The notes under the pieces: model-generated
The model's database searches: none
Seen by the model: the letters and a program-made list of their open reading frames with translations, nothing else
What the model was told of the DNA's origin: nothing
Origin: an uncultured Candidatus Saccharibacteria bacterium
GTDB lineage: Bacteria; Patescibacteriota; Minisyncoccia; Phycocordibacterales; DSPV01
DNA length: 64,000 nt
Assembly (NCBI GenBank): GCA_964574355.1
Contig: CAZNMD010000002.1
Coordinates: 16,595-80,594 of the forward strand
Direction: 5' to 3'
In this document: piece after piece, positions 1-64,000 of the stretch
How the letters are laid out: every line of letters begins with the position of its first letter
How positions within the stretch are numbered: the stretch's first letter is position 1
Position numbers and translations under genes: made by a program

Positions 1-2
1 AT

Positions 3-95
3 ACGTTTCATACCCGAGATGGTTCACTTGCTGCTCATTTTGAGCATACAGTGACTGTTACACAAACTGGTGTTTTGGTACTCACAACACGCTAG
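3..95 (+). CDS. map: methionine aminopeptidase (type I), C-terminal fragment; the gene starts upstream of the window
   Basis: Frame-3 translation ...GSLAAHFEHTVTVTQTGVLVLTTR* matches the conserved MetAP C-terminus (HxEHT..VT..G.E.LT). Confidence 0.5.
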   Translation, partial: TFHTRDGSLAAHFEHTVTVTQTGVLVLTTR

Positions 96-121
96 AGTTT
101 TTCCTGCGCTATAATAAGAGC

Positions 122-2959
122 ATGAACGAACCTGGGAGAGGCTCGCATGAACGACGATTCGAAACAGCTGAAGAAGAGCTGGCTCATTTGCGAGAACGAG
201 TAGGGGAATATGAAAGAGACGCCCTTGAACATGGGCTTTTGTCGCCTGAGCGTGCGGCTCGTGAGGCGGTGCGTGATTATGCAGGGCTTCAACCTGAAAT
301 TGTTTTACATCCCGAACATCAAATCGAGGAAGGTCTCGCTGGTGATATTGCGCTTGGTCTTTTGCCTGAAGAGCACGATAAAAAGGTTGCTGAATTAATT
401 AGTTTGATTCATGAGCGCGGTATAAAAAATACATTGTCTATTGTTGGGAAAATGAACGATCCACATCTTTCCGATGATTTGGAAAGATATCTTGTTCAAT
501 ATATAAAAGCCGGTTTTCCTATTGAAGGTATATCTGAGAAAGATCCTTTGTTTAAGGCCCTTTCGATGACGTTATATGAGATTACGTTGCCGGAATCAAA
601 TGTGAGTGAGAATAGTCGACAAGGTGTTCTGAAAGAGCTTGTTTCGGCTATGGAACATTTTTATTCTGGCATGCTTTCAGTTTCGAACGAGTCGGGTGGG
701 CCAGGCTACTATACGATTGAGCTTGCGGTTGCAAATCATAGTAGTGATTTTGTGTTTTACTCCGCTGTCCCGAATGGGAAGCGTGATCTTTTTGAAAAAC
801 ATATTTTGGCAGCTTTTCCGGATGCTCGGATTGCAGAAAGAAAAGATGATTACAATATTTTTAATGAACAAGGAGAATCATTGGTTTCAGTTGCGTCACT
901 TCAAAAGCGAGCGTTGTTTCCAATAAAAACATATCATTTGTTTGAACACGATCCTCTTTCGGCGATTATGAATGCGTTCTCAAAAATTGATCACGATGGT
1001 GAGGGTGCAGCAATTCAGATTGTGATTAAGCCTTCAGGGCCGGATCGACTTGCTCGTTATAAAAAAATGATCGATGACATTACTAAAGGAGCAAGTGTTG
1101 ATGATGTATTATCTCGACCTGAAACAGTTGGTGAGCACGCGCTCGATTTTGCCAAAGCTTTTGGAAGAGAATTGTTTAGTTTTGCCACTGCAAAGAAAAA
1201 GGTTGAGAAAGTTGAAAAAGATGAGCGTTTAGAAGCAAAAAAACATGAAGAAGCTCTTCGTATGAACCAAGGGGCTCTTGAGATTTTACGAAGAAAGGTT
1301 GAAACGCCACTTGTTGAAACAAATATTCGTCTGATCGCTTCGTCTCATAGTGAGCATGATGCCGCTGAAATTTTAACTGATTTGGAGTCTGCGTTTAATC
1401 AGTTTGAACTTACGGAGGGCAATCGGTTTGTCTTTACTCGTCCAACAAGAGCGACAAAAAATGATATTTTGCACCGTTTCAGCTATCGACTTTTTGTTCC
1501 AGAGCGTTCAGTTCCTCTCTCTTTAGGAGAACTTGGAACGGTGCTTCATTTCCCAAAAACAACAAAGGCAGCTGCTCCTCATTTGAAAGTTGCGAAAGCG
1601 GCAACTGCTCCGGCCCCTGTGGGCTTACCAAGTGATGGCGTATTGCTTGGTATGAATCGTGACCGAGGAGGGGACAGAGAGGTGAGGATGACAGGGGAGG
1701 ATCGATTGAGACACCTTTATGTTATTGGTCAAACAGGTACCGGTAAAACAACACTGCTTAAGCAGATGATTGTTCAGGATATTAAAAATGGTGACGGTGT
1801 GTGTTTTATTGATCCGCACGGTTCCGATATCCAAGATATTTTGGCCAATGTTCCCAAGGAGCGTTATGAGGATGTTATTTATTTTGACCCTGGTTATGTC
1901 GCGCGGCCAATGGCGCTCAATATGCTTGAGTATGATGGTCGCTATCCCGAACAAAAGACATTTGTGGTCAACGAAATGCTTTCAATCTTCAATAAGCTTT
2001 TTGATATGAAAACAGCGGGAGGACCAATGTTTGAGCAGTATTTTCGAAATGCGGCGATGCTTGTTATTGATGATCCAAAAGCAGCAGCGACACTGTTGGA
2101 TTTGTCTCGTGTGTTTTCAGATAAAGAGTTTCGTGCAGAAAAATTAGCTACCTGTACAAATCCGATCGTGGTTCAGTTCTGGAAAGAGATAGCTGAAAAG
2201 GCAGGAGGGGAAGCGTCACTTGCCAATATGGTTCCGTATATCACTTCAAAGTTCGATGGTTTTCTTTCGAATGATATTATGCGACCGATTATTGCTCAGG
2301 CTCACTCATCTTTCAATTTCCGTGAAGTGATGGATAACAAAAAGATTTTACTGGTTAATCTTTCAAAAGGTCGGCTTGGAGATATTAACTCACATCTCAT
2401 TGGTCTTATTTTGGTTGGCAAAATTTTAATGGCGGCACTTTCGCGAGCCGATTCGATGGGGACAAAATTACCAGCTTTCTATTTGTATGTTGATGAGTTT
2501 CAAAATGTGACAACTGATTCAATTGCAACCATTCTTTCTGAAGCTCGAAAATATCGCTTATCGTTGCATATAGCTCATCAGTTTATTGGACAATTGCAGG
2601 ACAATATCAAAAATTCTGTTTTTGGAAACGTTGGTTCGATGGCGGCGTTTCGAGTTGGTGCCGATGATGCAGAATTTTTGGAGCGTCAGTTTGCTCCAGT
2701 TTTTTCAGCAAATGATTTACTCAACGTGGATAATCACAATGCATTTATTCGTATGCTTGTTGATGGAAAGCCGACGCGTCCATTTACCATTGAAACGTTG
2801 CCGCTACCGTCAGGGCGCACAGACCATCTCGATAATCTCAAGGAGCTTTCGTATTTGAAGTTTGGTCGGCAAAGAAGTGAGGTTGAGGCAGAAATTATGG
2901 CTCAGTATAAAAAGACAAGTGTTGTAAAGCCAGTAGTAAGTACAGAGGGAAAAGTTTAA
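122..2959 (+). CDS. large P-loop NTPase, VirD4/TraG/HerA-like (DUF87-type) C-terminal ATPase with a ~500-aa N-terminal domain of unknown function
   Basis: 945-aa ORF. Walker A LYVIGQTGTGKTTLL, followed by DPHGD, and Walker B FYLYVDEFQNV. A C-terminal AFRVGADDAEFL segment resembles TraD/TraG C-terminal regions. The N-terminus is coiled-coil-rich with no recognisable domain. Confidence 0.5.
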   Translation: MNEPGRGSHERRFETAEEELAHLRERVGEYERDALEHGLLSPERAAREAVRDYAGLQPEIVLHPEHQIEEGLAGDIALGLLPEEHDKKVAELISLIHERGIKNTLSIVGKMNDPHLSDDLERYLVQYIKAGFPIEGISEKDPLFKALSMTLYEITLPESNVSENSRQGVLKELVSAMEHFYSGMLSVSNESGGPGYYTIELAVANHSSDFVFYSAVPNGKRDLFEKHILAAFPDARIAERKDDYNIFNEQGESLVSVASLQKRALFPIKTYHLFEHDPLSAIMNAFSKIDHDGEGAAIQIVIKPSGPDRLARYKKMIDDITKGASVDDVLSRPETVGEHALDFAKAFGRELFSFATAKKKVEKVEKDERLEAKKHEEALRMNQGALEILRRKVETPLVETNIRLIASSHSEHDAAEILTDLESAFNQFELTEGNRFVFTRPTRATKNDILHRFSYRLFVPERSVPLSLGELGTVLHFPKTTKAAAPHLKVAKAATAPAPVGLPSDGVLLGMNRDRGGDREVRMTGEDRLRHLYVIGQTGTGKTTLLKQMIVQDIKNGDGVCFIDPHGSDIQDILANVPKERYEDVIYFDPGYVARPMALNMLEYDGRYPEQKTFVVNEMLSIFNKLFDMKTAGGPMFEQYFRNAAMLVIDDPKAAATLLDLSRVFSDKEFRAEKLATCTNPIVVQFWKEIAEKAGGEASLANMVPYITSKFDGFLSNDIMRPIIAQAHSSFNFREVMDNKKILLVNLSKGRLGDINSHLIGLILVGKILMAALSRADSMGTKLPAFYLYVDEFQNVTTDSIATILSEARKYRLSLHIAHQFIGQLQDNIKNSVFGNVGSMAAFRVGADDAEFLERQFAPVFSANDLLNVDNHNAFIRMLVDGKPTRPFTIETLPLPSGRTDHLDNLKELSYLKFGRQRSEVEAEIMAQYKKTSVVKPVVSTEGKV

Positions 2960-2982
2960 GTAGATTCTATAAATAAATTTCT

Positions 2983-3828
2983 ATGTCACCTTTTGAAAAA
3001 ATAAATGAGGAAAACGAAGTTCCTGTTGTCGAGGCTGATACTTCGAGTATAGAAACAATCGAACCTTCTGTAGATTCTAAAGAGCAGGAAGAACCTAATT
3101 ATTCTGTGGAAAGTCCAAAGTCGGTAGAAGTTCACGACGAGCCGGTAGCTGTTTTTTCTGATTCTGACGCTGATCGTTTGTATGCAATTCGAACGGAGCT
3201 TTCTGGTGGTGTAAATATGAACGAAGTGAGAGTTGAAGAGCCGGCACCTGTAAGTGTTTCCGAGAGTGATTCTTCCTCTATAGTTTCTAGTAAAAAATCA
3301 GGAGGAATTGTTAATACGTTGCGTCGATGGATGGGTATTGCTGGTGTTGCTGCGGTTGGTTTTGGGGCAATGTCGGAAAGTCAGGGGCAGTCTCTTCCTG
3401 AACGCGAAACTAAAAAAGAAAGTGTATTGGGAGGCGTGCTTCGTTGGGCTCAGCGAGTTGATGGTGAAATGGCAATTGAAAAAAAGATGTATGGAAACCG
3501 ATGGTCGCCAGGTCCTAATGAGCACACAGAGCTTCGAACCATGAAAGGATATGCTGCAGATGTTGTGGATGTTGTTCATGCTGATCAAAATGGAAATGTG
3601 GTTCGGGTATTACAAAGAGCTGTGCACAGGAAAAATGTTCCTGTTGGTGTCACTGTTGGTATTTCAGGAGGACATGGGCAGGGCAGGATACTTCCGGGTC
3701 AGCGCCGACATGTTCCAACAAATCTCTATCAGGCAAATATGATGAAACAACAAGGAGTGAACATTGGAACTATGGTTCGAAGTAGTACGGGCAAGGTAAC
3801 TATGGAGGTTAAGCCGGTGAAAAAATAA
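2983..3828 (+). CDS. hypothetical protein with an acidic N-terminus and one transmembrane helix
   Basis: 281-aa ORF, 24 nt downstream of the ATPase. Asp/Glu/Ser-rich N-terminus, transmembrane segment WMGIAGVAAVGFGAM, Gly-rich C-terminal part. Confidence 0.55.
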   Translation: MSPFEKINEENEVPVVEADTSSIETIEPSVDSKEQEEPNYSVESPKSVEVHDEPVAVFSDSDADRLYAIRTELSGGVNMNEVRVEEPAPVSVSESDSSSIVSSKKSGGIVNTLRRWMGIAGVAAVGFGAMSESQGQSLPERETKKESVLGGVLRWAQRVDGEMAIEKKMYGNRWSPGPNEHTELRTMKGYAADVVDVVHADQNGNVVRVLQRAVHRKNVPVGVTVGISGGHGQGRILPGQRRHVPTNLYQANMMKQQGVNIGTMVRSSTGKVTMEVKPVKK

Positions 3829-3913
3829 AAATGTAATAGAGTTTGCTTAGTGCCCCCTTTTCCCTTACTATAGAGCCCTGGTAAGGATTTATTCTCATTT
3901 TATTTATATACAA

Positions 3914-4552
3914 ATGGCAACGAAAGCGACAGGTAAAACGGCTGAGAAAAAGCATCATAAGTATGAACGAACGCTTGTTATCATTAAACCTGATGGTGTT
4001 CAGCGGTCTTTGGTTGGCGAAATCATTAAGCGTTTTGAGCGAGTTGGTTTGAAGCTTGTCGGTATGAAAATGGCAGTCCCTTCAAAAGAACATGTTCGAG
4101 CTCATTATTCAATTGATCCAGAATGGAAACGTAAGGTTGGAGAGAAGGCAATCGAGGCTTATGTAAAAAAGGGTCAAAAACCACCATCAACTGACCCAAT
4201 TAAGGTTGGTGATCGTGTTATTGATGCATTGGCAAAATATATCACTTCAGGTCCGGTTGTTATTATGTCGTGGCAAGGTGCACACGTTGTTGAGGTTGTG
4301 CGAAAATTGGTAGGAAGTACAGAGCCTCGAACTTCGGATGTTGGTACTATTCGCGGAGATTTTGTTCTTGATTCATACATGATGGGAGATACTGATGATC
4401 GTGCGGTTCGAAATCTTATTCACGCTTCAGGATCTGTTGAAGAGGCAAGTAAAGAAATTCCTCACTGGTTCTCTGATAAAGAATTGATTGATTACAAACT
4501 TGTACAGGAAGCAATTTTGTACGATGTAAATTTGGATGGAATTCTTGAGTAA
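3914..4552 (+). CDS. ndk: nucleoside diphosphate kinase with a ~45-aa internal insertion
   Basis: LVIIKPDGVQRSLVGEIIKRFERVGLKLVGMKM, SGPVV and HASGSVEEASKEIPHWF motifs. 212 aa versus ~140 aa canonical. Confidence 0.85.
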   Translation: MATKATGKTAEKKHHKYERTLVIIKPDGVQRSLVGEIIKRFERVGLKLVGMKMAVPSKEHVRAHYSIDPEWKRKVGEKAIEAYVKKGQKPPSTDPIKVGDRVIDALAKYITSGPVVIMSWQGAHVVEVVRKLVGSTEPRTSDVGTIRGDFVLDSYMMGDTDDRAVRNLIHASGSVEEASKEIPHWFSDKELIDYKLVQEAILYDVNLDGILE

Positions 4553-4565
4553 TCTATACAATAAA

Positions 4566-4594
4566 AACCACTCCTCAAAGGGAGTGGTTTTTAT
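4566..4594 (+). terminator. rho-independent terminator after ndk
   Basis: CCACTCC-tcaaag-GGAGTGG followed by TTTTT. Confidence 0.7.
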
Positions 4595-4631
4595 ATGTTT
4601 CAATTGCGCACGTTTTTTCTAACACGACAAC

Positions 4632-4659
4632 TTGCATTGCTTTTTCTCAGGTCTATAAT
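4632..4659 (+). promoter_or_regulatory. near-consensus sigma70-type promoter
   Basis: TTGCAT, 16-nt spacer, TATAAT. Confidence 0.55.
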
Positions 4660-4666
4660 TCAAAGA

Positions 4667-4900
4667 GGATTGGTTGGCATTTTCCGACAAATATTTTTTC
4701 AGGGAGTTCGATATCATGTCGCTTTGCTGAGGGTCTTCTTAAGGGCGTATCGCGTATGTGCCTTTGAGTAGACCTTCAAAAGAGCTTACATTGGGAACAC
4801 CCACCTGGCGTCAAGCTAGGGGAATGCCAATCATCCTTCGAGAGCGTCTATTCTTCACTGAATAGGCGCTTTCCTTTTGTGATTAGTAGAGAACAAGCAA
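4667..4900 (+). ncRNA. candidate small RNA or structured 5' leader of unknown class
   Basis: ~230 nt with no plausible ORF downstream of the strong promoter; several hairpins, e.g. GGCATTCCCCTAGC region; 100 nt before the next CDS. Confidence 0.2.
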
Positions 4901-4994
4901 AATGAGAAAGTTCCTTTCTTGCGAGGCTCTCAGTTTCTTGGAGGCTTTGCTTCGGAAATCTTTATTTTTGTACAACCTGCTATAATTCTTCTAC

Positions 4995-5417
4995 ATGCGC
5001 TCACGTTCATTCTTTATTTTAATTTTTTTGTTTGCTGTTTTGTTGGCCACACTTCATTTTGTTGGTTCGCAATTCGAGTTTTATCTTGATTTGTGGTGGT
5101 TTGATATCATGATGCACACATTAGGAGGGGCAATTTCTGGAGGGTTTACACTTATTGTTGCTCGGTGGTTTCGTCCACTCTCGCCAGTTCTTGAGCGGGT
5201 GAGTGGTGCGTATAGTATTGCTATTTTTGGAGCTCTTCTCATTGGTATTTCTTGGGAATTATTTGAAAAATATTATGATCTTATTTATACCCAAAACTAT
5301 CTTTTTGATACGACAATTGATTTGATCATGGATGTTTTTGGGGCCGTTCTTATTGGTCGATATACATTACGTAAGGGTTTTGTAGGAAGAGGTGAATCAT
5401 GGAAAAAAATACGCTAG
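4995..5417 (+). CDS. small integral membrane protein
   Basis: 140 aa with 4 predicted transmembrane helices; overlaps the next gene by 19 nt. Confidence 0.55.
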   Translation: MRSRSFFILIFLFAVLLATLHFVGSQFEFYLDLWWFDIMMHTLGGAISGGFTLIVARWFRPLSPVLERVSGAYSIAIFGALLIGISWELFEKYYDLIYTQNYLFDTTIDLIMDVFGAVLIGRYTLRKGFVGRGESWKKIR

Positions 5418-6769
5418 TTGTGTGGGGTGGGGCAGGAACAGTGACCGGGGCCAATTTTCTTTTGAAGATTGCTGGTAAGCGGATTTTGATTGATTGTGGA
5501 TTGCAACAAGATGGAGCAAATCCAGACGCGGTTAATCATGGAGGTTTTCCTTATGAACCAAGTTCGATTGATTTTCTTTTTGTGACCCACGCTCACATGG
5601 ATCATATCGGCCGAGTGCCCAAATTGGTTAAAGAAGGATATAAAGGAAAAATTATTTCAACTGCCGAAACAAAGGCTCTGTCAACGCTTATGCTCGCTGA
5701 TGCGGCTCGTGTCTTTGCAGATCCACGTCATAAAGAAAAAGGTCCGCCTATGTACCTTTCTTCAGATGTTGATGTGGCATTTAACCAGTGGAACGTATTG
5801 GCATATCACGAAACGTTTCCAATTTCGCACGATCTTTCGGTTCGTTTTTTAGATGCTGGACATATTCTTGGTTCGGCAATGGTTGAATTTACATTTCGTG
5901 GTGAAAAAATGGTTTTCACCGGAGATCTTGGCAACTCTCCCTCTCCTCTTTTGCGCGATACGGAAGCCATAAAAGATGTTCGCTACTTGGTGATGGAAAG
6001 TGTGTATGGTGATAGAAATCACGAGGGGAGAGATGTTCGACAGGCAAAGCTTCACAGTGCAGTTGATGACATTATTGCTCGCAAAGGAACGCTGATTATC
6101 CCATCTTTTTCTTTAGAACGAACACAGGTTATTTTGTCGGAGTTAAATGAGTTGGTAGAGGCGGGCGTTGTAAAACCACTTCCTGTTTTTCTTGACTCGC
6201 CTCTTTCGATAAAAGTTACTGACATATATCGGCACATGCGCGACAACTGGAATGATCGAATGAAAGGACGTATTGCGTCTGGAGACGAACCTTTTGCGTT
6301 TCCTCGCTTGGCGTTTACTCCTACTCGTGACGACTCTCTTCACATTCTTGCTATTAAAGGGCCAAAAATTGTTATTGCTGGATCAGGTATGAGTAATGGC
6401 GGAAGAATTATTCGACATGAAAAGGCATATTTACCGGATAAGAGAAATATTTTATTACTTGTTGGATATCAGTCTCCAGGTACGCTTGGCCGAAAAATTG
6501 CTGATGGTGATAAGAATGTTGAAATTGAAGGTGACGTAATTCCTGTTCGGGCTGAGGTTCGTCAAGTTGAGGGATACTCATCTCATAAGGGATTGGATGA
6601 TTTAGTTGCATTCGTTGAAACATCTGCCGATACGCTTAAAAAAGTGTTCGTGGCGATGGGTGAACCAAAATCTTCTATGTTTCTTGCTCAACGCCTCCAT
6701 GATTATCTAGGGGTTGATGCGATGATGCCCGAAGTAGGGAAGGAATATATATTACAGTTTCCAGAATAA
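5399..6769 (+). CDS. MBL-fold metallo-hydrolase of the beta-CASP ribonuclease type (RNase J / CPSF-like)
   Basis: VTHAHMDHIG metal-binding motif; beta-CASP-like middle and C-terminal parts; 456 aa. Confidence 0.75.
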   Translation: MEKNTLVVWGGAGTVTGANFLLKIAGKRILIDCGLQQDGANPDAVNHGGFPYEPSSIDFLFVTHAHMDHIGRVPKLVKEGYKGKIISTAETKALSTLMLADAARVFADPRHKEKGPPMYLSSDVDVAFNQWNVLAYHETFPISHDLSVRFLDAGHILGSAMVEFTFRGEKMVFTGDLGNSPSPLLRDTEAIKDVRYLVMESVYGDRNHEGRDVRQAKLHSAVDDIIARKGTLIIPSFSLERTQVILSELNELVEAGVVKPLPVFLDSPLSIKVTDIYRHMRDNWNDRMKGRIASGDEPFAFPRLAFTPTRDDSLHILAIKGPKIVIAGSGMSNGGRIIRHEKAYLPDKRNILLLVGYQSPGTLGRKIADGDKNVEIEGDVIPVRAEVRQVEGYSSHKGLDDLVAFVETSADTLKKVFVAMGEPKSSMFLAQRLHDYLGVDAMMPEVGKEYILQFPE

Positions 6770-6817
6770 GAGAGCTCTACTGTGAACCACTTTTAATTCA
6801 GAAGAAAATAACAAACA

Positions 6818-6848
6818 AAAAACTGCCTCAAGGGCAGTTTTTTGTTTG
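6818..6848. terminator. bidirectional terminator between the ribonuclease gene and rplT
   Basis: AAAAAACTGCC-tcaa-GGGCAGTTTTTTG. Confidence 0.7.
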
Positions 6849-7190
6849 TTATTTTGCTTTTGCGACGATTCGGCCAAATATTTCTGGTCGGTTTTTTGCC
6901 ATCTCAGCCAAGACTTTGCGGTTTAATTCAATTTTCTGCTTTTTCAAAGCGCCAATGAATTTGCTGTATGAGAGTTCTGTGCCCAAAGCTGCGTTGATTG
7001 AGGTGTTCCATAGGCGGCGGAAGTCACCTTTTTTGTCGCGTCGATGAGCGAAGGCATAGGCACCTGCATGAGCAAGTGCTTCATATGCTGCACGTTCTTT
7101 CTTTGATCGAGCAAAACGAAAACCTTTCGCTTGTCGAAGGACGTTGCGACGAGTTTTGAGGGCATTAACTGCTTTCTTTACACGGGTCAT
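6849..7190 (-). CDS. rplT: 50S ribosomal protein L20
   Basis: MTRVKKAVNALKTRRNVLRQAKGFRFARSK...RRLWNTSINAA. Confidence 0.9.
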   Translation of the reverse strand: MTRVKKAVNALKTRRNVLRQAKGFRFARSKKERAAYEALAHAGAYAFAHRRDKKGDFRRLWNTSINAALGTELSYSKFIGALKKQKIELNRKVLAEMAKNRPEIFGRIVAKAK

Positions 7191-7219
7191 GTGAGTAAGT
7201 GAGTATTAAAGAGGATTAA

Positions 7220-7408
7220 TTAGGCGATACCAACGAGGAAGCGGCGTTTTTCACGATTTGTAAGCTTCATAGTGGTGGTTCGGCGCTTACTGTACTGTGA
7301 GCGGCGACCTTCTTTTGCGTTGAAATGGTTTTGTCCAGCAACACGTGTCGTGATTTTGCCATTCTTCGAAACTTTGAGTCGTTTTGCGTACGATTTATTT
7401 GTTTTCAT
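7220..7408 (-). CDS. rpmI: 50S ribosomal protein L35
   Basis: 62-aa basic protein MKTNKSYAKRLKVSKNGKI... lying between infC and rplT in the conserved operon order. Confidence 0.8.
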   Translation of the reverse strand: MKTNKSYAKRLKVSKNGKITTRVAGQNHFNAKEGRRSQYSKRRTTTMKLTNREKRRFLVGIA

Positions 7409-7427
7409 AAAGATGAGTAATTTATGT

Positions 7428-7934
7428 TTAGGCTTTTTCTATAATCGTTGAGATGTTTCTTGGTCCCTTTCTTGCTGGGTCTGCGATTTTAAAGGGAACA
7501 GTAAAAAGGTTAACGGCGCGATCGAGGCGGGCTTGTAAGAACTTCGGGTCAAGATATTTTTCTCGGCCTTTAAGGAAGAGATCTACCTTAATCCGGTGTC
7601 CTTCTGAAAGCCAGTCTGAAGCCTCTTTCATTTTTCGTGACAAATCATGGTCGCTTGTACCGATGGTGATTTGCACCTGTTTTATTTCAACAGTCTGTGT
7701 TTTTGCTTTGCTTTGCTTCTGTTTTTTGCTTTCGATGTACTGGTATTTGCCGAAATCCATGATCTTTGCGATCGGTGGAGTAGCATTTGGCGAAATCTCA
7801 ATAAGGTCAAGTCCTGCGTCTTGTGCGGCTCGCAAGGCGTCACCCAAAGAGAGTTCGCCTAGGTTTGTACCATCTGCTCCGATTACTCGAAGAAGTGGTG
7901 CTTTTATCTGATGATTAACCCGTGCTTTAGACAA
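7428..7934 (-). CDS. infC: translation initiation factor IF-3, TTG start
   Basis: INHQIKAPLLRVIGADGTNLGELSLGDALRAAQDAGLDLIEISPNATPPIAKIMDFGKYQY. The first codon is TTG, in keeping with the atypical infC start codons used for autoregulation. Confidence 0.85.
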   Translation of the reverse strand: MSKARVNHQIKAPLLRVIGADGTNLGELSLGDALRAAQDAGLDLIEISPNATPPIAKIMDFGKYQYIESKKQKQSKAKTQTVEIKQVQITIGTSDHDLSRKMKEASDWLSEGHRIKVDLFLKGREKYLDPKFLQARLDRAVNLFTVPFKIADPARKGPRNISTIIEKA

Positions 7935-8000
7935 GATCTAGTTCCTTTTTGTGATAGTAACGCGGAGTTATTTATAGCATATATAGTCTTTCGACGCAAC

Positions 8001-8043
8001 AAAAAGGGCGATAAGAAAAGGGCGGGTCAAAATGTACCCGCCC
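8001..8043 (-). terminator. rho-independent terminator of small ORF P1
   Basis: Minus strand: GGGCGGGT-acatttt-GACCCGCCC followed by TTTTCTTATCGCCCTTTTT. Confidence 0.6.
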
Positions 8044-8051
8044 GTTCCTTT

Positions 8052-8270
8052 TTAGGACCTTACGACCCGATACTGTTGTGCAAAATGTGCGGCTCCACCG
8101 CACAGGATGAAATGCATGATGCAGTCTGTATTAGTTGGTTCCCGGCCTAACTCAACTCCGGTAACCCAACGATTAAAAGGGTCGTGAATAGCTATGTCTG
8201 TTTGTAAACGTAGGTACTCTCTTAGGTTAACTTCTATGGGTGCGGGGGGTTCTGTGTTTTCGGTAGGCAC
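8052..8270 (-). CDS. small hypothetical protein P1 (72 aa), paralog of P2
   Basis: GTG start preceded by AGGAGG with a 6-nt spacer; own terminator; C-terminal ...CIMHFILCGGAAHFAQQ aligns with P2 ...LINHWMTAGGAEMFHQK. Confidence 0.5.
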   Translation of the reverse strand: MPTENTEPPAPIEVNLREYLRLQTDIAIHDPFNRWVTGVELGREPTNTDCIMHFILCGGAAHFAQQYRVVRS

Positions 8271-8340
8271 AGCGCACCTCCTTTCTTTCCATAGTGTATG
8301 CCTCTCTTTTCAAGAGTCAATCTCTATGGTGGATAAATGT

Positions 8341-8382
8341 ATTTTTTTTACAAAAAAACCGAACCAAAAAACGGATTCGGTT
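8341..8382 (-). terminator. terminator of small ORF P2
   Basis: Minus strand: CCGAA...TTCGG hairpin followed by TTTTTTTGTAAAAAAAA. Confidence 0.45.
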
Positions 8383-8396
8383 GTTCTGAATATGGG

Positions 8397-8609
8397 TCAG
8401 ATACATATCTCCCCAGAGCGTATTTTTTGATGAAACATTTCTGCTCCACCAGCTGTCATCCAATGGTTGATGAGTTCAATGTTGCTTACTTCGTGCGCTG
8501 GTTTTTGTAGTGCCCATGCGGTATTTCGTCGATGATCCTCGTCACTAAGAATTGTTCCTAGTTCTCTCTCGGCAAGTCGGTCTCCTGGCATTGAATATTG
8601 GTCACACAC
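8397..8609 (-). CDS. small hypothetical protein P2 (~70 aa from the GTG start), paralog of P1
   Basis: AGGAGG, 6 nt, then GTG, the same arrangement as P1. The ORF track's longer version (to 8699) lacks a ribosome-binding site. Sequence MCDQYSMPGDRLAERELGTILSDEDHRR...NHWMTAGGAEMFHQKIRSGEICI. Confidence 0.45.
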   Translation of the reverse strand: MCDQYSMPGDRLAERELGTILSDEDHRRNTAWALQKPAHEVSNIELINHWMTAGGAEMFHQKIRSGEICI

Positions 8610-8734
8610 AGAACCCCTCCTTGTTTTTGTCTTCTTATAGTGTACGCTTCTTGATTTTATACAACAAGCCACTTGTGAACTGTGGTACATAAATAACACC
8701 GCAGTCAGGATAACCCTGGTGCGGTGTGTTTGGC

Positions 8735-8977
8735 TTATGGATATTCGATCCAGCCATGTTGTCCTTTTGGGGTAAAGTTCACGGTTGCCTGTGGTTCTTC
8801 TGCAAAGCCGATAACATGAGTTCTTCCTCGAAATGTAATGGAGTTATTGGTCTCCATGTGAGAAGATTCGACGATAAAAAGGATTCTAACGTCTCCACTT
8901 CGAAACAGCAGTTTTTTCCTTTGGGGGTCGAACTTCTTTGGACCGCCCGTAAGGGGAAAGCGATCTGTTCGTCTCAT
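8735..8977 (-). CDS. small hypothetical protein P3 (80 aa)
   Basis: ATG preceded by AGGAG; unrelated in sequence to P1/P2; followed by a hairpin. Confidence 0.45.
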   Translation of the reverse strand: MRRTDRFPLTGGPKKFDPQRKKLLFRSGDVRILFIVESSHMETNNSITFRGRTHVIGFAEEPQATVNFTPKGQHGWIEYP

Positions 8978-9037
8978 AATCTCCTATAACCATACTCATC
9001 TTTTTTCTTTTGTCACGTGGTGAGTAAGGTTGTATGT

Positions 9038-9496
9038 TTATGAAAGATATTTTTTACTTGCCCAGTAATAGACGAGTACGCGTAAGGCAAATGCCGTCAT
9101 TTCAATGTATCCACTGAGGTTATAGGTATAAAACAAAAGACCATATATGCGGGCACACCCACTGACGATGAGTATATATAACGTAGAAAGCAGTAGTATT
9201 TCTTTTGGGTCAAATCCTTGATAGCTGTGCTTTATAACTCGTGTTGAGTAGAGAACCCCAAGGAAGGTGATAAGCGGATACACAAAAACAGTTACTATGT
9301 TTTTCCAGAAAAAATCTGCTTGTATAAATGTTGACCAAGTAAGGTCAAAGGCGAGCCCAAGAAGCATTGGGATCATAAAACCTGCCTGTAGCCAATGAAG
9401 CAGGGCAATTTTCCAGCTTTCTGTTTTTTTCTTAGCGTGCATGGGGTGGTGTATATGGTCTACCCGCCGCTTCTTCACGATGAACCATTTCTTCAT
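9038..9496 (-). CDS. integral membrane protein
   Basis: 152 aa, 4 predicted transmembrane helices, basic N-terminus; a 50-codon hydrophobic upstream ORF overlaps its start. Confidence 0.55.
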   Translation of the reverse strand: MKKWFIVKKRRVDHIHHPMHAKKKTESWKIALLHWLQAGFMIPMLLGLAFDLTWSTFIQADFFWKNIVTVFVYPLITFLGVLYSTRVIKHSYQGFDPKEILLLSTLYILIVSGCARIYGLLFYTYNLSGYIEMTAFALRVLVYYWASKKYLS

Positions 9497-9719
9497 AATT
9501 GTTCACAAAAATTCTATATCCTTCAGCAACAGCAATTTCAAAAATGAGTATTGAAAAAGCTATAATGAGTGTGATGCGGAGAGATTTGGTCATTTGTTTT
9601 TAGTAGTGTCCTTAATAGTACCATCGGTGAGCATCGCGTCTTTAGGTACCGTTTAAATAGTATATTGTTATAATGAAAAGGCGGGGAAAATAGTATATTA
9701 ATTATTTAACGTAACGTAT

Positions 9720-9968
9720 ATGGAAACTCCTTCAGGTGGTGACGAGACAATGAAAAAGCTTGAGTCAACGCTTGCGTTTGTTGGGCCATTGTCTCCAGAA
9801 CAAAAGGCCAGGGCTATAGAGGTTTGTGAAACTCCTCTTGAAAATACATGGGCAATTGTAAAGGCAGATGGAACGATTGAGTATCGTGTTTCAAATACAG
9901 AAGATGGTTCTGATGTGTTGGGAAGTGAAGTAGAAGCCGATGTTGTTGCAGCCGGGTTTCTTGGGTAA
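9720..9968 (+). CDS. small hypothetical protein (likely starts at the internal ATG, MKKLESTLAF...)
   Basis: ORF preceded by an extended -10 (TGtTATAAT) and GGTGGTGA; followed by a terminator. Confidence 0.4.
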   Translation: METPSGGDETMKKLESTLAFVGPLSPEQKARAIEVCETPLENTWAIVKADGTIEYRVSNTEDGSDVLGSEVEADVVAAGFLG

Positions 9969-9995
9969 GAGAACGCTCAAATAAATAAAGTATAT

Positions 9996-10028
9996 TAAAA
10001 ACACAACCAGGTACGGTTGTGTTTTTGT
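9996..10028. terminator. bidirectional terminator
   Basis: ACACAACC-aggtac-GGTTGTGT followed by TTTTGTGT. Confidence 0.65.
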
Positions 10029-10039
10029 GTGACGACAGA

Positions 10040-10486
10040 TTATGCTGCCATGTTGGTGTGAATCAACACTTCCTCTGGTTCCCAGTAGATGTCACCTCCT
10101 TCCTGATCAGAGGTGACAACATAGATGTGTCCCACTCCACCAATAGCTTCACGGGGACAGTAGAGTGCGTGAGGAACTCCGGCTGGTACGACGATCGCAC
10201 CTTGCTGTTGAGGGTTTCTGCTGACGATCTCCCCGTTCATTTCCATGAGAATGGTGACATCTCCCCATTGGTGGATGTACACCTTTTCTTTCTGAACGTG
10301 TTTATGGAAGGGTGTTGCCGAACCTGCCACCATACAGACCTTGCGTATGCCAAGTGTTCTTGATCGAGGACTTGCCTCGTCATCAGTTACCGCGATGGGT
10401 AGTAGGGTCCCATTTCCTGTGTATGGTTTGAAAATCCGTGTTCCTTTGGAAACGTGATTGAGAATGTTGGGTAAGATAATAGTCAC
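10040..10486 (-). CDS. cupin-domain protein
   Basis: HKHVQKEKVYIHQWGDVTIL ... VVPAGVPHAL, the two cupin motifs. Confidence 0.65.
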   Translation of the reverse strand: MTIILPNILNHVSKGTRIFKPYTGNGTLLPIAVTDDEASPRSRTLGIRKVCMVAGSATPFHKHVQKEKVYIHQWGDVTILMEMNGEIVSRNPQQQGAIVVPAGVPHALYCPREAIGGVGHIYVVTSDQEGGDIYWEPEEVLIHTNMAA

Positions 10487-10599
10487 AATGGCTCCTTAGA
10501 TGTTGAGGTTTGTGGTTTGGTACGTCTTCCGGGGAGAAAGCTATCAGAAAGGGAAGGTGGTGTCGAGGATGGAAGAGAGCTTAGGGGATGATGTTAAAA

Positions 10600-10640
10600 C
10601 TTTTTAAATAAAACCTGTCCACCGAAGTGGACAGGTTGGA
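10600..10640. terminator. bidirectional terminator
   Basis: AAAACCTGTCCAC-cgaa-GTGGACAGGTT. Confidence 0.6.
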
Positions 10641-10650
10641 GGACGAATCT

Positions 10651-10983
10651 CTAGGTTGCACGGACCGTTTGTTTTGCTTTTTCTTGATGTCTGCGGGCAA
10701 GCTTGTAGAAGGGGCAGTTATGGAACAAACCAGCAAGTTGTGCAAAGTCGTCCCGTCGCGTGAAATTCGCGCACTTGAAACAGTAGGTGTTTCTATTTGT
10801 GTGGCGAATGTGTCGGTGGCTTACATCGCTTGTTTCATGAATCCAATCGAATGTTCGACGAGAGCCGCATTTTGGACACTTACTTCCAAGCAGTCTCAAA
10901 AAATCAAAAAACAAGTAGAATACGCCGAGGATCAGAGCCAGAACGATTATGAAGGCCAAAATACCTAATATCTTGAGGAGCAT
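10651..10983 (-). CDS. membrane-anchored zinc-ribbon protein
   Basis: N-terminal transmembrane helix, then CPKCG ... CFKC cysteine pairs. Confidence 0.5.
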   Translation of the reverse strand: MLLKILGILAFIIVLALILGVFYLFFDFLRLLGSKCPKCGSRRTFDWIHETSDVSHRHIRHTNRNTYCFKCANFTRRDDFAQLAGLFHNCPFYKLARRHQEKAKQTVRAT

Positions 10984-11350
10984 GCGAATCCTTTTTGTTA
11001 AGGTTGTTTGGGAACAAAATTATCTGGTAAATATAATAACTTAATAAAAGTTATTTGTCAATATCATTTCGATTTTTCAACGTAAAACACGAAGGTGTTT
11101 TGTTCATTTTAACCATCAAAAAATCACCTTTTTTGGGCGATTTTGTTTTGATGCTGTGTGATGTCTATTCGTTTTATTTATAACAAAAAAATTTTAAATA
11201 AGTGGATAACTTAAAATTGTACGTAGTCCTATTTTAAAAAAGTGGGGCACTGTCATACAGGAGTACTCTTTTTGGTGAAGTATGTATTGAATATTTCGTG
11301 CCCGAATCTTTACAGTCATTATCCTTGCATGTTGTGTTGGTGTTATTTAT

Positions 11351-11380
11351 TTGACCAGTGAACGTTTGTTCACTTATACT
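11351..11380 (+). promoter_or_regulatory. LexA-repressed promoter: -35 TTGACC, SOS (Cheo-type) box GTGAACGTTTGTTCAC, -10 TATACT
   Basis: The GAAC-N4-GTTC palindrome sits exactly in the spacer between the -35 and -10 hexamers, directly upstream of lexA. Confidence 0.7.
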
Positions 11381-11386
11381 CTATGC

Positions 11387-11581
11387 ATGTCACAAGGCGA
11401 ACACACCATTGCTATTTCATACGAAATTGAGCGGCTCAATCAGATTATTGATAAGAAGATCATCAAGGGTGTTAATTACTGTGCCGAAGCAAAAAAGCAT
11501 CGTGAACTTTTGCGACTGTTGAAGCGAGACAAGAGTCAGTTTAGTTTAAGCAAAGTGTTTTCGTTTATAGGTATCTTCTAA
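11387..11581 (+). CDS. small ORF (64 aa) that is first in the LexA-controlled transcript
   Basis: Follows the SOS promoter directly with no Shine-Dalgarno sequence (possibly leaderless); helical, Lys/Leu-rich; ends 1 nt before lexA. Confidence 0.3.
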   Translation: MSQGEHTIAISYEIERLNQIIDKKIIKGVNYCAEAKKHRELLRLLKRDKSQFSLSKVFSFIGIF

Positions 11582-11582
11582 T

Positions 11583-12149
11583 ATGCATAACGAATACCAA
11601 GATAAAATTGTTTCTTTTTTCAGACGCAATAAGCGCCTGCCTTCATATCGTGAAGTGATGAAATTACTTGGATTCAAATCGACTAATGCCGTGCACAAGT
11701 TGATGAACAAACTCGTGGACGCTGGTGTGCTTAATCGTGATTCAAGTGGAAAGTTAGCACCTAGTAACATTTTTGGAGAGGTCGCTCTCTTGGGGTCGGT
11801 AAAAGCAGGATTTCCATCACCGGCCGAAGAAGAATTGCAGGATACGATGAGCCTCGATGATTTTTTGATTGAGAAAAAAGAATCAACCTATATGCTGACG
11901 GTAGATGGAGATTCCATGATAGATGCTCATATAGCAGAAGGGGACATGGTTTTGGTTGAACGGACTAATAAAGCGAAAGATGGAGAAATTGTTATTGCCG
12001 AAGTAGATGGAGAGTTTACGATGAAGTATTTCAGGCAGTTAGGTAACAAAGTATGGCTTGAACCGGCAAACAAGAAATATAAACCTATTTACCCGACCGA
12101 AAGTTTAAATATCACTGCCAAAGTCAAAGCAGTTATACGAAAGATTTAA
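11583..12149 (+). CDS. lexA: LexA repressor (winged helix-turn-helix plus S24 peptidase)
   Basis: N-terminal YREVMKLLGFKSTNAVHKLMNKLVDAGVL; C-terminal GDSMIDAHIAEGDMVLVE ... GEIVIAEVDGEFTMKY. Confidence 0.85.
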   Translation: MHNEYQDKIVSFFRRNKRLPSYREVMKLLGFKSTNAVHKLMNKLVDAGVLNRDSSGKLAPSNIFGEVALLGSVKAGFPSPAEEELQDTMSLDDFLIEKKESTYMLTVDGDSMIDAHIAEGDMVLVERTNKAKDGEIVIAEVDGEFTMKYFRQLGNKVWLEPANKKYKPIYPTESLNITAKVKAVIRKI

Positions 12150-12158
12150 GTGAGGTCT

Positions 12159-13466
12159 ATGAAACCATTATCTTTGCGCTCTTTCCCGAGGGCCATACTT
12201 CATATTGATGGTGATTGTTTTTTTGCATCATGTGAAGTTGCTCGCAACCCATCTCTAAAAGGTAAACCCGTCATTACTGGGCGAGAGCGTGGGATCGCTT
12301 CTTCCATGACGTATGAGGCGAAAGCACGAGGAGTAAAACGGGGGATGCAACTTTCCGAAATCAAAAAGATTTGTCCGGACGCTATTATTCTTCCTTCCGA
12401 TTATGAGAGCTATAGTCTGTATTCCAAGCGAATGTTTGAGATAGTGAGACGCTATACTCCTGATGTTGATGAGTACAGCATTGATGAATGTTTTGCTGAC
12501 CTGACTGGTCTTAAGAGGTCTCTTCGGATGTCGTACGAGCAAATGGCTGAGCGTATTAAGTCGGATCTTGATTTGGAATTAGGTATGACTTTTTCAGTTG
12601 GGCTTTCGGTAAACAAGGTCACCGCAAAAATCGCGTCTAAATGGAAAAAGCCTTCAGGCCTAACTATTATTCCCGCTTACAATCTTCACCTCTATCTTGA
12701 AAAGCTTCCCATCGAGAAGATATGGGGTATCGGTCCGAACACAACTGCTTACTTAAATAAATTTGGTATCAGGACTGCACTTCAGTTTGCTGAAAAGAAA
12801 AAAGAGTGGGTGAAGGAGAAAGTTACGAAACCTCATCAAGATATTTGGGAGGAGTTGCGTGGCGGTTTTGTTTATAAGCTAGAGACCGAAGAAAAGCACG
12901 ACTACAAATCTATCGGGAAAACACGAACGTTTACGCCTCCGTCGAAAGACAGGGAATTTGTATTTTCGGAGTTGTCCAAAAATATTGAAAATGCTTGTAT
13001 CAAGTTACGCAGACACGGATTGTATACCAAAGAAATTGTTTTCTTTTTAAAGAGACAGGATTTTAGTCATGCGGGGCTTGAATTGAAACTTTCTGTCCAT
13101 GCTTGTATCCCACAAGCTATTTTGGAAGTGGTCGAGAAACATTTTGATGAGGTGTATGTTCCTAATACCTTATATCGTGCAACTGGCATTGTCTTGATGA
13201 AACTGTCTGCTTCAAATTTAGGGACGATGGATTTGTTTGGAAATTATACTGAAGTTGAGAAGATGACTCGTGTATATGGTTCGGTAGACGAGGTTTCTAG
13301 AAAGTATGGAAAGCATACGTTATTTTTAGGATCAAGTTTTATTGCAATGAAAAACCATCAACACGAAGGAGAGCGGGGAGTTACTGCGGAAAGAAAAAAG
13401 CCTCTCTTGGTGGGAGAGACGGATCGAAAGCATTTAAGGGTGCCTCTGTTAGGGAAGGTTAGGTAG
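12159..13466 (+). CDS. dinB: Y-family DNA polymerase (DinB/UmuC-like, Pol IV)
   Basis: ILHIDGDCFFASCEV ... SIDECFADLTG ... GIGPNT; start overlaps the lexA stop. Confidence 0.8.
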   Translation: MKPLSLRSFPRAILHIDGDCFFASCEVARNPSLKGKPVITGRERGIASSMTYEAKARGVKRGMQLSEIKKICPDAIILPSDYESYSLYSKRMFEIVRRYTPDVDEYSIDECFADLTGLKRSLRMSYEQMAERIKSDLDLELGMTFSVGLSVNKVTAKIASKWKKPSGLTIIPAYNLHLYLEKLPIEKIWGIGPNTTAYLNKFGIRTALQFAEKKKEWVKEKVTKPHQDIWEELRGGFVYKLETEEKHDYKSIGKTRTFTPPSKDREFVFSELSKNIENACIKLRRHGLYTKEIVFFLKRQDFSHAGLELKLSVHACIPQAILEVVEKHFDEVYVPNTLYRATGIVLMKLSASNLGTMDLFGNYTEVEKMTRVYGSVDEVSRKYGKHTLFLGSSFIAMKNHQHEGERGVTAERKKPLLVGETDRKHLRVPLLGKVR

Positions 13467-13528
13467 GGGGTGGAGGGAGGGGAGGTTAGAACCTAATTGA
13501 GTATGATGATTATGATATAGTTTAATCT

Positions 13529-13732
13529 ATGAAAGAAAACTGGTTTAAGATTGCCGTTTTGCTTCTTATCGGAATATTGGTTTACCAGATCTCCGTATTT
13601 CTTAATCAAATGGCGTGGAGCTACTCTTATTCCCAAAGAGGAGAGTGTTTGGAGAGGATTTACGCCAGAGGAAACAGTGACCTATTCGACAGCAAAGCAA
13701 ATTGCTTCGATATCATTGCTCCACTTCAATAA
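13529..13732 (+). CDS. small membrane or secreted protein (67 aa)
   Basis: N-terminal hydrophobic helix IAVLLLIGILVYQISVF; weak ribosome-binding site. Confidence 0.3.
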   Translation: MKENWFKIAVLLLIGILVYQISVFLNQMAWSYSYSQRGECLERIYARGNSDLFDSKANCFDIIAPLQ

Positions 13733-13799
13733 AAAGTTTTTGTGATTGGTGGGATTTCAGTAGAACCTGCTCATAGAAATAATATTTGATTTTTCTGCG

Positions 13800-15245
13800 C
13801 TAGGTTTTATGAGAATCTACGTATTTTGCAGTAGGAACCAGGTACTTTGCAGTGCGAAGGAGTTGGCTTATTTCGGTTTTATAGTTGGGAAAGTAGCTCA
13901 GGGCAACAAGGAAGTAACGTGAAATTTTTTCATCATCAGCATAGGAACTCAGAAACTTACTTTTTATTGAGGCTTTTAGTCCTGGGCTTCCAAATTTACC
14001 CACTAGAATGAAATAGTACCCAATCAACATAAAATTATTGGAGTGATATATTTTTTCTTTATCTATCTCGCTGACATGGGAGTGCAGTTTTTTAGCCTTG
14101 GTTAGAGTACGAAGGATAAGTATCTTTTGATAGACGTAGGAACTATCGTCTAATACAGTAGTCAAAAGCGATTGCACCCTTTTTTTATCTATGAAAACCT
14201 CCAGGTACGAAGTTATTGTGCTAGAAAAAGAGGGGTCGAGTAGTTTCTTTTTAAGAATGGAAGCTAGTGGGATTTCAGATTTTATTTCTTTGAATCTGTT
14301 TATGCAAAAATTCACTAAAGTCTTGTCTAACCCTTTGTTTGCTACAGTCCAAAGCCTTTTGAGTTGAGCGAGTGTGTATTTGTTAGTAGCGTCTAGTTTA
14401 AGGCCGTATTGTATACCTTCCATCTCTTCCGAAAATTGATTTGCAGGGGTTAGGTAGCTCTCAGCACTAAGGACGTGCGTTTTACCAGCGGCCAAATGCA
14501 AATTTAATGGACGCATAAGCTCTGTGAGTTTGGCAATTGCTCTACGGATCTCTTTTTCTTCAAGCGCAAAAACACGGATATCGTCCATGAATCTGTAATA
14601 TGTAAATTTCTCATTTATCATCATCTCGTCTATCTCGTGTAAGTAGACATTTCCTAGAAAGGAAGAAGGGTCAGACCCTTGGGGAATACCTATGCCACTC
14701 GCGTGCCAAGTATTCAATAAGTATCCAAGCTTTGATGTAACGTCCTTTGACACGTTTAGTTGATTTAGAATATCAAGTAATTTTTTTATTTGAATGTGTT
14801 CAAAGTAGGCGCTTATATCTGTCTTTAGTAAAAAACCACTGGGGTGTTTATTAAAAAGTTTCTCTGTTTTTGCATGAAATCTCCTCCAAGCTTCTACGCC
14901 ATTTTCGAAGAAATATTTCTCACTTTTAGTCACTCTGTGAGAGAAAACTATTTCTCGATTCAGTAATGAGGTATCAACTGTCTTGGCGAATTTATTTGTT
15001 AAGAGTTGGTAGTAAACTCGATCAGTGAGACGCATGAAGTGTCCTGGGCGTAAAATGAGACTTGCTTTTGGAATATCTAGAACAATTACTGAACCTGGGG
15101 CAGGAGAATTGTAATTGACTGAGATCAATGACGCAGGGTCATCAAGATAGTCGGCGTAGTCAAATACATCAGGCCAAAAATCATTCTTTATGTCCTGTTT
15201 CAGATACTTTATTGCTGTCCCGATGGCTTTTTTGCTGAATCGCAT
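13800..15245 (-). CDS. reverse transcriptase, standalone, bacterial defence/retron/Abi-like class
   Basis: RT motifs: IPKASLILRPGHFMRLTDRVYYQLL (motifs 1/2), LLKTDISAYFEHI (A), GIPQGSDPSSFLGNVYLHEID (B'), YYRFMDDIRVF (C, unusual FMDD), LHLAAGKTHVL (D/E). Followed by a ~190-aa helical C-terminal domain. No maturase/endonuclease domain and no adjacent effector gene. Confidence 0.85.
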   Translation of the reverse strand: MRFSKKAIGTAIKYLKQDIKNDFWPDVFDYADYLDDPASLISVNYNSPAPGSVIVLDIPKASLILRPGHFMRLTDRVYYQLLTNKFAKTVDTSLLNREIVFSHRVTKSEKYFFENGVEAWRRFHAKTEKLFNKHPSGFLLKTDISAYFEHIQIKKLLDILNQLNVSKDVTSKLGYLLNTWHASGIGIPQGSDPSSFLGNVYLHEIDEMMINEKFTYYRFMDDIRVFALEEKEIRRAIAKLTELMRPLNLHLAAGKTHVLSAESYLTPANQFSEEMEGIQYGLKLDATNKYTLAQLKRLWTVANKGLDKTLVNFCINRFKEIKSEIPLASILKKKLLDPSFSSTITSYLEVFIDKKRVQSLLTTVLDDSSYVYQKILILRTLTKAKKLHSHVSEIDKEKIYHSNNFMLIGYYFILVGKFGSPGLKASIKSKFLSSYADDEKISRYFLVALSYFPNYKTEISQLLRTAKYLVPTAKYVDSHKT

Positions 15246-15510
15246 TGCAGGTAGATTCTGCCGATTAATTTTGGTTTTGGCAACTCTAAAGAGCTAGGAC
15301 ATGCAATTAGTTAAGGTGCTTATAGCAGAGATAGGAGATAGGGCGTGTCCGATTAAATCGTAAAAAGAGTGTTGTAATTTTGTCGCTTCGCATCATGTTC
15401 GGAGTGGGGAACCGCGGAGGACCGCTTTCGGTCACGGATAATCATTCGCCGTCGCGAATGATTTCCTCGACCCCGGCTCGTCTGTTTTTTCTACTGAAAA
15501 AACATGACTC
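15246..15510 (-). ncRNA. candidate structured ncRNA or leader associated with the RT (upstream, same strand)
   Basis: 265 nt with no credible ORF and multiple perfect hairpins: TCATTCGC-gacg-GCGAATGA, TGTTTTTT-cagtag-AAAAAACA, GACCG-cttt-CGGTC. Confidence 0.3.
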
Positions 15511-15514
15511 CGCC

Positions 15515-15566
15515 TTTCGATTCCCCCACGCAAAGCGCGCAGGTGCTTTGCTCATCTCCACCAAAG
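15515..15566 (+). repeat. inverted partial copy of the tmRNA 3' end (T-loop 3' half plus acceptor 3' strand), interrupted by a 25-nt hairpin
   Basis: TTCGATTCCCCC[ACGCAAAGCGCGCAGGTGCTTTGCT]CATCTCCACCA on the + strand, versus the tmRNA 3' end GGGGGTTCGATTCCCCCCATCTCCACCA on the - strand. Confidence 0.7.
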
Positions 15567-15599
15567 AAAAATCGCTCACCTTTCGGCGAGCGGATTTTT
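15567..15599 (-). terminator. rho-independent terminator of ssrA
   Basis: Minus strand: AAAAATCCGCTCGCC-gaaa-GGTGAGCGATTTTTCTTT directly after the CCA end. Confidence 0.7.
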
Positions 15600-15603
15600 C
15601 AAC

Positions 15604-15988
15604 TGGTGGAGATGGGGGGAATCGAACCCCCGTGCAAGATGAAAATCTAGGCGGGTCTACGGCACGTAGTCTGCTTTGTTTACGAGAGTGAAGATAGAAA
15701 GCGGACAAAAGTCTTCATTCTCGGTGTTTCTTTATTTAAAACAATAGCCGAAACGATCTACTGTTCGAACTTGGGATATATCGCCCGCTTTCCTCGTCCA
15801 AGTGCCGAAGAAAGAGACGTCACGTAGGACTAACCGAAGTTAGGCGAACGCGAGAGCAAAACCGTACGGAGACGGAATTGCCTTGGTCACAGAGCTGTTG
15901 CCAGGTGTGTTTTGAAGCGGTTTAACGAGTCACTTCATCTCGGTGCCGCGCGCAAAGAGTGTGCATCCTGTCGATGCCGATCATCCCC
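15604..15988 (-). ncRNA. ssrA: tmRNA (SsrA), standard one-piece form
   Basis: 5' end GGGGATGATCGGCATCGACAGGATGC resembles E. coli GGGGCTGATTCTGGATTCGACGGGAT. 3' tRNA-like end GGGGGTTCGATTCCCCCCATCTCCACCA. Candidate tag frame ...AIPSPYGFALAFA followed by TAA. Confidence 0.85.
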
Positions 15989-15995
15989 GTGGCGT

Positions 15996-16442
15996 TTATT
16001 CTCCTTTCAATGTTCTTTGAATGTCGCGTTCTGATTCTCGTTTTTTTATCGAGTCGCGTTTATCAAATTCTTTTTTGCCTCGCGCAATCGCAATACGAAT
16101 CTTCATGCGACGTCCTTTACTATACACTGAAATTGGCACTATTGTCAAACCTTTCTTGGCTTCAAAACCTGCAAGACGTGAAAGTTCTTCTTTGTTCAAG
16201 AGAAGTTTTCGTGGCCTTTTTTCATCGTAGGCTTCTTTAATGTTTTTTGGTTGAAGTGGAATGCAGGTGGCTCCCATTAGAAACGCTTCGCCTCCACGAA
16301 TAGTGATATATGAACCATCAAGAGAGAGACGGCCCGCGCGAATCGATTTCACCTCAAAACCAAGCAACTCAATACCCGCTTCGAACTCTTCAAGAAATTC
16401 GAAATTAAAGTGGGCTTTTTTATTGTCGGACAAAGTAGTCAT
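15996..16442 (-). CDS. smpB: SsrA-binding protein SmpB (likely starts at the internal Met, MTTLSDNKKAHF...)
   Basis: NKKAHFNFEFLEEFEAGIELLGFEVKSIRAG ... GEAFLMGA ... KLLLNKEELSRL ... KGLTIVPISVY ... ARGKKEFDKRD. Lies 8 nt upstream of ssrA. Confidence 0.85.
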   Translation of the reverse strand: MTTLSDNKKAHFNFEFLEEFEAGIELLGFEVKSIRAGRLSLDGSYITIRGGEAFLMGATCIPLQPKNIKEAYDEKRPRKLLLNKEELSRLAGFEAKKGLTIVPISVYSKGRRMKIRIAIARGKKEFDKRDSIKKRESERDIQRTLKGE

Positions 16443-16574
16443 GCGGCAATCATACCGTGCATACTTCGTATTGAAAACACAGAGGAGAGAGATCTTTCCA
16501 ATATAAAAAAGGTATGGTACTTTCATGGTGGGTGAAGGGCTCTTTAAACAAAAACCTCAATAGGAGACTTTTAT

Positions 16575-16967
16575 ATGAATGTAGGATGGGAGGATAGTCT
16601 GCTGCTCTTAGAGAGCAATGACCCGTACGACCAAATGTTGGTAATTGGTATTGTTCTCATTATGGGAGCGCTCTGTGTGTTGCTGTACATTTTGGCTGCC
16701 ATTGTGCGCTCAATGATGAAATGGGCATGTCCTTCATGTGGTCGGTTCAATATGACAAGGGAAGTCATTCGTCGAGAGGATTTTTTCAGAGGTTTGCTTC
16801 CGTGGCAAGTTCTCTGTGATAAGAACATTGTCTGTCGATCGTGTGGATACAGGCAAGAAATCAGTTACGCCAAGGATGTTCGTTCCTGGCCAGCTCGATG
16901 GGCATATCGAATGCGACGGCGGTCTCATGTCAAATCACCTCGCACAATCTCTCTTCCGGCCCGCTGA
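16575..16967 (+). CDS. membrane-anchored zinc-ribbon protein
   Basis: Transmembrane helix followed by CPSCG ... CRSCG; same architecture as the 10651-10983 gene. Confidence 0.5.
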   Translation: MNVGWEDSLLLLESNDPYDQMLVIGIVLIMGALCVLLYILAAIVRSMMKWACPSCGRFNMTREVIRREDFFRGLLPWQVLCDKNIVCRSCGYRQEISYAKDVRSWPARWAYRMRRRSHVKSPRTISLPAR

Positions 16968-17059
16968 CTTTTGTCAGCCAGACCTCGCTTTAGGGCGGGG
17001 TTTTATTTTTTATAACAAAAAGTCGGCAGGATAATTGAAAATGCTATAATGGCCACGTT

Positions 17060-18964
17060 ATGCAAAAAAACCAGAAAAAACAACCAGGAACTCCACGCCG
17101 TGAAGCCGAACGCTTCATTTGGAATATTGTCGTTTCTATCGCAATTCTTTTACTCATTGTTGGAATGTATACAACCTTTAATTCTTCAGCTAAAAAAGTT
17201 GAAGATGTTGCTATTTCAGAAGTTGCGAAGCAAGTAGCAAAAGGAACGATAGATAAAATAATTGTTGAAGGTACCGAGCTTACGATTACGTATAACGATG
17301 GAACAGCAGAACAAAAGAGTAAAAAAGAACTCGAAAGTTCTCTTACAGAAACACTAGCCAACTATGGTGTTACCAAAGAAGCACTCGATAAAATTTCTAT
17401 TGAAATAAAAACTGAAGGAGGTTTTGGGTACGTGTTATTTAATTTACTGCCGATTATTTTCCCTATCCTCCTTCTTTTGTTTTTTGTGTGGATTTTGTCT
17501 CGCCAAGTGAAAGGGGCAGGTATGCAAGCGTTTACGTTTGGACAATCACGGGCGCGTTTGGTGTCTCCAGAAGATCGAAAGCAGCGTATTACCTTTAAGG
17601 ATGTTGCGGGTGTAAAAGAGGCGAAAGAAGAATTGGCAGAAATTGTTGATTTTTTGAAGAATCCAAAGAAGTTTCTTGAAATTGGGGCACGTATTCCAAA
17701 AGGTATTCTTCTTATGGGTGCGCCAGGTACAGGAAAGACACTACTTGCTCGAGCCGTTGCGGGCGAAGCGGGTGTCGCATTCTTCTCTATTTCAGGATCT
17801 GAATTTGTTGAGTTGTTTGTGGGTGTGGGTGCGTCGCGTGTCCGTGATTTGTTTAAAGTTGCAAAACAGACTGCTCCAGCCATTATTTTCGTTGATGAAA
17901 TTGATGCGGTAGGACGAGTTCGTGGTACTGGTATGGGAGGTGGAAACGATGAGCGTGAGCAAACTCTCAATCAAATTCTTGTTGAGATGGATGGTTTTGA
18001 GCCGAATGAAAAAGTTATTGTCATGGCTGCAACGAATCGTCCTGACGTCCTTGATCCAGCTCTTTTGCGTCCTGGTCGCTTCGACCGACGTGTCGTTTTG
18101 GATTTACCTGACAGATCTGATCGCGAGGCGATTTTAACTATCCACTCTAAAGAGAAGCCATTTGCTGAAGATGTGAACTTGCCTCTTATTGCTGAACGAA
18201 CACCAGGTTTTTCAGGGGCAGATTTGTTCTCTCTTATGAACGAAGCAGCTATTCTTGCGGCACGTGAGAATCGAAAGAAGGTTGCTCAGTTTGATCTTAT
18301 TCGAGCGATCGAAAAGGTTATGCTTGGTCCTGAACGAAAGAGCCACTTGTTGTCTGTGAAAGAAAAAGAAATTACGGCATATCACGAAGCCGGTCACGCG
18401 CTTGTTGCCTCGGTGCTGCCAGACGCTGATCCTGTTCACAAGATTTCAATTATTGCGCGCGGTAGGGCGGGTGGGTATACACTCAAGCTTCCGTTTGAAG
18501 ATAAAAAATTACAATCACGAAAAGCGTTTCTTGATGATATTGCTATGTCGCTCGGTGGGTACGTTGCTGAAAAGCTTATTTTTGGAGACCTTACTACTGG
18601 CCCATCAAACGATCTTCAGGTCTCAACGGCTCTTGCTCGGGATATGGTCACGAAGTATGGTATGTCGGATAAACTTGGCCCAGTTGCACTTGAAGGTACA
18701 GGCGGGCGACCGATTTATGGAGGACGTGGTGTTGAAAGCGGAGAATATTCTGATCGTGTGGCGGCTGAAATTGATAGTGAGGTGACACGTATTATGACTG
18801 AAGCAAAACAGGTCGCAGAAAAAGTCTTACACGAAAAAAGAGCAGTACTTGATGTGATCGCAAAGCGGCTTATTGAAACTGAAACTATTGAACGTGAGGA
18901 GTTTGAACAAATACTCGTTGCGAACGGTATTCAACCAAAGAAAAGAGAGGAAGTTTTAGCGTAG
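17060..18964 (+). CDS. ftsH: ATP-dependent zinc metalloprotease FtsH
   Basis: Two N-terminal transmembrane helices, AAA module [25 protein letters not shown], second region of homology, HEAGHA zinc motif. Confidence 0.9.
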
Positions 18965-18999
18965 GTGTCTTCTTTGGCAAAGTGTTTGATGTGTGACTG

Positions 19000-19392
19000 T
19001 TGCTTGAAAAGAGGGCAAGGGGTACCATTATGTATGGACATCGGAGGTCTCCAATGGGTACAACCAATAATGCGTTAGAGCGGTTTTTCGCACATTGGGT
19101 ACAACTGGTTCAAAGTGGTCAATGGGTGCCAGTTATCTCCAATGGTTGGATCAGGGTGCGTCGTCCGGATAGAGATATTCGGTCGATTCCCCCAATTGGT
19201 GCTGTGACAGTTTGTTTGCACGGCGATGATGCAAGCAATCCCCAAATGCATTTCGATAATAAGGGGAAGCTTCTCGGTCTCAGTGAGGAAGAAGTATCGG
19301 ATCTTTATCGGGCTTCAGATTTTTCGGATCCAGGAGGATCCGCTGCGGAGTTGCGCCGCAGGTTACTCGCTCCGATACTACCGGTCTCGTAA
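19000..19392 (+). CDS. hypothetical protein (probably starts at MYGHRR...)
   Basis: ORF with an upstream AAGAGGGCAAGGGG; no recognisable domain. Confidence 0.35.
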   Translation: MLEKRARGTIMYGHRRSPMGTTNNALERFFAHWVQLVQSGQWVPVISNGWIRVRRPDRDIRSIPPIGAVTVCLHGDDASNPQMHFDNKGKLLGLSEEEVSDLYRASDFSDPGGSAAELRRRLLAPILPVS

Positions 19393-19410
19393 GATCGTGA
19401 TCAGGACGCA

Positions 19411-19436
19411 AAGGACTCTATGGAGAGTCCTTTTTG
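19411..19436 (+). terminator. rho-independent terminator
   Basis: GGACTCT-atgg-AGAGTCC followed by TTTTT. Confidence 0.65.
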
Positions 19437-19540
19437 CTATGAAAATGAGGCCTGAAGAGTTATCCACAAGGATACTTCTAACGGAGTTGACGGTATTTCT
19501 TGTGAGTATATACTGTTTATATCGATCACTTTTCGTGATT

Positions 19541-19578
19541 GACCCCAGGACCACATCTTTGATGGGGTCCTTTTTTTA
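19541..19578 (+). terminator. second hairpin plus T-run, after a 34-codon hydrophobic mini-ORF
   Basis: GGACC...GGTCC followed by TTTTTTT. Confidence 0.45.
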
Positions 19579-19646
19579 TCTCAATTTTTCTTTTCTATCA
19601 TAGGGGCTTTCAATTATGTGAAGCATCTTCTATGCTTAGGATATAT

Positions 19647-19720
19647 CCACCCTTAGCTCAGTTGGTTAGAGCACCGAGCTTATACCTCGGGGGTCCTTGG
19701 TTCGAATCCAAGAGGGTGGA
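19647..19720 (+). tRNA. tRNA-Ile with anticodon TAT (UAU)
   Basis: Acceptor CCACCCT/AGGGTGG, D-arm TAGCTCAGTTGGTTAGAGCA, anticodon stem CCGAG/CTCGG with loop CTTATAC, T-arm CTTGG-TTCGAAT-CCAAG. CCA is not encoded. Confidence 0.7.
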
Positions 19721-19780
19721 CATTCATTCGTCTGTTGATAGAACCCTCTTTGGTTCGAACCTGTGAAAGGGTTCGTTGTG

Positions 19781-21979
19781 TTACTCAAAATGTATTTCTT
19801 CTTTGCTTTCGGTAATCGCAGCGTTGAGTGAGGGATACTTTGAAAGAGACGAATCTTCTTTAAGAAGTTCTGTTGCTTCTGTTCTTGCAGCTTCAATCAT
19901 TTTTATATTTTGAAGTGCTTCCATACCGATATCAGAAAGACCCCATTGTTTTTTGCCGTATAAACCACCTGCGCCACGAGATTTTAAATCAAGTTCAGCC
20001 AATTCGAATCCATTTTTTGCTGTTGCTAGCGCTTTAAGGCGAGTGACGGAAGTGGCATTTTTTGTGTCAGCAAACGCAAAGCAGTATGCCTGGTCTGAGC
20101 TTCGTTGCACACGACCGCGTAGTTGATGGAGCTGGGCTAGTCCAAAGCGTTCAGCACCCTCAATTAAAATCACCGTGGCGTTAGGTACATTGACACCAAC
20201 TTCAACAACGGAAGTTGCCGCTAAAATATTAATTTTTTTTGCTTTGAAATTAGCCATTACGGAATCTTTTTCGTCCGGTTTCATTTTGCCGTGCAATACC
20301 CCAATTTCGTATTCAGGAAAAATTTCTTTTTTAAGGCGGGCCGCTTCTGAGGTAACTGATTTTGCGAGGAGCGCCATTTCTTTTGTTGGATCAGGTTCAT
20401 CAATGCGTGGACAAATGACGTAGGCTTGTCGACCCTTTTTTAATTCGGTACGGACACGTTCGTAGGTTGCTTCGCGTTTATCGGGGGTGACCACCTCGGT
20501 GATAATGGGTTTTCGTCCAGCTGGTAATTCATCAAGCACGGTCAAATCAAGATCACCGTACATCGTCAGCGAGAGTGTTCGAGGGATAGGTGTTGCTGTC
20601 ATTGAGAGGAGGTGAGGAACGGGTTCATCTTTATGTATAAGCGAGCGTCGCTGATTTACACCGAAGCGGTGCTGTTCGTCGATGATAGCCAAAGCCAAGT
20701 GCTTAAACTGAATAGATTTTTGAATGAGGGCGTGGGTGCCAATAACAATACTGATTTCGCCATTTTTTACCCATTTCAAAAGTTGTGTTCGTGAAATATC
20801 GGTCGCTATTTTTGGGTTTACTTTTGAGGGGAATTTTTTGCATCCACTTCCGGTGATGAGGGCAATACCAATAGGAAGGTGCGAAAAATATTCCATAAAT
20901 GATTGGAAGTGCTGGTTTGCCAGAATTTCTGTCGGTGCCATATAGGCAGCCTGAAGTGTTCCAAAGTTTTGACCGCGAGGTTGTGTGGTAATTGCTGCGT
21001 AACATGCCGCCGCCGCAACGTATGTTTTACCACTCCCGACATCACCTTCAAGGAGTCGTGACATGGGTTCCCCTTTTTTAAAATCATTGAGAATGGCCTG
21101 AATCGCTTTCTGTTGTGCGTTTGTAGGAGAGAAGGGGAAGCGTTTCGCAAAGGTTTCGATATGTTTCTCAGGTGTTTCAATAATAAACGCAGTTTCTTTT
21201 GCTAACTCTTGTTTATCTTTGAGTCGTCCCAGTTGAATAAAAAAGACTTCTTCAAATGCAAAACGTTTTCGTGCTGAAGCAGCATCGTCTTTGTTTTGGG
21301 GAGCATGTATCCAGATAAGAGCCGTGCGCCGTTTGGGGAGATGATAACGTGTCAAAATAGTTTCAGGAATAGGATCGTCGATAGAATCGAGTACGCCTTT
21401 TTGAATTAATTTTGAAATAGCGTGATACATCCAGTTACTGGTGACGCCACGAGATTCTGGATACACGGGGTAGAGTGTATGAGCGGTACCGCCTTCACCA
21501 AAGAGAGAATCACCAACGCCCGTTGGTAAAACAGTGATCTTTTCAAGTTTTGGATTTGAAAGATAGAGTTCATCTTTACGAACCGAAACTTTTCCTTCTG
21601 CGCGTATGAGTGCACCTTCCGGATACATTTTTGCAATGTAGGGCTGGTTGAACCACATCGCTTTTATCGAGCCTGATTCGTCTTCAATTTTCCCTTCAGC
21701 CATCGGCATGTTCGTCCGAAATCCTTTTTTCATTTTAAGACCAGAGAGCCGACCAAAAATAACAGCGAGCTCTCCTTTTTGGATTGAAGCGATGCCGCGG
21801 ACTTCGGCTGTGTCGCCGTAGCGTGAAGGGAAATGAAAAAGGAGATCACCAACGGTTATAATGCCAAGTTTTTTTAGTGCCTTTTCTTGTGGAGGTAAAA
21901 CACGAATATGGGAAACAAGTGGGTCGGAAAGGAGTATAGCCATACGGCTTATTGTAGGAGATGCACTCAAGAAGGACAA
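19781..21979 (-). CDS. recG: ATP-dependent DNA helicase RecG
   Basis: 732 aa, wedge domain plus superfamily-2 helicase: DVGSGKTYVAAAA, DEQHRFGV, and the TATPIPRTL motif. Confidence 0.9.
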   Translation of the reverse strand: MSFLSASPTISRMAILLSDPLVSHIRVLPPQEKALKKLGIITVGDLLFHFPSRYGDTAEVRGIASIQKGELAVIFGRLSGLKMKKGFRTNMPMAEGKIEDESGSIKAMWFNQPYIAKMYPEGALIRAEGKVSVRKDELYLSNPKLEKITVLPTGVGDSLFGEGGTAHTLYPVYPESRGVTSNWMYHAISKLIQKGVLDSIDDPIPETILTRYHLPKRRTALIWIHAPQNKDDAASARKRFAFEEVFFIQLGRLKDKQELAKETAFIIETPEKHIETFAKRFPFSPTNAQQKAIQAILNDFKKGEPMSRLLEGDVGSGKTYVAAAACYAAITTQPRGQNFGTLQAAYMAPTEILANQHFQSFMEYFSHLPIGIALITGSGCKKFPSKVNPKIATDISRTQLLKWVKNGEISIVIGTHALIQKSIQFKHLALAIIDEQHRFGVNQRRSLIHKDEPVPHLLSMTATPIPRTLSLTMYGDLDLTVLDELPAGRKPIITEVVTPDKREATYERVRTELKKGRQAYVICPRIDEPDPTKEMALLAKSVTSEAARLKKEIFPEYEIGVLHGKMKPDEKDSVMANFKAKKINILAATSVVEVGVNVPNATVILIEGAERFGLAQLHQLRGRVQRSSDQAYCFAFADTKNATSVTRLKALATAKNGFELAELDLKSRGAGGLYGKKQWGLSDIGMEALQNIKMIEAARTEATELLKEDSSLSKYPSLNAAITESKEEIHFE

Positions 21980-21989
21980 TACAAGCTTT

Positions 21990-24092
21990 TTACGCCGCTA
22001 TCCCTGCTTCTTTTTCAATTTCCTCTTTGAGTTCAAGGTAGAGTTTTGGTGTAATCATTTCACGTTCACGCAACTCATTGAGGCGTATTTCTCGAGCTTT
22101 GAAGAGACCACACTTGGCAAGGTTTTCATTTATTTTTTCTACAATTTTCTTGTGTTTATCTCCGAGTGCTGCCATTTTTCTTTCTGAGGCTTCGCGGAAC
22201 GCGTTATAAATCACCAGTACCTCATCAGCAATTTCTTTGTTGAAGATGTCGTGGTGCTTTTCGATTAGTTCATGCAAGGTGACGAGCGCTTTTCTCGCAA
22301 TGATTGATTGGGCACGATAGTACATGTACGTTTCACCGATGAGCTCTTCGGGCGCTGGTTTTGGGAAGAGACGGTTTACCTGTTCCATGAAAAGTTCAAC
22401 AATATTTTTCTTGTCGAATTCAACTGCTCGGTCAATGCGCGTGTTACCCGCTTCGGCGCTTTCAAGTTGAATGGTCAGCTTGTTAAGAATTTTTTTGTAG
22501 ACTGGTTCGGTAATTTCGCCGTAGGTAAAGAGTGTTTTTAAGTATTGTTTTTCAGTTGCGATTGCTTGAATTTCCAAGATTTGTCGCGTGATGAGTTCAT
22601 GTCCAGGATGTTCTTCGAGAGTTGTTTTTGCGGTTACGGCTTTTTTAAATGCTTGTTCATGTTGTTCGCCCAGTGTTTTGTAGAGTGATTCGTCGATAAA
22701 ATCGTTTTCACGCATTTCTTCGAGTTTCAAAATGGCACTTTGGTGAATAAGGAAAAGGCTTTCTTCTCGGGTTTCTTTTTCAATATCAGTGAGTGCATCC
22801 ACCTTTAATTTTTTCATGAGTCCTGCAATCGTGGTCCCTTTGATAAAGAGCGTTGCATAGATACAGCCGATGGTAAGTGCCATGATGAATTCTTTTGGAG
22901 AGAAGGGTTGTTCCCAGCCGGCAAAGGTAAGTGTGTCAGGAATAAGGAGCACAACCATAACGGCAAGCGCACCGCGCAATGATCCCCACGAGAGGAGGTG
23001 CTGCCATGAGAGTGGAATATGTTTTTCTTTTTTGCTCCAGTTTAATAAGCCGATGACAGGATAAATGGAAAGTGCGCGACCGAGAGCGACAATAAGAATC
23101 GCTCCAATGATTGGCCAGATGTATTGTCCTGGATGAATCGAAAGGGTGGTGAAGATGAGGCCGATAAGGAGGAAGACGATAGAGTTGGCCATGAAGGCTG
23201 CTTGGCCCCAGAATTTTTCAATAAACTCTTCAGCGTGCGGTGAAATTTTTGTTCGGCCGTAATTTCCAATAACCATTGAGGCGACGAGTGTGGCAATAAT
23301 CGCCGAGAATTTTATTTCGTGTCCGTAAATGACAAAGTGTTCTGATATTAACTCGGTGAGTACGTAAGTAAGGTGTGCAACCACAAACATGAGCGTAATA
23401 CTCACGGATTCATTTGAACGGGTCCACTCAATTGCTTTTGAAAAGATAATTCCCATGAGTCCTCCAAAGACAATGCCGCCAAAAACCATGGTCGTAAAGA
23501 GGAAAATACCTTCGGTGATTGAGGTAAATCCGTGGAAACCATCAACTGCAATTTCAAGAAGTACTAAAAAGAGCGCTACAGCAGTACCGTCATTAAAAAG
23601 ACTTTCGCCCTCAAGAATAAGCGAAAGTCTGCGTGGAGCACCAAAATCTTTAAAGAGAGCAAGAACGGCGACTGGGTCTGTGGCAGAAATAAGTGCTCCA
23701 AAGAGGAGAGCGAGGAGGAAAGGAACGGTAAAGCCAAAGAAGCCGAAAATGAAATGGATAGCAAAGGCGATAAAGAAAGCTGAGATGAGGAGAGAGATTA
23801 TAGAAAGAAGCGAGATTGAGCGGATGTTTTCCATCAATCGGCGGGTGTTCATGTTATACGCCGATTCAAAAATCAAAATAGGTAGGAAAACATAAAACAG
23901 CATAGTCGGAGTCAGGGAAAATTCTCTAATGAAAGAGAAAAAGGGAATACGCGAGAGGGGAACGAGAAGAAATCCTGTTGCTACTAAAAGGACGGTGTAA
24001 GGAGTGTGTATTTTTTTTGCAATAAAGTAGACGGCGCTGGCGATTGCGAGCAGTGTCAGAACAGAAAGAATGGCAGGAAGTTCAATGATCAT
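21990..24092 (-). CDS. monovalent cation/H+ antiporter (CPA1/NhaP-type) with a long cytoplasmic C-terminal domain
   Basis: ~12 transmembrane helices over the N-terminal 400 aa (ATDPVAVLALF motif), then a 280-aa charged helical tail. Confidence 0.75.
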   Translation of the reverse strand: MIIELPAILSVLTLLAIASAVYFIAKKIHTPYTVLLVATGFLLVPLSRIPFFSFIREFSLTPTMLFYVFLPILIFESAYNMNTRRLMENIRSISLLSIISLLISAFFIAFAIHFIFGFFGFTVPFLLALLFGALISATDPVAVLALFKDFGAPRRLSLILEGESLFNDGTAVALFLVLLEIAVDGFHGFTSITEGIFLFTTMVFGGIVFGGLMGIIFSKAIEWTRSNESVSITLMFVVAHLTYVLTELISEHFVIYGHEIKFSAIIATLVASMVIGNYGRTKISPHAEEFIEKFWGQAAFMANSIVFLLIGLIFTTLSIHPGQYIWPIIGAILIVALGRALSIYPVIGLLNWSKKEKHIPLSWQHLLSWGSLRGALAVMVVLLIPDTLTFAGWEQPFSPKEFIMALTIGCIYATLFIKGTTIAGLMKKLKVDALTDIEKETREESLFLIHQSAILKLEEMRENDFIDESLYKTLGEQHEQAFKKAVTAKTTLEEHPGHELITRQILEIQAIATEKQYLKTLFTYGEITEPVYKKILNKLTIQLESAEAGNTRIDRAVEFDKKNIVELFMEQVNRLFPKPAPEELIGETYMYYRAQSIIARKALVTLHELIEKHHDIFNKEIADEVLVIYNAFREASERKMAALGDKHKKIVEKINENLAKCGLFKAREIRLNELREREMITPKLYLELKEEIEKEAGIAA

Positions 24093-24170
24093 AAAAAATG
24101 GTTAAGCAAAGACGTAATAAATGGCCTTCTCATGGAAGGAGTCAGTATCATATACCCCCTTACCGCCGCG

Positions 24171-24764
24171 TCAAAGTGGGTTTCTGGGTAAAACTTCAGA
24201 GGGTTCTCCGAAAGAACTATTTTGGAATCCCGGATTTTTTCCTCCGTAGGTCTGGAAGATTTGAACAATGGCGTCTTTTACTTCGTATGGTCGAGAGAGG
24301 CCATGAATGATGACTTCTTCGACTTCTGCTGCGGTTTGAACAGAGAGTGAGCCAAAATCGAAGAAGGTTTGTATGATGCCGTGTGTTTCTGCTTTCATAT
24401 CAACAATATTGCTGATGGGAATGGTCGCAACGTCCCGAAAGAAGAGCTGTTTTTGTTCGCAGTCTATCAGGCGTCGGTTGGTGAGAATGAGAGAATCGAG
24501 GTAGTAGTTAGTGAAAATAACTGAAACAATCATGAATGAAAAAAGTAACACGATAGAAAGTATAAGTATAGTGAAGGCGGTAATATTGTCAGAACCGATC
24601 GCGGTATAGAGTTCTTGAGGAAGAAATTGCCCACCAAGAATGACAAGTGTGCTCAGTACGATGGTTGCAACAATGACACCGATAGCGTGTCCTAAAAAGA
24701 CGATCCAGTGTTTTCTAGCAACGGTGATGAATTCTTCATCGGGGAGGAGTGAAAGGATGCTCAT
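24171..24764 (-). CDS. membrane protein with a bacterial PH-like (YdbS/YdbT, bPH_2) domain
   Basis: Two transmembrane helices followed by a LILTNRRLIDCEQKQLFFRDVATIPISNIVDMK core. Confidence 0.5.
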   Translation of the reverse strand: MSILSLLPDEEFITVARKHWIVFLGHAIGVIVATIVLSTLVILGGQFLPQELYTAIGSDNITAFTILILSIVLLFSFMIVSVIFTNYYLDSLILTNRRLIDCEQKQLFFRDVATIPISNIVDMKAETHGIIQTFFDFGSLSVQTAAEVEEVIIHGLSRPYEVKDAIVQIFQTYGGKNPGFQNSSFGEPSEVLPRNPL

Positions 24765-24776
24765 GGTAGGAATGTA

Positions 24777-24989
24777 TTATGAAAATAATCCAATCGTGCT
24801 AATAACAGCTGTCCCGATTAAGAAGATTCCGACGACGAGATAGGTTGTGAGGAACAGAAATGTCATTCGGCGGTTGTATGCAAATTTTTTCCAGTGGTAG
24901 AAAAGAATGAAGAAAAGAATCACATACAAGATGACGATAAGACCGCCGAAAATAGGAATGATGTAGGGAAGGAGAGAGAAGAAATCCAT
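24777..24989 (-). CDS. small membrane protein (70 aa, 2 transmembrane helices)
   Basis: Hydrophobic ORF 12 nt upstream of the PH-domain gene. Confidence 0.4.
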   Translation of the reverse strand: MDFFSLLPYIIPIFGGLIVILYVILFFILFYHWKKFAYNRRMTFLFLTTYLVVGIFLIGTAVISTIGLFS

Positions 24990-25129
24990 ACCAATAGTAT
25001 AGCGCGGTGTTGAACCAGGGAAAAAGGATATATGGAAAGTTTTAGACTAGAGTAGGTTGATTATTTCTATTGTTTCATGGCTAATACAAGATGGCCATTT
25101 ATACACAAAAAAAGTGTTAAAATTGTTGT

Positions 25130-26086
25130 ATGACCACACAGCAGGTTATTAAGGATATACAAAAGAATTTTGATATAAATTCGATTTTTGCTCATAGAAC
25201 TTTTTTACTTGCTGATAAACGAAACCTCCTTGAAGATATTGCTCGAATCATCTCTGAAAGACCAAAACCATTTGTGAAGTGGGTGGGTGGTAAAAGGCAG
25301 CTTCTTGCCCAATTTCGAAAATTAAATTTATATCCACCAGAATTATTTAATATAAAAACGGGAAGATATTTTGAGCCGTTTGTAGGAGGAGGTGCTGTAT
25401 TTTTTGATTTACTCCCCGAGAAGGGGTTTTTGTCTGATTTAAATAAGGAGCTTGTTACGACATACAATGTTATAAAAAAAGATGTTGCTCGTCTTGTTGA
25501 GTCACTTAGGAAACACAAAGTTAATAAAGAGTATTTTTTAAAAATTCGAGCACAAGATCCATATACGCTAAGTGACTTAGACGTTGCTTCACGTTTTATA
25601 TTTCTCAACAGAACTTGTTTTAATGGGATGTATCGAGTGAACAGTAAGGGTGGATTCAATGTGCCGTATGGTAAGTATGAGAATCCTTTAATTTGTGACG
25701 AAGAAAATCTAATTAAAGTTTCAAAAGCACTTCAAGGAATTGAAATAAAGCATCAGGATTATAAAGAAGTTCTAAAGAAGGCTAAAAAAGGGGATTTTGT
25801 TTATTTCGATCCTCCCTACTATCCAGTAAGTAAAACGGCGTCGTTTACGTCGTATACGGCAGAATCATTTCTTGATAAAGAGCAGGTAGAGCTTCGGGAC
25901 ACCTTTTTGGAATTAAGTAAGCGTGGATGTTTTGTAATGCTTTCAAATTCAGATACACCCTTTATAAATGAGATTTATAAAGGTCATAAGGGGGTATGTA
26001 TTAATAAAGTTGAAGCTGGCCGAGCAATTAATTCAAAAGGGACAGGAAGGGGGAAAATTACTGAAGTGCTTGTAACTAATTATTAA
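25130..26086 (+). CDS. Dam-family N6-adenine DNA methyltransferase (alpha class); probable GATC methyltransferase M1
   Basis: KWVGGKRQLL (motif X/I region), FVGGGAVFFDL, DPPYY motif IV; first gene of the operon that contains a DpnII-like endonuclease. Confidence 0.8.
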   Translation: MTTQQVIKDIQKNFDINSIFAHRTFLLADKRNLLEDIARIISERPKPFVKWVGGKRQLLAQFRKLNLYPPELFNIKTGRYFEPFVGGGAVFFDLLPEKGFLSDLNKELVTTYNVIKKDVARLVESLRKHKVNKEYFLKIRAQDPYTLSDLDVASRFIFLNRTCFNGMYRVNSKGGFNVPYGKYENPLICDEENLIKVSKALQGIEIKHQDYKEVLKKAKKGDFVYFDPPYYPVSKTASFTSYTAESFLDKEQVELRDTFLELSKRGCFVMLSNSDTPFINEIYKGHKGVCINKVEAGRAINSKGTGRGKITEVLVTNY

Positions 26087-26091
26087 AAAAA

Positions 26092-27780
26092 ATGGATCAA
26101 AAAATCAAAGCGCAAGATACAACATTTGGTGAATTTCATAAAACAGCATCAGTTATTTATGCAATACCTTCGCTTCAGCGCCCATATACGTGGGATAAAA
26201 AAGATGTCGAAAGACTATGGGATGATATTCTTGAAAATCCACCTGGTTACTATGTTGGTAGTATTGTAGCTATTGTTGACGGTGGCACAATCAGTAGAGA
26301 CTTGATAATTGATGGTCAACAAAGATTGACATCATTGTCTTTGATCTTGGCCGGACTTAAAAAGTACATTTCTCCCAAAAAATCAGAAGAATTTAGGTCT
26401 ATAGAAGAAGAAATTGATGAAATACTTATTAAGTACGGTAAAAATAGCAATCAGGTTAGACTTGCATTTTCGGATGGTAATTCAGATCAGATGTATCAAT
26501 CAATAGTATTCGGCACATTACTATCTGAGGCTAATTTAACAAAGTTACAAAAACGATTTATAAATAATTATAAGTCTATAGAGGATAGAATAAAAAAATA
26601 TTTTCCTAAGTGTAAAATTAATGAAATTAGAAATTTTGTTGATAAGATAAAAAAACTACAACTTATTTTTATAAAATGCTTAGACAGATCAGCTGCTTTC
26701 AGTCTATTTGAAAGTATTAATGATACAGGTGTCAGTCTTGCTACTACTGATTTATTAAAAAATGCCATTTTTGAAGCGGTCAGTGGAGATAAAGAAAAAT
26801 ATGCCTACGTTGAAGAAAACTGGAAAAAAATGTTCAGAGATTTTTCTGAGGATAGTAAGTACTTAAAGACGTACATAAGACATCATTGGATCGGGACCCA
26901 TTATTATGTCAGCCATGCGAATTTGTTTGATAGTTTCGTTAAGGAATATAAAAACAAAGAATTAGAATATGCGAGGTCTTTGTTTGAACTATCAAATATA
27001 TACTTATCTATTAGAAATGCCCAAACAGAAAGTTTAATTAAACTTCCAAAGAAAAGATTCGAGGTGGCTGAGATAAAAGAAGTGCTAACTTTCTTGAGCT
27101 TTCTTGGGGTTGATCAAGTTTACTCTGTATTGTTATATATTTATCAAAACGGAATTTCTACATTCGTAAAAGATCTAAACAAATTAGTTGCTTTCCAATT
27201 TTTATACAAGTATATACCAGGAAGCCCGAGTGTTCCTGAGAAAAAGTATTTTGCGAATTATTGTGAAGGGCAAATTGATAAACAAAAATTTTTTAGCGGT
27301 TTAACAGGTTTATGTATAGACCAAAAAGAACAGTTTATTAAAAACTTTTTCGACAGAATAAAGTATATTGAAGGGAAAAGTGGTGATATTCAGTTTGTTT
27401 TAGAAAGAGTGGCTTATAAAATGGGTGGGGTAAATAAATTTGCTGAAGCTACAATTGAACATATTGTTCCTCAAGATGATACGGATCCCGTCTTTAAGAA
27501 TTTTAAGTTGGATAATGATGAGGTATATAGACTAATCCATCAAATTGGTAATTTAACGGTTATGGAGAGATCAGAAAATTCTGATAGAAATATATTTAAT
27601 CAAAATCTCGTATTAAAATTTCCTAACTATAAAAAGCACTACGCAAAAATAAATCAGGCTGTTGATAAATATAACTTCTTATCTGATCCGGAGTCGGCTA
27701 TTAAAAAGAGAGGTCAAAATATCGCTAGTCAGGCTTTTGATCTTTTTATGGATACATTGAAAACGGGTAAATGGAAATAA
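26092..27780 (+). CDS. DUF262 / DUF1524 two-domain nuclease (GmrSD-like, type IV restriction-like)
   Basis: N-terminal IPSLQRPYTWDKKDVERLWDDI and DGQQRLTSL (DUF262 hallmarks). C-terminal EHIVPQ ... IGNLTVMERSENSDR (DUF1524 His-Me finger). 6 nt after M1; overlaps the endonuclease start by 10 nt. Confidence 0.75.
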   Translation: MDQKIKAQDTTFGEFHKTASVIYAIPSLQRPYTWDKKDVERLWDDILENPPGYYVGSIVAIVDGGTISRDLIIDGQQRLTSLSLILAGLKKYISPKKSEEFRSIEEEIDEILIKYGKNSNQVRLAFSDGNSDQMYQSIVFGTLLSEANLTKLQKRFINNYKSIEDRIKKYFPKCKINEIRNFVDKIKKLQLIFIKCLDRSAAFSLFESINDTGVSLATTDLLKNAIFEAVSGDKEKYAYVEENWKKMFRDFSEDSKYLKTYIRHHWIGTHYYVSHANLFDSFVKEYKNKELEYARSLFELSNIYLSIRNAQTESLIKLPKKRFEVAEIKEVLTFLSFLGVDQVYSVLLYIYQNGISTFVKDLNKLVAFQFLYKYIPGSPSVPEKKYFANYCEGQIDKQKFFSGLTGLCIDQKEQFIKNFFDRIKYIEGKSGDIQFVLERVAYKMGGVNKFAEATIEHIVPQDDTDPVFKNFKLDNDEVYRLIHQIGNLTVMERSENSDRNIFNQNLVLKFPNYKKHYAKINQAVDKYNFLSDPESAIKKRGQNIASQAFDLFMDTLKTGKWK

Positions 27781-28640
27781 AAATGAAAAAAAATTTTAGT
27801 AACCTAATAAATACATTTAAAAGTTCAATTAAAACTTGGGAGTATTTTATTAATTGGAATAAGGTATTTTCTCATCGTTCAGATTTAGAGATAGTTCTCA
27901 ATAAGTTAAATTATTTACTCGGTAAGGAAAATTTAAAAGAAGAATTTGTAAAATTATATAGCTCAAACCCTGACATAATTAAAGCTCTCCCGGTTTTATT
28001 GGCGGTCCGAGAAAACAGACTCGAGGTGTTTGATAAAGTGAATAAGAGTGTAGAATTCTTTGATTTTTCTGGTAAAGAAAAAGATGCTGCTAAGTATTTT
28101 GAATTTCTAAATAAATCAGGCCTGGCGCAATTGTTTCAAAAAGATGGAATCAAAAATCTTGTTGATTATGTTGTGGGCGTAGAGGTTGGACTTGATAGTA
28201 ATGGACGAAAAAATCGAGGTGGTACTTTAATGGAAGAAATAATCAGTTCCTATCTAACTGACTTTTGCAATAAGAATGGGTATGAATGTCTTGCTCAAGC
28301 TCGACCTGGTGCTATAAAGGCTAAGTGGGGTTTTGATATTAAGATTGATAAATCAGAACGTAGTTTTGATTTTGCGATATATAACGCTAAAAATAAGAAG
28401 TTAAAGTTATTTGAGGCAAATTTTTATAATGGTGGTGGTTCAAAACTAAAAGCTGTTTGCGGTGAGTTTAAAGCTCTTTATGATGAATTAAAATCCCAAG
28501 GTATTGATTTTGTTTGGATCACTGATGGGTTAGGTTGGAATACAACAAAAAGACCTCTCGAAGAAACGTATAATCACAATGAGTATGTATTTAATTTAAA
28601 TATGCTCGAAGGGGGTGTGCTAAATGAATTGGAGTGGTAA
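27771..28640 (+). CDS. type II restriction endonuclease, DpnII/MboI family (GATC)
   Basis: Near-colinear match to my recollection of R.DpnII: NLVDYVVGVEVGLDSNGRKNRGG, FYNGGGSKL, WITDGLGWNTTKRPLEETY...FNLNMLE. 289 aa versus 288 aa. Confidence 0.8.
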   Translation: MEIKMKKNFSNLINTFKSSIKTWEYFINWNKVFSHRSDLEIVLNKLNYLLGKENLKEEFVKLYSSNPDIIKALPVLLAVRENRLEVFDKVNKSVEFFDFSGKEKDAAKYFEFLNKSGLAQLFQKDGIKNLVDYVVGVEVGLDSNGRKNRGGTLMEEIISSYLTDFCNKNGYECLAQARPGAIKAKWGFDIKIDKSERSFDFAIYNAKNKKLKLFEANFYNGGGSKLKAVCGEFKALYDELKSQGIDFVWITDGLGWNTTKRPLEETYNHNEYVFNLNMLEGGVLNELEW

Positions 28641-28646
28641 CAACCC

Positions 28647-29408
28647 ATGGCTATAGAAAAAACTACAGAGTTAACACTACATCCCGAAGAATTTGAACTG
28701 GAATGTACAACCGTCTGGGCGTTTCCTCGCCGTGGTAACTGGGCTACACATACATCAGATTGGAGAGGGAATTGGTCTCCTGAAGTGGCTCGAAATCTCA
28801 TTCTGCGATATTCCAAAGAGGGTGATGTATTGCTTGATTCAATGATTGGTGGTGGCACAACCGCGATTGAGGCGAAAATATTGAATAGAAATATTATTTA
28901 TTCTGATGTAAATCAGGCGGCACTTGAAAGAACAAAAAAAGCTCTCAATTTTAAGGTTGATAATAAGGCGTGGCAAAGAGGGTTTAAGTGGGACTCTCGG
29001 AATCTTTCTAAGATAAAAGATGAGACTATCGACTTTGTACTTACTCATCCTCCATACGTAGATATAATTAAATACAGTGAAGGAAAGCTGGTTGATGATC
29101 TATCGAACATAAGTGATATAGATGTTTTTTGTGGTGAAATGGAAAAAGTTTCGAAAGAGTTTTATCGGGTCCTAAAGCCTGGTAAATTTTGTGCAATTCT
29201 TATGGGAGATACGAGGCGAAAGAAAATGTATCAGCCGCTTGCCTATAAAGTAATGGACCGCTTTCTTAAGGCTGGACTCTTACTCAAAGAAGATATTATA
29301 AAGCGTCAATTCAACTGTAAGGCCACTGGATTCTGGGTAACTAAATCAAAAGAGTCTAATTTCTTACTCATCATGCATGAACACTTGTTCGTGTTTCAGA
29401 AGATATAA
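28647..29408 (+). CDS. second DNA methyltransferase, M2 (N6A/N4C, motif I followed by motif IV)
   Basis: LLDSMIGGGTTAIEA (FxGxG) followed ~70 aa later by THPPY; final gene of the tightly packed four-gene operon. Confidence 0.6.
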   Translation: MAIEKTTELTLHPEEFELECTTVWAFPRRGNWATHTSDWRGNWSPEVARNLILRYSKEGDVLLDSMIGGGTTAIEAKILNRNIIYSDVNQAALERTKKALNFKVDNKAWQRGFKWDSRNLSKIKDETIDFVLTHPPYVDIIKYSEGKLVDDLSNISDIDVFCGEMEKVSKEFYRVLKPGKFCAILMGDTRRKKMYQPLAYKVMDRFLKAGLLLKEDIIKRQFNCKATGFWVTKSKESNFLLIMHEHLFVFQKI

Positions 29409-29544
29409 ATTTAGTTTAGTTTAAAATAAGGTACTACAATTTAAAAAGAGGGTAGGGACCGCGAGTACGCTTTTCGACCCTTACAGGGTCAGTACCCGTT
29501 TCCGATTTGTTCAGTATCAGAATACTTCACAAATAACGGAGAAC

Positions 29545-29595
29545 GGCTTCGAATCCCACCACGCGACTGAAGCAGTTCAGTCGCTCTCTCCGCAT
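29545..29595 (+). repeat. inverted partial copy of the tRNA-Ser 3' end, interrupted by a 24-nt hairpin
   Basis: GGCTTCGAATCCCACC[ACGCGACTGAAGCAGTTCAGTCGC]TCTCTCCGCAT, versus the reverse complement of the tRNA-Ser 3' end GGGTTCGAATCCCACCCTCTCCGCA. Confidence 0.7.
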
Positions 29596-29627
29596 AAAAA
29601 ATCACCTCGCCAAAGCGAAGGATTTTT
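29596..29627 (-). terminator. terminator of tRNA-Ser
   Basis: AAAAATCACCTCGCC-aaa-GCGAAGGATTTTT; closely similar in form to the ssrA terminator. Confidence 0.6.
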
Positions 29628-29633
29628 CAAATG

Positions 29634-29722
29634 CGGAGAGGGTGGGATTCGAACCCACGGTCCAGTTTAACCCGGACAACACCTTAGCACGGTGCCGCTT
29701 TCGACCGCTCAGCCACCTCTCC
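29634..29722 (-). tRNA. tRNA-Ser with anticodon GCT (type II, long variable arm)
   Basis: GGAGAGG acceptor, D-stem GCT/AGC, anticodon loop GTGCTAA, variable arm GTCC...GGAC, T-arm GTGGG-TTCGAAT-CCCAC, 3' CCTCTCC-G. Confidence 0.8.
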
Positions 29723-29810
29723 TTATATACTGCGGTTTTCACAATTTAGCACATATAGGAAGTGCTGGCACGATATTTTTAGGATAATGCGCAAGGTTTG
29801 TTATCATTGA

Positions 29811-30992
29811 ATGATGCGAGGAGACGGGTTGTCTTATTTCTTGATAGTAGCCGCCTTTTTTGTAGGAGGTTTTTTTGTGCCGGTCAGTGCTACTCTTGCT
29901 CAAGAGGTGATGCCTGATTCAGTAACTACCATGAAAGCTCGTGTGCTTGAGGTAATCGATGAACAGGTAAAAGAGATTCCGGGCACAAACACAAAAAGTA
30001 CGTATCAAACGGTGCGCGTAGTTATTCTTGATGGTGAAGAACGGGGTATGGAAGTTACCGTAGAAAACGATTATTTGAAATTAAAGCAGGGCGAAGTCTT
30101 TTATTTGGTTCATACTGTTGGGGCGTTTGATGGCAGTAATTATTATTCTGTCTCTGAACCATACCGCATGCCGGTCATATATTTCTTTATTGCGCTCTTC
30201 ATTCTTGTGGTGTTAGTTTTCGGGGGCATACAAGGGTTGCGAGGGTTGCTTGCTTTGCTCGGTAGTTTCCTTTTTATTTTCTATTTGTTATTCCCAGGAA
30301 TTTTGGGAGGGTATTCACCCATCGCGGTTAGTATTGTTGTGTCGTCACTTATTGTTGTGCTTGGTTCGTATGTGACACATGGGTTTAACAAAACAACAAC
30401 GACTGCTGTTGTAGGTATGATTGTCACGATTTTGTTTACTGGAGCGCTTGCGTATGCAGCTGTTCATTTCGGGAGATTGAGCGGGTTTGAAAGTGATGAG
30501 GCTGTGTATTTGAACTTCGATACGGGAGGAGTGATTGATTTTTCAGGTCTATTGTTGGGCGGAATTTTGATTGGATTGCTTGGTGTATTGTATGACGCCG
30601 CGATTGGTCAATCGATTGCGGTTGAAGAACTTCATCGTGTCGCTCCACATTTACCACGGCGAATTATTTTTGCTCGAGCGGTCCGTATTGGCAGGGAGCA
30701 TATTGGAGCGTTGGTAAATACTCTCGCGATTGCCTATGTCGGAGCATCTTTGCCACTTTTATTGCTGTTTTATTCTTCAGCAACTCAGTGGAGCGTATTG
30801 GTGAATCGAGAGATTTTTGCGGCGGAAATTATGCGTACTATGATTGGCAGTATTGGTTTGGTTCTGGCGGTACCGATTACGACAGTTATTGCGGTGTGGG
30901 TATTGGTGAAGAAAAAGGAAGGAGAAAATCAGGAAGTTGTAGAAAAAGAATTAGAAACTATTGATCATATGTCGCATAGTCATCACCACTAA
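29811..30992 (+). CDS. YibE/F-family integral membrane protein
   Basis: N-terminal signal anchor plus periplasmic beta region, then ~8 transmembrane helices with Gly-rich segments; His-rich C-terminus SHSHHH. Confidence 0.55.
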   Translation: MMRGDGLSYFLIVAAFFVGGFFVPVSATLAQEVMPDSVTTMKARVLEVIDEQVKEIPGTNTKSTYQTVRVVILDGEERGMEVTVENDYLKLKQGEVFYLVHTVGAFDGSNYYSVSEPYRMPVIYFFIALFILVVLVFGGIQGLRGLLALLGSFLFIFYLLFPGILGGYSPIAVSIVVSSLIVVLGSYVTHGFNKTTTTAVVGMIVTILFTGALAYAAVHFGRLSGFESDEAVYLNFDTGGVIDFSGLLLGGILIGLLGVLYDAAIGQSIAVEELHRVAPHLPRRIIFARAVRIGREHIGALVNTLAIAYVGASLPLLLLFYSSATQWSVLVNREIFAAEIMRTMIGSIGLVLAVPITTVIAVWVLVKKKEGENQEVVEKELETIDHMSHSHHH

Positions 30993-31069
30993 TACTATGA
31001 AACTCATTTCTCTGAATGTTGAAGGTGATTAATCTTTTTTGAAAAAATAAAAAAAGAAAGGGTTAGTTG

Positions 31070-31783
31070 TTACGAAATGAGTGTTCCAATATCGCCTCCT
31101 TCAACAATTGATTTGATGTTTCCCTTGGTGAGTAAATCAAAAACGCGGATGGGAAGCGCGTGTTCGCGGGCCATAGAAATTGCTGCTCCATCCATTACCT
31201 TAATATCTTGATTTTGTAAGGCGTCGCTGTAAGAAATAGTTTTTAGTTTTTCTGCATCGGGGTATTTCACTGGGTCTTTGGTGTATACACCATCTACTTT
31301 TGTCGCTTTTAATACAAGTTCACAATCTAATTCAAGCGCAGTTGAAACGGCGGCGGTGTCGGTGGTGACGTAAGGGTTTCCGGTACCGCCAGAGACAATA
31401 ACAACTCGACCTTTTTCAAGGTGACGAATAGCTCGACGTCGAATGAAAGGCTCCGCGACGCTGTTTATTGGAATACGTGTTTGAAGGCGGGCGGGCTGTT
31501 TGTTGTGTTCGAGAACGTCAACGAGCGCCATGCCGTTCATAATTGTTGCGAGCATGCCCATGTAGTCTGCGGTCGCCCGCTCAATCATTAGTTCTTGTTT
31601 TGCGAGTGTTGCGCCGCGAATAAAGTTGCCGCCACCAACAACGATAACGATTTGTGCTTTTGTTTCGGTAACAACGTTTTGAATTTCTTTTGCTAACTCT
31701 GAAATAAAATTAAGATCAATACCGAAATTATTTTTCCCTGCAAATTGTTCCCCTGAAAGTTTAAGAAGAATTCGTTTGTTCAT
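31070..31783 (-). CDS. pyrH: UMP kinase
   Basis: ILLKLSGEQFAG ... IVIVVGGGNFIRG ... amino-acid kinase fold, 237 aa. Confidence 0.9.
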   Translation of the reverse strand: MNKRILLKLSGEQFAGKNNFGIDLNFISELAKEIQNVVTETKAQIVIVVGGGNFIRGATLAKQELMIERATADYMGMLATIMNGMALVDVLEHNKQPARLQTRIPINSVAEPFIRRRAIRHLEKGRVVIVSGGTGNPYVTTDTAAVSTALELDCELVLKATKVDGVYTKDPVKYPDAEKLKTISYSDALQNQDIKVMDGAAISMAREHALPIRVFDLLTKGNIKSIVEGGDIGTLIS

Positions 31784-31793
31784 ATGCCTTATT

Positions 31794-32867
31794 TTACCTT
31801 AAGTAGTGTTCAATATTTTTCTTATGATCTTCGTAGGTTTTTGCACAATGAGTAGTTCCTGATGTGTCGTGGAGGTAATATACGCAGTCAGTTTTTTGTG
31901 GATACAACACAGCTTTGATAGCGTCAGTACCAGGATTTGCGATGGGGCGGGGAGGAAGGCCGGTGTATTTGTAGGTGTTGTACGGAGAGTCAGTTTGTTT
32001 GTCAGCGATCGTAATTGGTGCCCAAAAACCTTGGCCGGTATTACCACGTACATATTGCAAAGTCGCGTCAATATCGAGTTTCATGTTTGAAAGAAGACGG
32101 TTCCAAATAATTCCTGCAATAAGAGGCATATCTTTTTTATCAGAGGCTTCGCGTTGGACGAGTGAGGCGATTTTTAACAGAGTGGTCCATTTTATATTTT
32201 GTGCGTTCGCTTCTTTTACAAAAGGGGCAAATTTTTCTTCGAAGTTTGCTCGCATGCGTTTTGCTACATCGTTTGTTGATTGGTCGACGGGGATCAAATA
32301 GGTGTCGGGGAAGTACACGCCTTCGGTGTGGTCAGCGTCTGGAGCGGTGTCAGCTGTAATCCAGGTTTGTTTTTCGGCAGCGCTCCAGCCGAGCGTTGTT
32401 GTTAGAATTTCGGCAATTTCTTCTTTTCGTAATCCTTCTGGAATAACAACCCATTTCATGTAGGGTTCTTTTTTTAAAACTTGGGCGATTGTCCAAGGAC
32501 TCATTGATCTTGAAATTTGATAGCCGCCCGGTTTAATTTCTTTGATTCCTTGGAGTTTTAGTACATAGGTGAAAAACAAATTTTGATTAATGGTAAGGTA
32601 GCCTTCATACATAAGAAGTTCTGTAATATTCACAGCGGATTCTATACCTAAGGGAACAATAAAGCGTTTGGTTTCAGTACTGGTCTGTCGAGCTTGAAAA
32701 ACATTTCGATACACTTCAAAACAAAAGGTAAGTAAGAGGAGGCTAAATATACCGATAATGATCCAGCGTAGAAAGTGTGATTTTTTTGGTGGGTTAATCT
32801 CTGTGTTCATAGTAGTAAGTGTATCAATATTAATGTGCCAAGGCGTACGATCGGATTTTTCGAGCAC
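31794..32867 (-). CDS. mltG: endolytic murein transglycosylase MltG (YceG-like)
   Basis: N-terminal transmembrane helix, YceG-like domain (GVYFPDTYLIPV, ...PPRPIANPG). Confidence 0.75.
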   Translation of the reverse strand: MLEKSDRTPWHINIDTLTTMNTEINPPKKSHFLRWIIIGIFSLLLLTFCFEVYRNVFQARQTSTETKRFIVPLGIESAVNITELLMYEGYLTINQNLFFTYVLKLQGIKEIKPGGYQISRSMSPWTIAQVLKKEPYMKWVVIPEGLRKEEIAEILTTTLGWSAAEKQTWITADTAPDADHTEGVYFPDTYLIPVDQSTNDVAKRMRANFEEKFAPFVKEANAQNIKWTTLLKIASLVQREASDKKDMPLIAGIIWNRLLSNMKLDIDATLQYVRGNTGQGFWAPITIADKQTDSPYNTYKYTGLPPRPIANPGTDAIKAVLYPQKTDCVYYLHDTSGTTHCAKTYEDHKKNIEHYLR

Positions 32868-33522
32868 CAGCCTGTTTTAGTGCTCGTCTGGCTTCTTTAA
32901 GAGTGGTGCCGGTGGTCACAACATCGTCGATAAGAATAATTGCCTTTCCCGAAACAAGTGCGGGATTAGCGCGAAACGCTCCGGCAAGATTTTCTATTCG
33001 TGCTGTTTTGTTTTTGAGTGCTGTTTGGCTTGGTGCATTTTTTATGCGAATCAGCGCGTGTGGTGTATGTGAAAAATTCTTTTCTTGATCGAGGGTTGCA
33101 ATCACGTGGGTAACGAGTTCTACTTGGTTATAGCCGCGGGAGCGTTGTCGGGCAGGAGAGAGGGGTATTGGGATAATGAGTGGTTTTTCAAAAGAGGAGT
33201 AGGTTCCTAGATTTGCGTTATCTTCTAGCAAAAGGTCGTATAAGGTTGTTCCTAATAAACGCGCGGCATCAGTATTTCCCCGATATTTGAGTGTATGTAT
33301 AGTGTTTCGAACAAAGTGATTTTTGTAAGAGTAGAGAACAGATACAGGTTTGGGCTCATGAAGACATGGTTCGCTATGAGTTACAAATGAGGAAGGGGTC
33401 ATGGTACGCAATTTCATCTCAAAAACGTTTTGGGGAAAAAGAAAATCAAGTAGTTCTCTGTAGAGGTTTCTTAGGTATTCTTGTATACGGAAAGGAAGAA
33501 TACTCATAGGCTCATGATACAA
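32830..33522 (-). CDS. comF: ComF-family protein (phosphoribosyltransferase-like competence protein)
   Basis: PRTase motif ILIDDVVTTGTTLKEA at the C-terminus; N-terminal part resembles ComFC. Confidence 0.6.
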   Translation of the reverse strand: MYHEPMSILPFRIQEYLRNLYRELLDFLFPQNVFEMKLRTMTPSSFVTHSEPCLHEPKPVSVLYSYKNHFVRNTIHTLKYRGNTDAARLLGTTLYDLLLEDNANLGTYSSFEKPLIIPIPLSPARQRSRGYNQVELVTHVIATLDQEKNFSHTPHALIRIKNAPSQTALKNKTARIENLAGAFRANPALVSGKAIILIDDVVTTGTTLKEARRALKQAGARKIRSYALAH

Positions 33523-33549
33523 TAAAGCCCAAATGATGGGCTGATCGAT

Positions 33550-34677
33550 ATGGATTTTTCGTTTGATAAATTAAAAAAAATCGTTACTTCGTTCCGTAGC
33601 AAAGGTGCGGCTCTTGGTATTGATATTGGGTCTTCTTCTATAAAGGTTGTTCAGCTTTCGCGAAAAAATGGGAGAGTTGTTCTTGATACGTATGGCGCAC
33701 TTGCACTTGGGCCGTATGCAGGTATTGAAATTGGTCGGGCGACAGCTCTTTCTTCGGCGAAGCTGTCCGAGGTGTTGGTAGATCTTTTTCGTGAGGCACA
33801 AGTGACCAGTAAAGAATGTGGGGTGTCTATTCCTCTCGCTTCTTCGTTGGTTACGACGATTGAAATGCCACAGATAGAAGAGAAAGATTTGGTTCAAATG
33901 GTGCCGATTGAGGCGCGAAAGTATATTCCTGTCTCAATAAATGAAGTGGCCCTTGATTGGTGGGTGGTTCCTCAGCCTGAAGATGCAACTGTTTTGGGGA
34001 ATGAGCCAAATATGAGGCCAAAGATGCTCAATATTCTCTTGGTAGTGATTTTAAATGAGGTCTTGCAACGCTATCAAGAAGTGGTGACACAATCGCAGTT
34101 GGTCTCATCTTTTTTTGAAGTTGAAATTTTTAGTACGATTCGTTCGGTTGTTGACGGTGGAGGTATGCGTCCGACAATGGTTGTTGATTTTGGTGCAGCG
34201 ACAACAAAAATTTATATTATTGAGCAAGGGGTGGTGCGTTTTTCTCACACGATAAACAAGGGTGCGCAAGATATTACTCTTGTTCTTGCGAATACATACG
34301 GTGTTTCTATTGCTGAAGCAGAAAACTTTAAACGCCGCGAAGGTCTTGATGGTGTATATGGGGGTAAATCAATCAGGGATACGGCGGATGTGGTATTACG
34401 CTACGTATTTACTGAAGCAAATAATGTTTTGCTTAATTACGAAAAACGTCACGGCAAAAGTATTGAGCGGGTGTATCTGACGGGAGGCGGTTCAACCCTT
34501 AAAGGAATATTAGAAGTAGCAAAAACAGTTTTTGAAACTGAATTATCGCTCGGAGATCCGTTTTCTAAAGTTCAAACACCGGCATTTATGGAGGCGGTCT
34601 TAGCTGAGGTTGGTCCGGAGTTTGCCGTTGCAGTAGGTATCGCGCTTCGAAAGCTTTCTGAACAAGAAGGTGAATAG
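33550..34677 (+). CDS. pilM: type IV pilus assembly protein PilM
   Basis: Actin-like ATPase fold: GIDIGSSSIKVVQL ... VVDFGAATTKIYII. Confidence 0.8.
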   Translation: MDFSFDKLKKIVTSFRSKGAALGIDIGSSSIKVVQLSRKNGRVVLDTYGALALGPYAGIEIGRATALSSAKLSEVLVDLFREAQVTSKECGVSIPLASSLVTTIEMPQIEEKDLVQMVPIEARKYIPVSINEVALDWWVVPQPEDATVLGNEPNMRPKMLNILLVVILNEVLQRYQEVVTQSQLVSSFFEVEIFSTIRSVVDGGGMRPTMVVDFGAATTKIYIIEQGVVRFSHTINKGAQDITLVLANTYGVSIAEAENFKRREGLDGVYGGKSIRDTADVVLRYVFTEANNVLLNYEKRHGKSIERVYLTGGGSTLKGILEVAKTVFETELSLGDPFSKVQTPAFMEAVLAEVGPEFAVAVGIALRKLSEQEGE

Positions 34678-34833
34678 AGCTTCCCCAAGGCGAAGCCTAG
34701 GTGTTGAGCCTATATGCCCTCCTCGGTTCGGAAATGAAAATGAGGACATGTTCATTTCGCTCACTCTACGTTGGTTATAAACAGGGGAGAGGATATAGAC
34801 CATTCAGGGTATAATAAAAAGAGTATTCACGAG

Positions 34834-35442
34834 ATGGATGCAAAGTTTTCAACGTCTTTTATTCCCAAACAGAACATGGCGAAAGCCGTGCAGCCTTTTC
34901 GTTCGTCGAGTATCAGCGTTCTTGCTATAGCGGGTATAGCTGTTTTTATTGTCGTTATTGCTCTTGGTGCTGGAATATTTTTGTACAATCAAAATCTTCG
35001 AGCTGAGTTGAAAAAGCTTGATAGTGAGATTGCTGATCGCAAGGCTTCGTTTGAGCTTGGAAAAATTGATGAGGTGAAAATTTTTAGTCGGCGGATGACT
35101 ACGGCAAAGAATCTCCTTTCGGGACACATTGCATTTACTCAGTTCTTTACCATTCTTGAGGAGAATACGATGCCAAATGTTTCTTTTAAAAACCTTTCGT
35201 ATCAAATGCTTCCTGTCGGTGCGCGTGTTCAAATGCAAGGAATTGCAGATGGTTTTTCTGCGATCGCTCTTCAATCTGATACATTTATCGCCCAACCAGA
35301 GCTTTCTGGGCATATCTTTTCTGATTTTAAATTAAAGTCGAATGGGTTTGTTGAATTTAGTTATGAAACAATAGTGGCGAAAACAGCAGTTTCTTACTCG
35401 TCACTCATCAATGCCGCGGAGGCTGAAGAAGAAATTGAATAA
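34834..35442 (+). CDS. pilN: PilN-like pilus assembly protein (start taken at the internal ATG)
   Basis: Single transmembrane helix followed by coiled coil; position after pilM. Confidence 0.5.
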   Translation: MDAKFSTSFIPKQNMAKAVQPFRSSSISVLAIAGIAVFIVVIALGAGIFLYNQNLRAELKKLDSEIADRKASFELGKIDEVKIFSRRMTTAKNLLSGHIAFTQFFTILEENTMPNVSFKNLSYQMLPVGARVQMQGIADGFSAIALQSDTFIAQPELSGHIFSDFKLKSNGFVEFSYETIVAKTAVSYSSLINAAEAEEEIE

Positions 35443-35444
35443 TT

Positions 35445-36038
35445 ATGAATCGTATCTTACCAATTATTTTGCTCGCCTCCTCCGTCTGGGTAGTTTTAGG
35501 TTTTATTAAACCGCAGTTTGCTGATATGGAGGTAACAAAAGGTTTGATTGAAGAAAGAAAACAAACATTGAATGACGCTGAACGAGTGATTGAGCGGCGA
35601 GATCAGATTATGGCTGAATATGCGTCAATTAGTGACGAACAAGTTGCTCGTCTTAACATGCTTCTCCCTGATAGGGCTGATGGGGTGCGCGGCGCGTTGG
35701 AACTTTTTGTTTTGGCTCATGCGTATGGGCTTACGATGAAAGATATAACGGTGAGTTCACAAGCTCCAACTACAAAAAAAACTTCTCCGGCTCAAGCTTC
35801 TGTTGATCCTTCGACTGTCGCTGCCGATGGATCCCCAATTCAGGCGTATAAGAGTTCACCTATCACTGTTACTTTCACAGGAGAGTACGAAGCCTTTCTT
35901 GCGTTTCTTACTGATCTTGAAAGTAGTTTACGTTTAGCAGATCTTGTTGGAGTTGTTATCGACGCCCGACCGAATGAAGAAGACAGCGAAGAGTATACCT
36001 ACGTACTTACTCTTGATTTCTATGAATACGTGATCTAA
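35445..36038 (+). CDS. pilO: PilO-like pilus assembly protein
   Basis: Single transmembrane helix plus coiled-coil protein at the conserved position in the pilMNO order. Confidence 0.45.
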   Translation: MNRILPIILLASSVWVVLGFIKPQFADMEVTKGLIEERKQTLNDAERVIERRDQIMAEYASISDEQVARLNMLLPDRADGVRGALELFVLAHAYGLTMKDITVSSQAPTTKKTSPAQASVDPSTVAADGSPIQAYKSSPITVTFTGEYEAFLAFLTDLESSLRLADLVGVVIDARPNEEDSEEYTYVLTLDFYEYVI

Positions 36039-36042
36039 ATCT

Positions 36043-36366
36043 ATGGACGCACTTAAACAAAACAAAACACTTTTAATTGTCTTCGCAGTCACTTTTATGA
36101 TTGCGGCTGTGTACTATTTTAGTCGAGGAGATACGGCAACGATTGATGGCCCTCTTGTTGAGTCAACCTATACTATTTCACCGAGCGCTTCAGAGGTGCT
36201 TGAGGCGCTTCGAATGTTGGAGAGTTTTAAATTTGACGCATCTCTCTTTTCTGATCCTGCATTTTTGTCTCTGCAGGATTTTACCGTACCTATCACTCCG
36301 CTTGATCCTGGTCGAAGGAATCCATTTGAGCCGTTACCAGGAGCGGAAGATGAGGAGGGGGAATAG
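36043..36366 (+). CDS. small pilus-assembly-associated membrane protein (PilP-like position)
   Basis: 107 aa with an N-terminal transmembrane helix. Confidence 0.35.
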   Translation: MDALKQNKTLLIVFAVTFMIAAVYYFSRGDTATIDGPLVESTYTISPSASEVLEALRMLESFKFDASLFSDPAFLSLQDFTVPITPLDPGRRNPFEPLPGAEDEEGE

Positions 36367-38103
36367 TTGAAAGTACATAACTCTATGGGAATACTAGAAA
36401 CACTTGTTGAAAAAAAGATTATTGGCCGAGAAGATCTCGAGGCTATTAAAGATGAGCTTCGTGAGGGAAAGAAACCCGTCGAAGAAATTTTGGAACTTCA
36501 TGGTGTTAGTGAGGCGGATATCCTTTTTGCGAAAGGTGCGGCTGTTGGAATTCCGACTCGTAGTTTAGAGAATGTGAATGTTCCATTTGAGGTGTTGAAG
36601 TATGTTCCTGAGGAATCAGCCCAACATTATCGTTTCGTACCAATTGCTATTGAGGAGGGTGCGCTTGAGATTGGTATTGTTAATCCGGAAGATTTGGAAG
36701 CGCGTGATGCTATTACCTTTGCCGCTGCCAGGGCGGGTATGCCGTATAAACTCTTTTTAATAACAGAAGCTGATTTTGACCGTGTTATCCAAACATATCG
36801 AGGTCTTTCAGGTGAGGTTACAAAAGCTCTTTCTGAACTTGAGTCGGAGATTTCAACAGAAGAGGCTGAGTTAAGCAAACAAAAGAAAAAAGGAGTTCGT
36901 GAGCCTGTTGATACAAAGATTATCGAAGATGCTCCCGTTACAAAAATTGTGGCAACAATTCTTCATTACGCGGTGGAGGGCGCAGCTTCGGATATTCACG
37001 TTGAGCATTTGGGTGACAAGATTCGAGTTCGTTTTCGAGTCGACGGTATCTTGAACACATCTTTAACACTTCCAGCAAAAGTTCATGCGGCTGTCGTCGC
37101 TCGTATAAAAATTCTCTGTAATATGCGTCTCGATGAGAAAAGAAAGCCTCAAGATGGTCGTTTTTCTGCACGTATTGGTGGTAGAAAAGTAGATTTTCGT
37201 GTTTCTACTTTTCCTGCATATTTTGGTGAAAAAGTGGTTATGCGTATTTTGGATAGTGAAAAGGGAGTGTTGCCTGTTGATGCGCTTGGTTTATCAAAAA
37301 GAAATGTTCAACTTATTCGAGACGCGATTGATCGGCCGTATGGAATGATTCTTATTTCTGGTCCGACTGGTTCTGGTAAATCAACCACACTGTATTCGAT
37401 GTTGAATGAGATTGATCGTGATACGGAAAACGTTTTGTCTCTTGAAGATCCAGTTGAATATAACATTCCAGGAATGAACCAGTCACAAGTTCATCCAGAA
37501 ATTGGATATACATTTGCTTCTGGTTTGCGTTCTACGTTGCGTCAGGACCCTGATGTCATCATGGTGGGTGAGATTCGAGATAAAGAAACTGCACAGCTTG
37601 CTATTCAGGCAGCTTTGACGGGTCACTTAGTGCTTTCAACCATTCACACCAACAATGCAACAGGAGTTATTCCTCGTCTTATAGATATGGGTGTTGATCC
37701 TTATTTAATTGCGCCAACGTTGATTCTCGCTGTTGCTCAGCGTCTTGTGAAGCGACTTTATCCAAATACTGGAACGAAGTTGCCAGTTGAAGGAAGTATT
37801 AAGTTGATGCTTGAAAAACAGTTTGCAGACTTACCTCATGAAATTAGGGACCAGGTTCCGTTTGGTGAGTTTGTGTATCAGGCTGAGCCGACGGCTGAGT
37901 GTCCAACAGGTACTCGTGGACGTATTGCTGTTGTTGAAATGCTTTCGATGAACAATGAACTTGAGCAGGCGATTCTCCACAATCCTACAGAGCCTGCTAT
38001 TATGGATATTGCCAGAAAGCAGGGAATGCTCACGATGAAAGAGGATGCGATTTTAAAAGCATTCGATCGCGTCATTCCTTTTGAAGAAGTCAGTACGTTG
38101 TAA
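36367..38103 (+). CDS. pilB: type IV pilus assembly ATPase PilB (GspE family)
   Basis: N-terminal GspII_E-like domain; ISGPTGSGKSTTLYSMLNE Walker A; tetracysteine-type region; His boxes. Confidence 0.9.
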   Translation: MKVHNSMGILETLVEKKIIGREDLEAIKDELREGKKPVEEILELHGVSEADILFAKGAAVGIPTRSLENVNVPFEVLKYVPEESAQHYRFVPIAIEEGALEIGIVNPEDLEARDAITFAAARAGMPYKLFLITEADFDRVIQTYRGLSGEVTKALSELESEISTEEAELSKQKKKGVREPVDTKIIEDAPVTKIVATILHYAVEGAASDIHVEHLGDKIRVRFRVDGILNTSLTLPAKVHAAVVARIKILCNMRLDEKRKPQDGRFSARIGGRKVDFRVSTFPAYFGEKVVMRILDSEKGVLPVDALGLSKRNVQLIRDAIDRPYGMILISGPTGSGKSTTLYSMLNEIDRDTENVLSLEDPVEYNIPGMNQSQVHPEIGYTFASGLRSTLRQDPDVIMVGEIRDKETAQLAIQAALTGHLVLSTIHTNNATGVIPRLIDMGVDPYLIAPTLILAVAQRLVKRLYPNTGTKLPVEGSIKLMLEKQFADLPHEIRDQVPFGEFVYQAEPTAECPTGTRGRIAVVEMLSMNNELEQAILHNPTEPAIMDIARKQGMLTMKEDAILKAFDRVIPFEEVSTL

Positions 38104-38123
38104 TATTAAAAACTAAAAGCACA

Positions 38124-38579
38124 TTGATGGAAAATCAAATTGATGTATCAAAGGGTGATGTCAAGGAAGCTGTGAAGTCGACATCTGTCCATGCAGGAGA
38201 GAAGGTTTTCATCATTGATGATGATAGTTTTTTAACAAATATGTACAGCTTGAAGTTCAAGCAACAAGGCTTTTTGGTTGAGGTAGCTTCAAGTGGTCCT
38301 ATGGCACTCGAAAAATTAAAAAGTGGGTATAAACCTGACTTGATGCTTGTGGATGTTGTTATGCCAGCAATGGACGGGCTTGAATATCTTGAAGCGGTGA
38401 GGAAAGATCACCTTGCCGACGATACTGTTATTATCGTTCTTACTAATCAGAGCCAACAAACAGATATCGAGCGGGCAAAAAAAGTCGGAGTACACGGGTA
38501 TATTATTAAAGCGAGTACCATACCGTCAGAGGTTCTTGCGGAGACAATAAAAGTATTAGAGGCTGCCAAGAAAAAATAA
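38124..38579 (+). CDS. CheY-like response regulator receiver (PilH/PilG-like)
   Basis: VFIIDDDSFLTNMY ... DLMLVDVVMPAMDG ... receiver-domain signature. Confidence 0.75.
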   Translation: MMENQIDVSKGDVKEAVKSTSVHAGEKVFIIDDDSFLTNMYSLKFKQQGFLVEVASSGPMALEKLKSGYKPDLMLVDVVMPAMDGLEYLEAVRKDHLADDTVIIVLTNQSQQTDIERAKKVGVHGYIIKASTIPSEVLAETIKVLEAAKKK

Positions 38580-38583
38580 AATT

Positions 38584-39651
38584 ATGCCAACAGATTATCG
38601 AAAAGATATAGATCGTTTAATAGAAATTGTTATTCATGAGGGTGGATCAGATATTCACTTATCGCCCGGATACCGACCGATTATCCGTGTGTCTGGTTTT
38701 TTGATTCCTGTTGGTGATGATGCTCTTCTTACAAGAGAAGATACAGAGGCCTATTTAGCGGCCTTGACCACAAAGGAAAATTTTGCTGTTTTTCAACAAA
38801 AAAGAGAGATTGATTTCTCGTATGTTTATAAAGGGGAAGCTCGTTTTCGAGGTAATGCGTTTGTGACTCAAGGAGGGATTGGTATTGCTCTGCGTTTAAT
38901 TCCAAAACGTATTAAAAATGTTGCTGAGTTAAATCTCCCAACCGTTCTTGAATCTTTTGCGTCAAAACAACAAGGTTTTTTCTTGGTTGTGGGACCAACT
39001 GGTCATGGTAAATCAACAACGCTTGCGGCCCTCATACAGTTGATTAATGAAACAAGGGCGGAGCACATTATTACTATTGAAGATCCTATTGAGTTTGTGT
39101 ATACCCCGGTTAAGTCGCTTATTGATCAGCGAGAGGTATTAAATGATACGGCTGATTTTCAGACAGCGCTTTCGGCAATGTTTCGTCAGGATGTGGATGT
39201 CGTATTAATCGGTGAGATGCGAAACGCTGAGACGATGTCAGCGGCGGTGACCGCGGCTGAAACAGGTCACCTTGTTTTCTCAACGCTTCATACCAATAAT
39301 GCAGCGCAAACAATTGATCGTATTATTGATTCGTTTGATGCTGCTCAACAACAGCAAATTCGTCTTCAGCTCGCAGCTTCTCTCACGGGAATTTTTTCAC
39401 AGCGTCTTGTTCCGCGTATTTCAGGTGGTCTTATTCCGGCCTATGAACTTCTTGTGGCAAATAATGCGGTCGCAAATCTTATTCGTGACCAACGAACACA
39501 TGAAATTAATACAGCTATTGAGACGGGAATGGAAAGTGGCATGATTGATTTGAATCGCACGCTTGCAAATCTTGTCCGCGCGGGAGAAATCACAGTGGAA
39601 AACGCTTACAGCCAGTCTTTCAATTCGAAACTCCTAGAGAAATATCTGTAG
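38584..39651 (+). CDS. pilT: twitching-motility / pilus retraction ATPase PilT
   Basis: LVVGPTGHGKSTTLAALIQLINE; 355 aa, typical PilT length. Confidence 0.85.
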   Translation: MPTDYRKDIDRLIEIVIHEGGSDIHLSPGYRPIIRVSGFLIPVGDDALLTREDTEAYLAALTTKENFAVFQQKREIDFSYVYKGEARFRGNAFVTQGGIGIALRLIPKRIKNVAELNLPTVLESFASKQQGFFLVVGPTGHGKSTTLAALIQLINETRAEHIITIEDPIEFVYTPVKSLIDQREVLNDTADFQTALSAMFRQDVDVVLIGEMRNAETMSAAVTAAETGHLVFSTLHTNNAAQTIDRIIDSFDAAQQQQIRLQLAASLTGIFSQRLVPRISGGLIPAYELLVANNAVANLIRDQRTHEINTAIETGMESGMIDLNRTLANLVRAGEITVENAYSQSFNSKLLEKYL

Positions 39652-39677
39652 GTTCATCTGAACAAAAATAGCTCAAA

Positions 39678-40886
39678 ATGCTTTTTGCTTATAAGGTTGT
39701 AAATAAAGAAGGTCAAGCATCAGATGGGTCAATTGATGCGGTTAATGTTGATATAGCTATTGCTTCTTTGCAGAGGCGAGGGTTTATCATTTCTTCCATT
39801 AAATCTGCTGAGAAAAAACCGTTACTCCAAATGGATTTGGGGGCTATTTTTGGTGGTGTGAAGGCAAAAGAAGTTGTTATTCTTTCGCGTCAGATGGCGA
39901 CGCTTTTTGAAGCGCAAGTATCGGCATTGCGTGTTTTTCGACTTCTTTCGTCGGAGGGTGAAAATAAAATTTTGCGACAACATTTGGAAAAAGTGGCTGA
40001 TGATATTCAGTCTGGAAGTTCTATTTCGGCAGCACTTGCGAAACACCCAAAGGTTTTTTCTGATTTTTACGTCAACATGGTTCGTGCAGGTGAAGAGTCA
40101 GGGAAGCTTGATGAGACATTTATGTTCTTGGCAGATCATATTGATCGTAGTTATGAACTCACCAGTAAAGCTCGAAATGCGTTCGTGTATCCAGCCTTCA
40201 TTGTTTTGACCTTTATTATCGTTATGGTGTTGATGCTTGTGAAGGTTATTCCGAGTATTGCGGCGATTTTGGAAGGAGAAGGGCAGGAGCTTCCTATTTA
40301 TACAAAAATTGTTATTGGAACAAGTGATTTCTTCGTTCATTACGGAGCATTTGTGGGAGGTGCGGCGGCTCTTGCGGTATATTTTTATATTCGTTACAGA
40401 AAAACAGAAAAAGGGAGATATGCAACAGATCACTTTTTTAATTCAGTTCCGTACCTTGGTGATTTGTATCGAAAATTAGCACTTTCACGCATAGCAGATA
40501 ACTTGCATACCATGATAGGTAGTGCGATTCCTATTGTGAAAGCTCTTGAGGTTACTTCGACGGTTGTTGAAAATGCGGTGTTTGAAAAAATCGTAAAAGA
40601 AACAGTCATTGCCGTTAAAGGAGGTAGTTCAATTTCACAATCGTTCTCTAAGTATCCAGAAATACCAGGCATTATGGTCCAAATGATGCGGGTTGGAGAA
40701 GAAACAGGTGAGCTTGGAAATATTTTAGAGACGATGGCGAAGTTTTATTCGCGTGAAGTAAAAAATGCCGTTGATACGTTGCTTGGTCTTATTGAGCCAA
40801 CAATGATTGTCTTTTTGGCAGGTGGTGTAGGTGTTCTCCTGGCTTCAGTGTTGATGCCGATTTACAATCTCGCAAACGCGTTTTAA
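39678..40886 (+). CDS. pilC: type IV pilus platform protein PilC (GspF family)
   Basis: Two repeated GspF domains, three transmembrane segments. Confidence 0.85.
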   Translation: MLFAYKVVNKEGQASDGSIDAVNVDIAIASLQRRGFIISSIKSAEKKPLLQMDLGAIFGGVKAKEVVILSRQMATLFEAQVSALRVFRLLSSEGENKILRQHLEKVADDIQSGSSISAALAKHPKVFSDFYVNMVRAGEESGKLDETFMFLADHIDRSYELTSKARNAFVYPAFIVLTFIIVMVLMLVKVIPSIAAILEGEGQELPIYTKIVIGTSDFFVHYGAFVGGAAALAVYFYIRYRKTEKGRYATDHFFNSVPYLGDLYRKLALSRIADNLHTMIGSAIPIVKALEVTSTVVENAVFEKIVKETVIAVKGGSSISQSFSKYPEIPGIMVQMMRVGEETGELGNILETMAKFYSREVKNAVDTLLGLIEPTMIVFLAGGVGVLLASVLMPIYNLANAF

Positions 40887-41050
40887 TGAAAAGGGGTAAT
40901 TGTAGGTTTATCCACAACAATGTTTCCCAGATTTTTCATAGACGTACTATAATGAACCCGTTCCTCACAATGTTCGCCTGTATGCGAAGGGAGGTCGAAC
41001 TCATTCGTTTAGGGCACTCGTGTTTGTATTAATGTTACTTTAATTATTAT

Positions 41051-41527
41051 ATGAAGAATAAAGGTTTTACGCTTATTGAGCTTCTCGTCGTTATTGCTAT
41101 CATCGGTATCCTCTCGTCGGTCGTATTGGCTTCTCTTAATACTGCACGAGGAAAGGGTCGTGATGCAGCAATTAAACAGAATCTCTCAGGTATTCGAACA
41201 GAGGCAGAAATTTATTATGATACAAATAATCAGTACGGTACTGCAATTGCAGCCGCAACTGCTGCTTGTGATTCGTTGCCAACCATGTTCCGAGGCGACA
41301 CTACAATTTTGAACCAAATCACTCAAGCTGAGGCAGCTTCAGGTGCTCAAGCAACATGTGCTATTGGTACAGTTGGTACAGTTCACAGCTTTGCTGTTTC
41401 TGTTCCAATCTTCACCAACGCTGCTGCACAGGAGTGGTGTATTGATAGTAACGGATACGCTGCTGTTACTTCACTTGCAAACGGTGCAACTGGTGGTGCT
41501 GGTTCTACTGCTGTTTGTACGCCGTAA
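41051..41527 (+). CDS. pilA: type IV major pilin (prepilin with class-III signal)
   Basis: MKNKGFTLIELLVVIAIIGILSSV (G-1, F+1, E+5); C-terminal Cys pair; own terminator. Confidence 0.8.
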   Translation: MKNKGFTLIELLVVIAIIGILSSVVLASLNTARGKGRDAAIKQNLSGIRTEAEIYYDTNNQYGTAIAAATAACDSLPTMFRGDTTILNQITQAEAASGAQATCAIGTVGTVHSFAVSVPIFTNAAAQEWCIDSNGYAAVTSLANGATGGAGSTAVCTP

Positions 41528-41547
41528 TCCATTTTTTCTCAGTATTC

Positions 41548-41580
41548 AAAAACACCCACCTTTTGGTGGGTGTTTTTATA
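41548..41580 (+). terminator. rho-independent terminator after pilin 1
   Basis: ACACCCACC-tttt-GGTGGGTGT followed by TTTTT. Confidence 0.75.
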
Positions 41581-41655
41581 CACAGAAAAAGGTGTGTTAG
41601 GGACACTTTTAGGATATTATTGCTTTTATAGATTCGGTTTAATACAAATTTATAC

Positions 41656-42117
41656 ATGCTAAAATTACAAACAAAAGGTTTCTCTCTTATTGAGCTTCTC
41701 GTCGTTATTGCTATCATCGGTATCCTCTCGTCGGTAACGTTGGCCACATTGAATGTTGCTCGCGCCAAGGGTGCAGATGCGGCGATTAAAGCAGATTTAG
41801 ATTCAATTAGAAAACAGGTAGGACTCTATTTTGATGATAATACCCACTACGGATCTGATGCTGCAGATTGTACGACTGGTATTTTTACCGATCCTGTCAT
41901 TGTGAGTGCGATTACTCACGCTGAATCAGTAAGTGGAGCAACAGCAACATGTGTTTCTGATGACTCAGATCCTGCAGCGGGAACAGCGACAAGTTGGGCT
42001 ATTTCTGTTCCGCTTAAGACTGATGGTACCGTTTCTTGGTGTGTAGATGGTTTTGAAAATGTTGGTCTTGGCGTTGCTGACAATACAACAAATCCAAACG
42101 TTGCCGAGTGTCATTAG
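41656..42117 (+). CDS. type IV pilin paralog 2
   Basis: MLKLQTKGFSLIELLVVIAIIGILSSV; the N-terminal 30 aa are near-identical to pilin 1 and the C-terminus diverges. Confidence 0.8.
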   Translation: MLKLQTKGFSLIELLVVIAIIGILSSVTLATLNVARAKGADAAIKADLDSIRKQVGLYFDDNTHYGSDAADCTTGIFTDPVIVSAITHAESVSGATATCVSDDSDPAAGTATSWAISVPLKTDGTVSWCVDGFENVGLGVADNTTNPNVAECH

Positions 42118-42129
42118 TTTACTTATTTT

Positions 42130-42173
42130 AAAAAACACAATTCCCGAGCATGTCGGGAATTGTGTTTTTTAGT
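42130..42173 (+). terminator. rho-independent terminator after pilin 2
   Basis: ACACAATTCCCGA-gcatg-TCGGGAATTGTGT followed by TTTTTT. Confidence 0.75.
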
Positions 42174-42184
42174 GATACACTTAT

Positions 42185-43045
42185 GTGATGGGTATCAATT
42201 TTTTTGATACAGTGTTTGTTCTTTTTTTTGGAGCTGTCGTTGGCAGTTTTCTTAACGTAGTTATTATTCGTTTGAAGACAGGTCGAACAATTGTACAAGG
42301 TCGTTCGATGTGTATGTCGTGCGGTAAACAACTTGCTTGGTTTGAACTTATTCCAGTTGTAAGCTATCTTTTTTTAAAAGGAAGATGTTCTGGATGCAAA
42401 GCAGAGGTTTCGTTTCAATATCCTGTGGTTGAATGGGGAACGGCTATTCTTTTCTTTATTGCATATGGTGTTGTTTTTTCTAATCCACTTAGTAGTGGAT
42501 TGGCCCCGTTGTTGTTCCTTTGGATTCAAATAGCCCTTCTTGTTGTTATTAGTGGGTATGATTTGCGTCATAAAATAATTCCCGAAGGTCCGCTTTATGT
42601 TCTCGCGATTGTGGCTATTGTAAAAACGATTGCTGTCGGTGTTGGTTTTTCTTACGGAGCGATCATTAATACACTTGGTTGGCAGATTCTTACTGCGATT
42701 CTGTTGTTTATTCCTTTTTATTTATTATGGAAAGTTTCGAATGGTCGGTGGATGGGTTTTGGTGACGCAAAAATAGCTTTTGTCATAGGGCTTCTCCTTC
42801 CTGGGATTGAAGGTCTTTCGGCGGTTCTTCTTGCCTTTTATATTGGTGCGGTGACAGCTGTTTCAATTATTGTTGCACAAAAATTTCAACGTTTGATTGC
42901 TGCAAAAAAAACAAAAGGTATTGTATTGACCATGGCAAGCGAAATGCCATTTGGACCATTTTTGGCTATCGGTACGATTCTTGTTGGTTTGTATAGCGCA
43001 GGAGCTTTTTGGCTCTTACCTTTTTTGCCCGTACTTGGTATGTAG
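42185..43045 (+). CDS. pilD: prepilin peptidase PilD (A24 family) with an N-terminal zinc finger
   Basis: CMSCGKQLAWFELIPVVSYLFLKGRCSGC; multiple transmembrane helices; Asp residues in FGDAK context. Confidence 0.85.
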   Translation: MMGINFFDTVFVLFFGAVVGSFLNVVIIRLKTGRTIVQGRSMCMSCGKQLAWFELIPVVSYLFLKGRCSGCKAEVSFQYPVVEWGTAILFFIAYGVVFSNPLSSGLAPLLFLWIQIALLVVISGYDLRHKIIPEGPLYVLAIVAIVKTIAVGVGFSYGAIINTLGWQILTAILLFIPFYLLWKVSNGRWMGFGDAKIAFVIGLLLPGIEGLSAVLLAFYIGAVTAVSIIVAQKFQRLIAAKKTKGIVLTMASEMPFGPFLAIGTILVGLYSAGAFWLLPFLPVLGM

Positions 43046-43054
43046 GTTAACAAA

Positions 43055-43663
43055 ATGAGTTTTTCGCAGAAAAATAAAGGATTTACTCTTGTAGAGCTTC
43101 TTATTGTTATGGCTCTTGTGGTTATGCTTATTGCGGTTGTGGTTGGTCAGGATCGAGCTGATGTCTCACGGTTTTTGTATGAAGATGTTTCGTATCGAGT
43201 TGCTCTTTCCGTTCGACAGGCACAATCATATGGTATTTCTGCCCGTGAATATGTGGCGGCCGGCGGGGGTAGTCGTTCTTTTTGCGGGGCTTATGGTCTT
43301 CATTTTAATATGACCACTCCAACTCAGTATCTTGTTTTCAATGATCCTGGTGGTACTCCTTCCTCTTTTATTTGTCCGGTTAATGATGGAGATTATGATG
43401 TTGGTGAACCGATTCTCGAGACGGTTCTTTTGAAGGGTGGAGTTTCGATTAGTGGTATATGTGTATGGAATTCAGGGGGAACAAGGGTGTGTAATCCTGG
43501 GATAACACAGATGAATATTTCTTTTCAACGCCCCAATCCCGAACCATTAAGTACCAATCGCCAATATTGTGTGGATCTTTCTTTTCCAAACGGCAGCCAT
43601 CGGTCTATTATAGTAAGGCGAACAGGACAAGTAAGTGTTCTTGAAGGTGTATGTCCATTGTAA
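43055..43663 (+). CDS. minor pilin / pseudopilin
   Basis: KGFTLVELLIVMALVVML prepilin N-terminus. Confidence 0.65.
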   Translation: MSFSQKNKGFTLVELLIVMALVVMLIAVVVGQDRADVSRFLYEDVSYRVALSVRQAQSYGISAREYVAAGGGSRSFCGAYGLHFNMTTPTQYLVFNDPGGTPSSFICPVNDGDYDVGEPILETVLLKGGVSISGICVWNSGGTRVCNPGITQMNISFQRPNPEPLSTNRQYCVDLSFPNGSHRSIIVRRTGQVSVLEGVCPL

Positions 43664-44217
43664 AAAAACAAAATATATCTACATGTAAAAAAGGTTTTAC
43701 TCTTATTGAGGTATTAGTTTCAATGGGAGTTTTTACTATCATTATGACTATGGTTGCGGGCACAATCTCATCAATGATGGTTGCTCGAGTGAGTGCTCGA
43801 AATACAAGGGCTGCTCTTGATAATGTTAGTTCGGCGATTGAGTATATGATTCGAGAAGTTCGTTCCGGAAGTACGTACCATTGTGATGTTTCGGTTGGTA
43901 ATGTTGATTTGCCTCGTGATTGTGCTGGGGGGTCAAATTCCTTTTCGTTTTATGATTCTCATCCTGTTAGGCGCTCATATACATTTGATTCGGCAAACGG
44001 GGTAATTCTTACAGCAATCGGAAGTAACCCACCAATGAAGTTGAATGAACCGGCTGAATTTTGGGTTGATAGTTTTATTGTGAGTGTTGAAGGAGCTGAG
44101 GATATAACGGATACTGTACCTCCGTTTGTAACATTTAAAATTGCTGGTCATGCGAGGAACTTAAAAGTTCCGCTTACTATGGTGTTTCAGACGAGTGTAT
44201 CGCAACGCGCTCGATAG
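43651..44217 (+). CDS. minor pilin / pseudopilin
   Basis: KGFTLIEVLVSMGVFTIIM prepilin N-terminus. Confidence 0.65.
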   Translation: MSIVKKQNISTCKKGFTLIEVLVSMGVFTIIMTMVAGTISSMMVARVSARNTRAALDNVSSAIEYMIREVRSGSTYHCDVSVGNVDLPRDCAGGSNSFSFYDSHPVRRSYTFDSANGVILTAIGSNPPMKLNEPAEFWVDSFIVSVEGAEDITDTVPPFVTFKIAGHARNLKVPLTMVFQTSVSQRAR

Positions 44218-44225
44218 GTGTATGT

Positions 44226-44765
44226 ATGATGTATTCTATGTATAAACAGCACAAACAAAAATCTGGTTTTACCCTCATTGAAGCACTTTTTGGTATCACG
44301 ATAATTATGTTTGCGCTTTTGGGGCCATTAATGCTCATTAATAATAGTTTAAAAGCTGCGCACGAAGTTCGTGATCAAACAATAGCCTCGTATCTTGCTT
44401 TTGAAGCGATCGAAGCGATACGGAATGTGCGTGATGAAAGAGCGCTTGAGAATCCGACTCACGGTCCTGACGCCGATTGGTTAGGGTCAATGAGGCAATG
44501 TGTCGGTTCTCCTTGTTGGCTTGATGTAAACAATACAGGTACTCCTGCCTTTACCGCTTGTGGTGGTGCATGTCCGGCAATGGAGCGTTCCGCAACAGGG
44601 TATGGCTATGGAGGAATGGGTAGTACGAGTTCATTTGTTCGCAGTATTATTTTAGACGAAGCGGCAGCAATGCCTCACTATCATGCAACAGCGACAATTT
44701 CAGTGAGTTGGCAAGGTGTTACTTCTCGTTCAGTGATCTATGAATATCATATTTATAACTGGTAA
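44226..44765 (+). CDS. minor pilin / pseudopilin
   Basis: SGFTLIEALFGITIIMFALL prepilin N-terminus. Confidence 0.6.
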   Translation: MMYSMYKQHKQKSGFTLIEALFGITIIMFALLGPLMLINNSLKAAHEVRDQTIASYLAFEAIEAIRNVRDERALENPTHGPDADWLGSMRQCVGSPCWLDVNNTGTPAFTACGGACPAMERSATGYGYGGMGSTSSFVRSIILDEAAAMPHYHATATISVSWQGVTSRSVIYEYHIYNW

Positions 44766-45330
44766 AAAAAGTACTCAAGAAAGTAAAAAAGGCGTTGCCA
44801 TAATTATGGCCATTATTTTGGCAGCTCAATTGGTCGTTGTTGGTGCTGCCGTTCATGCTATTTCTTTGCGTGAACAACAGCTTTCGACTCTTGCCGATGA
44901 GTCAGTTCGGGCATATGCTGCCGCTGAATCTATGATGGAATGTGCGTTGTTTCAAGATACGCGTATTGGAAATTTTGGTACAGAAACACCGATAGCTTTT
45001 TCTTGTGGTACTGCCTGGAATATTGATGGGTATGTACCCCAGGCTGAAGATAATACTGACTCAATTGTTGGTATTCCCGACAACGAGTGTCGTGATTACA
45101 GTCCGACATCCGGCGATGGAGATTGTTCGTTTTTTGCCCCAACTCCAGGCTTGACGTCAATTGGTTTAACTGGGTATCCAAACGGACCTTGTGCTGACGT
45201 TTATATATATAAATTTGTTGATGCTGCGGGCTTTATTCTTACCGGAATAGCCGCACATGGTGCAAATACGTGTGATCCAACAAGTCGCCGACTAGAAAGA
45301 GGGGTTACTGTTTTCTATCCTAGACCGTAA
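44740..45330 (+). CDS. pilus-associated protein (PilX-like?), N-terminal hydrophobic anchor; start uncertain
   Basis: VAIIMAIILAAQLVVVGAAV helix; Cys-rich C-terminus; last gene of the minor-pilin run. Confidence 0.4.
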   Translation: MNIIFITGKKSTQESKKGVAIIMAIILAAQLVVVGAAVHAISLREQQLSTLADESVRAYAAAESMMECALFQDTRIGNFGTETPIAFSCGTAWNIDGYVPQAEDNTDSIVGIPDNECRDYSPTSGDGDCSFFAPTPGLTSIGLTGYPNGPCADVYIYKFVDAAGFILTGIAAHGANTCDPTSRRLERGVTVFYPRP

Positions 45331-45342
45331 ATGGTAAGGTAA

Positions 45343-47367
<2,025 letters not shown>

Positions 47368-47450
47368 TTTCTTTTGGAATATGGATAAGAAAGTTCATTC
47401 GGTGAGATGAATTTTTGATATGTTTTGTGTTATGATGGCGTCAAACGTCT

Positions 47451-47732
47451 ATGCTTACCATACAAGAAATAGATAAGCTTCTTGCGCTTGCTCGAATGGA
47501 GATACCTGCGGAAGAAAAGGAGAAACTTCGAACGGATATCGATTCAATTTTGAATTACATTGATCAGTTAAAAGAAGCTGCAGCAAAGGCGCCTAAGACA
47601 GAAAAGGTGCTTAATCGAAATGTTCTTCGAGGTGACGATCAACCGAGCGTTTCAGGGAAAGATACTGCTGCTTTAGTTGCTGCTGCTCCTGAATCACAAG
47701 ATGGGTATGTGAAGGTTAAGAAGATTATGTAA
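47451..47732 (+). CDS. gatC: Asp/Glu-tRNA amidotransferase subunit C
   Basis: 93 aa, IDKLLALARMEIPAEEKEKL...; immediately precedes gatA. Confidence 0.7.
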   Translation: MLTIQEIDKLLALARMEIPAEEKEKLRTDIDSILNYIDQLKEAAAKAPKTEKVLNRNVLRGDDQPSVSGKDTAALVAAAPESQDGYVKVKKIM

Positions 47733-47734
47733 AC

Positions 47735-49180
47735 GTGTTTATGAAGTTAGATGTTGATACATTAACAATCAAGGATATACGTGCCGGTCTCGATGCCGGA
47801 GATTTTTCCTCGGTTGATTTAGTGAAAGCGTATCGAAAACGAATTGATGAAAAAAATGGCAACATCAATGCACTTTTGGAAGTATTTGATGATGCGATAG
47901 TAGAGGCAAAGGAGGCTGACAAGCGTCTTGCGGCAGGGGAGAGCCTGCCTCTTTTGGGTGTACCTTTTGGGATCAAAGATAATATTTTGATAAAAGGAAA
48001 ACGCGCAGGATCAGCCTCGAAAATTCTTGAGGGTTACGTGGCGCCATATGATGCAACAGTAATCTCAAAGTTGAAAAAAGAAGGAGCGGTTTTTTTGGGT
48101 CGCGCAAATATGGATGAGTTTGCGATGGGTGGTTCGACCGAAAACAGTGCGTATGGGGTAACAAAAAATCCACATGACGAAAGTCGAGTAGCCGGAGGAT
48201 CTTCTGGTGGTTCAGCTGCGCTTGTGGCAATGGGAGGAGCACCAGCTGCACTTGGTTCTGATACTGGCGGTTCTGTTCGACAACCGGCATCGTTTTGCGG
48301 CCTTGTTGGGATGAAGCCAACCTATGGTGCGGTGTCGCGCTATGGGGTTATGGCGATGGGCTCGTCGCTTGATCAAATTGGTCCTTTTGCAAAAACGGTC
48401 GCTGATGCAAAAACAATTTTTGACGCTATTCGTGGAAAAGATCGTTTTGATGGTACAACATTTGAGGAGGGGGCATATAGTTTACCAAAAGAAAAGAAGA
48501 AATATGTTATTGGTGTCCCGCGAACATTTACCAATGCTAAAGGTGTTGATCCTCGGGTTATAAAGAATCTAGAAGATTCGGTTGCGGTCTTGAAAAAAGC
48601 TGGCATGGAGATTCGTGATATTGAATTACCGAACGCAAAGTATGCGCTTGCGGTTTACTACATTTTGATGCCAGCTGAAGCGTCGACGAATCTTGCGCGG
48701 TTTGATGGTATGCGTTTTGGGGCACGTATTGAAGGAGATGTGTTGCTTGGTGATTATGCGAAAACACGAGGTACGCTTTTTGGTCCGGAAGTGCGTCGCC
48801 GTATCGTACTTGGTACTTATGTTCTTTCTGCTGGTTATTACGATGCCTATTACGGAAAAGCCGAAGCAACTCGGGCGGTTATTAAAGAAGATTTCAAACA
48901 AATTTTTGAAAGCGGTGTAGATGCGATTTTAACACCGACGGCTCCGACTCCTGCCTTTAAAATCGGTGAGAAAGCTAATGATCCCATTGAAATGTATTTG
49001 GCTGATATTTTCACAGTCACTGCAAATATTGTAGGTGTTCCTGCTATATCGGTTCCCTCGGGTTTTGTTGATGAGGGTGGAAAAAAATTGCCACTTGGTA
49101 TGCAGTTTATGTCTGATTGGGGGCGGGATGATGTATTGTTTAGGATAGCGGAGTCTTTTGAAAAGGGGCAGAGTCAGTAG
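47735..49180 (+). CDS. gatA: Asp/Glu-tRNA amidotransferase subunit A (amidase)
   Basis: Amidase signature GGSSGGSAALVA, Ser-cisSer-Lys triad context. Confidence 0.9.
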   Translation: MFMKLDVDTLTIKDIRAGLDAGDFSSVDLVKAYRKRIDEKNGNINALLEVFDDAIVEAKEADKRLAAGESLPLLGVPFGIKDNILIKGKRAGSASKILEGYVAPYDATVISKLKKEGAVFLGRANMDEFAMGGSTENSAYGVTKNPHDESRVAGGSSGGSAALVAMGGAPAALGSDTGGSVRQPASFCGLVGMKPTYGAVSRYGVMAMGSSLDQIGPFAKTVADAKTIFDAIRGKDRFDGTTFEEGAYSLPKEKKKYVIGVPRTFTNAKGVDPRVIKNLEDSVAVLKKAGMEIRDIELPNAKYALAVYYILMPAEASTNLARFDGMRFGARIEGDVLLGDYAKTRGTLFGPEVRRRIVLGTYVLSAGYYDAYYGKAEATRAVIKEDFKQIFESGVDAILTPTAPTPAFKIGEKANDPIEMYLADIFTVTANIVGVPAISVPSGFVDEGGKKLPLGMQFMSDWGRDDVLFRIAESFEKGQSQ

Positions 49181-49195
49181 TTTTTTGTAATTTTT

Positions 49196-51265
49196 ATGGC
49201 GGAAAAAGAAAAAAAGAAACCTGTAACACTATCCGATACGATTGGGGAAATTGTGACAATTATTGTCATTCTTCTTGTCATCAGTTCTCTTTTGGGAAGG
49301 CTTTCGGCGTTTATGACGACCGTGAGCGATCGTTTTCATGCCGCCTTGGGTGATCTTCCTGTTGGGGCAACTCCTATTGGTAGTACGGTTATTTCTTCCG
49401 GGGAGACAACTATTTTTGACGGCGAAGGGAATGAGATTGGTGTACAGCCATCTGGAGTTGCAGGAGTTGTTACTTCTGGCCCGATGTTTCGTGATGGCGA
49501 ACGCTATTGGTACATCGATTTTGATCCGCCAGGTGAGTCGGCAGATGGGTCACCGGACGGTTGGGTAAAAGAGAGTTCTCTTAAAACAAATAGAGGTTTG
49601 CCGTTTATTCCCGGCGACACTCCAGTTGGGACTGATATTGAGTTACGTAAAGCAATGAATGTGTATGATGTTCCTGGTGGAACAAAAATTGCTACAAAAG
49701 GTGCTGGTTCTGTTGGAACAGTTGTTGGTGGACCAAAAGCAGATGGTAGTACGCGATACTGGTTGATAGATTTTGATCCTCCGGGTCCTGGAGGGGGTGA
49801 TGGATGGGTTGCCGAAGAAGGTTTGAGCAACACTGACGGTTCTGATTTTCGTCCGGGAGGTACGCCTGTTGGACGTGAAGTCTCAACAAGAAAAGATGCT
49901 GACGTCTTTAATGACTTTAATGAAGACCCCGAATCCCAAGACAAGGGAGCTATTGGTGTGATTGTAGATGGTCCGTTTATGGTGAACGGTATGCGTTATT
50001 GGCATGTTGATTTTGATGAAGGACCTGATGGATGGGTTGAAGAGAAAAAATTAACACCAGCTCCTTCTTTTAAACCCGGTTCAACTCCTGTTGGGGATAG
50101 AATTAGTGTTTTGGAAATAGGTGGAACGTCTGTTCATCAAAGCCCGGGAGGTACTATTCTTGGAATGGTGTCTGTTGGTAGTGAAGGTGTTATTACTGCC
50201 GGACCAATTTTTACTGGCAATGAACGATGGTGGTACATCGATTTTGACGGGGGTCCTGACGGGTGGGTCCGCGAATCTTCGATTGAAGAAGATTCTGGTG
50301 CTTTGTTTGAACCAGGACAAACATCTGTTGGTAATCGAATGATTACAGGGGTAAATACGGTTGTTCGTGATGGGCCAGCGGGTGCAATTATTGGTGGTCA
50401 CGCGGCTGGTGCGGCTGGTACTGTTTCTGAAGGTCCTGTCTTAAAAGAAGGGCAGCGGTATTGGTACGTTGATTTTGATCCTTCAGGAAGTGGTGGCCCT
50501 GATGGGTGGATTATGGAGTTTGATATGAGAAATCCTGATGGGACGGTTTTCGATGCGGGAGATACTCCGGTTGGTAGTATGGTTCAAACAAAGAGAAAGA
50601 CTAGTGTCTACGATGATGCTGGTGAAAAGATTGGAACACAAAAAATGGGGAGGAAAGGTTCGGTTGAACGTGGGCCAATTTCACGAGATGGCGAGCGGTA
50701 TTGGTACATCGATTTTGTCAGTGGTCATGACGGGTGGGTTGCCGAGAAGGATATATTCTCTTATACAGAGCCGAGTTTGTGGAGAAGAATTGTTGATCTA
50801 GGTATTACGATTGTAAGAGTCTTACTTTGGATTCTCGCTGGATTGTTTCTTGTTGCGATTGTGGTTGTTGTTATTCGAACAAATTCAGTTGCAGCTGAGC
50901 TTAATGCATCAGTGAAACCAACAAAAGTAGAAGATGTATTAGTTCCTCAAAAAAATGCTGCATGGCAACGAGTCATGGAGCTTTCAGAATCAGACAATCC
51001 TTCTGAATGGAAGTTGGCTATTATAGAAGCTGATGCAATGCTCGATCGAATGCTTAAGGGTATGGGGTATCCAGGTGATACTGTTGGGGATCGATTGAAG
51101 GCGATTGAACGGAGTGATTTTACTTCATTAGATGATGCGTGGGAGGCGCATAAGGTTCGAAATAGAATTGCTCACGAAGGTGGAGACTTCTTAATAACGG
51201 GTAGAGAAACAAGACGAGTCATTCTTATGTATAAGCGAGTCTTTGAAGAGTTTCGGTTGATATAA
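49196..51265 (+). CDS. surface protein with six tandem SH3b-like repeats, a transmembrane helix and a cytoplasmic C-terminal domain
   Basis: Six ~100-aa repeats each ending ...G.RYW(Y/L)IDFDP...PDGWV.E..L, an SH3b-like pattern. N-terminal signal anchor, then transmembrane helix ITIVRVLLWILAGLFLVAIVVVVI, then a 130-aa tail. Confidence 0.55.
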   Translation: MAEKEKKKPVTLSDTIGEIVTIIVILLVISSLLGRLSAFMTTVSDRFHAALGDLPVGATPIGSTVISSGETTIFDGEGNEIGVQPSGVAGVVTSGPMFRDGERYWYIDFDPPGESADGSPDGWVKESSLKTNRGLPFIPGDTPVGTDIELRKAMNVYDVPGGTKIATKGAGSVGTVVGGPKADGSTRYWLIDFDPPGPGGGDGWVAEEGLSNTDGSDFRPGGTPVGREVSTRKDADVFNDFNEDPESQDKGAIGVIVDGPFMVNGMRYWHVDFDEGPDGWVEEKKLTPAPSFKPGSTPVGDRISVLEIGGTSVHQSPGGTILGMVSVGSEGVITAGPIFTGNERWWYIDFDGGPDGWVRESSIEEDSGALFEPGQTSVGNRMITGVNTVVRDGPAGAIIGGHAAGAAGTVSEGPVLKEGQRYWYVDFDPSGSGGPDGWIMEFDMRNPDGTVFDAGDTPVGSMVQTKRKTSVYDDAGEKIGTQKMGRKGSVERGPISRDGERYWYIDFVSGHDGWVAEKDIFSYTEPSLWRRIVDLGITIVRVLLWILAGLFLVAIVVVVIRTNSVAAELNASVKPTKVEDVLVPQKNAAWQRVMELSESDNPSEWKLAIIEADAMLDRMLKGMGYPGDTVGDRLKAIERSDFTSLDDAWEAHKVRNRIAHEGGDFLITGRETRRVILMYKRVFEEFRLI

Positions 51266-51269
51266 AACA

Positions 51270-51302
51270 AAAATAAAACCGCTTCAAACAGCGGTTTTAT
51301 TG
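51270..51302 (+). terminator. rho-independent terminator
   Basis: AAAACCGC-ttcaaaca-GCGGTTTTAT. Confidence 0.7.
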
Positions 51303-51304
51303 TG

Positions 51305-51322
51305 CTTGTTGCGGGGCCGGGG
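51305..51322 (-). repeat. direct repeat of the tRNA-fMet 3' end, lying 190 bp downstream of the gene
   Basis: CCCGGCCCCGCAACAAG (minus-strand sense) is identical to the 3' end of tRNA-fMet at 51514-51529. Confidence 0.6.
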
Positions 51323-51473
51323 TTGGTCACGAGTTACTAAGCTTTTTGTTTTGCTTTGCTCACAAAAATCTAAGTACTCTCGACCCCACCTCGCTGTCGC
51401 TCCATCGCAACATGCTGCGGCTTGCAATTCCCAACGCGAGCAAAGCAGTTTGCTCGCTGCTCACGCAATATGT

Positions 51474-51508
51474 GAAAAAGTCCCGGCCACAAAGGTCGAG
51501 ACTTTTTC
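51474..51508 (-). terminator. terminator after tRNA-fMet
   Basis: Minus strand: GAAAAAGTCTCGACC-tttgt-GGCCGGGACTTTTTC. Confidence 0.55.
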
Positions 51509-51515
51509 TACATTG

Positions 51516-51587
51516 TTGCGGGGCCGGGAATTGCACCCGGGCCTCCAGGTTATGAGCCTGACGAGGTACTACTCCTCCACCCCGCGA
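51516..51587 (-). tRNA. initiator tRNA-fMet (anticodon CAT)
   Basis: CGCGGGGTGGAGGAGTAGTACCTCGTCAGGCTCATAACCTGGAGGCCCGGGTGCAATTCCCGGCCCCGCAA. C1:A72 mismatch; aligns along its whole length with E. coli tRNA-fMet. Confidence 0.8.
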
Positions 51588-51689
51588 TAGGAGACAATAA
51601 TACTCTGATTTTTACTATATGGCAAGGATATTTGCAGATGATTTTTTATGTTACTATCACACGAGACAACACTTGTGTTTGGTGAAGTG

Positions 51690-51890
51690 AGGTGATTCAC
51701 TGCTTTTTGCAGGAGAAAATTCCTCCACTGTCGCGCAACGGTAATTCTCGCTTTGGGGCGAGATGAAGTCCGATCCCAACCACACAAATCTTCGTCGAAG
51801 GATTTGAATCGCTCGCGTCAGGCAATGAGTATTACCTTAAGTGATACTTAATTACTAACCTGCCGTGGCAGGTATTTTTTATGCCTGCCA
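51690..51890 (+). promoter_or_regulatory. candidate riboswitch-like leader with a terminator/antiterminator expression platform upstream of the ECF S-component gene
   Basis: A 300-nt leader. CCTGCC-gt-GGCAGG followed by TATTTTTT (terminator), immediately followed by GCCTGCC, which can pair with the same GGCAGG instead. Several upstream hairpins (CTCGC-tttggg-GCGAG). No match to an aptamer I can name. Confidence 0.25.
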
Positions 51891-51924
51891 GAGTAAGAAG
51901 GTGTGTCATTAAGAGAGAAAATAT

Positions 51925-52479
51925 ATGGATGAAAAACAAAACCTAAAAACAGGTTACTTGAAGTTAATCATTGGGTGGCTTGTAGTTTTTGCTATCCGTT
52001 TGTTTCCATTTCGTCCACCAAACGTTGAACCGATTCTTGCAACATTGATGCCGTTTTCCAAACGTTACGGTCCGTTAACTGGGTTTTTGTTTGGTTCACT
52101 TTCGATTGTTTTTCTTGATTTGGCTATCGGGCAGGTTGGTATGTGGACTTTGGTTACAGCTCTGGCATATGGACTGCTTGGTGTTTATTCGCATTTTGCA
52201 CTGAGGAATAAAAGAGGTGTGTCTTCATATGTAATAACAGGGGTTATTGGAACACTTGTTTATGATGCTGTGACTGGGTTATCAGTTGGTCCCTTGTTCT
52301 TCGGTCAGTCTTTTATGGGAGCTTTAATAGGACAGATTCCTTTTACGCTTATGCATGTGGCTGGAACTGTTGCGTTTTCACTTACGGTATCGCCGTTTGT
52401 TGAAAGGTGGATTATTGGCGCTCCTCGACTCGAAACGGGTGCTATTTTTGCGCGATTGAATTTTTTCGCATCTAAATAG
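51925..52479 (+). CDS. ECF-transporter S-component-like membrane protein
   Basis: 184 aa, ~6 transmembrane helices, size and hydropathy typical of ECF substrate-capture subunits. Confidence 0.45.
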   Translation: MDEKQNLKTGYLKLIIGWLVVFAIRLFPFRPPNVEPILATLMPFSKRYGPLTGFLFGSLSIVFLDLAIGQVGMWTLVTALAYGLLGVYSHFALRNKRGVSSYVITGVIGTLVYDAVTGLSVGPLFFGQSFMGALIGQIPFTLMHVAGTVAFSLTVSPFVERWIIGAPRLETGAIFARLNFFASK

Positions 52480-52486
52480 CGATTGA

Positions 52487-52520
52487 TTCCCCTCGACGGC
52501 TTGCTGTCGAGGGGTTTTTC
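52487..52520 (+). terminator. rho-independent terminator
   Basis: CCCCTCGAC-ggcttgct-GTCGAGGGG followed by TTTTT. Confidence 0.7.
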
Positions 52521-52540
52521 TATTATCGTGTCTTTACGTG

Positions 52541-52614
52541 GCCGGCGTAGTTCAATGGTAGAACGAAGGACTCATAAGCCTTAAACACAGGTCCGATTCC
52601 TGTCGCCGGCACCA
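52541..52614 (+). tRNA. tRNA-Met (elongator type, anticodon CAT), CCA encoded
   Basis: GCCGGCG acceptor with G1:C72, anticodon loop CTCATAA, T-arm ACAGG-TCCGATT-CCTGT, 3' CGCCGGC-A-CCA. Confidence 0.75.
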
Positions 52615-52687
52615 TAGTTTTGCGAATACTGCGTTTTTCTGATACATTTTGTTCTGTTCGGATATTGTGCTGGTTAGTTACAAATAT

Positions 52688-52761
52688 GCGGCCATAGCTC
52701 AATTGGTTAGAGCACTCCCCTGTCACGGGAGAGGTTGCCGGTTCGAGCCCGGTTGGCCGCG
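52688..52761 (+). tRNA. tRNA-Asp with anticodon GTC
   Basis: GCGGCCA acceptor, anticodon stem CTCCC/GGGAG with loop CTGTCAC, T-arm GCCGG-TTCGAGC-CCGGT. Confidence 0.8.
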
Positions 52762-52772
52762 CACTACGGGAC

Positions 52773-52800
52773 TTAAGGAGGCAAAAGCCTCCTTTTGTCT
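52773..52800 (+). terminator. terminator after the tRNA pair
   Basis: AAGGAGGC-aaaa-GCCTCCTT followed by TTGT. Confidence 0.6.
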
Positions 52801-52847
52801 TTCTGTGCAGTGTGTTTGAAATAGGGTCGCGTGTATACTATATATCC

Positions 52848-53366
52848 ATGTATACGCGTCGAGGATTTACTTTAATTGAGCTATTGGTGGTGATTGCTAT
52901 CATCGGGATGCTTTCTTCTGTGGCGATTTCTTCTTATAATTTTGCTCGTGAAAATGCAAAGTTGTCGCGTGTTCGAGCGGAGTTAAGACAAATTGCCTTA
53001 GCTCTTGAATTGTATGTTGATAATACAAATGGTGTGTATCCTGCCGATGTTGCTCGAAACGTGTTACCACCTGGCCTTGATCCATACTTAGGTTCGAGTG
53101 GTTGGCCAGTACCACCGTGGCCAGGAGCTTTTTATGATTGGGATAATTGGAATATTGCAGGAGTGGTTGTTCAACAAATCAGTGTTCGTTTTTGTCCACT
53201 CACTACTTCGCCCCCGTCGGATTGTACGTTTCCTGGATATTCATGGATTACACCCGCGTGGGATGGGTATAGCTCGGCATATTATTGTGTTACGGGTCCC
53301 TGTCGGGCTCATGAGAGTCAGCCTCCTGCGCATCCGGCGTATTGTTTGGGTGGAAAATGTCAGTAG
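52848..53366 (+). CDS. type IV pilin-like protein (second pilin locus); Cys- and Pro-rich C-terminal domain
   Basis: RRGFTLIELLVVIAIIGMLSSV prepilin N-terminus; 6 Cys in the C-terminal half. Confidence 0.65.
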   Translation: MYTRRGFTLIELLVVIAIIGMLSSVAISSYNFARENAKLSRVRAELRQIALALELYVDNTNGVYPADVARNVLPPGLDPYLGSSGWPVPPWPGAFYDWDNWNIAGVVVQQISVRFCPLTTSPPSDCTFPGYSWITPAWDGYSSAYYCVTGPCRAHESQPPAHPAYCLGGKCQ

Positions 53367-53390
53367 GTTTAATGATGAAATTGTCTTTTC

Positions 53391-53666
53391 ATGAGTAAAC
53401 AATTTCGTGCCATCGTAAAAGGGAGAGTACAACTCGTAATGTATCGTGATTTTTGTCAGCGCAAGGCGCGAGCATTAGGCATTGTTGGTTTTGCAAAAAA
53501 TCTTTCAGATGGGACAGTTGAGGTGATTGCAAGGGGAGAGGAGTCTCTGTTAATTATGTATATTGAGAAATTGAAAAAAGGATCGATTCTTTCAAAAGTT
53601 GAAGGTGTTGATGTTGTATGGCAGGAGCCAACATTTGTTGGAGATGATTTTTTGATTGCGTATTAA
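53391..53666 (+). CDS. acyP: acylphosphatase
   Basis: VKGRVQLVMYRDFCQRKARALGIVGFAKNLSDGTVEV. Confidence 0.7.
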   Translation: MSKQFRAIVKGRVQLVMYRDFCQRKARALGIVGFAKNLSDGTVEVIARGEESLLIMYIEKLKKGSILSKVEGVDVVWQEPTFVGDDFLIAY

Positions 53667-53669
53667 AAA

Positions 53670-54368
53670 ATGAAAACTGATTTGACTGTAAAAATTCCTT
53701 TATCGATCGGTATTATTATGGATGGAAATCGTCGCTTTGCTAAAGCTCACGGTTTGCCGCAAGTAGAAGGGCATCGATTGGGGTATGCGAAGCTTAAAGA
53801 GGTAGCGGGGTGGTGTCAGGAAGTCGGTATCAAATTTCTTACTGTTTATGCGTTTTCAACAGAAAACTGGAATCGCTCAAAAGACGAGGTTTCTTACCTT
53901 GTTGATCTTTTTAAAACAGTTCTTTTTTCTGAAGCAGAAAAGATTCAAAAAGAACACGGAGCTATTAGGTTTATTGGCGACCTTGGTCGTTTTAGTAAAG
54001 ACATGGTGGCAAAAATTAAAGAACTCGAAAATAATAATCCAGTCGAGCCAAATCTCACGCTTGTTGTGGCCCTTTCATATGGTGGCCGCTTAGAAATTCT
54101 CAGTGCAATTAATAAATTGATCGAGAAAGGAAGTGTAACCTCTTTTACTGAGGAAGAATTTTCAAAGCAGCTTTGGAGTACGGGAATTCCCGATCCTGAT
54201 CTTATTATTCGCGTTGGTGGCGAAAAGCGTCTTTCAAATTTTCTTACATGGCAATCGGTGTACAGTGAACTCTTTTTTTCTGATACTACATGGCCCGCAT
54301 TTACTAAAGAAGAATTCCTCTCGATTCTTGAAGAATTTTCAAATCGTGACCGTCGGATGGGGAAGTGA
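53670..54368 (+). CDS. uppS: undecaprenyl diphosphate synthase (isoprenyl transferase)
   Basis: IGIIMDGNRRFAK ... LTVYAFSTENWNRSKDEV ... cis-IPPS fold. Confidence 0.85.
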   Translation: MKTDLTVKIPLSIGIIMDGNRRFAKAHGLPQVEGHRLGYAKLKEVAGWCQEVGIKFLTVYAFSTENWNRSKDEVSYLVDLFKTVLFSEAEKIQKEHGAIRFIGDLGRFSKDMVAKIKELENNNPVEPNLTLVVALSYGGRLEILSAINKLIEKGSVTSFTEEEFSKQLWSTGIPDPDLIIRVGGEKRLSNFLTWQSVYSELFFSDTTWPAFTKEEFLSILEEFSNRDRRMGK

Positions 54369-54389
54369 TTTTTGACTTTGATAAGGTAA

Positions 54390-54746
54390 ATGAGTAGCAT
54401 CCTGTTAGGAGCTGTTTTTAGTATGAGTAACAATACAGAAATTGATCGAGATGAGTTGGTGTCCTGGACAAGAAAAATTATCGAGTCGCCATTTTGGATT
54501 CCTGATTTAGAGACAATGGTCCCTTATGAAAGAATTCAAGATGATCACGACGGAACCAAAGAAGGACGAATGATTCTTCAGATTAGTACGGATGGTGATG
54601 TTTGGTTTATGACTGACAAACACCACCCCTCCATGCGTTTTCGGATGCCGGGCATTGGAGGTGGCATGAGTCCGCGAGTTCGTAATGCGCTTATGATTCT
54701 TGCTTTTGCTATAAAGCTTGATAATCAAGAGATTCCCCAAGAGTAG
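54390..54746 (+). CDS. hypothetical protein
   Basis: 118-aa ORF with no recognisable motif. Confidence 0.35.
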   Translation: MSSILLGAVFSMSNNTEIDRDELVSWTRKIIESPFWIPDLETMVPYERIQDDHDGTKEGRMILQISTDGDVWFMTDKHHPSMRFRMPGIGGGMSPRVRNALMILAFAIKLDNQEIPQE

Positions 54747-54853
54747 TTTTTTTTGTTTGTTTTAAACCCCTGTTCTCAAAAAGAAACGATGGGGTTTTCT
54801 TTTGCTTAAAAAACTAGTATGATTCGACATATTCGGCTTGAAAATTGGACAAG

Positions 54854-54876
54854 GCCGATGTAGCTGTCTTGGTAGG
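54854..54876 (+). repeat. degenerate partial copy of the tRNA-Thr(GGT) 5' end, lying 55 nt upstream of the gene
   Basis: GCCGATGTAGCTGTCTTGGTAGG versus gene GCCGATGTAGCTCAGTTGGTAGAG. Confidence 0.5.
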
Positions 54877-54930
54877 TCGAAATGTTATTGATGGTGCGTA
54901 CGTTTGAGAAACTTGAAAATTGAATAATAT

Positions 54931-55003
54931 GCCGATGTAGCTCAGTTGGTAGAGCACGTCATTGGTAATGACGAGGTCATCAGTTCAATCCTGATCATCG
55001 GCT
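54931..55003 (+). tRNA. tRNA-Thr with anticodon GGT
   Basis: GCCGATG acceptor, anticodon loop TTGGTAA, T-arm ATCAG-TTCAATC-CTGAT. Confidence 0.8.
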
Positions 55004-55011
55004 CCTTTATG

Positions 55012-55035
55012 CACCAAAGTAGCCGTCTTGGTAAC
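55012..55035 (+). repeat. degenerate partial copy of the tRNA-Thr(CGT) 5' end, lying 49 nt upstream of the gene
   Basis: CACCAAAGTAGCCGTCTTGGTAAC versus gene GCCAAAGTAGCTCAGTTGGTAGAG. Confidence 0.5.
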
Positions 55036-55083
55036 TTTTACTAAAGGTGGTAGAAATAGGATTGAATTTCAGTATCAGTATGC

Positions 55084-55159
55084 GCCAAAGTAGCTCAGTT
55101 GGTAGAGCACCGCTTTCGTAAAGCGGGGGTCGCCAGTTCAATCCTGGCCTTTGGCTCCA
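55084..55159 (+). tRNA. tRNA-Thr with anticodon CGT, CCA encoded
   Basis: GCCAAAG acceptor, anticodon stem CCGCT/AGCGG with loop TTCGTAA, T-arm GCCAG-TTCAATC-CTGGC. Confidence 0.8.
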
Positions 55160-55178
55160 AAATTTATATCGTGAGAAT

Positions 55179-55619
55179 ATGAATAAAAAGGAATCGTACG
55201 CGGTTGCATCAGTTAAGGCGTTTATTGAACATAACGGAAAGATTTTGATTTTACGGGAGTCAAAAAAATATTCTGGAGGAACAAATCATGGTTTATATGT
55301 TATGCCTGGTGGAAAAGTTAATGAAGGTGAACATTTTTTAGATGCCTTGAGACGCGAGATTAGGGAGGAGTGTGGGCTTATTTCTAAGATAAAAATAGGA
55401 CGTCCTTTTCATGTTGATGAGTGGTATGTATCGGTTCCTGGAAAACCGCGTCAAATTGTCGGAACGTATTTTCATTGTAAATCTCAAAAGGCTGATATTG
55501 TTACGAATAGTGAATTTGATGACCATAAGTGGATTAATCCACGTTCATATAATCGGTATTTTTTAAATGATGCAGCTAAGCGGGCGTTTAAGGCTTTTAA
55601 TCAATTACAGAAGCGTTGA
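55179..55619 (+). CDS. NUDIX hydrolase
   Basis: Nudix box GGKVNEGEHFLDALRREIREECGL. Confidence 0.75.
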   Translation: MNKKESYAVASVKAFIEHNGKILILRESKKYSGGTNHGLYVMPGGKVNEGEHFLDALRREIREECGLISKIKIGRPFHVDEWYVSVPGKPRQIVGTYFHCKSQKADIVTNSEFDDHKWINPRSYNRYFLNDAAKRAFKAFNQLQKR

Positions 55620-55637
55620 AGCAAAAAATGCGTTACT

Positions 55638-56534
55638 ATGGTGCGCATGACTCTTGATGAAATGAAAATGCGAGCTGCCGAGATTGAAACGCTTATGATG
55701 AATGGCGATTTTTGGGCTGATAAGGTAAAGGCTCAAACCCTGATTAAGGAATTAAATGAATTAAAGGCTGATATTGAATCAGGGGGTCCTGGTGGTCGGT
55801 ATGATCGAGGGGATGCCATCATGACGATTTTTTCTGGTGCAGGTGGAGATGATTCGGAAGATTTTTCACGAATGCTTTTAGATATGTATTTGAAATACAT
55901 TCAAAAGAAGGGTTGGGAAACTCAGCTTTTACATGAAAATAAAAATGATCACGGCGGTTTTAGAAATGTGACCATTGAAATTAGTGGAAAAAATGTTTAT
56001 GGTACCCTTAAAAATGAATCGGGCGTTCATCGATTGGTACGCCTTTCACCTTTTAACGCTAATTCGTTAAGGCATACGTCGTTTTCTATGGTTGAAGTGA
56101 TTCCAAAACTTGAGAAGACCGTTGATATTCCTCTACCTGAATCTGAGCTTGAAATTTCAATTGCTCGGTCCGGCGGTCCGGGTGGTCAAAATGTAAATAA
56201 AAGAGAGACAGCCGTTCGAATTGTTCATTTGCCGACAAAACTTTCTGTACATGTAACAAGTGAGCGTAGTCAGGCTCAGAACAAGGAAAAGGCACTCGAT
56301 TTGTTGAGGGGTAAGCTTTATAAATTAAAAGAAGAAGAGCGTATTGCAAAAGAGAAGGGAATGTACGTATCAAAGACAACATCTGTCGAGTGGGGTAATC
56401 AAATTCGTTCTTATGTTCTCCATCCTTATAAGATGGTTAAGGATCATCGGACTGATGTTGAAACGTCACAAGTAGATAAAGTGTTAGAAGATGGTGATTT
56501 GGATGCTTTTATTGAGGCAGAGAAGAGGTTATAG
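55638..56534 (+). CDS. prfB: peptide chain release factor 2, N-terminally short form with no programmed frameshift
   Basis: SPF tripeptide motif (RLSPFNAN), GGQ motif (SGGPGGQNVNKRETAVRIVHLPT); 298 aa. Confidence 0.8.
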   Translation: MVRMTLDEMKMRAAEIETLMMNGDFWADKVKAQTLIKELNELKADIESGGPGGRYDRGDAIMTIFSGAGGDDSEDFSRMLLDMYLKYIQKKGWETQLLHENKNDHGGFRNVTIEISGKNVYGTLKNESGVHRLVRLSPFNANSLRHTSFSMVEVIPKLEKTVDIPLPESELEISIARSGGPGGQNVNKRETAVRIVHLPTKLSVHVTSERSQAQNKEKALDLLRGKLYKLKEEERIAKEKGMYVSKTTSVEWGNQIRSYVLHPYKMVKDHRTDVETSQVDKVLEDGDLDAFIEAEKRL

Positions 56535-56657
56535 TTCGATAGTTGAAAGTGTTCTCGAGCCTTTCATCATCTTTTTGATGAGTGGTATACTAAAAAGGAG
56601 AGCGCTTTATTTTTTGTTTTGCGTAAGCCGACGTGTCAAAGTTGAGAGCTCTCTTTT

Positions 56658-57338
56658 ATGATTTATTTCGACAATGTATCAAAGGTGTATTCAGATGACT
56701 CTATTGCATTAGAGGATATTACTTTTACTATTGAACCAAAAGAGTTTGTTTCAGTTGTTGGTCATTCTGGTGCTGGAAAAACAACTCTTTTGAAGATGAT
56801 TTTAGCCGAAGAAAGACCTACTCAAGGGACGGTCTTTTTTGAATCAACAAATGTTCATAAGCTTCGTCGTGGTGCGATGAGCAAGTTGCGTCGAAGAATC
56901 GGTATGATTTTTCAGGATTTTCGTCTTTTACCTCACAAAAACACGTTTGAAAATATCGCTTTTGCCATGGAGGCGGCAGGTAAAACAGAGGCGGAAATTG
57001 CGGCCGATGTCCCTCATGTTCTTGATCTTGTTGATTTGCCGCACAAAATGTGGAATTTTCCTCATGAACTATCAGGAGGAGAAAAACAACGTATTGCGAT
57101 TGCTCGGGCAATTGTAAATCAACCAGATATTATTATTGCAGATGAGCCAACCGGAAATCTCGATCCAATTAATACGTATGACGTGGTGCAAATTTTAAAA
57201 AAGGTGAACGATCTTGGTACCACTGTTATTTTAACAACGCACAACAAGGGAGTTATTGATTCAATTGGGAAACGTGTTATTACCATGGATCGTGGACGAA
57301 TTATTCGTGATGACCGTGATGGTCGCTATATGCTTTAA
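56658..57338 (+). CDS. ftsE: cell-division ABC ATPase FtsE
   Basis: GHSGAGKTTLLKMI Walker A, LSGGEKQRIAIARA signature, IIIADEPTGNLD Walker B. Confidence 0.85.
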   Translation: MIYFDNVSKVYSDDSIALEDITFTIEPKEFVSVVGHSGAGKTTLLKMILAEERPTQGTVFFESTNVHKLRRGAMSKLRRRIGMIFQDFRLLPHKNTFENIAFAMEAAGKTEAEIAADVPHVLDLVDLPHKMWNFPHELSGGEKQRIAIARAIVNQPDIIIADEPTGNLDPINTYDVVQILKKVNDLGTTVILTTHNKGVIDSIGKRVITMDRGRIIRDDRDGRYML

Positions 57339-57346
57339 TTCAATTT

Positions 57347-58294
57347 ATGTTTTTAGTACACATCAAGCGCATTTTTAGGACAGGGGTTGTGAGTTTTTGG
57401 AGAAACGGTTTTGTTTCTCTGGCGTCAATCTTGGTGATGGTTATTGCGCTTTTTGTTGCTGGGGCAGTGGTATTTAATAATGCGCTACTCAACGCTTCTC
57501 TCGATGAGCTTCGTGATAAAGTTGATATTAATGCTTATTTTGTAACAACTGCCGCCGAAGAAGATATCCTTGCTCTCAAGCGGACAATAGAAGCTCTTCC
57601 GGAAGTTGCCAGTGTTGAATATGTTTCTCGTGAGGAGGCGTTGGCTCGTTTTGGTGAACGTCACGCAAATGATGATCTTATTATTCAGGCCCTTGAAGAG
57701 CTTGATGATAATCCTTTAGGTGCAGTATTGAATATTAAAGCGAAGGACCCCTCTCAATATGAAAGTGTTGCAAATTTCTTAAAAGAAGGAGAGACCCTTG
57801 AAAGTGGAGGGACCTCAATTATTTATCGGGTCAACTATTTTCAAAATAAAGCAGCGATTGATCGGTTGACTGAAATTATAGCTTCCACTGAATGGTCAAA
57901 TGTTGTTCGAACGATTGTGTTGATTGTGATCTCTTTAATTGTGTCGTTCAATACGATTCGTCTCGCTATCTATACTTCTCGTGAGGAGATTTCGGTTATG
58001 CGTCTTGTGGGGGCTTCAAATGGGTATATTCGCGGACCTTTTATTGTTGTTGGGGTTTTGTACGGTCTTATTGCTGGAATTATCACTATTTCTATTTTTT
58101 ATCCGGTTACCTATTATTTTGGGCCACTTTTCTATCCATTACCCCTCTTTCTCACTGGGACAGTTGAGCAAGTAACGTTATTTAGGTATTTTGTTGAAAA
58201 TTTTGTTGAAATTGCAGGTATTATTTTTGGTTCAGGTATTGTGTTAGGCGCTGTTTCCAGTTGGCTTGCTGTTCGTCGTTATTTGTCATTGTAA
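57347..58294 (+). CDS. ftsX: cell-division permease-like protein FtsX
   Basis: Transmembrane helix 1, large extracellular domain, then 3 C-terminal transmembrane helices; follows ftsE. Confidence 0.8.
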   Translation: MFLVHIKRIFRTGVVSFWRNGFVSLASILVMVIALFVAGAVVFNNALLNASLDELRDKVDINAYFVTTAAEEDILALKRTIEALPEVASVEYVSREEALARFGERHANDDLIIQALEELDDNPLGAVLNIKAKDPSQYESVANFLKEGETLESGGTSIIYRVNYFQNKAAIDRLTEIIASTEWSNVVRTIVLIVISLIVSFNTIRLAIYTSREEISVMRLVGASNGYIRGPFIVVGVLYGLIAGIITISIFYPVTYYFGPLFYPLPLFLTGTVEQVTLFRYFVENFVEIAGIIFGSGIVLGAVSSWLAVRRYLSL

Positions 58295-58439
58295 GAGCTT
58301 TTTATCGAGGAGATTTATGTGTGTTTTTTTAAAGCCTGTTTTTGCGTGCTTTTCGATTTTGTTGCCCATTGTGATATGTCTCGCCGGGCGTTTCCTAGTG
58401 GTGTAAAATACTTCAGTTAATCGTTTATTCGTCGATATC

Positions 58440-60083
58440 GTGAAAAAAGGACACAAGTATATCTTCGTGGTTGGTGGGGTGATGAGCGGTGTCGGTAAGG
58501 GAATCGCTACCTCTTCCATCGGTACTATTTTGAAGGCCAAAGGTTATCGTGTGAATCCAGTAAAAGTTGATCCTTATTTAAACGTCGACGCAGGTACTAT
58601 GAACCCCACCGAACATGGTGAGGTTTTTGTTTTAAATTCTGGACTAGAGACTGATCAGGATATGGGCAATTATGAGCGTTTCTTGGAGATTGATTTGGGA
58701 CCAGATGATTACATGACGAGCGGTATGGTATACAAGGCGGTTATTGATCGGGAACGAGCACTTGGATATAAGGGTAAGTGTGTTGAAGCAATTCCTCATA
58801 TTACGAATGAAATTCTTGCTCGTTTTGAACGTTCTGCAAAAGAGGCGGGATCAGATATATCACTTGTGGAAATCGGTGGCACTGTTGGCGATTATCAGAA
58901 TGTTCTTTTTATTGAAGCAGCTCGAGCCTTGAAACTGAGACATCCAAACGATGTTATTTTTATAATGGTTTCTTTTCTTCCTGTTCCTTCAACGTTGGGT
59001 GAAATGAAAACTCGTCCGACGCAACACGCGGTTCGTCAATTGAATTCGTATGGTGTTCAGCCAGATATTATTATTGCTCGTGGTCCCGTTCCACTTGATC
59101 TTAGGCGCAAAGAAAAAATAGCTATTTCTTCTAATGTTCCTGTTGAAAATGTTATTTCTGCTCCTGATATTGAAAGCGTATATGATGTGCCTTTGAATTT
59201 TGATAAAGATCGTATTGGTGAGCGTATTTTAGATGTTTTTTCACTTCGGCCAAAAGATAAGAAAGGAGCTCTTATGGATAAATGGAAAGCTTTTGCTGAT
59301 GGTGTAAAGTCAGCCAAAAGAGAAGTGTCTATTGGGATTGTTGGAAAATATTTTGATACAGGAGATTTTGTTTTATCTGACGCCTATGTTTCAGTGATCG
59401 AGGCAATAAAATATTCGGCGTATGCCAATGGAGTAAAACCAATCTTAACCTGGATTAATAGTAAGGATTTTGAGCGTGATCCAAAGACTGTAAAGATGCT
59501 TGGAAATCTTGATGGGGTTATTGTTCCGGGCGGTTTTGGTGAAACGGGTGTAGAAGGGAAGATTAGAGCTATACAATATTGCCGAGAAAATAAGATTCCT
59601 TATTTTGGTCTGTGTTACGGTATGCAACTTATGGTTATTGAGTATGCGCGAAATGTTGCAGGTCTTTCTGGTGCTCATACAACTGAAATTGATCCAAAAT
59701 CTCCACATCCAGTTATTGATATTATGCTGGATCAAAAGAAAAAGCTTGCAAGTAAAGATTATGGCGGATCAATGCGACTTGGTGCATATGTGGCTGAATT
59801 AAAAGCTGATACGCTTGCTCGTGAAGCTTATGGTAAGGCCTCTGTGTCAGAGCGTCATCGACATCGCTTTGAGGTTAATCCTGAATATGTTGCTCGTATT
59901 GAGTCTGCGGGGTTGGTTTTTTCAGGGCGCTCACCCGACGGTACGCTTATGGAGATTGCTGAGCTACCTCGAAATACACATCCGTTTATGCTCGGTACGC
60001 AGTTTCACCCAGAATTTCTTGCACGCCCCCTGTCTCCGCATCCATTATTTAGTGCTTTTGTTAAGGTGATTAAAAAGAAATGA
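58440..60083 (+). CDS. pyrG: CTP synthase
   Basis: KYIFVVGGVMSGVGKGIATSSIG ... glutamine amidotransferase C-terminal half, GLCYGMQ. Confidence 0.9.
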   Translation: MKKGHKYIFVVGGVMSGVGKGIATSSIGTILKAKGYRVNPVKVDPYLNVDAGTMNPTEHGEVFVLNSGLETDQDMGNYERFLEIDLGPDDYMTSGMVYKAVIDRERALGYKGKCVEAIPHITNEILARFERSAKEAGSDISLVEIGGTVGDYQNVLFIEAARALKLRHPNDVIFIMVSFLPVPSTLGEMKTRPTQHAVRQLNSYGVQPDIIIARGPVPLDLRRKEKIAISSNVPVENVISAPDIESVYDVPLNFDKDRIGERILDVFSLRPKDKKGALMDKWKAFADGVKSAKREVSIGIVGKYFDTGDFVLSDAYVSVIEAIKYSAYANGVKPILTWINSKDFERDPKTVKMLGNLDGVIVPGGFGETGVEGKIRAIQYCRENKIPYFGLCYGMQLMVIEYARNVAGLSGAHTTEIDPKSPHPVIDIMLDQKKKLASKDYGGSMRLGAYVAELKADTLAREAYGKASVSERHRHRFEVNPEYVARIESAGLVFSGRSPDGTLMEIAELPRNTHPFMLGTQFHPEFLARPLSPHPLFSAFVKVIKKK

Positions 60084-60173
60084 CGTTTTTCCTTGTGATG
60101 GTGTAGATAGAGTTTTACTGAATTTGTCCAGAGATGGGTGTGATACTATGAATATTCATTTTCTTAATATTTT

Positions 60174-60848
60174 ATGTGCAATGTTGATTGTTTAAAGTGG
60201 GCAAGTGAACAAGTTTCTCTGGAGGATGTTCAGGGTAAAAAGGTTATAGAGGTTGGGTCGTATGATGTGAACGGTAGTTTGCGTTACATTATTTCTGCAC
60301 TTAAGCCGGCTTTGTACACAGGTATCGACCTTGTTTCTGGACCCGGTGTTGATGTAGTTTGTCCTGCTGAAAAGGCTGTAGATATGTTTGGAAAAGAGAG
60401 TTTTGATATTGTTGTTTCGACATGTGTTTTTGAACATACGGAAGACTGGAGAAGCTATGTTTCGAGTCTTAAAAATTTGTGCAGAACAAAAGGTACTATT
60501 TTGCTTGTTGTTCCATCTCGGTGGGATTATCATGAATATCCGCGGGATTTTTGGCGTATCAGCCTTGAAGATATAAAAGAAATTTTTTCTGACTATCAGA
60601 TTGAAACCATACAAGAAGATAAGGGGTGGCCCGCTCTTGTGTATGCAAAGTTGATTAAGCCGGAAAAGTTTATGGAAAAGGATTTATCTGGTTATAAACT
60701 GTACTCTGTTATTACGGGCAACAAAGAACTTGTGGTTAGTCCTGGTGATTTAAAAACATTGAGATTCCATTTTTTGCGTATTGCTGGGCGTGTAAAACAG
60801 CTTATCGATACTCTTTCTTCAAAAGTATTTTGGTTATTTAGAAATTAG
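60174..60848 (+). CDS. class I SAM-dependent methyltransferase
   Basis: VIEVGSYDVNG ... FDIVVSTCVFEHTEDW (methyltransferase-domain motifs I and post-II). Confidence 0.55.
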   Translation: MCNVDCLKWASEQVSLEDVQGKKVIEVGSYDVNGSLRYIISALKPALYTGIDLVSGPGVDVVCPAEKAVDMFGKESFDIVVSTCVFEHTEDWRSYVSSLKNLCRTKGTILLVVPSRWDYHEYPRDFWRISLEDIKEIFSDYQIETIQEDKGWPALVYAKLIKPEKFMEKDLSGYKLYSVITGNKELVVSPGDLKTLRFHFLRIAGRVKQLIDTLSSKVFWLFRN

Positions 60849-60885
60849 AGGCTCTAATTCATCTGATGTTCCTATATTTTCTACG

Positions 60886-61659
60886 ATGATGAAAATTACC
60901 TCATGGTCCCATTATATTTCTTTAGTTCAAGCTTTTGCTTGGGCTGATTTTAAATTGAGATTCCATGGGTCAACGTTTGGAATTTTGTGGTCAGTTATTA
61001 AACCCCTCATTGTTTTTGGTGTTATCTATACAGTTTTTGTTTTTTTTATCACGGTTAAAACTCCCCACTATGCAACTTCGTTGTTGTTAGCAGTAATTTT
61101 GTGGAATTTTTTTGCTGAAGCAACAACGTTTTCCATTGTGAGTATCGAAGAAAAATCTCCGTTACTTAAAAAGATTTTTTTTCCACGTACGATTGTTGTT
61201 GTTTCTGCCATGATGACTGCTTTTATTTCACTCTTTTTTAATACAATTGTATTTTTTGTTCTTATTTGTTTTTCTGATATTCAGGTGACGTGGTATGCAT
61301 TTATGCTTGTTGCATATTTGTTTCCGTATGCATTATTTACGCTTGGTTTTGGATTTACTCTCTCTGCACTTTTTGCGAAGTTTAAAGATGTTCGCATGAT
61401 TTGGGAAATGTTTCTCCAGCTTGGGCCATGGATTACTCCGATTGTGTACACTGTCTCGGCTATACCATCGCAGTATCAAAGTATTGTTTTACTTAATCCT
61501 ATTGCTCGTGTTATCGAATATTCTCGGTCAGCTTTTATTTTTGGTAGAGTTGATGATCTACAAGGAATAGGTGTTTTGTATCTTGTGTCGTTTGCAGTAT
61601 TTGCTTGCGGGTATTACATATTCAGTATTCGTCAAATAAAATTTGCAGAAGAATTATAA
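60886..61659 (+). CDS. ABC-2 type polysaccharide/teichoic-acid export permease (Wzm/TagG-like)
   Basis: 257 aa, 6 transmembrane helices, ABC-2 permease topology. Confidence 0.7.
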   Translation: MMKITSWSHYISLVQAFAWADFKLRFHGSTFGILWSVIKPLIVFGVIYTVFVFFITVKTPHYATSLLLAVILWNFFAEATTFSIVSIEEKSPLLKKIFFPRTIVVVSAMMTAFISLFFNTIVFFVLICFSDIQVTWYAFMLVAYLFPYALFTLGFGFTLSALFAKFKDVRMIWEMFLQLGPWITPIVYTVSAIPSQYQSIVLLNPIARVIEYSRSAFIFGRVDDLQGIGVLYLVSFAVFACGYYIFSIRQIKFAEEL

Positions 61660-61664
61660 TTTGT

Positions 61665-62396
61665 ATGTCAAACATCATTGAACTTGTGAATGTGACAAAA
61701 AATTTTCGACTACAACCAGAGAGTCGGAGTTTAAAGGAGTTGGTAATGAAACCTTTTCGGCATATTAGTAACGAATTGGTTTGTGTCGCTGATGATATTA
61801 CTTTATCTGTGGCTGAGGGCGATTTTCTTGGAGTTATTGGACTAAATGGGGCAGGCAAATCAACACTCCTTAAGCTTATTTCTGGTGTTTTCTATCCTGA
61901 TCGCGGGACAATTCATGTTACGGGAAGTATCTCACCTTTTATTGAGCTTGGGGTTGGGTTTCAGCCTGAGCTTTCTGGACGAGATAATGTCTTTTTGTAT
62001 GGTGCCATATTGGGTCTTACACGTAAGCAAATAAAAGATCGGTATGATGCCATTGTCTCTTTTGCTGAGCTTGAAAAGTTCATGCATCAAAAAGTAAGAA
62101 ATTATTCAACTGGTATGCAAATGAGGCTCGGTTTTTCTATCACGTCGCATGTTGATGCCGATATATTTCTTGTTGATGAGGCTCTTGCGGTCGGCGATGA
62201 ATTTTTTCAGAAAAAATGTCTTTCGTACATGGATTCTCTTGTTCAACGCAAAAAAACAATTATCTTTGTTTCTCACGATTTACCGACAGTTGAAAAGCGT
62301 TGCAATAGATTAGCTGTACTTGAGCGTGGTAGGCTGGTCGCAGTGGGAGCACCCTCTGATGTGATAAAGTATCACATGCCTAAAAAGGTAACTTAA
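61665..62396 (+). CDS. ABC transporter ATP-binding protein (Wzt/TagH-like)
   Basis: GLNGAGKSTLLKLI, YSTGMQMRLGFS signature, IFLVDEALAVGD. Confidence 0.8.
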   Translation: MSNIIELVNVTKNFRLQPESRSLKELVMKPFRHISNELVCVADDITLSVAEGDFLGVIGLNGAGKSTLLKLISGVFYPDRGTIHVTGSISPFIELGVGFQPELSGRDNVFLYGAILGLTRKQIKDRYDAIVSFAELEKFMHQKVRNYSTGMQMRLGFSITSHVDADIFLVDEALAVGDEFFQKKCLSYMDSLVQRKKTIIFVSHDLPTVEKRCNRLAVLERGRLVAVGAPSDVIKYHMPKKVT

Positions 62397-62415
62397 CTAT
62401 TCAATTGCATTTACT

Positions 62416-63144
62416 ATGACAGGCTTTTTAAGCAATAAAATAATGTTTGTGCGAAAGGCGTTACGTAAGGCAACTTACGGCCAGTCATTTTTAAGTGGTC
62501 TTATTTCCAAGTTCTTTCATCGGTTCTATTACTATTCTGGAGAGGAAGGTCAAACATGGAAGAAGACGACGTGGTTTGGGGTTCCTGCTCAAAAATGCCC
62601 ATTTGATATGTGGGTGTATCAAGAAATTCTTTTTGAAACGAAACCAGATTTTATTATCGAAACAGGAACCGCTGATGGAGGCAGTGCTCTTTTTTTGGGT
62701 TCAATTTGTGATTTGCTTCAAACTGGTCACATTGTTTCGATTGATATTGAAAAAAAGAATCGACCAAAACATCCTCGTGTAACGTATATAACAGGTTCTT
62801 CTTCTTCGGCCGAAGTAGTAAATAAAGTTAAAGAATTAATTCGAGAAAAAAAACGGGTTATGGTTATTTTGGATTCTGATCATAGTAAAGACCATGTTGC
62901 CCGAGAGCTTAAAATATACAGTTCTTTTGTTTCGGTCGGACAGTATCTTATTGTTGAAGATACAAACGTGAATAATAATCCAGTATTGCCAGAATTTGGT
63001 CCTGGACCAAAAGAGGCTATAGATGATTTTTTGAAGAACAATCAATTCTTTGTTGTTGATAAAAGTCGGGAGAAATTCTATGTAACGTTTAATCCGGGTG
63101 GTTATTTAAGGCGCATAGAGGGGGGGGTTCTCGGCTCTAATTAG
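62416..63144 (+). CDS. CmcI/TylF-like (Methyltransf_24) SAM-dependent O-methyltransferase
   Basis: IIETGTADGGSALFLG ... VMVILDSDHSKDHV ... YLIVEDT. Confidence 0.55.
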   Translation: MTGFLSNKIMFVRKALRKATYGQSFLSGLISKFFHRFYYYSGEEGQTWKKTTWFGVPAQKCPFDMWVYQEILFETKPDFIIETGTADGGSALFLGSICDLLQTGHIVSIDIEKKNRPKHPRVTYITGSSSSAEVVNKVKELIREKKRVMVILDSDHSKDHVARELKIYSSFVSVGQYLIVEDTNVNNNPVLPEFGPGPKEAIDDFLKNNQFFVVDKSREKFYVTFNPGGYLRRIEGGVLGSN

Positions 63145-63157
63145 TTTGATTTTGATT

Positions 63158-64000
63158 ATGGTACAGAGTACTAAATACGAATCACATCATGCAACGGCTC
63201 GTGATCCTGGATCAAGTTTGCAAAAGATTTTTAATTTGATTCCAGCAGAAAGTAAGGTTCTTGACGTTGGTTGTAGTAGTGGTTATTTGGCAGAGGGCTT
63301 AATAAAAGAGAAACAATGTCGAGTGACAGGGATTGAATTTAATTCCAAAGATGCGCAAAAAGCTGAAGCGTTTTGCGAAAAAGTTATTTGTTGCGATGTT
63401 GAACGTGATATCTGGGAACAGCAAGTTGATGAGCATTCTTTTGATGTTGTTGTTTTTGCAGATGTGTTAGAGCATCTTCATGATCCGGTAGGTGTTTTGC
63501 GTCGAACGAAGAGTATTCTTAAAGATAAGGGGTATATTGTGATCTCTGTTCCAAATATTTCTCATGTCTCGGCTCGTTTAAAATTGTTGATGGGAGAGTT
63601 TCCTGTTGAAAAATACGGGCTATTTGATAGTACTCATTTGCATTTTTATACTCGATCAACACTCATAGATATGGTTAGTGAAGCTGGTTTTTATGTGGAA
63701 CAGATAGAGCCTACGTATAAGATTTTGCCAGATTCAACAGTAAATAAGATCCTGCAGCTTTCAGGGTTAACATATTCACCGTTGGTGAAAAAATGGTTTG
63801 AACAAACGGATGGTTTTGCGTATCAATTTATTGTGAAAGCATCTTTGTCTCCAGGTAAAAATACAACTAAATCATTTTCTTTTAAGAATGCTAAAGAGGA
63901 GATTGATTTACTTAACTATCAAATGGATAAAATCTATCGGTCATTTCCGTGGCGTATACTTGTGTTTTTTTATTGGTTGAAGCAAAAGATATTTCGTTCG
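63158..64000 (+). CDS. class I SAM-dependent methyltransferase (partial; runs off the window end)
   Basis: VLDVGCSSGYLAEGL ... FDVVVFADVLEHLHDP. Confidence 0.6.
   Translation, partial: MVQSTKYESHHATARDPGSSLQKIFNLIPAESKVLDVGCSSGYLAEGLIKEKQCRVTGIEFNSKDAQKAEAFCEKVICCDVERDIWEQQVDEHSFDVVVFADVLEHLHDPVGVLRRTKSILKDKGYIVISVPNISHVSARLKLLMGEFPVEKYGLFDSTHLHFYTRSTLIDMVSEAGFYVEQIEPTYKILPDSTVNKILQLSGLTYSPLVKKWFEQTDGFAYQFIVKASLSPGKNTTKSFSFKNAKEEIDLLNYQMDKIYRSFPWRILVFFYWLKQKIFRS

Follow-up and report, generated by a model that had tools for sequence, protein, structure and literature searches.

Two small-protein genes upstream of infC in a Patescibacteria genome are predicted divergent paralogues of an uncurated family

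We analysed a 64-kb stretch of DNA (the window) from a Patescibacteria genome, in which three short reading frames, here called P1, P2 and P3, lie upstream of infC. Judged by their shared sequence profile, P1 and P2 are divergent paralogues within one family that only profile methods make visible. The explanation that we consider likely overall is that the reading frames are real genes, that P1 and P2 are paralogues of an uncurated family and that both would serve as soluble, partner-binding modules.

Gene layout and expression signals

The initial annotation had described three small-protein reading frames, and all three were confirmed on the minus strand: P1 (8052–8270; 72 amino acids (aa), GTG start, pI 5.4), P2 (8397–8609; 70 aa, GTG start, pI 5.4) and P3 (8735–8977; 80 aa, ATG start, pI 10.3). 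The mechanical reading frame of P2 reaches 8699, and the GTG linked to its Shine–Dalgarno (SD) site gives the 70-aa product. The downstream anchor of the locus is infC (7428–7934, minus strand), which has a TTG start and encodes IF3 (Pfam IF3_N, 6e-26; IF3_C, 5e-11).

As had been reported, P1 and P2 start with GTG six nucleotides after AGGAGG (8277–8282 for P1 and 8616–8621 for P2, both minus strand). Within the 64 kb, the AGGAGG-N6-GTG pattern is restricted to these two starts; shuffling gave an expected count of 0.28, with 2 of 100 shuffles reaching two occurrences. The ATG of P3 lies 3 nt downstream of AGGAG. Ahead of P1, a promoter scan called a promoter-like site, TTGACT-16-TACACT (8293–8320, minus strand), whose −35 and −10 elements are kept in a three-genome alignment, and −35, −10, SD and start codon are all preserved in the two related genomes L001 and L085. 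A possible P2 promoter, TTGTTG-17-TACACT (8639–8667, minus strand), was found by eye and was not called by the scan; its −10 (8639–8644) is identical to that of P1, and its −35, seen by eye only, is poor. The promoter-like site ahead of P3, GTGACA-16-TATGGT (8989–9016, minus strand), is a consensus match only.

Each gene had also been assigned a terminator of its own. A hairpin is indeed present at all three, but the U tract that follows the P3 hairpin is only weak. The predicted intrinsic terminator of P1 (8020–8043, minus strand; −22.2 kcal/mol, z = −4.4) consists of an 8-bp stem with seven GC pairs and a T run, with the infC promoter region next, and a hairpin occupies the same position in L001 and L085. 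That of P2 (8357–8382, minus strand; −14.2 kcal/mol, z = −2.75) combines a 9-bp stem with T7. The terminator-like hairpin 3′ of P3 (about 8696–8727, minus strand; −18.9 kcal/mol, z = −3.4) is followed by UAUUUAU, was not called by the terminator scan and convinces less than the other two. Searching 7350–9750 against Rfam at E ≤ 1 returned neither an RNA family nor an element of the L20-leader type. The earlier proposal of three small-protein genes, each monocistronic and well equipped with signals for translation, is supported.

P1 and P2 are related at the profile level

P1 and P2 had been said to align over their length. Pairwise, they do not: BLASTP gave no alignment of P1 with P2 at E ≤ 100 and none of P1 with the clade protein P0004, and the match between P2 and P0004 was confined to a 15-aa GGAE.F stretch. 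As single queries in a word-indexed search, P1 retrieved itself and one orthologue, and P2, among 5.8 billion proteins, only itself; an alignment query added P0005. At the profile level, the alignment stands. Exhaustive HMMER analysis of 1.84 billion representatives returned 127 proteins at E ≤ 1e-3, almost all of them 60–90 aa long, and placed both P1 and P2 in one uncurated family, which comprises some 120 cluster representatives with a median length of 72 aa and has the core motif Q..E....P.NRW.TG..LGH.PT..E...HY..HGGA..F, referred to below as the NRW...HGGA..F family.

Paralogy was also examined with a family profile from which the proteins of this clade (P0001–P0004 and P0006) had been removed and which was scored among 13,095 ORFs. 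P1 reached 81.3 bits (E = 2.3e-23), the protein in the P2 slot of L085 E = 2e-8 and P0004 E = 3e-6, and the best unrelated ORF of the 13,095 stood at E = 0.09. P2 itself scored a modest 20.1 bits (E = 2.8e-4), in a test that for P2 is not fully independent because the hits that make up the profile had been collected by one containing P2 and P0004. With hhalign, P2 alone matched the family without this clade at 89.5% (E = 2e-6), and the trio of P2-slot proteins matched the family at 96.6% (E = 5e-10). All of the family core residues (N33, W/Y35, P45, H53, an aromatic residue at 54, G58, G59 and F63) are present in P1. In an ungapped register of 31 residues, P2 shares the N, the H, the W, the GG and the F; it has V in place of P45 and is without the W/Y. 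The proposed paralogy of P1 and P2 is therefore supported by the profile methods only (hmmsearch and hhalign), and the view that P3 is unrelated to them also held.

Properties of the family

In a 102-member alignment, N33, P45, G58 and G59 are conserved at 90% or more, and W/Y35, H/R43, E49, H53, Y/F/W54 and F63 at 80–100%. Members are mostly acidic, with a median pI of 5.6 and a net negative charge in 82%; none of the 102 has a transmembrane (TM)- or signal-like 19-aa window (Kyte–Doolittle ≥ 1.6). The AlphaFold2 (AF2) model of P1 has four helices (pLDDT 87). Members occur as single genes, as adjacent genes (the P1/P2 locus) and as natural two-copy fusions, of which there are about ten; for one of these, P0016, AF2 modelled the domains confidently, but with a pTM of 0.43, a value that does not support a defined dimer interface. 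The family is thus one of conserved, uncurated, acidic and soluble proteins of about 70 aa with four predicted helices.

The family extends beyond a single lineage and occurs in uncultivated bacteria. Its members lie on contigs with a GC content of 33–53%, and the Por_Secre_tail gene beside one of them suggests an origin outside the CPR for that member. The earlier statement that no family could be assigned proved correct, with no match in Pfam, NCBIfam, PHROG or PADLOC. Pfam matches over the 102 members were scattered noise (40 families in all), neither PDB nor BFVD gave a sequence or fold match, and a literature search with the motif strings found no published mention. With the family consensus as a tblastn query, none of 50,697 phage records and none of 72,556 plasmid records gave a hit; two motif pattern scans found one IMG/VR contig only, and a metagenome scan with the closer subset of the family alignment found one locus only.

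The 12 independent genomic contexts share no common neighbour gene, and most members elsewhere are solitary. In 2 of the 12, the member lies beside a divalent-cation transporter gene on the same strand: a Cation_efflux gene upstream in L086 and a CNNM/CBS gene 67 bp downstream in L087–89. One member is 15 bp upstream of a Response_reg gene. Separately, the C-terminal domain of P0070 was considered as a receiver-like (REC) fusion, which neither Pfam nor PDB supported.

Coding status and inheritance at the infC locus

P1 and P3 are kept in relatives. Against the syntenic contig L001, dN/dS was 0.27 for P1 and 0.21 for P3, compared with 0.02 for IF3, which indicates purifying selection on both small genes. 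The L001 orthologue of P1 is P0002 (72% identity), and orthologues of P3 show 62% (L001) and 58% (L085) identity. For P2, which has no alignable orthologue for dN/dS, the predicted coding status is based on family membership.

These results bear on the reading that the ORFs are chance frames in an intergenic spacer. It could draw on the negative BLASTP comparison of P1 with P2 and on the solitary self-match of P2 among the 5.8 billion proteins. The dN/dS values well under 1, the 127 family matches, the confident AF2 model, the expression signals conserved across genomes and the restriction of AGGAGG-N6-GTG to the P1 and P2 starts all argue against it, and for P1 and P3 it is already refuted; we consider it barely conceivable. 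From sequence, we infer that all three ORFs encode proteins and are transcribed separately, as real genes of a Paceibacteria-type Patescibacteria genome.

The gene order P3-P2-P1-infC, followed by rpmI-rplT, is conserved in three related genomes and appears to be inherited within the clade. P1 is conserved, whereas the gene in the P2 slot has either been exchanged or changed so far that DNA comparison no longer recognises it. At 80 other Paceibacteria infC loci the family motif was absent, except for a weak candidate in L040, an unrelated metagenome-assembled genome in which a family-like ORF adjoins infC. That ORF leaves a functional link to infC possible; lineage history rather than functional coupling is most likely the reason for the adjacency.

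The position of these genes is also relevant to whether P1 and P2 are nucleic-acid-binding regulators of a helix-turn-helix (HTH)-like kind that control neighbours such as infC. Both are small helical proteins, P1 is directly upstream of infC in the three related genomes, and the weak L040 ORF also adjoins infC. Neither an HTH fold or HMM match nor an accompanying basic DNA-binding surface was found, and we regard this reading as quite unlikely. A role as regulatory small proteins in the wider sense, as had been suggested, is possible.

P3 and the upstream membrane-protein pair

P3 is basic and was found only in this clade. It had no match in Pfam, NCBIfam, PHROG, PADLOC or PDB, and none in phages, plasmids, IMG/VR or the metagenome scan. 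Upstream, the flanking four-helix membrane protein and the overlapping hydrophobic mini-ORF of the initial annotation are both present. The membrane-protein gene (9038–9496, minus strand), which lies outside the P1/P2 family, is predicted to encode three to four TM spans and probably starts at ATG 9442, overlapping the stop of the mini-ORF by 11 nt. The mini-ORF (9432–9593, minus strand) encodes a hydrophobic 53-aa protein with a single predicted TM span. Both are conserved in L001 (80% identity and dN/dS 0.09 for the membrane protein; 79% and 0.11 for the mini-ORF), and the membrane protein is absent from L084 and L085. Neither these two nor an 82-aa protein matched Pfam, PHROGs, NCBIfam or PADLOC.

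For Patescibacteria, the AGNOSTOS catalogue counts 283,874 genes in 54,343 lineage-specific clusters without known function (PMC9132574), so genes of this kind are common in the phylum. P3 and the membrane-protein/mini-ORF pair fall in this lineage-specific unknown class. The P1/P2 family probably does too, although, in contrast to those clusters, it spans more than one lineage.

Toxin–immunity and secreted-peptide readings

Tandem small genes of this kind had been taken as typical of toxin/immunity pairs or secreted peptides, and neither proposal is supported. As a toxin–antitoxin or toxin–immunity module, P1 and P2, possibly with P3, would account for the adjacency of small genes, for a P2 slot that turns over fast, as conflict genes often do, and for the pairing of a basic P3 with acidic P1 and P2. 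However, P1 and P2 are homologous rather than two unrelated proteins, and an SD, a promoter-like site and a terminator accompany each gene separately, with the terminator at 8357–8382 and the promoter-like site at 8293–8320 separating P2 from P1. Family members are mostly solitary, without a conserved neighbour; the natural fusions contain one and the same domain twice and do not link a toxin to an antidote; and no toxin–antitoxin or defence model in Pfam, NCBIfam or PADLOC matched at E ≤ 1. The module reading is thus largely refuted, and we hold it to be very unlikely.

Much the same applies to secreted peptides or RiPP precursors, for instance with long Nif11/NHLP-type leaders ending in Gly-Gly. 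Like such leaders, P1 and P2 are acidic helical proteins of about 70 aa, with a near-invariant GG about 12 residues from the C terminus. By contrast with them, the residues after the GG (A60 and F63) are conserved rather than hypervariable, no Nif11/NHLP leader model matched (Pfam Nif11; NCBIfam TIGR03793 and TIGR03798), and no maturation, modification or export genes lie near members in the 12 contexts. P1, P2 and P3 also lack a hydrophobic N terminus, with maximum 19-aa Kyte–Doolittle windows of 0.79, 0.36 and 0.75, respectively, and the absence of TM- and signal-like windows extends to all 102 aligned members. This reading, too, is largely refuted and seems to us extremely improbable. A Sec-secreted peptide or class II bacteriocin was likewise rejected: there is no signal, and the GG is C-terminal, with conserved residues after it.

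Putative function of the P1/P2 family

Could the conserved residues form a binding site? P1 and P2 might be small metal- or ligand-binding proteins (a metallochaperone or buffer) whose site comprises E49, C/A50, H53 and H/C57 on one face of helix 3, together with H43. Column counts are suggestive, with H/R43 in 97 of 102 members, E49 in 87, H53 in 80, and C50, H57 and C57 in 36, 42 and 11, respectively, as are the two contexts beside a divalent-cation transporter. Against this, position 50 is not a conserved cysteine (A 38, C 36, L 19), most putative ligands are missing from P2 and P0004, 10 of the 12 contexts contain no transporter, and no Pfam metal-binding family matched. T46-x-x-E49 and S/P-x-N33 moreover resemble helix-capping boxes, so structure may account for much of the conservation. 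We therefore judge metal or ligand binding unlikely.

DUF4032 (PF13224) was considered as a relative. By eye, HKWYLSE..G.D.G...A..DW, which we take to be its C-terminal motif, resembles NRW.TG..LGH.P....E...HY in spacing (aromatic, Gly at +7, basic at +8, aromatic at +19), and a peptide with this motif matches positions 136–161 of DUF4032 in Pfam. DUF4032 is, however, a 163-position domain in larger proteins, whereas the P1/P2 family consists of stand-alone proteins of about 70 aa. No relationship was demonstrated: the family consensus had no Pfam match at E ≤ 10 and P1 and P2 had none at E ≤ 1, and DUF4032 was not among the 25 most-matched of the 40 Pfam families hit by the 102 members.

A functional analogy is offered by anti-adaptors and connector proteins such as IraP, IraD and IraM, which are small, acidic, helical and bind a partner protein. 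P1 and P2 are likewise stand-alone, monocistronic, small, soluble and acidic, without enzymatic motifs; they differ in having no sequence or fold similarity to these modulators. Along these lines, P1 and P2 would stay cytoplasmic and would be made in good amounts, judging from a consensus-like −35 and an optimal SD. Their proposed role is to bind a partner protein as compact modules and to modulate it, probably in dimeric or pseudo-dimeric form, for which the hint is the ten or so natural two-copy proteins. In its full form, in which P1 and P2 are cytoplasmic, well-expressed, partner-modulating dimers or pseudo-dimers and not enzymes, secreted peptides or a toxin–antitoxin pair, with the infC adjacency a matter of history, this proposal is tentative.

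An extension of it, more speculative and on balance rather unlikely, is that the family represents a new domain without a PDB fold that modulates, as homo-, hetero- or fused pseudo-dimers, a conserved cellular machine of the CPR and other uncultivated bacteria, with P1 stable beside infC and P2 a fast-turnover cassette. Fast turnover of P2 would suggest that it adapts to a partner that itself changes, for example a host, a phage or a stress factor.

Discussion

Our analysis gives no pointer to a new kind of system or to an answer for an open question, and its practical value lies mainly in annotation: real genes, two of them paralogues, that are neither a toxin–antitoxin pair nor secreted peptides. 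For follow-up, about 100 aligned members and an AF2 model of good confidence are available for the family, which has no curated model and no fold match in PDB or BFVD. Testable hypotheses about dimerisation and rapid partner adaptation follow from its occurrence as tandem genes and as two-copy fusions, and from the exchange of the P2 slot next to a P1 that is conserved. Should the family prove to be a functional module, it would contribute a compact new domain of about 50 core residues to the large unknown fraction of Patescibacteria proteomes.

A trio of small genes upstream of infC

The three minus-strand ORFs that the initial annotation placed in 8001–9030 were all found there: P1 (8052–8270, 72 aa), P2 (8397–8609) and P3 (8735–8977, 80 aa). 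As claimed, P1 and P2 start with GTG 6 nt after AGGAGG; P3 starts with ATG 3 nt after AGGAG. The mechanical ORF of P2 extends to 8699, and its 70 aa are counted from the GTG linked to the Shine–Dalgarno (SD) site. AGGAGG-N6-GTG occurs only at these two starts in the 64 kb (41% GC), against 0.28 expected. Separate termination held for P1 (hairpin at 8020–8043 (−), −22.2 kcal/mol, z −4.4) and P2 (hairpin plus T7 at 8357–8382 (−), z −2.75), whereas the hairpin after P3 (~8696–8727 (−)) is strong (z −3.4) but has a weak U tract. TTGACT-16-TACACT is a promoter-like site for P1; judged by eye only, P2 shares the identical −10 hexamer and has a poor −35. Downstream of the trio lie infC, rpmI and rplT; upstream, as described, are a membrane protein with 3–4 transmembrane (TM) segments (9038–9496 (−)) and an overlapping hydrophobic mini-ORF (53 aa, single TM; 9432–9593 (−)). 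The window also contains a tmRNA gene (15604–15988 (−); Rfam RF00023, 113 bits) and, elsewhere, seven tRNA genes.

P1 and P3 are conserved in related genomes

Exact-protein look-ups led to a syntenic contig, L001 (IF3 98% identical), and to a more distant pair, L084/L085. Conservation of the ORFs in relatives, on which the initial annotation had staked its reading, was seen for P1 (dN/dS 0.27, 72% amino acid identity to L001) and P3 (0.21, 62%), both kept under purifying selection; the corresponding values are 0.09 and 80% for the membrane protein, 0.11 and 79% for the mini-ORF, and 0.02 and 98% for IF3. A three-genome DNA alignment showed that the −35, −10, SD, start codon and flanking terminators of P1 are kept. 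Together, these comparisons indicate that P1 and P3 are real genes under selection, evolving much faster than their housekeeping neighbours. The best relatives of IF3 are 51–63% identical and come from MAGs labelled Nomurabacteria, Taylorbacteria, Paceibacterota, Parcubacteria and Saccharibacteria, which places the window in a Patescibacteria/CPR genome.

P3 is basic (pI 10.3) and, as proposed, unrelated to P1 and P2. P3 occurred in the window, L001 and L084/L085 alone, and all other searches (Pfam, NCBIfam, PHROG, PADLOC, PDB, phage, plasmid, IMG/VR, metagenome) were negative.

Profile comparisons place P1 and P2 in one family

P1 and P2 had been described as paralogues that align over their length. 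BLASTP of one against the other gave no alignment, so the pairwise match is not significant by itself; the paralogy, by contrast, was borne out by profile methods. The profile searches suggested for both proteins recovered a homologous family that contains them. Its hits were first gathered with a P2-containing profile (P1, P1 orthologues, P2 and P0004, the protein in the P2 slot of L001). Circularity was limited with a leave-out profile holding no member of this clade, scored on 13,095 ORFs from the window and fetched loci. Among these ORFs, it recovered P1 (E 2e-23), the P2-slot protein of L085 (E 2e-8), P0004 (E 3e-6) and P2 (E 2.8e-4), the top unrelated ORF reaching E 0.09. With hhalign, the three P2-slot proteins matched the family at 96.6% (E 5e-10) and P2 alone at 89.5% (E 2e-6). 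The P2-slot proteins of L001 (66 aa) and L085 (72 aa) also carry the ...GGAE.F motif, and in an ungapped 31-residue register P2 (NTAWALQKPAHEVSNIELINHWMTAGGAEMF) and P1 (NRWVTGVELGREPTNTDCIMHFILCGGAAHF) agree at N, E, N, I, H, GGA and F. At the level of sequence profiles, the leave-out and hhalign scores confirm P1 and P2 as divergent paralogues.

An uncurated family of small acidic proteins

An exhaustive profile search of 1.84 billion representatives yielded 127 proteins with E ≤ 1e-3, almost all of them 60–90 aa long; a 1,789-aa repeat protein among them (P0072) is evidently spurious. The consensus of 102 aligned members is ..L.EYL..Q.EE.LSP.NRW.TGE.LGH.PT..E...HYI.HGGAE.FA.; median length and pI are 72 aa and 5.6, and 82% of members carry a net negative charge. 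Structure prediction, also suggested at the outset, gave a confident AF2 model of P1 (pLDDT 87) with four helices and short strands at the termini.

The initial annotation could assign no family, and we likewise found no match in Pfam, NCBIfam, PHROGs, PADLOC or the fold libraries searched, nor by tblastn in phage and plasmid records; names in source databases went no further than 'hypothetical protein'. The family is thus uncurated. By eye, the family core matches the C-terminal motif of DUF4032; this is a resemblance only, without detection by Pfam. Size, charge and GG likewise resemble Nif11/NHLP leaders, which differ in that no HMM matched and the family residues after GG are conserved.

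About ten matches are natural two-copy proteins (P0008, P0016, P0047, P0059, P0068, P0078, P0094, P0096, P0097 and P0115) with widely differing linker lengths, which parallel the adjacent P2–P1 genes. Tandem duplication therefore recurs in the family, as adjacent genes in the window or as fusions. In the AF2 model of P0016 the domains are confident, with no confident inter-domain arrangement (pTM 0.43).

Genomic contexts and possible function

No neighbouring gene is common to 12 independent contexts: upstream of infC (this clade); after rplS; between CDF transporter and CYTH genes; before a CNNM/CBS gene; near GIY-YIG and rpoD-dnaG; 35 bp after a class-Ib tRNA synthetase, on a contig that also has a Por_Secre_tail gene; alone, adjoining a large secreted protein; on an IMG/VR contig; between cold-shock and receiver genes; and near cupin and RRM, ABC and GNAT, or sugar-metabolism genes. 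The contig of the single IMG/VR member, P0015 (986–1141 of UViG_3300020045_011221), is classified as viral and also carries, close to P0015, an HU/IHF-like gene and a gene for a 1,068-aa protein. At 549–1521 of locus L096, P0021 is flanked by a cold-shock-domain gene and by a stand-alone receiver (Response_reg) gene, the latter starting 15 bp downstream. In P0070, the family domain is fused to 120 C-terminal residues that resemble a receiver by eye, without support from Pfam or PDB. Two other members (L086, L097) have RRM_1 genes close by, at most a few genes away.

Several readings failed direct tests. The suggested secreted peptides, including RiPPs, do not fit a family with no TM- or signal-like hydrophobic window (0 of 102 members), conserved post-GG residues and no leader-HMM match. 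A toxin/immunity or toxin–antitoxin pair is contradicted by the homology of P1 and P2, the terminator and promoter-like site between them, the lack of a partner gene in the 12 contexts and of PADLOC or Pfam matches. A helix–turn–helix regulator also failed, as did spurious ORFs, given dN/dS, the 127 matches and the conserved expression signals.

What is established for P1 and P2 is separate termination and strong translation signals, with purifying selection seen for P1, soluble, acidic products that are predicted to be helical, and no fixed partner gene. Tentatively, they might be cytoplasmic binding modules, perhaps dimeric, whose target is a partner protein, with the adjacency to infC reflecting lineage history, a joint reading that we regard as possible rather than probable. 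The main rival is a metal- or ligand-site protein, favoured by conservation of H43, E49, H53 and H/C57 and by two contexts that adjoin cation transporters. A functional link to infC is kept open by a 72-aa ORF with weak similarity to the family (5604–5822 (−) of L040; E 0.09 by hmmsearch; 76%, E 2e-5 by hhalign), which is upstream of infC and divergent from it in a Paceibacteria MAG not related to this clade. This could be chance or a second, independent case of such an association.

The P2 slot and its surroundings

The order cupin-like gene ... P3–P2 slot–P1–infC–rpmI–rplT is common to three genomes; the membrane/mini-ORF/82-aa block is in the window and L001 and absent from L085. By blastn, L001 is collinear with the window to either side of the P2 slot (74% and 85% identity), but nothing in its DNA corresponds to 8350–8684, a stretch that coincides exactly with the promoter, gene and terminator of P2. 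In its place, at 5945–7840, L001 has a different family member, P0004, and, on the opposite strand, an NMO-like gene of 463 aa. This suggests a slot that was either replaced or is evolving far faster than its flanks. The P3 terminator and P1 promoter bound this hotspot.

The 3' end of the mini-ORF overlaps the membrane-protein gene by 11 nt if that gene starts, as is likely, with the ATG at 9442. This overlap, also called in L001, suggests translational coupling; both genes are absent from L084/L085, and no family was found for either. The infC start (7932–7934 (−)) appears to be TTG, and L001 and L085 have the identical codon and surroundings. IF3 autoregulation is classically marked by a non-AUG start; an Rfam search (E ≤ 1) upstream of infC gave no L20-leader-type RNA. 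Three further genes (10040–10486 (−), 10651–10983 (−) and 9720–9968 (+)) are conserved alongside the trio in related contigs, with no family beyond a weak cupin match. The first encodes a cupin-like 148-aa protein that reaches only E 0.13 to Pfam Cupin_1; the second, a 110-aa protein with CxxC...C motifs and a TM segment at its N terminus; and the third, an acidic 82-aa protein (dN/dS 0.09).

The finding is real and was correctly observed; its more exciting readings are unsupported. The AGNOSTOS study counted 54,343 lineage-specific clusters of unknown function for Patescibacteria (PMC9132574). Stand-alone conserved hypothetical small proteins such as these are a very common kind in a CPR genome.

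Follow-up and report, generated by a model that had tools for sequence, protein, structure and literature searches.

The window analyzed here, the whole 64,000-nt stretch of DNA from an uncultured Candidatus Saccharibacteria bacterium, carries a reverse transcriptase (RT) gene at 13800..15245 on the minus strand. This 481-aa open reading frame with an ATG start, taken from the ORF list, was recognized by Pfam RVT_1 and by the PADLOC models RT_UG32 (1.3e-76) and RT_UG21 (1.3e-69), and was modeled with AlphaFold. Upstream of it on the same strand lie a promoter-like site found by a consensus scan (TTGCCA, 17 nt, CAGAAT; 15255..15283), which ends 10 nt before the ATG, an AT-rich unstructured spacer (15284..15391), a structured element flanking a tRNA-type gene (15392..15563), the intrinsic terminator of the tmRNA gene (15573..15592; terminator scan, with a homologous hairpin in the related locus L030), the tmRNA gene ssrA (15604..15988; Rfam RF00023, 113 bits, model positions 1-374), and, directly upstream of ssrA, smpB (15996-16526; ORF list and SmpB homologues). 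On the other side of the RT gene, the plus strand encodes a 67-aa ORF (13529-13732), a Y-family polymerase (12150-13466; Pfam IMS), and an S24 peptidase/LexA-like protein (11583-12149; Pfam Peptidase_S24), the latter two forming a pair (11583-13466) that is convergent with the RT gene.

The domain content of the RT is simple. Pfam found RVT_1 alone (E 3e-16, residues 113-260), and no maturase, endonuclease, or any second domain, in the 481-aa protein. An RT domain (~residues 45-265) is followed within 13800..15245 by an alphaRep-like helical domain (~residues 290-481), and the AlphaFold model (pLDDT 89.7) is all-helical in its C-terminal part (helices 292-478, pLDDT ~90). Direct reading of the sequence places motif C, F219-M220-D221-D222, with the catalytic aspartates, at 14580..14591 (minus strand). 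D143, D221, and D222 are invariant across 20 RT homologues, in which motif C reads F[A/M/V/T]DD; this is a real, intact reverse transcriptase. The original prediction of a stand-alone RT with a helical C-terminal extension, made from the letters of the window, agrees with the Pfam result, with the UG/DRT-Abi lineage given by PADLOC, and with the model. Its FMDD motif is present as described and, by comparison with the homologues, is a family trait and no oddity of the window RT. Also invariant in the 20 homologues is Tyr280 (14406..14408, minus strand), which lies in the lowest-confidence part of the model, the flexible stretch that joins the RT domain to the helical one (AlphaFold pLDDT 66-83). 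The priming residues of AbiA, Tyr298/303, are in the equivalent inter-domain linker (PMC12783706), and Tyr280 is a candidate protein-priming residue by its invariance and position. An exact-sequence look-up of the window RT protein returned no record.

Among the PADLOC models, UG32 scored highest against the window RT (256 bits, profile positions 35-505/521), followed by UG21 (233 bits) and then by UG20, UG23, UG19, UG9 (small and large), and Drt8. These top eight models are all Class 1 UG groups, and Class 1 UG/Abi enzymes are defined by an RT fused to alphaRep (PMC9226505, PMC9508834). According to PMC13174585, PMC12632851, PMC9508834, and PMC12783706, all Class 1 enzymes characterised so far are untemplated and protein-primed, and Class 2 enzymes are templated by a non-coding RNA (ncRNA). 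In the comparison of folds, the window RT matched DRT6, DRT4, AbiK, AbiA, and Abi-P2 over its full length and in both domains, at sequence identities of 12-17%. The alignment to the DRT2 and DRT9 structures was restricted to the RT domain, and that to retron RTs covered ~230 residues only. A sequence search of the PDB did not discriminate between RT families, many of which were matched, in the RT domain only. The window RT is, by its profile scores and predicted fold rather than by a reference phylogeny, a Class 1 UG/Abi enzyme of the Abi/DRT4-like defence class, in which an RT is fused to alphaRep.

Other identities were considered and rejected. A Class 2 RT (UG2, UG28, UG17) does not agree with the scores of Drt2 (43 bits vs a cut-off of 390) and UG17 (58 bits vs 256 for UG32), nor with the structural alignment in the RT domain only. 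The retron profile St85 gave 39 bits vs a cut-off of 235, no retron RNA was found with Rfam, and the alignment to retron RTs was limited to the ~230 residues noted above. For a group II intron, the profile TIGR04416 gave 71 bits vs a cut-off of 300, RVT_1 was the only Pfam domain, and Rfam showed no intron family at gathering or E-value thresholds. There was no TR/VR pair of a diversity-generating retroelement (DGR), the sole direct repeat of at least 35 nt in 8000-20000 being a duplicate of the tmRNA flank. The NCBIfam Drt4 model also remained below its cut-off (45 vs 450 bits). The original prediction had likewise seen no group II intron RNA, and the profile placement that it proposed as a check ends with Class 1 UG groups on top and with group II and retron profiles far below their cut-offs.

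Within Class 1, the family of the window RT scores 220-256 bits against UG32 and UG21 alike, nearly tied, while bona fide members score 596 bits (UG32, P0029) and 340-444 bits (UG21). P0029, a true UG32 member, carries PF12728; no N-terminal HTH was found by Pfam in the window RT, in which the UG32 match begins at profile position 35. On these scores, the family is an unclassified subgroup, mostly from Patescibacteria, which adjoins UG32/UG21 and falls outside true UG32. It comprises 56 clusters at E <= 1e-30 among 1.84 billion representatives, and its distribution is patchy. UG32 and UG21 are both Class 1 and experimentally uncharacterised, and their defence prediction was rated inconclusive by Mestre et al. 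(PMC9226505).

The closest homologue of the window RT is 72% identical (L030), and the upstream DNA shared with it is only window 15246-15283. From this and the promoter-like site we infer that the RT is probably transcribed from a promoter of its own, no more than 40 nt away from the ATG. Other homologues often have short gaps around them (65, 45, 1, -4, and ~7 nt upstream; 87, 37, 74, -4, and 26 nt downstream), several flanks measuring 0-65 nt. In L019 the RT is part of a type I restriction-modification (R-M) operon, hsdR-hsdM-RT-hsdS, and overlaps both neighbours by 4 nt; in L019, L018, and L021 it has no flanking non-coding DNA. We found neither a flanking sequence common to the homologue loci nor, as had been predicted, a conserved partner gene beside the RT. 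Because the flanks are often too short and have no sequence in common, we conclude that the RT probably has no partner RNA. Defence-type neighbours are found in some of these loci (type I R-M, an EcoRI-like methylase, Vsr with a serine recombinase, TIR), and several homologues have housekeeping genes as neighbours (gyrA in L004, a peptidase in L014). Nearby adh_short genes in L030 and L015 were treated as coincidence.

The structured element upstream of the window RT was characterised by MFE z-scores, inverted repeats, a covariance model, and compensatory changes. From the tmRNA side, it is composed of segment a (15553-15563), which repeats the tmRNA acceptor 3' strand in inverted form; a hairpin (b, 15530-15551); segment c (15516-15527), which does the same for the T-loop/T-stem 3' strand; variable hairpins beyond; and segment e (15396-15412), a degenerate direct repeat of the tmRNA 3' end. 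Two perfect inverted repeats, I5 and I13, were found between the element and the tmRNA 3' end. The MFE z was -5.6 for 15246-15603 (0/100 shuffles as stable) and -5.3 for 15380-15565 (0/200 shuffles as stable). The structure is confined to ~170 nt with 54% GC (15392-15563). The 147 nt adjoining the ATG (15246-15392; GC 0.40) are unstructured (MFE z = -0.3), and the spacer 15284-15391 has no homology in any other locus. The covariance model, which was built from five better-aligning copies (MAFFT with L033 and L003 misaligned the 5' half), matched the window element with 150 bits; it missed L003 and barely touched L033, so that its negatives in other RT loci are weak evidence. Compensatory changes were found in 19/32 pairs, with 84.9% of cells paired vs 66% in shuffles, and the G-U wobbles fall on the tRNA-sense strand. 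The predicted 265-nt structured region upstream of the RT is thus upheld as to structure (z of about -5, covariation) but only for 15392-15563. Rfam recognized no family over the upstream region, permissive thresholds over 13400-15700 giving only tmRNA and chance matches. The mechanical ORFs 15380..15691 (plus) and 15442..15708 (minus), which overlap this region and enter the tmRNA gene, were treated as spurious.

Three copies of the element are present in the window, after tmRNA, tRNA-Ser, and tRNA-Met, so that 3/8 of its tRNA-type genes bear one; the last two copies have no RT nearby. The element also follows tmRNA in the relatives L033, L037, and L039, where there is no RT. Beside RT homologues its place varies: it is upstream on the same strand in L003, as in the window, on the strand opposite to the RT in L017, and downstream of the RT in L030. 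In three tRNA contexts, the last ~23 nt of the local gene are complementary to (a) and (c), either perfectly or nearly so, and the element end sequences match the neighbouring tRNA gene and nothing in the RT locus. Segment (e) matches the tRNA 3' end at 16/16 positions in L037, 15/17 for tRNA-Met, and 16/16 scored positions in L017, where by eye it extends to 18 nt; it is degenerate in 2/3 window copies, and a second terminator sometimes follows it. The element is, independently of the RT, one copy of a structured sequence that in this lineage lies 3' of tRNA-type genes. It consists of the 3' end of the neighbouring gene, copied in both inverted and direct orientation, so that it can fold into a mimic of the acceptor/T-arm helix of that gene. 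Because it is present without an RT, varies in position and strand, and is not part of a flank shared by the homologues, we do not consider it the partner of the RT.

Further searches concern this element. A scan of viral contigs with TGGGGGAATCGAAAGG gave six matches, all to unrelated coding or GC-rich sequence and judged to be chance, and a near-match GGGGGAATCGAC at 19182-19193 was dismissed as lying inside a probable coding region. Keyword searches of a paper library for such a tRNA-flank element yielded no description of it, the only relevant topics being tDNA islands and the t-elements of plants. Separately, 4/~14 RT loci (window, L003, L017, L030) are within 400 nt of a tRNA-type gene bearing the element, which exceeds the expectation for a random gene; we attribute this proximity to shared integration hotspots, a functional link seeming much less likely.

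The surroundings of the RT gene point to such an integration. A decayed, AT-rich duplicate of the tmRNA 3' remnant, the terminator, and (a)(b)(c) is present at 11052..11160 (minus strand). It contains a 59-nt direct repeat that is 73% identical to 15515-15573, the two sequences can also be aligned across the terminator and the 3' remnant CATCACACAG, and the covariance model matched weakly at 11052-11115. No displaced tmRNA 3' fragment was found right after the RT stop at <=3 mismatches; the real duplicate of the tmRNA flank lies 2.7 kb beyond that stop. In the nearest strain (L031), homology ends at the tmRNA 3' end, where there is a different island with a serine recombinase, and the ssrA-infC interval is variable among relatives. 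In L030 the same logic of flank duplication is seen around adh_short and the RT. We assign the RT, the 67-aa ORF, and the S24-peptidase/Y-family polymerase pair to an islet of ~4.4 kb, taking the decayed duplicate as its distal boundary; these co-cargo genes (11583..13732) are absent beside the RT homologues. No recombinase or integrase domain was found in the ORFs scanned over 9038-15245 (shorter ORFs in 7934-9038 being left out), and the islet, which has the RT as cargo and no integrase of its own, was probably inserted into the ssrA 3' flank in the Campbell manner. The original prediction of acquired DNA between the tmRNA terminator and a convergent lexA-dinB pair is borne out by the duplicate and by the break of homology in L031.

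Two readings of the element itself deserve consideration. One, which we hold to be possible though somewhat doubtful, is that the element is a recombination scar or site, an integrase-less miniature island like a cis-mobilisable element at tRNA-type genes, which would make (e) a 3' piece displaced from the target gene, the inverted copies a folded or palindromic att site, and the RT islets additions at either of its two att-like ends. A displaced direct copy of a tRNA 3' end is the textbook signature of tDNA islands (PMC4383910), and (e) is such a copy in L037, L017, and tRNA-Met, in some cases with its second terminator. In L030 the RT islet adjoins the tmRNA end, as does the serine-recombinase island of L031, whereas in the window the RT islet lies past (e). 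However, no integrase is found beside any copy, and the element is syntenic after ssrA in lineages whose SmpB is 66-78% identical to that of the window. Moreover, its hairpins are maintained through compensatory changes, and the proximal copy is still GC-rich while the displaced duplicate has decayed, which suggests selection for function and not a scar.

The other reading, which we put forward only tentatively, is that the 3' trailers of tRNA and tmRNA genes contain the element as an RNA acting in cis. Here (a) and (c) would base-pair either with (e) or with the 3' strand of the upstream gene itself, giving a mimic of the acceptor/T-arm minihelix. This mimic would signal processing or termination, or would decoy enzymes that act on tRNA ends, in a logic comparable to that of the t-elements of plant mitochondria, which are a precedent (PMC1920247). 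The fit of (a) and (c) to the local gene in three tRNA contexts, the compensatory changes in 19/32 pairs with wobbles on the tRNA-sense strand, the retention of the element after ssrA in several lineages, and the decay of the displaced copy all argue for it. On the other hand, the intrinsic terminator before the element means that it would be transcribed only by read-through or from another promoter, (e) is degenerate in most of the window copies, and five of the eight window tRNA-type genes are without the element.

As a whole, we consider it likely that the window RT is an untemplated Class 1 defence enzyme, carried as cargo of the ssrA islet, and that the upstream element is not its partner RNA. 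In this protein the RT palm and fingers are fused to the C-terminal alphaRep helical domain in place of a thumb, and by fold-level homology with every characterised Class 1 enzyme (AbiK, Abi-P2, AbiA, DRT4, and DRT6) it is likely active as an oligomer. From the same analogy we infer that the first nucleotide may be attached to the enzyme's own tyrosine, Tyr280 in the inter-domain linker being the candidate, and that single-stranded DNA would then be extended without an RNA template. The RT would be a single-gene anti-phage system of the abortive infection type.

It is improbable that the RT is not a defence gene and belongs instead to a DNA-damage/mutagenesis cassette with the S24-peptidase/Y-family polymerase pair, or has a housekeeping role in reduced genomes. 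The shared islet of ~4.4 kb, the housekeeping neighbours in L004 and L014, and the inconclusive defence score of UG32/UG21 (PMC9226505) speak for it, but the polymerase pair is missing from all other homologue loci and, being convergent with the RT, is not co-transcribed with it, while R-M, TIR, Vsr, or recombinase genes lie beside the RT elsewhere and the family is patchily distributed.

The original prediction favoured another arrangement, with the layout of DRT2 and DRT9. Taken as a two-part system like DRT2, DRT9, or DRT10, in which the upstream ncRNA would scaffold and template cDNA synthesis, we consider it very improbable. The element is truly structured and covarying, it lies upstream of the RT on the same strand in the window and L003, and the ncRNAs of UG2 and UG28 are also upstream of the RT (PMC9226505). 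Nevertheless, the RT is Class 1 and not Class 2 by HMM and fold, element copies without an RT follow two window tRNA genes and the tmRNA of three relatives, the placement of the element changes from locus to locus (past the RT in L030, on the other strand in L017), homologues such as L019, L018, and L021 have no non-coding flank at all, and the element ends match the tRNA gene and not the RT locus. A terminator, furthermore, separates the tmRNA from the element, and the conserved promoter-like site lies downstream of it. A link in trans, in which the genome's single RT acts on element RNAs whose acceptor-like 3' ends could serve as primers or templates, the RT-adjacent copy being autonomous and the tRNA-Ser and tRNA-Met copies non-autonomous, would give bacteria an equivalent of reverse transcription that is primed by tRNA or depends on tRNA-like structures, but despite the 4/~14 RT loci beside such an element it is scarcely credible given the Class 1 fold without a thumb, the old and divergent copies each fitted to their own tRNA gene, the variable orientation, and the elements on contigs without an RT.

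The untemplated Class 1 enzyme that we favour, and the islet that carries it, can be compared with several known systems. The islet resembles Islander-type tDNA islands (PMC4383910) and integrase-less cis-mobilisable elements in its insertion at the ssrA 3' end, in the regenerated target, and in the displaced 3' duplicate marking the ends; the islet has no integrase, and it differs in a duplicated block that includes the terminator and part of the structured element. The likeness to DRT2/DRT9/DRT10 is superficial, being the layout of one locus with structured non-coding DNA upstream on the same strand, whereas the RT class differs and the element, which is also present in loci with no RT, is not retained along with the RT. 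This case reminds us that to call a system ncRNA-guided it is insufficient to find a structured region beside an RT. More unusual, though a by-product here, is the family of elements after tmRNA/tRNA genes with exact inverted and direct 3'-end copies, which could bear on tRNA 3'-end processing or on the island targeting of tRNA genes in these reduced genomes.

UG32 and UG21, the top two PADLOC matches, are matched near full length by the window RT, although UG32 has a reported HTH fusion (PMC9226505) and the window RT has no HTH. AbiK, Abi-P2, and AbiA share its two domains, with helical repeats replacing the thumb, and its invariant linker tyrosine resembles Tyr298/303 of AbiA; the window RT is shorter than AbiK and lacks the HEPN domain of AbiA. 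DRT4 (UG15) and DRT6 (UG12) are, like it, stand-alone genes encoding an RT with a C-terminal alphaRep, and DRT4 needs no ncRNA or partner protein (PMC12783706). They differ from the window RT in the low identity (12-14% only), the weak HMM matches, and the host, here a member of the Patescibacteria, and the priming Tyr125 in the palm of DRT4 is without a demonstrated equivalent in the window RT. Small, confidently modeled, and with a candidate priming tyrosine, the window RT is a tidy target for testing Class 1 protein-primed random DNA synthesis, and its family, between the UG32 and UG21 groups, would extend the alphaRep-fused, untemplated polymerases of the Abi/DRT4 type into Patescibacteria.

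The region upstream of the reverse transcriptase (RT) gene, originally predicted to be structured and non-coding, does fold far better than shuffled sequences (15246-15603, z = -5.6; 15380-15565, z = -5.3), while the structure is confined to about 15392-15563, a block rich in GC (54%), and the 147 nt adjoining the ATG of the RT are AT-rich and unstructured (z = -0.3). This block, hereafter the element, follows the tmRNA gene ssrA (15604-15988, minus strand, the same strand as RT), which comes directly after smpB, and the tmRNA terminator (15573-15592). At the locus of the closest RT homologue (L030, 72% identical), the counterpart of this flank, namely a remnant of the tmRNA 3' end, the terminator, and the structured region, sits downstream of the RT. 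When SmpB was used as an anchor to fetch tmRNA loci of related Paceibacteria, the element was found past the tmRNA terminator at L033:7304-7484, L037:3138-3303, and L039:4921-5077, none of which has an RT in the vicinity. Directly after the terminator comes segment (a), which repeats the acceptor 3' strand in inverted form; then come (b), a hairpin, (c), likewise an inverted copy, here of the T-loop/T-stem 3' strand, (d), variable hairpins around the core GGGGTCG...GTGACC, and lastly (e), which repeats the gene's 3' end directly, though often in degenerate form. In the copy beside the RT, (a) is TGGTGGAGATG, complementary to CATCTCCACCA at 11/11 positions, and (c) is GGGGGAATCGAA (12/12); the two are repeats I13 and I5. 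Pairing of (a) and (c) with (e) is possible and would close the element like an acceptor/T-arm helix.

The element was also found after tRNA genes. Two further copies in the window, both on the minus strand, lie directly downstream of tRNA-Met (copy 51305-51469; gene 51515-51586) and tRNA-Ser (copy 29440-29595; gene 29633-29722), so that only one of the three copies in 64 kb is beside the RT; the other five tRNA genes of the window have none. It follows tRNA-Gln at L017:7497-7650 (minus strand), with a convergent RT on the opposite strand, and tRNA-Glu at L003:5728-5862, also an RT locus. The tRNA-Ser and tRNA-Met copies each carry inverted copies of the T-arm and acceptor 3' strands of their own tRNA (GGTGGGATTCGAA in the tRNA-Ser copy, 13/13), the tRNA-Met copy having a direct 3'-end copy (15/17) and then a second terminator; neither copy matched an Rfam family. 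With a covariance model trained on five copies, the two window copies in the training set scored 150 and 110 bits, and two copies outside that set were recovered as well, that of tRNA-Ser (26.5 bits, E about 1e-6) and that of L039 (21 bits). In seven aligned copies, 84.9% of cells pair, where shuffles give 66% and slid partners 39-48%, and 19 of the 32 pairs showed changes on both sides, figures which are biased towards structure because the alignment was fitted to the model; RNAalifold, run independently, counted 16-17 compensatory pairs. The covariation-aware fold bears out a conserved structure, kept with tRNA-type genes and not with the RT. Because the ends of each copy match the tRNA gene next to it and covariation is seen in the hairpins, the region is a conserved structured feature of tRNA-type gene flanks, and this family appears to be undescribed so far. 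As for its role, it might tentatively be taken as a cis-acting mimic of the tRNA end in 3' trailers, or it could perhaps be a folded recombination site. A link in trans to the RT has a small residual chance, because 4 of about 14 RT loci adjoin an element.

At 13 close-homologue loci, the distances from the RT to the adjacent ORFs were measured; among them are 65, 45, 1, -4, and about 7 nt on the upstream side and 87, 37, 74, -4, and 26 nt on the downstream side. At L019:2198-8612 the RT homologue even lies inside a type I restriction-modification (R-M) operon, hsdR-hsdM-RT-hsdS, overlapping hsdM and hsdS by 4 nt each. No common sequence was found among the 300-nt flanks of these loci compared all-against-all, and DNA homology between the window and L030 is limited to the stretch from 38 nt before the ATG through the stop codon; within the 38 nt is a conserved promoter-like TTGCCA-17-CAGAAT, ending 10 nt before the ATG. 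Judging from the short flanks, their unshared sequence, and these homology limits, a flanking ncRNA is no feature of the RT family.

Relatives share the gene order recG, ftsH, smpB, ssrA, with infC-rpmI-rplT coming next; the distance from ssrA to infC varies, at 1.8 kb (L035), 3 kb (L039), and 7.7 kb (window). Homology with the nearest strain (L031, SmpB 98%) ends at the last tmRNA bases, about 15606, past which L031 has a different island with small ORFs and a large serine recombinase gene (L031:4429-6063, minus strand) whose overlap with the tmRNA gene covers the final ~37 nt of the latter; in this lineage, therefore, the 3' end of tmRNA is an active hotspot of integration. A 59-nt direct repeat (73% identity) relates 15515-15573, GC-rich and intact, to 11067-11125, AT-rich and decayed; beyond the 59 nt, a degenerate terminator and a remnant of the tmRNA end, CATCACACAG, can be aligned too. 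This duplicated flank and the homology break agree with the prediction that the RT lies in acquired DNA beside ssrA. The ends of tDNA islands are marked by a regenerated target and a displaced fragment (PMC4383910). By the usual tDNA-island logic, the insertion would span ~4.4 kb and comprise (d) and (e) of the element, the RT, a 67-aa ORF, a Y-family polymerase, and an S24 peptidase, only (d) and (e) being included because (a)-(c) are within the proximal repeat. No recombinase domain was found among the ORFs scanned in this islet, and its structure would be explained if a circular fragment had entered by one homologous crossover. In L030, the RT and an adh_short gene lie between the regenerated, live tmRNA end at the contig start and its displaced flank. 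The two related RTs thus came to ssrA in different packages, and for this reason the element precedes the RT in the window and follows it in L030.

The stretch 10900-11400, which contains the decayed duplicate, is very AT-rich (25-32% GC) and is flanked on one side by a LexA-like gene and on the other by an ORF of 110 aa that has Cys motifs and a predicted membrane segment. Several relatives have a GIY-YIG ORF (83-91 aa) between smpB and ssrA (L031:3687-3962; L032:2632-2907; L033 and L034:6478-6729), ~400 nt that are absent from the window. The window tmRNA gene encodes its 3' CCA (15604-15615), while those of close relatives do not (L033:7259-7272, CATCTCCACAAA; L037:3084-3097, CATCTCCACTTG), so that CCA must be added post-transcription there.

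The RT itself is encoded by a real ORF (13800-15245, minus strand; 481 aa, ATG start), as predicted, with RVT_1 as its only Pfam domain (E 3e-16, residues 113-260), hence with no maturase or endonuclease domain, and with catalytic D143, D221, and D222 invariant in an alignment of 20 homologues. Motif C, considered unusual in the original prediction, does read F-M-D-D (14580-14591, minus strand), but it is a family trait and not an oddity of one gene, since it is F[A/M/V/T]DD across the alignment; Y78, Y201, Y216, Y280, and Y370 are invariant as well. An AlphaFold model built on the 20 sequences is confident (pLDDT 89.7, pTM 0.88), and its all-helical residues 292-478 correspond to the predicted C-terminal extension. 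Y280 falls between the two domains, in the stretch modelled with the lowest confidence, which is presumably flexible.

Profile placement put Class 1 UG/Abi groups on top: RT_UG32 was the best PADLOC match (256 bits, near full length), followed by RT_UG21 (233 bits) and then UG20, UG23, UG19, UG9, and Drt8, all belonging to Class 1, in which the RT is joined to a C-terminal domain of alpha-helical repeats (alphaRep) (Mestre et al., 2022; PMC9226505). The RT scored far under the cut-offs of the NCBIfam models for group II intron RT, Drt2, Drt3a, Drt4, Drt5, retron St85, and AbiA. Only Class 1 structures aligned over both domains, namely DRT6 (21.6; 408), DRT4 (19.8; 403), AbiA (17.8; 351), AbiK (16.7; 412), and Abi-P2 (16.7; 354), and Foldseek ranked DRT4/UG15, DRT6, and AbiK at the top; DGR, group II, DRT2, DRT9, and retron RTs matched in the RT domain only (about 230-270 residues). 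A stand-alone DRT-class RT that is neither group II intron, retron, nor DGR was therefore rightly called. Canonical UG32 or UG21 membership was rejected on profile scores: P0029, a true UG32 member, reaches 596 bits on the UG32 model and true UG21 members 340-444 bits on theirs, whereas this family's members reach 220-256 bits with either model, almost tied. P0029 also carries an HTH domain, whereas the Pfam scan found none in the window RT. The family is small, with about 25 close relatives (40-72% identity) in a word-indexed search, nearly all Patescibacteria among those named, and 56 clusters at E <= 1e-30 in an exhaustive search of 1.84 billion representatives.

Besides type I R-M in L019, neighbors of RT homologues are an EcoRI-like methylase (L021), Vsr and a serine recombinase (L001, L016), a TIR protein (L017), NUDIX (L002), and housekeeping genes such as gyrA (L004). 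As predicted, no partner gene is conserved across the homologue loci, and these neighborhoods would fit a single-gene defense module; Mestre et al. rated the defense prediction for UG32 and UG21 as inconclusive (PMC9226505). The L015 homologue lies between direct repeats of ~75 nt (79% identical pairwise; 5887-5946 and 7518-7577) that end in a terminator-like hairpin, which suggests a cassette-like insertion there too. An adh_short gene is beside or near the RT homologue in L030 (101-862, minus strand) and L015 (8355-9341, plus strand), which may be coincidence.

All characterized Class 1 enzymes synthesize DNA without a nucleic-acid template, using their own tyrosine as primer (PMC9508834, PMC12783706). 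AbiK primes from Tyr44 and Abi-P2 from Tyr61; both have helices of the helical domain instead of a thumb, and form trimers or hexamers (PMC9508834). DRT4, a structural homologue of DRT6, primes from Tyr125 and makes random ssDNA, needing neither ncRNA nor partner protein (PMC12783706). More recent work gives the rule (PMC13174585, PMC12632851) that Class 1 is untemplated and Class 2 ncRNA-templated, and by analogy the window RT would belong to the untemplated class. The main point of the original prediction, that the upstream RNA is the partner of the RT as in DRT2 and DRT9, is wrong because the structured RNA is independent of the RT and the RT is of Class 1, the untemplated class. AbiA primes from Tyr298/303 in its RT-alphaRep linker (PMC12783706), and Y280 would be the candidate priming residue here, because it is invariant and is in the equivalent, presumably flexible inter-domain segment.

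Follow-up and report, generated by a model that had tools for sequence, protein, structure and literature searches.

We put at about one in two the probability that the inverted copy of the tmRNA 3' end found behind ssrA is the target-complementary part of a small non-autonomous, site-specific insertion element, of a family that populates tRNA and tmRNA genes of Patescibacteria (CPR) at their 3' ends. The copy belongs to a self-contained unit of about 150-210 bp without an open reading frame, seen here in a 64,000-nucleotide stretch of DNA (the window). The ssrA gene, missed by ARAGORN at 15604-15988, has smpB directly upstream (15996-16526), and the unit copies the last 23 nt of ssrA, T-loop through CCA. 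On the plus strand, TTCGATTCCCCC (15516-15527) is the reverse complement of 15615-15626 in the T-loop and T-stem at 12 of 12 positions, and CATCTCCACCA (15553-15563) is that of 15604-15614, the acceptor 3' strand, at 11 of 11. The inverted copy reported in a preliminary description of this DNA is thus real, and it is split, as was said there, by a hairpin, P0: between its two halves the plus strand reads AC (15528-29), GCAAAGC-GCGCAGGT-GCTTTGC (15530-15551) and T. The same description had the hairpin begin with ACGC; the hairpin stands, whereas ACGC is merely the 2-nt linker AC followed by the first two hairpin bases. The imperfect palindrome, put there at ~110 nt with the terminator at its centre, measures 111 nt (15516-15626) around a terminator-like hairpin at 15566-15600. 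The features of the ssrA unit are as follows.

15604-15988, minus strand: ssrA (tmRNA), Rfam RF00023, 113 bits, E 2e-43
15566-15600, minus strand: hairpin with T-runs on both sides, a bidirectional terminator (terminator-like prediction on both strands) and the centre of the palindrome
15552-15563, minus strand: X'acc, TGGTGGAGATGA, complementary to the acceptor 3' strand and CCA of the tmRNA (inverted repeat of 15604-15614, 11/11)
15530-15551, minus strand: P0 hairpin, GCAAAGCAC-CTGC-GCGCTTTGC, 22 nt, with linkers A and GT on its flanks, read from the sequence
15516-15527, minus strand: X'T, the putative guide, GGGGGAATCGAA, reverse complement of tmRNA T54-N65 (12/12 inverted repeat with 15615-15626)
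15430-15515, minus strand: core of type A, with P1 (3 bp), GGA, P2 hairpin, GAG, P1' and the long hairpin P3 (GGUCG...CGUGACC)
15412-15429, minus strand: small extra hairpin
15401-15411, minus strand: X2, TTCCCCACTCC, degenerate direct repeat of the tmRNA 3' end, which pairs with X' in the predicted fold
15382-15394, minus strand: GATGCGAAGCGAC mini-hairpin, resembling the native ssrA trailers of L002 and L003

The conserved folded unit is larger than the palindrome, which makes up only its tRNA-proximal third; a conserved core with covarying hairpins, about 80-100 nt, lies beyond the palindrome. The covariance model built for the unit (CM R1) matched 15430-15551 with 94.4 bits, and the sense-strand fold of the ssrA unit gave z = -6.07.

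The layout had also been noticed behind tRNA-Ser, where we confirmed it, and a third copy that had been overlooked stands behind tRNA-Met.

29633-29722, minus strand: tRNA-Ser(gct), from the tRNA search
29596-29627, minus strand: terminator hairpin of the Ser unit
29585-29594, minus strand: Ser X'acc
29563-29584, minus strand: Ser P0, GCGACTGAA-CTGC-TTCAGTCGC, then GT
29548-29560, minus strand: Ser X'T, GGTGGGATTCGAA, exact 13-nt inverted copy of 29641-29653
29447-29547, minus strand: Ser core of type C (GGGTACTG-hairpin-CGAAAAGCGTACTCGCGG) with X2, a core type common to L004, L096 and L116
29447-29458, minus strand: Ser X2, TCCCTACCCTCT, partial (degenerate) direct repeat of the tRNA 3' end
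51515-51586, minus strand: tRNA-Met(cat), from the tRNA search
51474-51508, minus strand: the Met unit's own hairpin/terminator
51461-51468, minus strand: Met X'acc, TTGCGTGA
51436-51457, minus strand: Met P0, GCGAGCAAACTGCTTTGCTCGC, then GT, identical to the P0 of L004
51422-51433, minus strand: Met X'T, TGGGAATTGCAA
51325-51421, minus strand: Met core of type A (CM R1 match 51325-51457, 125.6 bits)
51307-51321, minus strand: Met X2, CCCGGCCCCGCAACA, perfect 15-nt direct repeat of the tRNA-Met 3' end (= 51514-51528)
51269-51298, minus strand: native tRNA-Met terminator, displaced by the insert

The whole tRNA-Met unit extends over 51307-51514 and carries no cargo, and a convergent gene beyond the native terminator ends at 51265. 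The model match on the Ser unit was weak (29491-29584, E 7e-5). Nevertheless the model matched exactly three places in the 64 kb, at ssrA, tRNA-Ser and tRNA-Met, so that a unit is present at only three of the eight tRNA/tmRNA genes of the window. Each exact 11-12-mer copy is unique in the window, the gene itself excepted. These unique 11-12-mers, the restriction of the model to three matches and the recurrence of the layout in more than 100 unrelated contigs, where a locus-specific arrangement would have been confined to this site, together argue that it did not arise by chance, and the recurrence rules out a one-off rearrangement.

The 21-nt P0 hairpin motif matched at least 120 metagenome contigs, and in 86 of 132 matches the motif follows a tRNA or tmRNA of the same orientation at a distance of 12-75 nt, with 27 anticodons plus tmRNA represented. 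With the covariance model we retrieved 105 copies in 100 metagenomic loci. The same unit occurs in further, distant CPR genomes: L004, L006, L008 and L009 have it behind ssrA, and L013 has it behind a tRNA. Throughout the family the complement follows its local target: the T half flanking P0 is the reverse complement of the local tRNA at 728 of 781 positions (93%) and the acceptor half at 630 of 732 (86%). Where the tRNA and the direct repeat differ, the complement agrees with the tRNA 146 times, against 6. The mismatches between complement and tRNA are without wobble bias (G.T 36 vs. A.C 26, both halves), and the pairing could therefore be kept at the level of duplex DNA. No match to the units was obtained in Rfam, viral contigs, a phage database or a plasmid database; only tmRNA and tRNAs passed gathering in Rfam 15, permissive scans of the ssrA and Ser units giving spurious sub-threshold terminator matches, and no description of such units was found in the full-text literature searched.

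Two arrangements of the complement were observed. In the first, an 11-12-nt segment after P0 complements T54-N65. Because this fixed segment follows P0 and starts at T54, the hairpin comes to lie at the junction of T-stem and acceptor stem, the exact place given to it in the preliminary description. That placement is correct at ssrA, but it does not hold in the second arrangement (L118, L124, L130 and others), where P0 abuts the terminator, the 11-nt segment corresponds to the acceptor end and the trailer, and the shared core is only about 5 nt, centred in the target of the putative guide. The crossover cores vary by target (CGAAT-type T-loops, GACAA, GCACA, CAGTTAG). Scaffold and target are modular, as cores ~80% identical to each other were found at different tRNAs with unrelated guides.

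The folded interior is strongly conserved as structure. Family-wide, P0 is a 9-bp stem with a CUGC loop which is 99.3% paired and shows compensatory changes at 9 of 9 pairs. Of 31 pairs, 21 covaried in 19 sequences, and double changes were seen at all 31 pairs in 101 distinct sequences; 94.9% of cells pair in the latter, as compared to 69.5% in shuffles and 32-44% with the partners slid. The model alignment contained 133 G.U against 43 A.C, a count somewhat biased as a strand test by the alignment having been built on the sense strand. Together with the purine GGA/GAG loop, this G.U excess speaks for the tRNA-sense strand as the active one.

It had been stated earlier that the repeat at ssrA is inverted and not direct, and hence no normal attachment-site scar. 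The unit is indeed not an ordinary attL/attR scar, but a direct repeat of the tRNA 3' end is present 100-150 nt further on, and the unit thereby bears the hallmark of tDNA insertion. This repeat matches at 15 of 15 positions at tRNA-Met and is degenerate at ssrA and tRNA-Ser, and 42 metagenomic units have one of at least 16 nt (<=2 mismatches) 120-300 nt downstream; the left edge of the repeat falls at C56 in type A units. At the orthologous tRNA-Met site L210 carries a unit and L211 does not, and the ssrA sites of L005, L010, L013 and L030 are empty. Tandem units occur in L009, L123, L176 and L130; in L130 a 136-nt unit is present five times in full and a sixth time in part. From the repeats and the patchy occupancy of sites we infer that the units have moved and may still be mobile at present. 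A fold-back or template-switch event at each insertion would predict a direct repeat running through the whole left arm to the loop, which is true in L082 and L089 and fails at the tRNA-Met of the window and in L081, L085, L090 and L094; since in these five the terminator of the unit differs from the native one behind the repeat, we rejected such an origin as the general mechanism.

Read as an insertion element, the unit would consist of (i) a replacement tRNA 3' part, from C56 of the T-loop onward, which keeps the tRNA gene whole; (ii) a hairpin/terminator belonging to the unit; (iii) a segment that complements the acceptor 3' strand together with the trailer; (iv) P0, GU and the 11-12-nt segment complementing the junction site (T54-N65, or the acceptor end plus trailer in the second arrangement); (v) the conserved folded core, P1/P2 with the GGA/GAG internal loop and the long hairpin P3; and (vi) the displaced original tRNA 3' end as the direct repeat. 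Its active form would be single-stranded and of tRNA-sense polarity, in the simplest case RNA read through from the tRNA promoter and alternatively ssDNA. P0 and the core would form a constant scaffold for a trans-encoded factor, a recombinase or nuclease, and the 11-12-nt segment would be the guide, whose Watson-Crick pairing across the ~5-nt crossover core would specify the tDNA site. More tentatively, and at less than even odds, we propose that Patescibacteria possess an undescribed recombination or insertion system guided by nucleic acid, whose RNA (or ssDNA) half is formed by the units, and in which the scaffold recruits an unlinked enzyme, the internal 11-12-nt guide programs insertion at the tRNA T-loop or 3' end, expression is parasitic on the tRNA promoter and the gene that is entered is restored. 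For retargeting, the carried tRNA 3' part and its complement have to change in concert, which counts against the element reading.

BLAST clustering of downstream ORFs revealed no recurrent neighbour gene, only syntenic housekeeping genes, by their sequences YraN-like, RuvX-like and RF2. Similarly, when the Pfam families of the 142 ORFs nearest to units were ranked, the 25 commonest, headed by MiaA, EF-Tu and CCA-adding enzyme, included no recombinase. Such recombinase-free housekeeping neighbourhoods would suit a resident functional RNA, that is, a host-maintained structured 3' extension whose arm complementary to the tRNA and tRNA-like 3' end would serve termination, 3' processing or the sensing or sequestering of tRNA 3' halves, and which would not be mobile today. 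Without exception the units lie on the tRNA-sense strand, immediately behind the gene, and about 10 of 70 have no terminator between tRNA and unit, so that co-transcription is likely; strong covariation with a G.U bias is typical of functional RNA, and the predicted closed fold of the ssrA and Ser units yields an acceptor-stem-like end. Furthermore, the window and L210 share ~90% identity over the left half of the tRNA-Met unit, against only 71% in the flanking protein, which could reflect a host-level function rather than selfish spread. We nonetheless hold a resident RNA to be unlikely, as it has to be set against the tRNA 3'-end direct repeats that flank units with displacement of the native terminator, the five unoccupied genes out of eight in the window, the empty orthologous sites of relatives and the tandem copies including the L130 array. 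It also has to face two core types at one target, type A in the window and type C in L008, with an identical tmRNA end. In addition, the complement at ssrA is perfectly Watson-Crick, the G3.U70 pair of tmRNA being replaced by A-U (A3-U70), so that aminoacylation mimicry is not preserved in the mimic; a tRNA-minihelix mimic for aminoacylation was rejected on the loss of this G.U identity pair.

A folded ssDNA attachment site, comparable to integron attC or CTX-phage attP(+), would explain the 60-110-nt imperfect palindrome, the extra-helical element at a fixed place and the favoured strand; a structure-specific and possibly host-encoded recombinase would join the folded strand to duplex tDNA and replication would resolve the product. 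The units resemble non-coding cassettes with a short core common to both junctions, sometimes in arrays. The sense strand is rich in GNA-triloop mini-hairpins (GCGAAGC, GCGTAGC), a form of particular stability in DNA. Uptake of ssDNA occurs in CPR bacteria, and the window contains a type IV pilus cluster (33550-43045). On the other hand, no IntI-like or other recombinase is linked to the units, the crossover cores differ between targets, which makes a sequence-specific Xer-like enzyme unlikely, and the 80-100-nt core beyond the palindrome, with its RNA-like GGA/GAG loop, has no counterpart in attC or CTX. We give this explanation little credence.

Ordinary integrase islets appear more doubtful still. 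The units would then be attP-only remnants (P' + P arm) of tyrosine- or serine-integrase islands, left after deletion or mobilised in trans like CIMEs, and the inverted copy would be an integrase/IHF site. Integration into a tDNA classically leaves a regenerated tRNA and a displaced 3' fragment that begins in the T-loop (Islander definition, PMC4383910), and the unit size is near that of a full attP. Real islands do occupy the same sites: an RT/UmuDC/T4CP region at ssrA, a DpnII/GmrSD island at tRNA-Ser and a reverse transcriptase (RT) island beside the L201 unit; no far-end direct repeat enclosing the RT or the DpnII island was detected in the window (<=3 mismatches). However, integrases are site-specific, whereas one P0/core serves 27 tRNA targets; the interior evolves by compensatory base-pair changes, unlike protein-binding duplex arms; the inverted copy is at least 40 nt from its partner, too far for core-type sites; and no integrase gene is enriched nearby.

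Last, the preliminary description had asked for a test of whether the RT next door uses the site, and the unit might be the ncRNA or primer-binding site of that enzyme. The UG32-like RT gene (13800-15245) adjoins the ssrA unit on the same strand, with the unit directly upstream; a 72%-identical RT in L201 lies within 200 nt of a tmRNA-type unit, and the complement resembles a tRNA primer-binding site. This reading is largely refuted. Units at tRNA-Ser, tRNA-Met and about 100 other places are without an RT; the other RT homologues examined (P0004, P0008, P0012, P0018, P0020) come from RM/Fic/HEPN or serine-recombinase islands in which no unit is present; the L201 unit lies downstream, not upstream, of its RT; and the complement at tRNA-Ser copies the gene sequence (GCAT), not the mature CCA end. 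The RT of the window best matched defence RT profiles rather than intron maturases, and the GATGCGAAGCGAC mini-hairpin at 15382-15394, which marks the displaced original ssrA 3' flank, leaves it outside the unit. The RT beside ssrA is unrelated defence cargo, and its co-location with a unit in L201 arises because both elements use the tmRNA end.

CPR genomes are below 1 Mb and have almost no recognised transposons. If the insertion-element reading is correct, these genomes contain abundant, previously unannotated structured elements of 150-210 nt at their tRNA genes, each with the complement of its own insertion site. After CRISPR-associated transposons and the bridge RNAs of IS110, they would be the third case in nature in which base pairing selects where DNA is inserted, and would represent a protein-gene-free, reprogrammable 'guide-only' mobile element, for whose missing enzyme the covariance model combined with phylogenetic profiling offers a handle. 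Even if they are no more than resident RNAs linked to tRNAs, the most cautious interpretation, they would constitute a new and widespread RNA family that covariation supports very well. The units also account for odd palindromes and tRNA-end fragments which mislead island finders and the annotation of tRNA and tmRNA genes in CPR genomes.

Among known systems, group I introns occur in tRNA anticodon loops of Patescibacteria, and a clostridial tmRNA T-loop intron is cited in the same work (PMC13011429). The units share with them the phylum, the small structured RNA at tRNA genes, the T-loop junction and an internal guide across the left junction like P1; they differ in having no junction U.G and no terminal G, in following a complete tRNA and in being too small for a P3-P9 core. 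The ssrA and tRNA-Ser units gave no Intron_gpI (RF00028) match even at E<=10, and a T-loop group I intron was rejected on these grounds. As for group II introns, the unit has at most 210 nt against at least 600 nt for a six-domain structure with domain V, no Rfam match was obtained and the RT is not maturase-like. With integron attC and CTX attP(+) the units share an imperfect palindrome of similar length, which would be recognised as a folded strand with P0 bulged out as an extra-helical feature, strand asymmetry, non-autonomous cassettes and, for CTX, an arm mimicking the target duplex. They depart from both in lacking an integron platform, Xer-type site or R/L box consensus, in the extra conserved core and in a target that differs from unit to unit; the unit junctions do not show R''/R' core sites (RYYYAAC / GTTRRRY), and no IntI/attI or integrase lies nearby.

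Non-autonomous IS605 derivatives that keep only the RNA are known. Like TnpB/IscB omega-RNAs and the guides of type V-K CASTs, the units place a hairpin beside a short guide matching a tRNA gene, with the element just downstream of the tRNA; unlike these, the guide is internal, has structure on both sides and is carried as a copy rather than read from the flank. Type V-K CASTs target tRNA genes through truncated repeat-spacer homing guides (bioRxiv 10.1101/2021.02.06.429022) and insert about 60 bp away, whereas the junction of the units lies inside the guide's target. We found no TnpA/TnpB/IscB genes in the scanned window ORFs or the commonest neighbour families, no HEARO or IS605-orfB Rfam match, and no Cas12k/TnsB/TnsC/TniQ genes in the scanned window ORFs.

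The tDNA islands (Islander/TIGER) and Streptococcus CIMEs resemble the units in T-loop/3'-end insertion, the replacement 3' part, the displaced direct repeat and tandem occupancy. An island, however, has an integrase inside or linked and one element type per att site; the units, of only 150-210 bp, have neither integrase nor cargo, use one conserved covarying folded interior for at least 27 tRNA targets and tmRNA, and carry the inverted complement of their own target. A further parallel in design is the bridge RNA/seekRNA of IS110/IS1111, a reprogrammable structured ncRNA of ~150-200 nt with target-complementary segments apart from a constant scaffold (PMC11208160, PMC11208158). The units likewise keep their target complement apart from a constant covarying scaffold, are modular and have a short crossover core common to donor and target, spanned by the 11-12-nt complement. 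No DEDD or serine recombinase gene lies in or near the units, and the IS110 DEDD (RuvC-like)/Tnp families were absent from the units, the part of the window ORFs scanned and the 25 commonest families of the 142 neighbours; a single copy may lie elsewhere in the genomes. The unit consensus structure has no second programmable loop; where IS110 uses two bipartite loops reading opposite strands, the units have one contiguous single-strand complement, split or bordered by P0, a core of about 5 nt rather than 2, and a long copy of the target carried along with it.

Past the ssrA terminator, the strand opposite the tmRNA gene had been described as carrying an inverted copy of the tmRNA 3' end split by a hairpin, and this proved correct: the plus strand reads TTCGATTCCCCC-AC-GCAAAGCGCGCAGGTGCTTTGC-T-CATCTCCACCA, and its two outer pieces match the tmRNA exactly in reverse complement, one its T-loop/T-stem (12/12) and the other its acceptor strand plus CCA (11/11). 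The imperfect palindrome (111 nt, 15516-15626) and a like arrangement 3' of tRNA-Ser(gct), both part of the preliminary description, were also found, and a third arrangement, which had escaped it, lies 3' of tRNA-Met(cat) 51515-51586. The features concerned are as follows.

15996-16526, minus strand, smpB, upstream of ssrA
15604-15988, minus strand, ssrA (tmRNA), 113 bits with Rfam
15566-15600, hairpin with T-runs on both sides, terminator-like on both strands, directly 3' of ssrA
15382-15394, GNA-triloop mini-hairpin (further examples in comparison loci L002, L003, L085, L089 and L152)
51307-51514, minus strand, cargo-free tRNA-Met(cat) unit, cleanest example in the window, with a perfect 15-nt repeat and a displaced native terminator

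ARAGORN made no call for this ssrA despite its Rfam score, and annotation of CPR (Patescibacteria) tmRNAs by ARAGORN alone may be incomplete. Mini-hairpins of the GCGAAGC/GCGTAGC kind (GNA triloops) were common both in the trailers of CPR tRNAs and tmRNAs and at unit hairpin tips; in every case they lay on the tRNA-sense strand.

All three loci show the same order of parts on the minus (tRNA-sense) strand, namely the tRNA 3' end (X1), a hairpin/terminator, X'acc, which is complementary to the acceptor 3' strand and the first trailer bases, a one-base linker, the hairpin P0 (stem of 7-9 bp, CUGC loop), GT, the guide X'T, whose 11-13 nt are complementary to T54-N65, about 90 nt of hairpins, and X2, a direct repeat of X1. 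At tRNA-Met X2 is perfect (CCCGGCCCCGCAACA at 51307-51321 and 51514-51528), and behind it stand a second, native terminator (51269-51298) and a convergent chromosomal gene; we therefore regard this unit as a clean, cargo-free insert of ~200 bp. X2 is degenerate at ssrA (15401-15411) and tRNA-Ser (29447-29458). The ssrA X2 is followed by a GCGAAGC mini-hairpin resembling native ssrA trailers of other CPR genomes, which places the neighbouring reverse transcriptase (RT) gene outside the unit. In predicted folds of the sense strand X' pairs with X2 around the inner hairpins (z = -6.07 and -4.68). In type A a core of hairpins P1, P2 and P3 lies beyond the guide; core types B and C share P0 and guide with type A and diverge further on, and the tRNA-Ser unit is of type C. 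No Rfam family matched the units, even at E<=10. Between two tRNA-Thr genes (55055-55066) we noticed a short inverted T-loop-like piece, AGGATTGAATTT, matching at 10/12 and without P0; T-loops of the TTCGAA type are self-complementary, hence a chance origin is conceivable, and the piece may be chance or a relic.

SmpB homology placed the organism in Patescibacteria (best match, 65% identity, a Candidatus Saccharibacteria MAG), and we compared twelve CPR smpB-ssrA loci. A unit is present behind ssrA in L004, L008 and L009, in the last as two units in tandem, and L006 has a degenerate unit with a perfect 19-nt repeat; the site is empty, with just a plain terminator, in six loci (L003, L005, L007, L010, L013 and L030), and L002, whose sequence stops 48 nt past ssrA, stands outside this count. 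In L001, the closest relative, a contiguous inverted tmRNA 3'-end copy, CAGATGGGGGGAAATAGAACC, was seen past the ssrA terminator (at about 3440-3465) without P0 or core; it could be what remains of a lost unit, or a state that preceded one. L004 and the tRNA-Met unit share one P0 sequence, whose 21-nt core, AGCAAACTGCTTTGCTNNCGT, had matches in at least 120 metagenome contigs and, in the same scan, none in viral contigs. The arrangement is thus neither confined to ssrA nor lacking in relatives. Sampling of the metagenomes is biased towards a single P0 motif, and we infer the CPR origin of the contigs from the labelled genomes L004, L006, L008, L009 and L013. Among the matches listed, 86 of 132 P0-motif occurrences follow a tRNA or tmRNA gene at a distance of 12-75 nt and in its orientation, with 27 anticodons represented. 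In 72 of 74 testable cases the T-loop/T-stem of that same tRNA is matched in reverse complement by the 11 nt that follow GT (728/781 positions), and in 61 of 74 its acceptor strand is matched by the 12 nt preceding P0 (630/732 positions). A direct repeat of 16 nt or more, in most cases exact, lies 120-300 nt downstream in 42 units. In L130 (4051-4725) we observed five full 136-nt units and part of a sixth in tandem, each with P0, guide and type-A core, joined at AGTTA; rolling-circle or slippage amplification of a mobile part may account for this array.

Nineteen type-A interiors aligned well, and their RNAalifold consensus comprises P0, then GU and the guide, both unpaired, then P1(3 bp)-GGA-P2-GAG-P1' and finally the long hairpin P3 (GGUCG…CGUGACC), with compensatory changes in 21 of 31 pairs and all four Watson-Crick types at one pair. 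A covariance model built from this alignment found exactly three units in the window (125.6, 94.4 and 23.5 bits); among 48 loci it matched only some of CPR origin or affinity, namely L004, L006, L009, L013 and the metagenomic L201, with no match in 30 mostly proteobacterial smpB loci, and in 100 metagenomic loci it gave 105 matches, including some units without the exact P0 motif. In 101 distinct sequences, in an alignment fitted to the model, 94.9% of cells were paired; shuffles gave 69.5% (0/500), and sliding the partners by 1-3 columns gave 32-44%. Double changes occurred at 31/31 pairs. In the model-fitted alignment the excess of G.U over A.C pairs (133 vs 43), along with the purine-rich GGA/GAG loop, indicates that the folding strand would be the tRNA-sense one, as RNA or ssDNA.

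The orthologous tRNA-Met site is filled in L210 (neighbouring protein 71% identical; model score 76.6 bits) and empty in L211 (52% identical), where tRNA, terminator and convergent gene follow within 40 nt. The left halves of the window and L210 units (terminator, X'acc, P0, guide) are ~90% identical; P1 shows a compensatory swap, P3 is of a different subtype and the flank behind the repeat has diverged. Different tRNAs, with guides unrelated to each other, can have cores ~80% identical (e.g. tRNA-Lys L175 vs tRNA-Ile L180; tRNA-Glu L124 vs tRNA-Thr L191), identical tmRNA ends carry different cores (type A in the window, type C in L008), and tandem units are found in L123 and L176 as well as in L009 and L130. 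The family is thus modular, its scaffold being constant and one arm specific to the target; it is patchy and turns over. A resident, functional tRNA-linked RNA would agree with the strand used, the covarying pairs, the housekeeping genes nearby and the conservation of the left half, but direct repeats, displaced terminators, empty orthologous sites, arrays and interchangeable cores are at odds with it, and we consider it unlikely.

We give roughly even odds (about 0.5) to the reading that the units are non-autonomous tDNA-specific insertion elements, in which the unit's own 11-12-nt site complement, extended by X'acc, would choose the tDNA site. A folded single strand with the polarity of the tRNA would display this complement beside P0, and the chemistry would be left to an unlinked factor. 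In type A the repeat begins at C56 of the T-loop, and X'T extends two bases further left, into T54 and T55; where X1 and X2 differ, the complement agrees with the tRNA in 146 cases vs 6. In a second arrangement (L083, L097, L118, L124, L130, L149 and L177) P0 lies directly behind the terminator, the 11-nt segment matches the last tRNA bases plus trailer, and only ~5 nt (GACAA, GCACA, CACAA, CAGTTAG) are common to both junctions, centred in the guide's target. Judged from these junction sequences, both arrangements would come under one description, a fixed 11-12-nt segment by P0 complementary to 2-3 nt of target-left flank, a ~5-nt crossover core and the first element-side bases. With the T-loop as core, the remaining tRNA positions (61-76) must be present on the element as well, which gives the long 'direct repeat', and P0 falls at the T-stem/acceptor boundary since T54 + 12 is position 66. 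A folded-ssDNA attachment site of the attC/CTX kind would suit the strand bias, the DNA-type GNA mini-hairpins and the palindrome from which a hairpin bulges, but it accounts neither for the extra core nor for the variable crossover sequences and seems to us quite doubtful.

ORF clustering within 5 kb downstream of units gave no family in more than five loci, and the recurring ORFs are syntenic housekeeping genes, identified from sequence as YraN-like, RuvX-like and RF2. Among the 142 ORFs nearest units Pfam gave MiaA, EF-Tu/G, the CCA-adding enzyme and similar families, with no integrase, transposase or nuclease-guide family among the 25 commonest. Within the window no integrase was seen, and the neighbourhood is as follows.

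122-13466, ICE-like region 3' of ssrA, beyond the RT; several of its ORFs had no Pfam or PADLOC match
122-2959, VirD4/TraG-type coupling protein (ICE-like region)
5399-6769, beta-CASP/MBL nuclease (ICE-like region)
11583-12149, LexA/UmuD-like S24 peptidase (ICE-like region)
12150-13466, UmuC/ImpB Y-family polymerase (ICE-like region)
13800-15245, minus strand, RT, 481 aa, best match PADLOC UG32/UG21 'DRT' (defence-RT) profiles
25130-29408, restriction island (D12 methylase, GmrSD, DpnII endonuclease, second methylase), GC 29-37% vs ~42%
33550-43045, complete type IV pilus/competence-type cluster (PilM, PilB, PilT, PilC, prepilin peptidase)

Classical integrase islets would account for the repeats and nothing else, and are improbable. 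The restriction island merely adjoins the tRNA-Ser unit, no tRNA-Ser-derived repeat being found at its far end, and the window holds no far-end repeat that would put it or the RT inside a unit. The RT, whose possible use of the ssrA site the preliminary description had raised, is probably a defence gene and a bystander: in other CPR contigs its homologues have no unit and occur in the company of type I RM, Fic and HEPN genes or beside large serine recombinases. The sole exception is L201, where two tmRNA-end fragments flank a tmRNA-type unit located downstream of the RT, as expected if island and unit independently use one site; the idea that the unit is a retroelement part served by the RT is effectively excluded, as is chance origin. 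By tRNA-Asn in L206, beside an RT and large-serine-recombinase island, we noticed two copies of GGTGACCGGGTTCCrTGACCGGT (2655-2700, 2840-2885), possibly its att sites. No unit stands behind tRNA-Ile (19647-19721), whose anticodon TAT (UAU) is uncommon in bacteria. Given the type IV pilus cluster, ssDNA uptake is plausible in this organism.

For the insertion elements proposed here, read-through from the tRNA promoter would be the simplest source of the strand; the intervening terminator is absent in ~10 of 70 units and no sigma-70-like promoter was found inside the window's units, a scan that is weak evidence in CPR bacteria. Our best guess is that, when a scaffold appears at a new tRNA, the carried tRNA 3' part and its complement would be re-matched through recombination of one unit with another at the conserved P0/P1 sequences, in line with the window/L210 mosaic. 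The anatomy, recurrence, folded interior, junctions, gene neighbourhoods and evolutionary pattern described here are shown by the sequences; we infer that the complement acts as a guide, that the active strand is RNA, that an enzyme exists and that the units are mobile today. The family is real, non-random and widespread, and apparently undescribed, full-text literature searches having returned no description of such units. We file it conservatively among tDNA-specific insertion elements; the prospect of a guide-only recombination system of a categorically new kind is tentative, and we entertain it without favouring it.

A recent survey of Patescibacteria tRNA introns reported anticodon-loop group I introns only (PMC13011429), and the units have no intron core. 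The attC consensus and the two-loop bridge architecture of IS110 are likewise absent from them. Although the units belong neither to the guide-carrying mobile elements nor to the tDNA islands, whose defining recombinase or nuclease genes they lack, in appearance they are closest to miniature tDNA islands, and their proposed working mode is closest to that of guide-carrying mobile elements, namely the IS110 bridge RNA, the omega-RNA-only PATEs and the tRNA-homing guides of V-K CASTs.
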